In this document: piece after piece, positions 1 to 20,000 of the stretch
Position numbering within the stretch: the stretch's first letter is position 1
Layout of the letters: every line of letters starts with the position of its first letter
Origin: an uncultured virus (IMG/VR IMGVR_UViG_3300028393_000055)
Taxonomy: Duplodnaviria; Heunggongvirae; Uroviricota; Caudoviricetes
Virus record (IMG/VR): IMGVR_UViG_3300028393_000055
DNA length: 20,000 nt
Direction: 5' to 3' (one strand)
Translations under genes and position numbers: made by a program
Notes under the pieces: model-generated
Databases searched by the model: none
Told to the model about the DNA's origin: nothing
What the model saw: only the letters and a program-made list of their open reading frames with translations

Positions 1-96
1 CAACAGATGGCAGGACCAACATATCGCCCAGAAGCAATGCTGTCACCATTTATGATTGGCGCACAAATTGGTTCTGCTCTTAGAAGGTTATTTTAA
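1..96 (+). CDS. 3' end of an upstream gene (partial), translationally coupled to the next ORF
   Basis: Frame 1 is open (QQMAGPTYRPEAMLSPFMIGAQIGSALRRLF*). Its TAA at 94-96 overlaps the ATG at 96 (TAATG). Confidence 0.6.
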   Translation, partial: QQMAGPTYRPEAMLSPFMIGAQIGSALRRLF

Positions 97-2219
97 TGGC
101 TATTTCAAAACTCGTAACTGGTACACCATTTGAAAGACCAGCAATAACATTTAGTACCAAGTCTGCTGATAGTAATATGCAGAAAGCATCATCGTCGCTA
201 TTGACTAACAAGAGTTCAATGGGAGACCTTGCGGACTCTATGTCGCGTTTGAATATTCAACTAACGCAATTGCAAAAAGTATCCAACGAGATTATGAAAA
301 GCATCGCAAGCGTTCTAAAGACTGTTGCTAAGGTTGACAGAGATATGACAGACCGTTTTAGAACATTGAATAAAGAACTGGCTGCGTCTCGTACAGAGTT
401 TACCAGAAGTCTAGCTGCTATAGCACCATCGCTTACCGGTGGTGCTGGTGCTACTATCAGTGGTGCTGCATTAGGTGCTGCGGCACCAGCTGCGGCAGCG
501 GACGCTATTCCTTCGAGTGGCGATTCCACATGGGACGCATTCATTTCATTTTTAAAAATTGCTGCGCCACTATTACTCGGTAAAATCGGTAAAAAGTTAG
601 CAACAATGGCAATTCTTGCTGCTACGGGTATTGGGTGGATTGGCGTTGCGATTGGTCTTGCATTATCAATCGGTGATGCTATTGAATTGTATAAATTATG
701 GAAGCAATTTAAAAATGAAAAACCAGATCAATCTGAAATTGATGGCGCAATGGCATCATATAATAAAGCTCAACCACCAATAGGTGCACCACAGGGAGCA
801 CAATTAACCGATATGTCAATGTCTGGTGAAACTGGTGCATTTGCTGAGGCTGCTGGTTCGAAAGCAAAAAGTGGATCTGGTGCACCTGAAGGTGGTGCGG
901 GTCCTGCCGCTGCTTCTACTAGTGCTGCTGGAACGACAGGGTCTAGTACACGCGAAGCTAGTGCGGAAGATTTATATAAGACACCAGGTAGCGATGCTAA
1001 CGATCCATCAAAGGCAGCTGCGTCAACTCCAGCAGCGCCAGCTGCGCCAACAGATATGTCAATAGGTGGTGAGACCGGTGCATTTGGTGCTGCTAGACAA
1101 TCGGCGGCTGCACCACAACCAATGAGAAGACCTGCGGAAACTGCGCCTGCTGCAACTACAGGTGCACCTATAATGGCACCGCCTGATCCACACGCTAAAT
1201 CTAAAGCTATGTTTCAACAACAACAGGACATGGAAAGAAACGGAGATTCTGGTGCTACTGCGATGTTCTTTGCTGCGGATCAACAGAGACAAAAAGAACT
1301 TGCTGGTTTAAAAGCTATTGCGGCTGCACCTGGTGCACCAGTAGAAGCAAAGAAAGCCGCTGCTAAATCTATTCAAGACGCGACAAATCCGGCTACGTTC
1401 GGACGTGGTGGTGGTCACACTACAGGTGAAACAACCGGCGCTATTGGTCGTGGTGGTGGCGACCATACTGATCCTCGCATGTTAGGGCGAGGTGGTGGTC
1501 TTCATAGTGATCCAAATGTTGGGTATGAAGGCAAAAATGGAGATATTCTACAGCAGGCACTAGACGCTGAGAAGCTGGGTAATCTTGGTAGTGGTGAAAC
1601 TGGTATGAATGCAGCCGATGTTCGTGGTGCAAATATGCAGAATGCATCCAATATGATGGAAGCAAAATATAAAAAAGAAGATGAAGATGCTATGGGTGCA
1701 ACACATGCAAAAGGTATAACATCCACCGTAGATTCTAATGCTGCGCGTGATGCGATGTTAAACATGCAAGGTATAGATGATAAAGATAGAGCTAATTCTG
1801 CTGCTACCAAACCACTGGAACAAAAACGTGTTGATATAGATGCTGGTAAGATTGAACCAGAAACTGGTCACGATGCTATGGGTAAAACTATTAGAGGAAT
1901 GCAAGGAACACCAGCAGATCAACCAGGCGCGCCTGGTTTAGGTGACTCTATAATGAAAGCTTTAGATTCTTTAGGTTTTGGTACACCATCAGCAAAACCT
2001 GCTGCAACAGCACCAACTAAGATTGAACCAGAGGGAGACGAGTCGGCTGGTTATAAAGGTAAGTTAGGTCAAATCTTACAGACAAATATGAATGATTATA
2101 ATGTGATGAATAAGAGCGCAGGTGGTGATACTAATGTCACACCAAACATACCTCTCTCAGCAACTAATCCATTCTTGAATAGATTTTTTGGTAAACAGAA
2201 GATGGAAAATCATCAATAA
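96..2219 (+). CDS. 707-aa Ala/Gly-rich protein, possibly virion structural (tape-measure or baseplate-hub like)
   Basis: Long ORF with an N-terminal coiled-coil-like region, a hydrophobic Gly/Ala stretch (LAATGIGWIGVAIGLALSIG) and long low-complexity repeats. It converges on gp32. The function is inferred from composition and context only. Confidence 0.5.
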   Translation: MAISKLVTGTPFERPAITFSTKSADSNMQKASSSLLTNKSSMGDLADSMSRLNIQLTQLQKVSNEIMKSIASVLKTVAKVDRDMTDRFRTLNKELAASRTEFTRSLAAIAPSLTGGAGATISGAALGAAAPAAAADAIPSSGDSTWDAFISFLKIAAPLLLGKIGKKLATMAILAATGIGWIGVAIGLALSIGDAIELYKLWKQFKNEKPDQSEIDGAMASYNKAQPPIGAPQGAQLTDMSMSGETGAFAEAAGSKAKSGSGAPEGGAGPAAASTSAAGTTGSSTREASAEDLYKTPGSDANDPSKAAASTPAAPAAPTDMSIGGETGAFGAARQSAAAPQPMRRPAETAPAATTGAPIMAPPDPHAKSKAMFQQQQDMERNGDSGATAMFFAADQQRQKELAGLKAIAAAPGAPVEAKKAAAKSIQDATNPATFGRGGGHTTGETTGAIGRGGGDHTDPRMLGRGGGLHSDPNVGYEGKNGDILQQALDAEKLGNLGSGETGMNAADVRGANMQNASNMMEAKYKKEDEDAMGATHAKGITSTVDSNAARDAMLNMQGIDDKDRANSAATKPLEQKRVDIDAGKIEPETGHDAMGKTIRGMQGTPADQPGAPGLGDSIMKALDSLGFGTPSAKPAATAPTKIEPEGDESAGYKGKLGQILQTNMNDYNVMNKSAGGDTNVTPNIPLSATNPFLNRFFGKQKMENHQ

Positions 2220-2245
2220 AAAAAAGGGGGAACCCGGTTCCCCCT
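2218..2245 (-). terminator. Rho-independent terminator between convergent genes (U-tract on the gp32 strand)
   Basis: Inverted repeat AGGGGGAAC-ccg-GTTCCCCCT (2225-2245), preceded by an A-run at 2218-2225 that reads as poly-U on the minus strand. Confidence 0.85.
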
Positions 2246-2251
2246 AGTGTC

Positions 2252-3160
2252 TTACTCGTCATCCTCAGCGAGCTTTTCGAAGAATGACAGGTCGTCATCA
2301 TCTACAGCCTTAGCCTTTGGAGCAGGTGCCGACTTCCCTACTGCTGGTGCAGCCATTGAACGGGCAGTCGGACGGTCAAAAGGGATGTCATCCTCATTGC
2401 GATAAGATGCACCAGCCGGCTCAGCAAGAACCTTCTCCAGCTTTGCCTTCAACTCATCGTAAGACTTGAAGTTAGACGGCGCAAGAAAAGCCTGAAGCGA
2501 ATTAGCACCTTGCCACATTGCAGCCATATCTTCATCATTATCAGCAAGAGGAGCCTTGCCTTCAAACTCGGACTTATCATAGTTGCGATAGCCTTCGACC
2601 TTGCGGATCTTTAGCTTGAAGTTCGCGCCATCCCACAACTCAAATGGGTTGACAGGCTTCTCATCTTCAAACTGAGGATTCATAACCTCATTGATCTTAT
2701 CCCAAATCTTCTTTCCGTACTTGAAAAGAAAGACTTTGCCTTCATTCTCAGGATGTGCAGGATCCTTGAGTACGACAATGTTTGAGATGTAGTTGAGACG
2801 ACGCTTACGCTGACGGACAATTTCCTTATCCTTATCGTTGCCAGAATTCCAAAGCTTGGAGTTCATCTCAGATACAGGATCTTGCTGACCGATGGTAGTC
2901 AAAGAGTTCTCAATATACCAACCACCTGGGCCCTGAAAGCCATGATTCCAAACACGGACCCACGGAACTTCTTCACCAGCAGGAGCAGGAAGAAAGCGAA
3001 TAACAGCAAAGCCATTACCCATCTTGTCTACTTCAGGTTGCCAGAAACGCTCGTCCTTAGACGAACCAGTTTCCTTAGTTGATAGCTTGTTGATTTCTTT
3101 GGTAAGACGCTCAAGTGAGGATTCGCGATTGCGCTTGAGGTTCATAAATGCTTCATTCAT
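2252..3160 (-). CDS. gp32: T4 gp32-like single-stranded DNA-binding protein
   Basis: Motifs DERFWQPEVDKMGNGFAVIRFLP, HGFQGPGGWYIENSLTT, GKVFLFKYGKKI, GANFKLKIRKVEGYRNYDKSEF, and an acidic tail DDDDLSFFEKLAEDDE. Confidence 0.96.
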   Translation of the reverse strand: MNEAFMNLKRNRESSLERLTKEINKLSTKETGSSKDERFWQPEVDKMGNGFAVIRFLPAPAGEEVPWVRVWNHGFQGPGGWYIENSLTTIGQQDPVSEMNSKLWNSGNDKDKEIVRQRKRRLNYISNIVVLKDPAHPENEGKVFLFKYGKKIWDKINEVMNPQFEDEKPVNPFELWDGANFKLKIRKVEGYRNYDKSEFEGKAPLADNDEDMAAMWQGANSLQAFLAPSNFKSYDELKAKLEKVLAEPAGASYRNEDDIPFDRPTARSMAAPAVGKSAPAPKAKAVDDDDLSFFEKLAEDDE

Positions 3161-3221
3161 ATGTGTATCTCCGTTGTATGTGTTGTATGGATTTTTTATT
3201 CACTCAATCATAATAACATGT

Positions 3222-3252
3222 TATTTATACACTATTCTGGTGCAAATGTCAA
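3222..3252 (-). promoter_or_regulatory. Composite sigma70-like and T4 late promoter for gp32
   Basis: Minus strand reads TTGACA (3252-3247), a 17-nt spacer, then TATAAATA (3229-3222). Confidence 0.75.
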
Positions 3253-3842
3253 GACAAAAACACCTGACGCATAATCTTTTTGATGTTATCAGGATCAACT
3301 CTCACGAATGGCCTGTACTTTTTTAGTTGGCGATACACCTCAGGCCATATGATGGTATCGCCAATTACCTTGTTCCATGCATCAAGCACATTGAAGGCAA
3401 TATCAAAAGCAATTACGGTTTCCGCAGAGACCTTATTGCCCATATAGAGTTTGATTAGTTGTGGATGCTCACCAGTCGTCTTCAATAAAGACTTCGGATC
3501 ATCCACATCATCAACGATTTTATTTAGTTCTTCTTTGAGCTGGTACGAGAAAGTTTCCATGCGCTTCAACCAAGCAACATAAACTTTCTCTGACTCGGGT
3601 CCTGACATATCACCGACCCATCGTACACCGGCAGACGAGACAAAGTTAGCGACAAAGAAATTGGTTAGTTCGTCATCGCTATATTTGCGTTCAATCTTGC
3701 GAAAGAGATATTGGTCCTTGCGCTTTAGAAAGGACGCTTCGGATATCTTTTTGATTTTGCCAGAGTATTTGATGAAGTCATAGTCGGATGTGAAGTGAAG
3801 CTTGAGAGCCTGATAGCGTTGGTATGCTGTCATGCCTTCCAT
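3249..3842 (-). CDS. gp59: T4 gp59-like helicase loader
   Basis: AYQRYQALKLHFTSDYDFIKYSGK, FLKRKDQYLF, FFVANF, HPQLIKLY, KKYRPF. Canonical position upstream of gp32. Confidence 0.92.
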   Translation of the reverse strand: MEGMTAYQRYQALKLHFTSDYDFIKYSGKIKKISEASFLKRKDQYLFRKIERKYSDDELTNFFVANFVSSAGVRWVGDMSGPESEKVYVAWLKRMETFSYQLKEELNKIVDDVDDPKSLLKTTGEHPQLIKLYMGNKVSAETVIAFDIAFNVLDAWNKVIGDTIIWPEVYRQLKKYRPFVRVDPDNIKKIMRQVFLS

Positions 3843-4942
3843 TAGTTGATTCTCCAGCCTCGAGATTTCATCTTCTCAATGCGCCACGGTGCTACTAGTT
3901 CCATAATACCGCACTGATTAGATCGAATCTGTGTGTTCTTAATCGTATCAAATACGTCGCGTGTGATATAGAGTTTATCATTGTACGGTGTATATGATAT
4001 GCAGCAATGCACCATATCAAAATGAGCAATGAGTTCCGCGCGTGTGGTGTATGATGTAGTAACGAACTGGTTCTTATGATTCATATCAAACGCAGTAAAT
4101 TCAATCTTGTCATTGTTCATATAGTCGGTGCTACCGATCTTGAACATGCCAGGTTTATCTAAGATCCTTGCATCAACATATTCTTTGACGTACTGTTTTG
4201 TCTTGGCATCATCAAGGATGAAAACATCAATATCATGTGGCAGTTCCTTGCTAAGAAACGACGCAAAACAACCGCCAGCGACAACTACCTTTTCATTGTA
4301 CATGAGTTTTTCTGGCACAAACTTGAGATAGTTATTCTTTAGAACATACTTCATATTGCGAATCTCGGCCTGCTCTGCATCTGTAAACAATGCATTGCGC
4401 GCCATCTGTTCGTGCTTATAGTCAATACCAAGCACATCATCAACGAACCCTTGCCTTGTGATAGAGCCGTTTGGATTTGCCATCCATTGACCCAACGTAG
4501 GCAAACTAGATCCTACAGCACCAGGATGACCAATGCCACCAGAACCACCAGCGCCTGTTGTTATTACCACGGTGCTATCGGATACCCATTGAGTGCTACC
4601 GATTATGGTACTATCAGCAGCATAATCGTAGATACCATCTGACCAAGCAGTTTGGCTATTCGGCATTTGATTGACCTTTGGATTTAGTATTTCACGGAGT
4701 TTGTCTAACGGTACTGCCATAACGTCACTAATAGCCTCTAAGATAACAAAGTATGGATCTCTCGCATCCTCAAGTTCGTAGCGAGTGATTTTTTTCGATC
4801 TGTTAGTTACTGATGAATTGATTGTAAATCCATCGAGAGCAAAATCTTGATACAAATGGATGTGTGGAAGTTTTAGATCCTGAAACCATCTATGAAGGTT
4901 CGACATTGAAGTGGGACCACCACTATTATATGCAGGTATCAT
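3842..4942 (-). CDS. Hypothetical protein with a C-terminal nucleotidyltransferase-like domain (poly(A) polymerase/CCA-adding head-like)
   Basis: VVVAGGCFASFLSKELPHDIDVF (GG...DxD) and a downstream HFDMVHC. The N-terminal half is unrecognised and joined by a Gly-rich linker. Confidence 0.55.
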   Translation of the reverse strand: MIPAYNSGGPTSMSNLHRWFQDLKLPHIHLYQDFALDGFTINSSVTNRSKKITRYELEDARDPYFVILEAISDVMAVPLDKLREILNPKVNQMPNSQTAWSDGIYDYAADSTIIGSTQWVSDSTVVITTGAGGSGGIGHPGAVGSSLPTLGQWMANPNGSITRQGFVDDVLGIDYKHEQMARNALFTDAEQAEIRNMKYVLKNNYLKFVPEKLMYNEKVVVAGGCFASFLSKELPHDIDVFILDDAKTKQYVKEYVDARILDKPGMFKIGSTDYMNNDKIEFTAFDMNHKNQFVTTSYTTRAELIAHFDMVHCCISYTPYNDKLYITRDVFDTIKNTQIRSNQCGIMELVAPWRIEKMKSRGWRIN

Positions 4943-5187
4943 ATCGGAAGCTTTGCTCCAGTGCGTTTGATTAGATTAGAACCTAGCGCCTCTGATTGAA
5001 TAAGCTTTTTGATTTTTGGTCCGATGAGACGAGGCACACTCTCGGGTTCAAGCCCGGACGCGGTACACACATCCAAGCAAGCGTCAATATATGTCATACT
5101 TTTATTGAAGACACGATCTTCTACCATGCGAGCAAATGTTTCGCTTGTCATAATACTCGCTGGTGTATCGTTCATGCTTGCAATCAT
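4939..5187 (-). CDS. gp33: T4 gp33-like late transcription coactivator
   Basis: FARMVEDRV...MTYIDACLDVC...LEPESVPRLIGPKIKKLIQSEA...NLIKRTGAKLPI, located upstream of gp59/gp32. The start is probably 5187 (ATGA overlap with the upstream stop) or 5175, rather than 5265. Confidence 0.88.
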   Translation of the reverse strand: MIASMNDTPASIMTSETFARMVEDRVFNKSMTYIDACLDVCTASGLEPESVPRLIGPKIKKLIQSEALGSNLIKRTGAKLPI

Positions 5188-5957
5188 TCCTTCTTTTTCT
5201 TGACTTTCCCTGCTGCTACTCCCGCCATCTCTATCTCCTCCAAAGAACGACCACATCCCGTGCATCTTCCATCATCTCCAAGTTTGCAAATTGAAACACA
5301 AGTTCCAAGGTCTTTAGGCACAATAGGTAAATCATTAGCATTTAGTTTACGCAATGATTCTGCTAGACCAGAGTTAGAAGCAACGGTTGTCGTCACAGAA
5401 CCAAACATCATCGAATCAAATTGCGCTGATGGAGAAATAATAGACGACATCACTGGTCCAATACCTACAGGATGAATTGTTTGCCCCTGCGGTAATGTCG
5501 CATAGCCTGCTTTATCATACTTAGGAATCACACGACCAGTATCATACTCAAAATCAATCGGCACTGGTACTGCGACAGGATTCTTTTTGATCGGTGGCAT
5601 ATTAGAAGCCATCGGACCGCCAGTGTTCTTGCGCTTGATATCTTCGCTAAGGAGTTCGGGCCAATAAAGTTCTAGTGCGCTGCAAGCTTCAGTGCAAACA
5701 AAGAAGTGATATTCACCAGGCCGAACGCTAGTAAAGTCACCTGCTCGGAGAACAGTAACATCGGTAAGCTCGTAGTTATTCTTTCGTACATGGATTTCCA
5801 GTACTCCTGATTCAACGTAGAATCCATTCCATTTATGTTCATGTAGGTGCTCCGAGCAGCGAAAACCTGCCTTTACGTTGATCTTATGTAGCTCGACCAA
5901 TGCGTTCTGAATAATAACACTGGTGTCACCCCAAATCTTACCTGTCACGTTAGCCAT
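5184..5957 (-). CDS. Cupin-domain protein fused to a C-terminal DUF1289-like four-cysteine domain
   Basis: N-terminal GKIWG...SEHLHEHKWNGFYVESG...VRPGEYHFF cupin motifs; C-terminal CVSICKLGDDGRCTGCGRSLEEI. Confidence 0.7.
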   Translation of the reverse strand: MANVTGKIWGDTSVIIQNALVELHKINVKAGFRCSEHLHEHKWNGFYVESGVLEIHVRKNNYELTDVTVLRAGDFTSVRPGEYHFFVCTEACSALELYWPELLSEDIKRKNTGGPMASNMPPIKKNPVAVPVPIDFEYDTGRVIPKYDKAGYATLPQGQTIHPVGIGPVMSSIISPSAQFDSMMFGSVTTTVASNSGLAESLRKLNANDLPIVPKDLGTCVSICKLGDDGRCTGCGRSLEEIEMAGVAAGKVKKKKE

Positions 5958-6387
5958 GAGTAGCGCCGTCCTCTTCTTCCTTTGTCAAATCAAATGGACC
6001 ATGAAATACGACTTCTCTATCGGTAGCTTCCCAACCATCGTTTTCCATACCTTCGTGCCACTCTTCATCAAACAACTCTTGGATACGCTCTTGCTCTTCC
6101 TCGTCCATGTCATCAGGAAAAGTCCACGAACACGCGACGCCATCATCAAAGCTATGATCCATCAAATCATAGTCAAGCGAATAGATATCAATGCCATTAT
6201 CATCATCAAGGTCAATATCCTCAACGGCTTTGAGATAATCCTTGAAATCTACATCATCAGGAACATCGAACTTGGCATAACCCCAACGCCACCAAGTCTC
6301 GTATTCAATAACTTGCCCATCCTTATTGAAGTATTCAGTTTCCTGAATGTTCTTCTTATACCGAGTTTCCAGCTTCCAAATTGCCAT
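5950..6387 (-). CDS. Hypothetical highly acidic protein
   Basis: 145-aa ORF overlapping both neighbours, with a plausible RBS (AAAGG) upstream; very Asp/Glu-rich. Confidence 0.75.
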   Translation of the reverse strand: MAIWKLETRYKKNIQETEYFNKDGQVIEYETWWRWGYAKFDVPDDVDFKDYLKAVEDIDLDDDNGIDIYSLDYDLMDHSFDDGVACSWTFPDDMDEEEQERIQELFDEEWHEGMENDGWEATDREVVFHGPFDLTKEEEDGATHG

Positions 6388-7216
6388 TGTCTAACCTTTC
6401 ACTTCTTTTCACTACATCATCAATCTCAAGTAAACTATACAACAATGCGTCGAACTTGTCAAGTGCAATCATGTTCGGTCCATCGCATGGTGCATTATTT
6501 GGATTCTCGTGGACTTCCATAAACAAACCAGCAATACCTACAGCCGTGGCTGCGCGAGCGATAAGCGGTACAAACTCACTCTGCCCACCAGAACTTGATC
6601 CATTACCACCTGGTAGCTGTACAGCATGAGTGCAATCCATGAAGACTGGGTAACCCCAATACTTCATAATCTCAAGCGAGCGCATATCGACAACAAGGTT
6701 CTTATAGCCAAACGTGGTACCACGCTCAGTCAATATGATTTTCTTGCAGCCGAAATACTCAAGCTTCTTGACTACGCTACCCATTTCTTCGGGTGCCATA
6801 AACTGGCCCTTCTTCACATTGACTGGCTTATGCGTTTGTGCAGCCGATTCAAGAAGGTCAGTTTGCCGACAAAGAAATGCGGGGATCTGAATAACATCAG
6901 CATTCACTGCATCGCAATGCCAGTTTTCATGTACGTCCGTGAGGACTTCAATGCCCCTACCACGGACGGCGTCTATTCCATAAAAAGCCTCGTCGAAGCC
7001 TGCACCTCTATAAGCAGTAGCGGATGTTCGATTAGCCTTATCGAAGGACGTCTTATAAATGAAGTTGATTTCTTGCCCGAATCGTTTACCAACACTATCT
7101 ACGATTGATTGCAGCGACTCTGCCATAAAGATAGCATGTTTCTGAGACTCGAATGCACAAGGACCAGCAATAATACTAAGTGGTTTTGAATTGCCGCAAT
7201 CATCATAGAATGACAT
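6356..7216 (-). CDS. kdsA: KDO-8-phosphate synthase, metal-dependent type
   Basis: IIAGPC, SFDKANRTS, LTDVHE, QIPAFLCRQTDLL, NVKKGQF, ERGTTFGY, DCTHAVQLPG, FMEVH, CDG. Confidence 0.96.
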   Translation of the reverse strand: MSFYDDCGNSKPLSIIAGPCAFESQKHAIFMAESLQSIVDSVGKRFGQEINFIYKTSFDKANRTSATAYRGAGFDEAFYGIDAVRGRGIEVLTDVHENWHCDAVNADVIQIPAFLCRQTDLLESAAQTHKPVNVKKGQFMAPEEMGSVVKKLEYFGCKKIILTERGTTFGYKNLVVDMRSLEIMKYWGYPVFMDCTHAVQLPGGNGSSSGGQSEFVPLIARAATAVGIAGLFMEVHENPNNAPCDGPNMIALDKFDALLYSLLEIDDVVKRSERLDNGNLEAGNSV

Positions 7217-7383
7217 TACCGATCCTTATATCTAGCGTCGATCTCTTTTATTCGTTCATTGAGATATGAAATGATCCATCGCTTCTGTGGATCATTATCG
7301 CTCATTGAGATTAGCACATTATTCAATTCGTCTACGAAGGCTGCTTTCTTCAAAGTGTCTACTGAATAGTTGCTATCTGACAT
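7216..7383 (-). CDS. 55-aa hypothetical protein (not in the ORF track)
   Basis: MSDSNYSVDTLKKAAFVDELNNVLISMSDNDPQKRWIISYLNERIKEIDARYKDR*. It fills the gap exactly, and its TAA overlaps the kdsA ATG. Confidence 0.7.
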   Translation of the reverse strand: MSDSNYSVDTLKKAAFVDELNNVLISMSDNDPQKRWIISYLNERIKEIDARYKDR

Positions 7384-7386
7384 GGC

Positions 7387-8097
7387 TTAATCCCATAGTG
7401 AGCGATAGTATTTTCCGAAAAGCTTGAATGCGTTTCGCTTACGCTCTTCGAAGATATCATTTTCGGCACGATACTTTTCCCAGTTACCTTGCTCGTCTTC
7501 TGGTGGAACAAGCATGTCGGTAAAGCAGTTACCTTGCTCGTCTTCTGGTGGAACAAGCATGTCGGTAAAGACTTCCTGATCCATCTTCTTGACAATGCTT
7601 CTACCAAGTTCAGGAAACGGCGGTGCATCGGGATCATCGTTTGCTTCCTGATAGAAAGCCCAGATCATTTCATCAAGGATCCAGTTCCACCGATCAAAGA
7701 AAAGATCGTCGGTATCCCATTCATCTTTCTTGGGAGGAGCATTAGTTGAACGCAGATGTTCAGGCACATCCTCGTCATCGGTGAAAGGAGCACCGTGTTT
7801 GGTATCTCTCAACTGTACAAGCATAGGATGAATGATAAGTGAGAGAGTGTGATCCATTGACCAAGTATCATATGGCGCAATCTTTACGCTGATTGTACGC
7901 TTGCGCTTTTCGTGAATCCAATTACAAAAAGTACCGAACCAAGTATCAGCAAGCCAATCACCAAACTTATCCTTGAGACGATAATCCCAACGCATATCTT
8001 CATCGTCACTCTGATGCCGCTTAGTCCAGAAGAAAATGTAATCTGTAATTTGATACGGTCCGTACCAGGTTAGATATGGTCCAATCTTGACTTTCAT
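7387..8097 (-). CDS. Trp-rich hypothetical phage protein with an internal 15-aa duplication
   Basis: 236-aa ORF with DTWSMDHTLSLIIHPML...WNWILDEMIWAF...LFGKYYRSLWD, tightly packed with its neighbours. Confidence 0.8.
   Translation of the reverse strand: MKVKIGPYLTWYGPYQITDYIFFWTKRHQSDDEDMRWDYRLKDKFGDWLADTWFGTFCNWIHEKRKRTISVKIAPYDTWSMDHTLSLIIHPMLVQLRDTKHGAPFTDDEDVPEHLRSTNAPPKKDEWDTDDLFFDRWNWILDEMIWAFYQEANDDPDAPPFPELGRSIVKKMDQEVFTDMLVPPEDEQGNCFTDMLVPPEDEQGNWEKYRAENDIFEERKRNAFKLFGKYYRSLWD
7481..7570. repeat. Exact 45-nt tandem duplication (2 copies)
   Basis: CAGTTACCTTGCTCGTCTTCTGGTGGAACAAGCATGTCGGTAAAG at 7481-7525 and 7526-7570. Confidence 0.97.
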
Positions 8098-8100
8098 GTT

Positions 8101-8307
8101 TCACCAGTTCTCATAGTCTGTGATATCTTTCCAAAGACCTTCGCCTTCGGATGTTTCAATTTCTGCGCGAAGACAGAAACCAATACCGGTGCTACCACCG
8201 ATAAGAGTAATCTTGTGTGGCTGAGGATCCATATCTTTGATCCATTCTGTCAGAGTGGCCAATTCTGCTGGGCCAATCATAAGCTTATAGCTGCGTTCCA
8301 CTTCCAT
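8101..8307 (-). CDS. 68-aa hypothetical protein
   Basis: Start moved to the ATG at 8307 (MEVERSY...), 6 nt after GGAG. The longer track ORF would run into the tRNA. Confidence 0.7.
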   Translation of the reverse strand: MEVERSYKLMIGPAELATLTEWIKDMDPQPHKITLIGGSTGIGFCLRAEIETSEGEGLWKDITDYENW

Positions 8308-8322
8308 ATCATTCTCCAAAAT

Positions 8323-8398
8323 TGGCTCGGGGTGATGGGCTCGAACCACCAACACACGGATTCAAAGTCCGTAGTTCTACCAATTGAACTAACCCCGA
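8323..8398 (-). tRNA. tRNA-Gln (anticodon UUG) with encoded CCA
   Basis: TCGGGGT TA GTTC AATTGGTA GAAC T ACGGA CTTTGAA TCCGT GTGTT GGTGG TTCGAGC CCATC ACCCCGA G CCA. A 76-nt cloverleaf with U1-A72 and G73. Confidence 0.96.
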
Positions 8399-8405
8399 AT
8401 AAAAA

Positions 8406-8630
8406 TCAAGCCTCGTTTAGAAGCTCAGCCGAACCACGAACCTGCTCACCGATCGGTGCAGGTGCATTGATAAACGTCATAAGCGTTTCGGCCTTCTTGA
8501 TAACGTCTTGTGCTGTGGGAAATTTAGTCTGTGTCTCGCCTGTGCGCTCGCTCGCGAAGAGAAACTCTTGGTCACACATGGACTGAGCCATCTGAAGAAT
8601 ATTGAAGCGGAGCATCTTATCGTCGTTCAT
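8406..8630 (-). CDS. 74-aa hypothetical protein
   Basis: Start moved to the ATG at 8630 (MNDDKMLRFNILQMAQ...FPTAQDVIKKAETL), after the RBS GAGGTG. The longer track ORF overlaps the tmRNA. Confidence 0.75.
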   Translation of the reverse strand: MNDDKMLRFNILQMAQSMCDQEFLFASERTGETQTKFPTAQDVIKKAETLMTFINAPAPIGEQVRGSAELLNEA

Positions 8631-8649
8631 AATTTTCACCTCTCTAATA

Positions 8650-8976
8650 GTGTTAGTGGGGGGATTCTGTTTCCACGTTCCCCCCGAACGCATACTTACG
8701 CTGCTAGAGCGTAAGAGATAGGTGTATTATCGTTAGCATCTAAAACGCGCCTTGGTCTACTCGTGCCTTTACTACTATCTGTCGAACCTATATCGCCCCC
8801 ATCAAAGATACACTAATCTACACAACAAGCTGGAGCATTTATCTCTTCATGCTTTAGAACTTGTTTGGCGGTAGAACTCTTATAAAGGATCGTCTTTATT
8901 AGTGTATCCATGGTGGAGGCGTCGGGTACTGCCCCCGAGTCCAAATGGTTTATTCCGAACGTCTCAACAACCTTAG
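8650..8976 (-). ncRNA. ssrA: Circularly permuted two-piece tmRNA, alphaproteobacterial type
   Basis: Minus-strand order: acceptor piece ending TCGGG-GGCAGTA-CCCGA-CGCCTCC-A-CCA (3' end 8911); 110-nt intervening segment (8910-8801); coding piece starting GGGGGCGATATAGGTTCGAC (8800). It has the G3-U70 pair. The tag frame 8737-8696 reads ANDNTPISYALAA*. Outer ends are approximate. Confidence 0.93.
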
Positions 8977-8980
8977 CGTA

Positions 8981-9115
8981 TTATTTATAATACATGGAAA
9001 GAGGGTGTTTGTCAAGTAGATAATTTCTGGCTGATGACTCTGACCAATTGTTGATACAGATATAGCGTGGGCAATCCCAGTACATAAACATGAACGAGGT
9101 AAAATGCTCACTCAT
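8981..9115 (-). CDS. Possible 44-aa ORF
   Basis: MSEHFTSFMFMYWDCPRYICINNWSESSARNYLLDKHPLSMYYK*. It has an ATGA overlap with the exonuclease stop but also overlaps the tmRNA promoter. Confidence 0.3.
   Translation of the reverse strand: MSEHFTSFMFMYWDCPRYICINNWSESSARNYLLDKHPLSMYYK
8982..9015 (-). promoter_or_regulatory. Composite sigma70-like and T4 late promoter for the tmRNA/tRNA unit
   Basis: TTGACA (9015-9010), 17 nt, then TATTAT overlapping TATAAATA (8989-8982). Confidence 0.75.
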
Positions 9116-9804
9116 GCGAACTCCGACAAACTGGCTTTGAGCCTACGCTCGTAGCCATCGCGCACACGAACCAAATCAGCCACATAATCATTTCGCTTGC
9201 CTTCAAACACATCAAAATCGCCTTCGTCTGATACAATCAGAATGGCAAAGTCCAGCGTACGGATGCCAGTGTGCTCCTCGAACATGATGGAGTAGGCTGT
9301 GGCCTGTAGAAAATAATCGTGGATTTGGTCACGCTTTTTTTGGCGTATTGATGTTTTGAAATCAACCACAGTTGGCTTACCATTCCATTCGCAGATAAGA
9401 TCGGCTGTGCCAGCAATGCGAAGAATGTCGGAATACATTGCTGATTCTGTAGCATACACCAACTGGAGATTGGTGTCAACGCATTTCTGCACCTTGCGGA
9501 ATCTTTCAACAGTCGCTGGCATCTCTTTAGCCAGATTCAAATCATCACCAAGGATATATTTTTCCATAATGTGGTGGAGTTGAGTGCCACGCTTAGCAGC
9601 TCCCTGGCTAATTTTGTTAGCCTCGTTCGCGCCCACGCGAGAGCGCCACTCTGCGATGGACTTTTTCTTTTCTGGCTGAGAAGAAAGGACAGTTGTGATG
9701 GATGGGTAGACGTTAGCCTCAGGCGTCGAATACCGACGCCCAAGGTCTGTGTTGATTTGCTTTGCTTTTGGCAAATCTATGTGCATATCAAAGTCAAATT
9801 TCAA
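9112..9804 (-). CDS. PD-(D/E)xK exonuclease of T4-like phages
   Basis: YPSITTVLS, EWRSRVG, RGTQLH, IAGTADLI, VVDFKTS, YFLQATAY. It follows phoH, as in many marine T4-like phages. Confidence 0.88.
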   Translation of the reverse strand: MKFDFDMHIDLPKAKQINTDLGRRYSTPEANVYPSITTVLSSQPEKKKSIAEWRSRVGANEANKISQGAAKRGTQLHHIMEKYILGDDLNLAKEMPATVERFRKVQKCVDTNLQLVYATESAMYSDILRIAGTADLICEWNGKPTVVDFKTSIRQKKRDQIHDYFLQATAYSIMFEEHTGIRTLDFAILIVSDEGDFDVFEGKRNDYVADLVRVRDGYERRLKASLSEFA

Positions 9805-10589
9805 TTTATGATGCCTCGCTCTTCCAGATTGATTCGTGTAATTATATAGTCTTTCACGAAGCCCGAGCGGACGATATCACCTTTCTCAAACTTTACAATT
9901 TCAAAGGACTTCATGTGGTCTGCAATCTTCAAAAGATTTGGCATGCCAGATCCCTCGCGCATGTAGTCCTTTTGATTGAAGTCGCCACATAAAATGATAC
10001 GACAACCTTCACCAACACGAGTCATAATGGTATTCAATTCAGCATCACTCATATTCTGGCATTCATCCACGATGATGATGCTATTCTTGTATGTGATACC
10101 GCGAAGAAATGAAGTGGTGCAAAATTCAATGTAGTGATTTGTTTTGAACCACTCATATGGATTTGGCTTGTCAACTAGTTCAGCACATATTGCTGAGTAA
10201 GGTGCTTCATAAACTGCGGCCTTTTCTTTCGCGCTACCTGGAAGAAATCCAATGTCACGCGATGGTACTACGCTGCGAATGATAACGATAGGCTTTGGAG
10301 CTTCACCAGATAATACCGAATAGAGTGCGAGATATAGAGAAAGGAATGTCTTACCAGAACCAGCGACACCGTGCAGGATCATATTCTTGCCTGCATCATA
10401 TGCCTCGAACACTTTACGCTGTGCTTCTGTCTTTGGTATAATTGATTTCAATCGCGGTGGTGGTACAAACGACGGTTGGCCGTATGCTTTTGTCTTTCGC
10501 TTTTTTTCTTTTCTACCTCGTCTTGTAATGTACTTATCTGCCTCTTGCTCTAGGAACTTCTCGTTAACCACCTCAGCGACTAGGGACAT
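9801..10589 (-). CDS. phoH: PhoH-like ATPase
   Basis: Walker A GVAGSGKT, IGFLPG, SFLRGITY, IIVDECQN, TRVG, GDFNQ, DIVRSGFVK. Confidence 0.95.
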   Translation of the reverse strand: MSLVAEVVNEKFLEQEADKYITRRGRKEKKRKTKAYGQPSFVPPPRLKSIIPKTEAQRKVFEAYDAGKNMILHGVAGSGKTFLSLYLALYSVLSGEAPKPIVIIRSVVPSRDIGFLPGSAKEKAAVYEAPYSAICAELVDKPNPYEWFKTNHYIEFCTTSFLRGITYKNSIIIVDECQNMSDAELNTIMTRVGEGCRIILCGDFNQKDYMREGSGMPNLLKIADHMKSFEIVKFEKGDIVRSGFVKDYIITRINLEERGIIN

Positions 10590-10629
10590 ATAATTCTCCG
10601 TTGGATGTTACAGGAACATAACGAACGTG

Positions 10630-10863
10630 CTACCAAACATTTACCGTACTTCTAGGGTGCTTCTTTTTGATTGTCTTGAGGATATCATTGAAGCCCGAGT
10701 CGGGTTTATTGCGGGATGAGATTACGCCTGACACGATTGGTGGCGCAGATAGAGCTTGACGAAGGTGGGGATTTTCTGCGAGATGATTTTCCAGTGCGGA
10801 GTATGACATGAACTCGCTGGTAATCTCGTTGGTCTGGGTGTTTTCAATACTGTACATGGGCAT
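10630..10863 (-). CDS. 77-aa hypothetical protein (FmdB-like N-terminus without cysteines)
   Basis: MPMYSIENTQTNE...ENPHLRQALSAPPIVSG...KPDSGFNDILKTIKKKHP. A late-promoter box lies just upstream. Confidence 0.7.
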   Translation of the reverse strand: MPMYSIENTQTNEITSEFMSYSALENHLAENPHLRQALSAPPIVSGVISSRNKPDSGFNDILKTIKKKHPRSTVNVW

Positions 10864-10890
10864 AGTGAAGGTTCTCTCTTGGTTATATTC

Positions 10891-10902
10891 TATTTATAAA
10901 TA
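10891..10902. promoter_or_regulatory. Overlapping divergent T4 late promoters
   Basis: The palindrome TATTTATAAATA contains TATAAATA on both strands (minus 10898-10891, plus 10895-10902), exactly at the point where gene orientation diverges. Confidence 0.8.
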
Positions 10903-10920
10903 AGCGTAAAGGAGAAAATC

Positions 10921-11202
10921 ATGGATCAATGGTTCAAATTAGTTGCAGAAGTTGGCTTTCCTATCGCGGCTGCGTGTGCGGGTGGCTACTTCGTATTCCT
11001 CACAATGAAATTCATTCTAGCAGGTGTTATGTCCAGTGTCAAGGGTCTATCTGGCATCATCACCGCGCTGGACAATCGAGTAAAGACAATGAACCACGAT
11101 GTTATTCGTATTGACACTTTGGTTTCGAATGCTCTTGGTGTGAAGCCAGATGTGGATCGTATCGCAAGAGCGGATGGTAAGAATGACGCACGAAGGGATT
11201 AA
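10921..11202 (+). CDS. Small membrane protein (YvrJ/holin-like), paralog 1
   Basis: RBS AAGGAG; EVGFPIAA followed by a TM helix and a coiled-coil-like segment. Confidence 0.7.
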   Translation: MDQWFKLVAEVGFPIAAACAGGYFVFLTMKFILAGVMSSVKGLSGIITALDNRVKTMNHDVIRIDTLVSNALGVKPDVDRIARADGKNDARRD

Positions 11203-11323
11203 GATTGAAGTGATAGAAAGAACCAGAAACGGTATATCATATTATACCGTACTTCTAAATGATTGGGTATTTTTGATAACCAAAAATAAAAGCTTGGCGC
11301 AAAAAATTTTTAGGGAGAGTTGA
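11183..11323 (+). CDS. Possible 46-aa hypothetical protein (not in the ORF track)
   Basis: MTHEGIKIEVIERTRNGISYYTVLLNDWVFLITKNKSLAQKIFRES* spans the whole gap between the two larger genes. Confidence 0.45.
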   Translation: MTHEGIKIEVIERTRNGISYYTVLLNDWVFLITKNKSLAQKIFRES

Positions 11324-11325
11324 TC

Positions 11326-12795
11326 GTGAAATTTTTGTCATATCATGTTTGGCCGTACGAAACACCACCACCTACTATTAGACGTTATGCTGCACATGAT
11401 TCGAATATCAGCTATTTTGATGGAAAAACTATTCGTTATTTTAAAAGCGAAAGAATGTTTCAGATAAAACACCACAAATTATCTGTTAACGATTGTGATG
11501 ATATAACAAAAAAAATATGGGGTGTTAGTAGAGACGATGTTGATGATGTAATTTTTGTTTCTGCTGACTCTAATACAGTTGAGCCGCAATCAAATTTTAA
11601 AAATCTAATAAAGCACATATATTGTGAATCTACCGACGGAACAAAATTTATAGACCATCATTACGCACACGCTCTTAGTGTTTCTCTTTTAGAAGACGTT
11701 GATATCAGCATTAATATAGATGGTAAAGGATCATTGAAGAGTTGGTCCGTATATCGTGGAGAACAGTTTCTTGATTGTGGTTATATAGATATAGCTGGGT
11801 CTATAGGTTTCAGTTTAACACACATAGGTCATAAGTTAAATATAAAAGGCGACGATATAGATTTGGCTGGTAAGTTAATGGGAGCACAATCTTATGGTAA
11901 CATTGATAATGAACTATTGAAGCTATTAAGAAAATACGATATCTATAATATAAATCCTGTGATGTATACTTTTGAAGGATATACCAAAAAATTAAATTGG
12001 TTAAGAACTGTCCATGAACGATATGGAGAAATGGTTTTAGAGCTATTTGAAAAATACGCTAAACCGAATGAACGAATAGGTTATAGTGGTGGTGTCGCTC
12101 AGAATGTGATATGGAATTCCAAACTCAAAGAAAAATATCCAAATCTTGTAGTGATGCCGTATTCTGGCGATGAAGGTTTATCTTTGGGTGGCATGGAATT
12201 TCTACGCAGAAAACATAATCTACCTAGGTTAAGTATGAGCAATTTTCCTTTTTGCCAATCAGACGAATCTCCTCCATCCGAATGCTTACAATTAGATAGA
12301 GTTGTAAATGCTTTAGCCAATGGTAAAATAGTTGCTTGGTATCAGGGTAATGGAGAGATTGGACCTAGAGCATTGGGTAACAGATCCATACTTATGGATC
12401 CTAGAATTGTAAATGGCAAAGACAAAATCAATCGGGTAAAGAATCGAGAATCTTTTAGACCATTTGGTTCTTCCATATTAGCAGAATTTGCAAAAGAGTA
12501 TTTTGATGTGGATTATGAAAATCCTTATATGCTATATGTGGGTAAAGTACAGAAAGATAATCTATCATCAATAACACATGTTGATGGTACTTGCAGATTT
12601 CAAACCGTAACAACTGGGCAATTTCGGCAATTGCTTGAAAAATTTTATGAGCTAACTAATTGTCCAGTTCTTCTAAATACGAGTTTGAATAACGCTGGAA
12701 ATCCAATTGCAGCATTTTCTGCAAATGCTCTTTATGAATATGAAACAAATGCCATTGATATGCTTGTCATAGGCAATGAGGTTTACGAAAGGTAA
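11326..12795 (+). CDS. NodU/CmcH/TobZ-family carbamoyltransferase
   Basis: AHDS, DHHYAHA, DGKG, AGKLMGAQSYG, SGGVAQNV, GDEG, EIGPRALGNRSIL, VKNRESFRPF, HVDGTCRFQTV, LNTSLN. The start is probably the GTG at 11326, after GGGAG. Confidence 0.93.
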   Translation: MKFLSYHVWPYETPPPTIRRYAAHDSNISYFDGKTIRYFKSERMFQIKHHKLSVNDCDDITKKIWGVSRDDVDDVIFVSADSNTVEPQSNFKNLIKHIYCESTDGTKFIDHHYAHALSVSLLEDVDISINIDGKGSLKSWSVYRGEQFLDCGYIDIAGSIGFSLTHIGHKLNIKGDDIDLAGKLMGAQSYGNIDNELLKLLRKYDIYNINPVMYTFEGYTKKLNWLRTVHERYGEMVLELFEKYAKPNERIGYSGGVAQNVIWNSKLKEKYPNLVVMPYSGDEGLSLGGMEFLRRKHNLPRLSMSNFPFCQSDESPPSECLQLDRVVNALANGKIVAWYQGNGEIGPRALGNRSILMDPRIVNGKDKINRVKNRESFRPFGSSILAEFAKEYFDVDYENPYMLYVGKVQKDNLSSITHVDGTCRFQTVTTGQFRQLLEKFYELTNCPVLLNTSLNNAGNPIAAFSANALYEYETNAIDMLVIGNEVYER

Positions 12796-12800
12796 TAAAC

Positions 12801-13241
12801 ATGGATGGTATTGCTGATCTAATTAACAAATATGGCTTTCCTATTGTCGCTGCTGGTGGCATGGGGTACATGATTTACTATGTATGGACATGGGCAACCA
12901 AAGAAATCAAACCAGTCACAAGTGAAGCAAGCACCGTTCTTATTGCTTTGATCGACCGCATTCGTATGCTCGACAATGACCTTATCCGTTTGAACCAGAA
13001 AATCAATATTGTTCTCCAGTTGCGTGGCAAAGAAATTGAATCCGAACGCCATCTGCACGATGTTGAAACCGCAGCCAAAGCACAAAAGCGCGAATTAGAA
13101 GCAGCGGACAAACAAGTGAAAGCTGCGGAAGAACTAGCAGCCAAACATAACCACGAGGCTGTCAATGTAGATGACGGGTCCATAGCGAACCCAGAGCAAA
13201 ATACCAAGCAAGAGCCAGACAAGAAAAATAAGAAAGTATAA
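12801..13241 (+). CDS. Small membrane protein (YvrJ/holin-like), paralog 2, with a charged C-terminal extension
   Basis: KYGFPIVAAGGMGYMIYYVW TM helix; LIALIDRIRMLDNDLIR aligns with paralog 1; RBS AAGG. Confidence 0.7.
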   Translation: MDGIADLINKYGFPIVAAGGMGYMIYYVWTWATKEIKPVTSEASTVLIALIDRIRMLDNDLIRLNQKINIVLQLRGKEIESERHLHDVETAAKAQKRELEAADKQVKAAEELAAKHNHEAVNVDDGSIANPEQNTKQEPDKKNKKV

Positions 13242-13245
13242 TATC

Positions 13246-15303
13246 TTACTTGCTGTTGGTACGGAATACGCCATCCCAATCCTTAGGTAGAGGATTCTTT
13301 TTATAGTCCTCCACGCGCTCTTTCATCATTTCATAATATTCTTTTAGATCACCACCAAATGCGGATTCTAGTACATGAAAATAATTTTCAAGTCTGTCCC
13401 ATTCCTGTGCGCGATAGTATTTGATGAAGTCTGCGTGTGTGCGAGCATACGCCTTATTGATACCAATCTTTTCAACGATGGTGTATATCTTCACACCTTC
13501 GCTCTTACCCTTCACGGCAAGGCAATCAAGTTCCACGCATAGATATTCATCCTTCACATATTCATAAGTCTTAGGACCAATGACCATCTTCACATGATAT
13601 GGCTTGCTCTGCCCTTCCAGGCGCGAGGCTAGATTGACAGTATCACCGAGACAAGTATAATCAAAGCGTTGACTACTACCCATATTGCCAACCACAACGG
13701 AGCCTGTGTTAATCCCAAGACCCATACCAAAGGGTGGAACACCCTCAGTGGCGATCTCTTTGTTAAATCGTTCCAAATCACCTAACATCTCCAGTGCTGT
13801 CTTTACTGCGTGTTTCGCATGGTCTGCGTCATCAAGTGGCGCATTCCAAAATGCCATCTGCGCGTCACCGATATACTTATCTAGTGTGCCGTCGTTTTGA
13901 ATTATCTTAGCTGTCATCGCTGTCATGTAACGGTTCATTATTTTCGTAAGGCCCTGTACGTCATTACCGTAATGTTCAGAGATAGTCGTAAAGCCCCTAA
14001 CGTCAGTAAACATAATAGATAGCTCGCGGGTCTCTCCTCCCAAGCACAATAGTTCTGGGTTCTTCTGTAGTTTCTCGACCAGTGCAGGTGAAAGGTAAGT
14101 ACCGAACTGCTTTTTAATTTGTTGCTTTAGTCTAAACTCACGAGCGAAATTGTTGAATACCAAGTGTCCATATACAACAGATATAGCCAATACAATATAG
14201 CTTGCATCCCATAGCTGTAGCTCTGTTTTGAATAAATAATAACTCGCTGCTGATACTCCAACCACAATGAAAGCGTAGAATGGAACCGTTAACGCTACCG
14301 TCAGTCTTGGAACTATATGGAGCAATAGTAGCAGGATGGTGGTTAGTAGTGCTCCTTCTATTAGCCTTCCTACGTTGGGGCGAGAAATAGAAGTTCCGTC
14401 TACCAGTGTTTGAAGTGTCTGCGCTTGAATTTCGTGCGCCCATTTTTCACCGATTGGTGTGGCTATAATACCCCCAACACCTTCAATCGTTAAACCAAGA
14501 ATAACAATCTTGTCCTTCACGCGGGCGTCTATTTCAGTTGCTTCTAGCGTATCAAACTTGGTATTCCAAGTCAACCAGATACGACCTCTTTCATCGGTTG
14601 AGATTGGTGGAAAAGCTGGGACTCTTACAGCCTCTATTCCACCTTCGTTCGTCTTAACTTGGAAGCTAGGGTCTCCAGCAGCGACACGAATGGTTTCCAA
14701 AGGAATACTTGGATAAAGACCAGATGCAATATTGACAAGTAGAGGCATACGGCGAACCACACCGTCCAATTCAGAGATTGTTGCGACCACACCAACGCCT
14801 GAGGCAACTTCGGCATACTTGTCAAGAGGGCGTAATCCACCAGGCCAACGATAGACAACCCTAGCAGGATCAACAGGACCGATAGCAGCGAACCCACGAC
14901 GAACCGAGTCGGGCTTACTGTTTTGAGTAGTAGGGGTTTGAGCGAGGACAACACCTTCAAGAGTTTTTGCCAGTTCATCATCGCCTCCCGCTCTATCTTT
15001 CTCAGAGAATAGAATAGGCGCAACGATTACCGAAGCGCCGTTCTCTTTTAGTTTATTGATTGTCTTTGCGATATCTCGTCTGTCAAATGGCCACTGACCA
15101 AACTTCTCGACCGACTTCTCACCAAAGTTAACAATTACAATCTCTTCTGATTGTTTCTTCTCCAGAGAAGTTATGAAGAGGTCGAACGTATTCAATTGTA
15201 GCTTTTGTATTGGACTGGGATTGATTACATACAATGTCAACAGGAGACAGGCGCTGATAGCAACCATCCATGTGCTTGTAAGAAACTTGACTAGCTTTTC
15301 CAT
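13246..15303 (-). CDS. CHASE2-domain membrane class III adenylate cyclase
   Basis: N-terminal TM; CHASE2 motifs (IVIVNF, FGQWPFDR, ILFSEKD, DGVVRRMPL); three TM helices; cyclase motifs FTDVRGFT, DKYIGDA, GINTG, VGNMGS, DYTCLGDTVNLASRLE, VKGK. Confidence 0.95.
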   Translation of the reverse strand: MEKLVKFLTSTWMVAISACLLLTLYVINPSPIQKLQLNTFDLFITSLEKKQSEEIVIVNFGEKSVEKFGQWPFDRRDIAKTINKLKENGASVIVAPILFSEKDRAGGDDELAKTLEGVVLAQTPTTQNSKPDSVRRGFAAIGPVDPARVVYRWPGGLRPLDKYAEVASGVGVVATISELDGVVRRMPLLVNIASGLYPSIPLETIRVAAGDPSFQVKTNEGGIEAVRVPAFPPISTDERGRIWLTWNTKFDTLEATEIDARVKDKIVILGLTIEGVGGIIATPIGEKWAHEIQAQTLQTLVDGTSISRPNVGRLIEGALLTTILLLLLHIVPRLTVALTVPFYAFIVVGVSAASYYLFKTELQLWDASYIVLAISVVYGHLVFNNFAREFRLKQQIKKQFGTYLSPALVEKLQKNPELLCLGGETRELSIMFTDVRGFTTISEHYGNDVQGLTKIMNRYMTAMTAKIIQNDGTLDKYIGDAQMAFWNAPLDDADHAKHAVKTALEMLGDLERFNKEIATEGVPPFGMGLGINTGSVVVGNMGSSQRFDYTCLGDTVNLASRLEGQSKPYHVKMVIGPKTYEYVKDEYLCVELDCLAVKGKSEGVKIYTIVEKIGINKAYARTHADFIKYYRAQEWDRLENYFHVLESAFGGDLKEYYEMMKERVEDYKKNPLPKDWDGVFRTNSK

Positions 15304-15566
15304 CAGTATTGGCTAACGATATAAGGGCTATTGGGACAATTGAGACCACAAGTAACACTAAGACTAAAAGACTGAGGCGTGTTTCCAGACTGAGAGATAA
15401 TAGCCGAGATATTATCACCAGTGAAACTAAGGGTAGCACTATGATTAGCACCAGACTGAGTAATACTAACATTCTGTAAGGATCCTATGATGTTCACGGT
15501 TGCATTATTTACTGTCTGCGATAGAGCAGGCGTTGTCATTAGAAGGAGCGCGATTAATGTTTTCAT
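15303..15566 (-). CDS. Small secreted curlin-like protein
   Basis: Signal peptide MKTLIALLLMTTPALS; repeats NVSITQSGANHSA and ISAIISQSGN; a CGLNC cysteine pair. Confidence 0.65.
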   Translation of the reverse strand: MKTLIALLLMTTPALSQTVNNATVNIIGSLQNVSITQSGANHSATLSFTGDNISAIISQSGNTPQSFSLSVTCGLNCPNSPYIVSQY

Positions 15567-16675
15567 CAGTTGCCCTGCTTTATAGTTATCGTTGTGGTTC
15601 CAGCACTGTTTACCATCTGCGTCACTGAACCACCATCCTGAGTCAAATTCAATGTCATGTTATGCGTAGTTGATACCGTCAATTCCATATATGAGTTATA
15701 CGATTCGCGGTAGAGCGTCACATTATCCTGCTCGACAAAATACTTTAGGCCTGTTGAAGCATTATATTTAGGCAGCAACGCATTGAATTCCGCAAGCTCG
15801 TTAGTTAGCATCTGTGAACTGGATAGGTCTAGAAAGTTCAACAGGTAATCACTATCAAGAAAGTTCCTATCAAGTTTATTGTACTCTGTAAGGTAGTTCT
15901 TTTCAAGTTCGCTGTATTTGAGAAAATCAATGCCAAGTAAATCTGCGTCTAGTACGTTTGCGATACGCTCAACTGGTTGCTCACGCACAACAGGTTTTGC
16001 TGGTGCTACGATAAGCATATTATTTATCTGATCCAAATTCAGGTTCATAATGCTGGATTTTGGTGTACTGATACTGGTCTGCACATTGACAGTCTCAAAT
16101 GGTTTGGTTAACCAGATAGTGCCCATATCCGTAGTAACAGATATGGAACCAACCACGCAGTCTCGTTCAATATTGCGCCAACCAGCAGGGCAAGAAGGAA
16201 GCAAAATAATAGTAGAACGACCGATCTCATCGACGGTACCTGAGAAATCAGTTCCGCGGACACCGATTGTTGCTGTTGGTGTTTCCACCATGACTTGTTG
16301 CGGATCTGATTTAGCAATTTGCCCGGATGCATATTTGATAGTGCCGAGCGCCATCTTGATGCCAAGCTTGCCAGTTTTCTTTTCACCGTCGTAAACAAAA
16401 TTGTCAATGACAAGGCGGCTGTGCTCCGTTATCTGAACTTTGGTATCATCTTGGAATGTGATACCAGTTTTCCCGTTCGCAGTCGTTATGGTATCTTTCA
16501 TCTCAACGCCACTGGATAGTGCGCTGGAAATCAAGTTAGCATCACGCTTTATTTCTGCTGGGCCCGTTTGCTCTGTGACCTTACCAACTTCAGACTTAGT
16601 TGTGGTTGGACTTGATAAGCAGAGTATTGCCAGAACCAGTGATTGTAGAAATGACCTTAGAGTCAACACCGCCAC
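15566..16675 (-). CDS. Exported FecR-domain protein
   Basis: Signal-like N-terminus; DTITTANGKTGITFQDDTKVQITEHSRLVID, GTIKYASG and VETPTATIGVRGTDF (the FecR hallmark). The exact start is uncertain (16675, 16669 or 16666). Confidence 0.88.
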   Translation of the reverse strand: MAVLTLRSFLQSLVLAILCLSSPTTTKSEVGKVTEQTGPAEIKRDANLISSALSSGVEMKDTITTANGKTGITFQDDTKVQITEHSRLVIDNFVYDGEKKTGKLGIKMALGTIKYASGQIAKSDPQQVMVETPTATIGVRGTDFSGTVDEIGRSTIILLPSCPAGWRNIERDCVVGSISVTTDMGTIWLTKPFETVNVQTSISTPKSSIMNLNLDQINNMLIVAPAKPVVREQPVERIANVLDADLLGIDFLKYSELEKNYLTEYNKLDRNFLDSDYLLNFLDLSSSQMLTNELAEFNALLPKYNASTGLKYFVEQDNVTLYRESYNSYMELTVSTTHNMTLNLTQDGGSVTQMVNSAGTTTITIKQGN

Positions 16676-17273
16676 CTTGCTTTATATCTACAGTGTTTGT
16701 TGCACCTAAGATATTCACATCGGCTTCATGTCCATTCGTAGATGCTACGCCTGTCTGAATGATGTTGACACTATTGCCACCACCACCGTCAATAAGAACC
16801 GTACTCTTCGCACCCGCGACTGCGCTGGAATCATTCTCTATGTTTACGGTGTTGTTGTCTGTGTTTACCGTCACGTTGGATATCGTGAACCCCTCGGCCT
16901 TTTGAGTGATTACGTTGTTATCGCCTGTGATGGTATTATTCAATGTTGAACCAGTACATGTACCACTGACACCGCATTGCATGTTGATGGTGTTATTATC
17001 ACCAGTAACAAGTGAAGACGCGGTTACGCCATCACCTTGAACATTGATGCTCATTAGGTTGGTGTTACCAATCTGGTCAATCGTGACAGTATTGTTCTGC
17101 CCGTTGAATATTGCTTTGTCGGTAGAATTTCCAATCACGTTCGAATTGCCAGTCTGAGTCATAGAAATTGTAGAACCACTACCGATTTGGTCTACATACA
17201 CACTATTGCTCGCGGCGTTTGCATATTGAAGCATAACCAAGAATGACAAAAATGCCAGTCTTGTACGTTTCAT
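16596..17273 (-). CDS. Curlin-like repeat protein (CsgA/CsgB-like beta-solenoid)
   Basis: Signal peptide, then N/G/T/Q-rich repeats: NSVYVDQIGSG, ISMTQTGNSN, NTVTIDQIGNTN, NSVNIIQTG, NTVDIKQGG. Confidence 0.75.
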   Translation of the reverse strand: MKRTRLAFLSFLVMLQYANAASNSVYVDQIGSGSTISMTQTGNSNVIGNSTDKAIFNGQNNTVTIDQIGNTNLMSINVQGDGVTASSLVTGDNNTINMQCGVSGTCTGSTLNNTITGDNNVITQKAEGFTISNVTVNTDNNTVNIENDSSAVAGAKSTVLIDGGGGNSVNIIQTGVASTNGHEADVNILGATNTVDIKQGGGVDSKVISTITGSGNTLLIKSNHN

Positions 17274-17278
17274 TTTGT

Positions 17279-18079
17279 TTACCTCTTCTTGATACTCCAG
17301 AGCTTCTTTTTGGCTCCCTCTTTTATCATATCGACCACTGCGGCTTCTATTGCTATTCTAACTGCATATGTTGTAGGTTCATTCGCTGCTGTTCCAGCTT
17401 CAAACTCGACAGACCTTGTACCCGCATCAACAAACTTAAACACATTCGCACCTGCGCTGGTGCTTAGAATAGTCTTGGATGATCCAGTGGACAACAGAAC
17501 TTCGCCTGTGTTTATGGATATCAAACGCAGAACCACCGTGACTTCATCCTTACGGTACTCTTGGTTGGCCCCAACGCCAAGGAATCGTGCGCCAATACCA
17601 CCAGTGCCAATGTTTGAATCAAAGCCAACAATCCCACCATCAATCATAATACCTGCGACGGTCAGTGGTGTAAGCGGCTTTGCCTGATCCTTTTCGTATA
17701 GCTCACGTTGGCTACGAATGAGCTGGCGTTCCTTTACCAGGTTCTCAAGCGAGGCCCGCTCTACCACTTGAAACCACCGACCCCTACCGGCGTCCTGGAG
17801 AGCTTTTATCAGGAATACCTCTGCACCCTGCGTGACTGCGGAACTCAAGCTGGCAAAGTTGGTAGCGGGCTTGCGTTGACCAGTCATATCCGGGAAGCGG
17901 TAGACTGCGATCGGAATGATATCGCCATTCACACCTCTCAAATTAGCCAACTCATTGAACCGCTTGTTCATAATGATTTCTGGTGCGTCTGCTACCTCTT
18001 CAATCACATCCTTTGACATAAGCGTTGGCGAGCAACCAGCCAACAGTAGGCCTACCAATACCATACCAATCTTTACCAT
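17279..18079 (-). CDS. csgG: CsgG-like outer-membrane secretion pore lipoprotein
   Basis: Lipobox LLAGC; IAVYRFPDMTGQRKP, SSAVTQGA, LIKALQDAG, WFQVVER, LVKERQLIRS, GGIVGFDSN, GGIGARFLGVG, YRKDEVTVVLR, NEP. Confidence 0.94.
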   Translation of the reverse strand: MVKIGMVLVGLLLAGCSPTLMSKDVIEEVADAPEIIMNKRFNELANLRGVNGDIIPIAVYRFPDMTGQRKPATNFASLSSAVTQGAEVFLIKALQDAGRGRWFQVVERASLENLVKERQLIRSQRELYEKDQAKPLTPLTVAGIMIDGGIVGFDSNIGTGGIGARFLGVGANQEYRKDEVTVVLRLISINTGEVLLSTGSSKTILSTSAGANVFKFVDAGTRSVEFEAGTAANEPTTYAVRIAIEAAVVDMIKEGAKKKLWSIKKR

Positions 18080-18513
18080 GCTAAACTCCCGTAGGGAACC
18101 ACAACCTCTGTGACGCTACCAGCTGCGTCGGTTATTCGTAATGTAATCTGTGAACCATCCGATGACCATTGGACATTGTTTGTCGCTATGCTAAATGTGC
18201 CAGACGTTGCACCATTATCAGTAAACAACTGCTCGGCTATCTTCTGTGAGAGTGTAGCATATACACGGCTCTCGAGGTTATTGATAAACTTCGCAAGGTT
18301 CGTATTCTTTGCATCAGATGCGGCCTTGGATGCAGCCGCAACCTTGTCATCCATGATCTTCTGGCGTCTGGTCTGTTCTAAGTTCTCAATGGTTAGGACA
18401 TGTGAAGAAAAGCCCACACCTGAGAAGGCGGGGCTTTTAAAGTTAAACTGTAGTTCGGTCGCATATAGCGGCATTGCAGCCACACATAACAAAGCTACTA
18501 AAAGCTTTCTCAT
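18073..18513 (-). CDS. csgF: CsgF-like curli assembly protein
   Basis: Signal peptide followed by TELQFNFKSPAFSG (the CsgF N-terminal pore-binding motif), FINNLESRVYATLS, ITDAAGSVTEVVVP. It lies directly upstream of csgG. Confidence 0.85.
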   Translation of the reverse strand: MRKLLVALLCVAAMPLYATELQFNFKSPAFSGVGFSSHVLTIENLEQTRRQKIMDDKVAAASKAASDAKNTNLAKFINNLESRVYATLSQKIAEQLFTDNGATSGTFSIATNNVQWSSDGSQITLRITDAAGSVTEVVVPYGSLAW

Positions 18514-18518
18514 GCACC

Positions 18519-18526
18519 TATTTATA
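18519..18526 (-). promoter_or_regulatory. T4 late promoter for the csgF-cyclase operon
   Basis: TATAAATA lies 5 nt upstream of the csgF ATG and overlaps the thyX stop codon. Confidence 0.7.
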
Positions 18527-19211
18527 TGTCAAGGGATGCCAGTACTTCTTTGAGCGATGGGAATGCGTCGGTAATCTGATCCCAGGCCTGCATAGCAATC
18601 TCACGGTGTTCCTTCTGAGTGCTTGCGTCTGTTCTTACTTGGCAATAATGGATCCAAGAGCGAAGGCTGCCAGCCATATACATGCGACTAAGAATAAGTC
18701 CCTCAGGTAGTACAGCACGAGCTTGCTCCTTTGCGATTCCGTTTTCGATTGCCCAGTTGTATGTTTGTTCTGCTGCTTTGATGAGCATGACTTGGTTGTT
18801 GTGCCATTCCCGTTTGAGATCTTCGTCGGAAATCTCAATCGAGTTCTGTCGGTTTTTTGTGTCTTGTAGACGGGCTTCACGGGTAACGAACCCCATGTCT
18901 TTTGTGGGATCGGCATAGCGTTGACTGAACTCCTGAAAACGGAATGAACGGTGACGCAGGATCTGTCTACCAATATCACGGGTGGTATTGATTTCCATCA
19001 CCACATCAACCATCTCAAACGGTGACCAATGCTTATGCTTCGCAAGGTACTTCAAAAGCTTTGAAGCTGTCAGTGAGTTATTCTGATTAGATGGATTACT
19101 CACGCGGGCCACGTATGCGATAAACTCATCAACCGAAAGCTTCTGAGGATCACCGGGTGCATCCGTCCAAATCTTCGGTTCTGTCATAGCAATAATTTTA
19201 GCAGTGTTCAT
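18522..19211 (-). CDS. thyX: Flavin-dependent thymidylate synthase
   Basis: YVARVSNP, HWSPFE, QILRHRSFRFQEFSQRY, AKEQARAVLP, SLRSWIHY, TQKEHREIA. Confidence 0.96.
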   Translation of the reverse strand: MNTAKIIAMTEPKIWTDAPGDPQKLSVDEFIAYVARVSNPSNQNNSLTASKLLKYLAKHKHWSPFEMVDVVMEINTTRDIGRQILRHRSFRFQEFSQRYADPTKDMGFVTREARLQDTKNRQNSIEISDEDLKREWHNNQVMLIKAAEQTYNWAIENGIAKEQARAVLPEGLILSRMYMAGSLRSWIHYCQVRTDASTQKEHREIAMQAWDQITDAFPSLKEVLASLDI

Positions 19212-19420
19212 ACTGTAGCTTCCTTGATTAGTTTCATAACTTGTGTGGCGGACTCTTCAACTTCCCATGTGATCGGAGGTCCAATTCTTGCATGAATGAA
19301 GGTTGTCAAGCTACCATCTTTAATTTTAGCATGGTCATATACCGCAGTGATATGATCGACATTAATGAAGATGGCTTCACCTTGAAATTCATTCGCGGTG
19401 TTTGTTACTTTTATGAACAT
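19208..19420 (-). CDS. Small protein resembling the FlbD/SwrD family
   Basis: Likely start at MFIKVTN (19420); pattern IFINVDHITAV...TFI...WEVEESATQVMKLI. Confidence 0.5.
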   Translation of the reverse strand: MFIKVTNTANEFQGEAIFINVDHITAVYDHAKIKDGSLTTFIHARIGPPITWEVEESATQVMKLIKEATV

Positions 19421-19941
19421 TGTGATCCTTTTTCTAGGAGAAAATATAGAACGGCCGGTTCTATAGTCCAATGTGGTTGCATATGTGTGATATTCACATT
19501 GATTAGTTTTTCGAATGCGTTTAGTGACGTTCGAGTATGGTCTTTTGTTGTAAACCGTGAGGCTTCAAATGCTTGCAAATATTCGCTTGTTCTAATTTTA
19601 TTTTTTCCTGGGAATTGGATATTCGTAACCAGTGCATATTTGACACAATCGTAAAGAATATTTAAAGTTTGATTCAAATGTTCTTTATTGACATGATTTA
19701 GAGAATTGTGGCATACCACAATATCATATGTGCCTCCAGGAAATCTATTATAGTTGAGTAGAAATGGATCATAACGAGTGACAGTTACACCCGGTATATT
19801 TAACAATGTCTTTCCAGCACCATAATCTAAAACTGTTTTTGCGTTGTAATCACTGCAAATTTTTCCAATATCTTTAACACCATCGGTACCCACAAAGAAA
19901 TAATTATCTTTGATGTCACCTTCAAACGCTTGATTTGTCAT
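19411..19941 (-). CDS. Class I SAM-dependent methyltransferase-like protein
   Basis: TVLDYGAGK (motif I), YDP, YDIVVCHNSLNHV. Confidence 0.75.
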   Translation of the reverse strand: MTNQAFEGDIKDNYFFVGTDGVKDIGKICSDYNAKTVLDYGAGKTLLNIPGVTVTRYDPFLLNYNRFPGGTYDIVVCHNSLNHVNKEHLNQTLNILYDCVKYALVTNIQFPGKNKIRTSEYLQAFEASRFTTKDHTRTSLNAFEKLINVNITHMQPHWTIEPAVLYFLLEKGSQCS

Positions 19942-20000
19942 ATTTAAACCAATCTGGTGCAGGCCGATTTGTCCATTTTGCGAAATGCGCTTTGTGTTCT
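19922..20000 (-). CDS. 3' end of an upstream gene (partial), possibly a pyrimidine-dimer glycosylase family protein
   Basis: The frame reads EHKAHFAKWTNRPAPDWFKYDKSSV*. K..FAKWT.R..P.WF resembles the C-terminus of that phage family, but only 25 aa are visible. Confidence 0.4.
   Translation of the reverse strand, partial: EHKAHFAKWTNRPAPDWFKYDKSSV

Follow-up and report, generated by a model that had tools for sequence, protein, structure and literature searches.

Why would a T4-like phage place a curli-type secretion pore and its fibre subunits in one gene block with a FecR-fold protein and an adenylate cyclase? The question is raised by 20,000 nucleotides of viral DNA (the window, meaning here the whole stretch analysed) from an uncultured T4-like phage of lake water, found in runs labelled freshwater. 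The phage genome encodes gp32, gp59, a late-transcription coactivator, PhoH and ThyX, and no nucleotide match to the window was found among deposited phages. The block is not a new system. What the window carries is another instance of the viral curli (type VIII secretion) cassette that includes FecR and an adenylate cyclase, already treated in three papers (Wittmers et al. 2022, PMC9599517; Zaragoza-Solas et al. 2020, PMC7029224; Buchholz et al. 2022, PMC9004378). Wittmers et al. (PMC9599517) described the cassette and its gene order in 2022 and ascribed a regulatory role to FecR and the cyclase; the genes are annotated in the same order, csgF-csgG-curlin-FecR-curlin-cyclase, in the T4-like Pelagibacter phage HTVC008M and Methylophilales phage Melnitz (GenBank KC465899 and MZ577097). 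The cassette proteins of these two phages are 30-53% identical to those of the window; their second curlin is much longer (441 aa in HTVC008M and 338 aa in Melnitz, versus 87 aa), and the block in the window has the opposite orientation with respect to the adjacent phrog_18771 gene. The CHASE2 domain of the cyclase is not named in the portions of the three papers that were available.

Table 1. Features of the cassette and its immediate flanks (positions in the window)
Feature	Position	Strand	Match or context
phrog_18771 membrane protein, 146 aa	12801..13241	+	phrog_18771, E 1.7e-31; convergent with the cassette
Receptor adenylate cyclase, 685 aa	13246..15303	-	Pfam CHASE2, E 2.8e-40; Guanylate_cyc, E 4.4e-22
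Mini-curlin, 87 aa	15303..15566	-	Curlin_rpt, E 2.2e-5
FecR-fold protein, 369 aa, exported	15566..16675	-	Pfam FecR, E 1.7e-10
Curlin-repeat beta-solenoid subunit, 225 aa	16596..17273	-	Curlin_rpt, E 3e-5; 24.3 bits (cut-off 20.7)
csgG, outer-membrane lipoprotein pore, 266 aa	17279..18079	-	Pfam CsgG, E 1.4e-52
csgF, 146 aa	18073..18513	-	Pfam CsgF, E 1.8e-18; profile positions 6-132 of 132
TATAAATA, T4-type late-promoter-like box	18519..18526	-	5 nt upstream of the csgF ATG; overlaps the thyX stop codon

The original prediction described the six genes correctly: they are co-oriented and tightly packed on the minus strand between 13246 and 18513, and each matches the Pfam family named for it above the curated cut-off (Table 1). 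csgF and csgG overlap by 7 nt, and 5 nt separate csgG from the 225-aa curlin gene, which itself overlaps fecR by 80 nt (a similar overlap is found in relatives). One nucleotide is common to fecR and the mini-curlin gene, and one likewise to the mini-curlin and cyclase genes. Boxes of the TATAAATA type occur five times in the window against an expectation of 0.97, a count attained by one of 200 shuffles. HTVC008M has an identical box at the identical 5-nt distance from csgF, and in relatives without a phrog_18771 gene before csgF, NATAAATA lies 13-31 nt upstream of csgF in 15 of 24 cases, mostly with GGAG coming next. We infer that the TATAAATA before csgF acts as a promoter; the consensus box and the gene overlaps make the block a candidate for a single late operon.

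The pore and fibre genes resemble the E. coli curli system (CsgG-CsgF-CsgE with CsgA/CsgB) in a full-length CsgG, a CsgF family member and curlin-repeat beta-solenoids. Residues 8-264 of CsgG align with the solved E. coli protein (3x2r, 4q79, 6l7a; E 3.7e-48), and its lipobox LLAGC falls on the E. coli LLSGC. CsgF has a signal-peptide-like N-terminus (residues 4-22 are hydrophobic by hydropathy) and matched no solved chain by sequence. A profile of 25 homologues of the 225-aa curlin matches the solved curlins 8c50 (E 1e-9) and CsgA 8enq (E 0.0032); the predicted model is all-beta (pLDDT 86.3), and its top structural match is again the Pontibacter CsgA 8c50 (Z 20.0; 194 aligned residues, rmsd 8.5, 24% identity). 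The N-termini of both curlins look signal-peptide-like by eye only and fall under the hydropathy threshold. The window differs from E. coli in adding FecR and a cyclase, in being phage-encoded and in lying behind a late-type box; in addition, no CsgE was found in a close relative.

The block is conserved as a unit. Among cyclase-seeded loci with sufficient flank, the order csgF, csgG, fecR, cyclase is kept in 46 of 51. FecR-seeded viral loci have csgG upstream in 70 of 70 cases and a cyclase close by in 66 of 72 (co-oriented and downstream in 62, inverted in 4); at least one of the six in which it is absent from the flank examined has a shortened flank. Lack of co-conservation with csgFG had been named in advance as grounds for abandoning the prediction, and these counts therefore remove that objection. 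The mini-curlin position is optional: in 24 of the 46 ordered loci the end of fecR meets or overlaps the start of the cyclase gene, leaving no room (gap -3 to +28 nt), and the gap is 257-304 nt in 17 and 552-1938 nt in 5.

The published view is that curli-like fibres coat the infected cell, either so that cells aggregate ("sibling capture") or to keep superinfecting phages out, with FecR and the cyclase merely tuning the type VIII system. Both PMC7029224 and PMC9599517 make this case; CsgG, CsgF and the curlin subunits together form a complete minimal curli set, and the variability of the second curlin gene (0 to ~640 aa) fits a surface-exposed, fast-evolving product. However, genes expressed from a phage late-type box do not require control by cAMP, the relative G004 yielded no cNMP-binding regulator, and Melnitz-infected cultures did not clump (Buchholz et al., PMC9004378). 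A fibre role also leaves unexplained why FecR is linked to csgG as tightly as the fibre gene is. We regard this view as a real but unlikely alternative.

The putative sensory half of the block includes the cyclase, which consists of a transmembrane helix, a periplasmic CHASE2 domain (~30-312), two to three further helices, a class III cyclase domain (~420-610) and a conserved C-terminal tail; hydropathy likewise gives one N-terminal hydrophobic helix and two to three later ones. Its nearest solved domains are Pseudomonas aeruginosa CyaB (3r5g, E 1.4e-31) and Spirulina CyaC (1wc1, E 1.8e-28). D434, K476, D480, T550, N557 and R561 are invariant across 33 homologues. The residues that we take to be catalytic are all present and aligned with those of solved adenylate cyclases, and the catalytic set is, by alignment, complete.

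The FecR-fold protein has a hydrophobic N-terminus by hydropathy and is laid out as a signal peptide, a beta domain (~28-220), a disordered linker (~219-302) and a small C-terminal beta domain (303-367); all 32 homologues give a FecR match. The predicted model (pLDDT 70.7) matches the PupR CCSSD (6ovm, Z 15.3) and the anti-sigma protein 4m0h (Z 14.3), with Foldseek E values of 2e-4 to 7.9e-3. The phage protein has the periplasmic FecR fold in common with the FecA-FecR-FecI and PupB-PupR systems, and the PupR CCSSD was solved in complex with the signalling domain of its outer-membrane partner. The shared logic would run from an outer-membrane protein through a periplasmic FecR domain to the inner membrane. 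Unlike its counterparts, the phage protein is soluble: sequence, hydropathy and model show neither a cytoplasmic anti-sigma domain nor a membrane helix past the signal peptide. Where those systems act on a sigma factor, the phage one would produce cAMP. These differences bear on the suggestion (PMC9599517) that iron chelates or cofactors enter through an ungated CsgG pore and that FecR works as it does in ferric-citrate signalling. That no CsgE gate was found in the relative would suit such a channel, but besides the missing anti-sigma domain and helix, a Pfam search of the window found no ECF sigma factor and no TonB-dependent transducer, and the curlins and CsgF would go unexplained; we consider uptake very improbable.

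FecR and CHASE2 genes adjoin in bacteria, as the original prediction had stated: of 129 sampled alphaproteobacterial genomes that gave a cyclase match, at least 22 have a FecR match within ~3 kb of it, and of the 18 regions surrounding the best FecR matches in Alphaproteobacteria, 9 have CHASE2 within 9 kb. The neighbouring CHASE2 genes carry either cyclase or PP2C phosphatase outputs (a cyclase in two of these loci and a SpoIIE phosphatase in three others). Alphaproteobacterial CHASE2 cyclases are 33-46% identical to the phage protein, and Sinorhizobium meliloti CyaD1, CyaD2 and CyaK share its architecture. As in the phage, cyaD1 has a FecR-domain neighbour, smc02177; in S. meliloti an outer-membrane protein is needed for the outside signal (PMC13001267, PMC5498481). 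The S. meliloti cyclases answer an outside protein via the outer-membrane NsrA (PMC13001267), a place that CsgG would take in the phage; smc02177 itself is dispensable for signal perception (PMC5498481). A Clr/CRP receptor is known in S. meliloti, in contrast to the phage relative G004, in which none was found.

One rival account draws on the same bacterial survey and has two unrelated cargo modules share one insertion hot spot: the curli genes make fibres or a pore, and FecR and the cyclase independently raise host cAMP, reprogramming metabolism. Sampled bacteria keep the two apart, with csgG in 0 of the 18 regions above and FecR or cyclase near 0 of 7 close CsgG homologues (41-52% identity) among the matches listed for seven sampled bacterial genomes outside G002. 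The cassette also shares its variable surroundings with other inserted cargo. However, the gene order is fixed, genes overlap, fecR has a curlin gene on either side, the block inverts in one piece, and linkage holds among relatives as distant as ~40% identity. Independent modules therefore seem improbable to us.

We favour a reading in which the parts work together. Late in infection, the cell would gain an outer-membrane CsgG/CsgF channel exporting curlin subunits, along with an inner-membrane CHASE2 cyclase whose periplasmic sensor would work with the FecR-fold protein. The FecR-CHASE2 pair may be a sensor module borrowed from Alphaproteobacteria, travelling together whatever the output domain, and welded to pore genes in the phage. 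Such a sensor could report periplasmic or envelope state, most simply pore or fibre loading, as cAMP. Because G004, a close relative that is 93% complete, has no detectable cNMP-binding domain or cAMP receptor, host proteins would have to be the targets of the cAMP. The match to the PupR domain that binds an outer-membrane transducer counts in favour of this reading, as do the conservation of the block as a unit, the FecR-CHASE2 pairing in bacteria, the invariant cyclase residues and the S. meliloti precedent. The joining of FecR-cyclase with curli, which on the counts above looks phage-specific, also speaks for it. Judged from sequence and context, the proposal that the CHASE2 cyclase and FecR report envelope state as cAMP, in a block that forms a unit with the pore, has about an even chance of being right. 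Against it, gene linkage in phage islands can reflect joint transfer rather than joint function. In addition, podovirus cassettes keep FecR without the cyclase and have a histidine kinase instead (Wittmers et al., PMC9599517), so FecR cannot act solely via this cyclase. The dispensability of smc02177 in S. meliloti, the six FecR-seeded loci with no cyclase in the flank examined and the failure to find a cAMP receptor in G004 also weigh against it. The trans-envelope cAMP signalling originally proposed is thus plausible and partly backed by context, but its suggested uses in sensing superinfection and timing lysis found no support.

Lysis timing has also been put forward for Melnitz (PMC9004378), with the CsgG/CsgF pore working like a pinholin or secretin and, here, FecR and the cyclase setting the time of opening. 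The late-promoter-like box before csgF fits this idea. So does the phrog_18771 protein, which is possibly associated with the cassette as a constant neighbour and has a short, weak match to the holin phrog_4898 (21 residues, E 1.6e-4). In most related loci a homologue is the gene immediately preceding csgF or immediately following the cyclase, and the cassette occurs in both orientations relative to it, as expected if the block inverts whole. The holin match is marginal, however, and the neighbour could belong to the phage backbone. As an outer-membrane lipoprotein, CsgG is unable to depolarise the inner membrane in the manner of a holin. The Melnitz proposal also assumed no fibre subunits (PMC9004378), whereas curlin subunits are found here. 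A lysis timer is, in our estimation, decidedly improbable.

One further likeness concerns the plug of LapA/MpIBP-type RTX adhesins (PMC5550230; bioRxiv 10.1101/198937). Residues 27-121 of the FecR model superpose on the MpIBP RIN pore plug (5ix9; Z 7.0, 73 of 76 residues, rmsd 2.1; Foldseek E 7.9e-3), and in three bacterial loci FecR-domain relatives stand at the N-terminal ends of giant RTX proteins, next to genes for type I secretion. The phage protein, by contrast, is small and Sec-exported, and the pore it is paired with is CsgG instead of a TolC-like one. That it plugs the pore is a conjecture.

The GC content of the cassette is 41-47%, and the other inserted cargo of the surrounding variable region includes a low-GC carbamoyltransferase. 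Freshwater SAR11 myophages lack the cluster according to Zaragoza-Solas et al. (PMC7029224). The cassette occurs in freshwater-labelled runs: at least half of its sampled words were present in each of five runs, four labelled freshwater metagenome and one plain metagenome, two of which may be the source.

The window carries a cassette of six co-oriented genes on the minus strand, read from 18513 to 13246 in the order csgF, csgG, curlin, FecR, a second curlin and adenylate cyclase. All six products match Pfam families above the curated cut-offs: CsgF, CsgG, Curlin_rpt (in a 225-aa protein), FecR, Curlin_rpt again (87 aa), and CHASE2 together with Guanylate_cyc. The cassette genes abut or overlap one another, and the last 80 nt of the longer curlin gene encode the FecR signal peptide, with a similar overlap in relatives. 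This anatomy is nearly certain, and both the positions and the Pfam families are those named in the original prediction. The carrier is a T4-like phage genome, as judged from the genes for gp32, gp59, a late-transcription coactivator, PhoH and ThyX in the window, and a 99%-identical cyclase is found on a viral contig of 154,689 bp with an estimated completeness of 93%. Two possible items of metabolic cargo lie upstream of the replication genes, a cupin and DUF1289 protein and a DAHP-synthase-family enzyme (E 1.2e-61); a 707-aa ORF without a Pfam family has only a weak PHROG match (phrog_6376, E 1.7e-4).

Positions of the cassette, the phage genes and neighbouring features in the window
Feature	Coordinates	Strand	Basis
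707-aa ORF	96-2219		PHROG
gp32	2252-3160	-	Pfam
gp59 helicase loader	3249-3842	-	Pfam
Late-transcription coactivator	4939-5265	-	Pfam
Cupin + DUF1289 protein	5184-5957		
DAHP-synthase-family enzyme	6356-7216		
PhoH	9801-10589	-	Pfam
Back-to-back TATAAATA boxes	10891-10902		
phrog_18771 paralogue, 93 aa	10921-11202		
Carbamoyltransferase	11320-12795		
phrog_18771 paralogue, 146 aa	12801-13241	+	
CHASE2 adenylate cyclase	13246-15303	-	Pfam
Curlin, 87 aa	15303-15566	-	Pfam
FecR	15566-16675	-	Pfam
Curlin, 225 aa	16596-17273	-	Pfam
csgG	17279-18079	-	Pfam
csgF	18073-18513	-	Pfam
TATAAATA box before csgF	18519-18526		
ThyX	18522-19211	-	Pfam

The cassette is an already published system. A tblastn search with the cyclase found Methylophilales phage Melnitz (44% identity) and Pelagibacter phage HTVC008M (42%), the GenBank records of which annotate the same six-gene order. 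A curli cluster was reported in pelagimyophages by Zaragoza-Solas et al. 2020 (PMC7029224). Wittmers et al. 2022 (PMC9599517) then described a gene order conserved among podo- and myoviruses that comprises CsgF, CsgG, CsgA/B, FecR, a second curlin and adenylate cyclase, reported cassette transcripts in metatranscriptomes and an alphaproteobacterial origin, and found the cassette at every ocean station examined. The window shares with this viral T8SS-FecR-adenylate cyclase cassette both the co-oriented order and the phage carrier; it adds a copy from a phage that occurs in sequencing runs with a freshwater label, and megablast of the cassette against deposited phages gave no match. No RNA run was among those listed as containing the cassette. 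The word CHASE2 has 0 occurrences in the text of PMC9599517. Curli-type envelope structures are reported to be absent from SAR11 and OM43 hosts by Wittmers et al. (PMC9599517) and Buchholz et al. (PMC9004378). The original prediction had offered the cassette as a candidate trans-envelope cAMP signalling system: this interpretation is partly supported, in that the co-conservation and the FecR-CHASE2 link have stood, and the mechanism is hypothetical. The suggestions of superinfection sensing and of lysis timing gained no support from the analysis. Because the system was already published, the value of the present analysis lies in a sharper, testable hypothesis for FecR rather than in discovery.

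The curli parts are readily recognized. CsgG (Pfam E 1.4e-52) gives a full-length alignment, over residues 8-264, to the solved E. coli CsgG (E 3.7e-48), and its LLAGC motif coincides with the E. coli lipobox, the cysteines of the two being aligned, which marks it as a CsgG-family outer-membrane lipoprotein. CsgF covers nearly the whole Pfam profile (E 1.8e-18), and its sequence has no match among solved chains. A profile of 25 homologues of the 225-aa curlin matches the solved Pontibacter curlin 8c50 (E 1e-9) and E. coli CsgA 8enq (E 0.0032). The same protein is modelled as a regular beta-solenoid (pLDDT 86.3), for which 8c50 is the best structural match (Z 20.0, 194 residues, rmsd 8.5, 24% identity), followed by other beta-helix proteins at Z 16.8 and below. 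CsgG, CsgF and the exported curlin-repeat beta-solenoid are thus shared with curli (type VIII) secretion, whereas CsgE (PF10627) was not found in two related viral genomes, G004 (a close relative, 93% complete) and G001, in a search that recovered the E. coli control. The CsgE periplasmic gate is of the E. coli type and is not universal among curli systems.

Two other uses of such a pore have to be weighed. The CsgGF pore was put forward as a lysis-timing device by Buchholz et al. 2022 (PMC9004378), on the assumption that there were no curlin subunits. [quoted passage not shown] Service of the pore as an uptake channel is less probable still.

The phage protein shares with the CHASE2 receptor class III adenylate cyclases CHASE2 between TM helices, a cyclase domain and the catalytic residues. 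Its CHASE2 domain of ~285 residues lies between an N-terminal hydrophobic helix and two to three further helices, beyond which comes the catalytic domain. The best alignments are to P. aeruginosa CyaB (3r5g) and Spirulina CyaC (1wc1), and the catalytic set aligns to both. D434 and D480, which we take to be the metal-binding Asp residues, K476 and T550 (presumably substrate) and N557 and R561 (presumably transition-state) are invariant in 33 viral homologues. Because this catalytic set is complete and conserved, the sequence predicts an active, ATP-specific class IIIb enzyme.

The cassette is widespread, with at least 594 viral contigs matching the cyclase and at least 582 matching FecR. The best 80 cyclase matches gave 79 loci, of which 51 include 4000 nt or more on the upstream side of the cyclase. 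In 46 of these 51, csgF, csgG, fecR and cyclase follow one another on one strand, and a curlin gene lies between csgG and fecR in 44 of the 46. The exceptions are two clusters longer than the flank (L057, L073), two loci in which csgF was not detected by tblastn (L078, L080) and one with an inverted cyclase (L077). An independent seed with the FecR alignment (again the best 80 matches) placed csgG upstream in all 70 loci with enough flank, and the cyclase downstream on the same strand in 62/72, inverted in 4 and not seen in 6, of which at least one (L167) is simply truncated. Both samples consist of closest relatives only, with the podovirus forms of Wittmers et al. outside them. The co-conservation of csgFG with FecR and the cyclase, on which the original prediction had been staked, thus holds.

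The spacing between fecR and the cyclase gene is less constant. In 24 of the 46 ordered loci fecR runs up to or into the start of the cyclase gene, which leaves no room for a second curlin gene; in 17 the gap is 257-304 nt, which fits a mini-curlin of ~87-100 aa, and in 5 it is 552 to 1938 nt. Among relatives generally (L057, L070, L073, L076, L079, L081 and many FecR-seeded loci) this space ranges from 0 to ~5 kb, and the long curlin-like or other genes inserted there mark it as a variable slot of the cassette. The phrog_18771 gene, which encodes a small membrane protein, occupies one of two places: immediately ahead of csgF and co-oriented with it, or immediately past the cyclase gene and on the opposite strand, as expected if the six-gene block inverts whole.

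The bacterial counterparts were sought in an even sample of 401 genomes from the class to which a Rhodobacteraceae genome belongs (Alphaproteobacteria). The phage FecR protein matches 135 of them, over the FecR domain only, and the cyclase matches 129 at E <= 1e-60 (33-46% identity). When the listed FecR and cyclase matches were compared, and the alphaproteobacterial region L141 was added, the two genes were found within ~3 kb in at least 22 genomes, so the FecR-CHASE2 link that the original prediction had named holds in bacteria. Among 18 regions around the best FecR matches, a CHASE2 gene lies within 9 kb in 9, and csgG or csgF in none. Outside G002, a Rhodobacteraceae MAG, 7 of the 401 genomes have a close CsgG homologue (41-52% identity), and among the matches listed none of these homologues lies near a FecR or cyclase match. 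The fusion of FecR-CHASE2 with curli genes looks phage-specific in this sample, and Wittmers et al. likewise state that it is (PMC9599517). The separation in bacteria would fit a cassette of two unrelated cargo modules, but the constant order in viruses speaks against it, and this reading is improbable.

The bacterial neighbourhoods also bear on what FecR does. According to Pfam, region L126 has consecutive genes for PilZ, FecR (153 aa), an OmpA-family protein and a CHASE2 cyclase, and L141 has a FecR-like protein and then a CHASE2 cyclase; in L127, L132 and L137, CHASE2 is fused to a SpoIIE/PP2C phosphatase and adjoins FecR proteins. FecR accompanies the CHASE2 sensor whatever the output, arguing that it belongs on the input side. 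In three further regions (L128 2760-5252, L135 8995-11751, L140 9223-14793), Pfam places a FecR domain near the N-terminus of giant RTX proteins (that of L140 has 13 RTX repeat stretches), which adjoin type I secretion genes (ABC/HlyD/OEP) and lie ~8 kb from a CHASE2 cyclase. Giant proteins with a FecR domain occur also in small alphaproteobacterial genomes (1.4-1.6 Mb).

The gene identities, the intact catalytic set, the tight conserved linkage and the bacterial FecR-CHASE2 neighbourhood are shown here, and a composite mechanism can be proposed on their basis. The cassette would be expressed late from the TATAAATA box, CsgG and CsgF would form a channel that exports curlins, and FecR would act with the CHASE2 domain in the periplasm. 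The FecR-CHASE2 pair would then signal the state of the envelope, in the simplest case the loading of the pore or fibre, in the form of cAMP. Host proteins would presumably be the targets of this cAMP, since a search for a cNMP-binding domain found none in either G001 or the 93%-complete G004. We regard this reading as evenly balanced between right and wrong; its sensing step is more tentative, falling somewhat short of an even chance. Against the reading, the FecR-domain gene smc02177 was dispensable for signal perception in S. meliloti (PMC5498481), and some published cassettes have FecR without the cyclase (PMC9599517). We consider a plain fibre machine with accessory regulators to be unlikely, though quite conceivable. 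If the FecR-CHASE2 pair does report envelope state as cAMP, a common bacterial gene pair would be explained, and the phage would be installing its own sensory pathway.

The FecR protein (Pfam E 1.7e-10) is modelled with a mean pLDDT of 70.7, and comprises a beta domain at ~28-220 (pLDDT ~85), a predicted disordered stretch (residues 219-302) and a small C-terminal beta domain (303-367, block-mean pLDDT 61-78) for which no clear fold was found (best Z 3.7). The top match of the model is the C-terminal cell-surface-signalling domain of PupR (6ovm; Z 15.3, rmsd 2.5, 134 residues), an entry in which that domain was solved in complex with its outer-membrane partner, and the second is a Bacteroides anti-sigma factor (4m0h, Z 14.3). 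The third, 5ix9, reaches Z 7.0 (rmsd 2.1, 73/76 residues, range 27-121; next row Z 4.8), and a Z under 8 can reflect a common arrangement. Foldseek gives E values of 2e-4, 6.5e-4 and 7.9e-3 for the families of 6ovm, 4m0h and 5ix9, respectively. The last is the RIN domain of a Marinomonas ice-binding adhesin, proposed by its authors as a periplasmic plug that keeps the adhesin threaded through a TolC-like pore (PMC5550230); for the LapA retention module, genetic work has demonstrated the plug role (bioRxiv 10.1101/198937).

The phage protein differs from both groups. It shares the periplasmic fold of the FecR/PupR anti-sigma regulators, but the cytoplasmic anti-sigma domain and the TM helix preceding the fold are absent: the fold starts at ~residue 28-31, and neither an anti-sigma domain nor a membrane helix beyond the signal peptide was found. 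No ECF sigma factor or TonB-dependent transducer is among the Pfam matches of the window's 26 main ORFs. The LapA/MpIBP retention module sits at the N-terminus of a type-I-secreted RTX adhesin, whereas the phage protein has 369 aa and no RTX repeats.

PupR and RIN are both periplasmic domains that dock under an outer-membrane channel, and for this reason one can imagine the FecR-fold protein as the physical link in a new form of cell-surface signalling, a plug or tether of CsgG/CsgF that is read by CHASE2 and converted to cAMP. We consider this decidedly unlikely. By this conjecture, the folded domain would dock under the CsgG/CsgF channel, in the way that RIN retains RTX adhesins in the pore and PupR binds its outer-membrane transducer, while the long disordered linker and small C-terminal domain might reach into or through the channel. 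Occupancy would be read by CHASE2, and the state of the surface fibre would be converted to cAMP, where classical cell-surface signalling releases a sigma factor. Bacterial FecR/CHASE2 loci, with their cyclase or phosphatase outputs, could then be the same relay with other outer-membrane partners, such as OmpA-like proteins and type I or two-partner secretion pores.

A curlin repeat at the FecR C-terminus was also considered and rejected. An hhalign comparison with the curlin C-terminus matched that region only (E 0.024, probability 2%), and Curlin_rpt matches 0/32 FecR homologues. At most 16 of 300 residue shuffles reached the score in only two of ten clade representatives, and control segments did equally well; matched and mismatched FecR-curlin locus pairs scored 25.8 vs 25.2, a result equalled or exceeded in 6863 of 20000 permutations. 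The shuffle, control and pairing results argue that the similarity is a composition effect.

The TATAAATA box ahead of the cassette lies across the thyX stop codon. The window contains 5 boxes of this type vs 0.97 expected, each just upstream of an ORF. In the 24 loci with the phrog_18771 gene ahead of csgF, a late box stands just before csgF in one (HTVC008M, L002) and within 1500 nt upstream in 20, mostly ahead of small genes. Where that gene does not precede csgF, NATAAATA is found 13-31 nt ahead of csgF in 15 of 24 loci, mostly followed by GGAG. Scans of 12700-19300 revealed no excess of sigma-70 promoter-like sites (10 vs 11.6 expected) or of terminator-like sites (8 vs 5.0 expected). The box is only 5 nt from the csgF ATG both in the window (18511-18526) and in HTVC008M (L002 3578-3593); most other relatives have it 22-31 nt ahead of csgF, together with a GGAG. 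If the start-site spacing of T4 applies, the csgF transcript would begin at or beside the ATG, and so the csgF mRNA may be leaderless or nearly so.

The phage-type cyclase was seen on bacterial genome contigs at only 5 loci, all on MAG contigs and none in a chromosomal bacterial context. In G002, five CsgG matches lie on separate contigs (the contigs concerned are C129, C173, C240, C200, C87 and C49), and C129 and C173 carry the whole phage-type cassette, including the phrog_18771 neighbour; the G002 cassettes represent either several co-binned phages or a host signal. Within the window itself, the two phrog_18771 paralogues flank a low-GC (35-37%) insert that contains a 57-aa ORF and the carbamoyltransferase gene, and the back-to-back TATAAATA boxes lie at 10891-10902. 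The segment from 10891 to 13241 has the look of an island that entered between duplicated genes for small membrane proteins.
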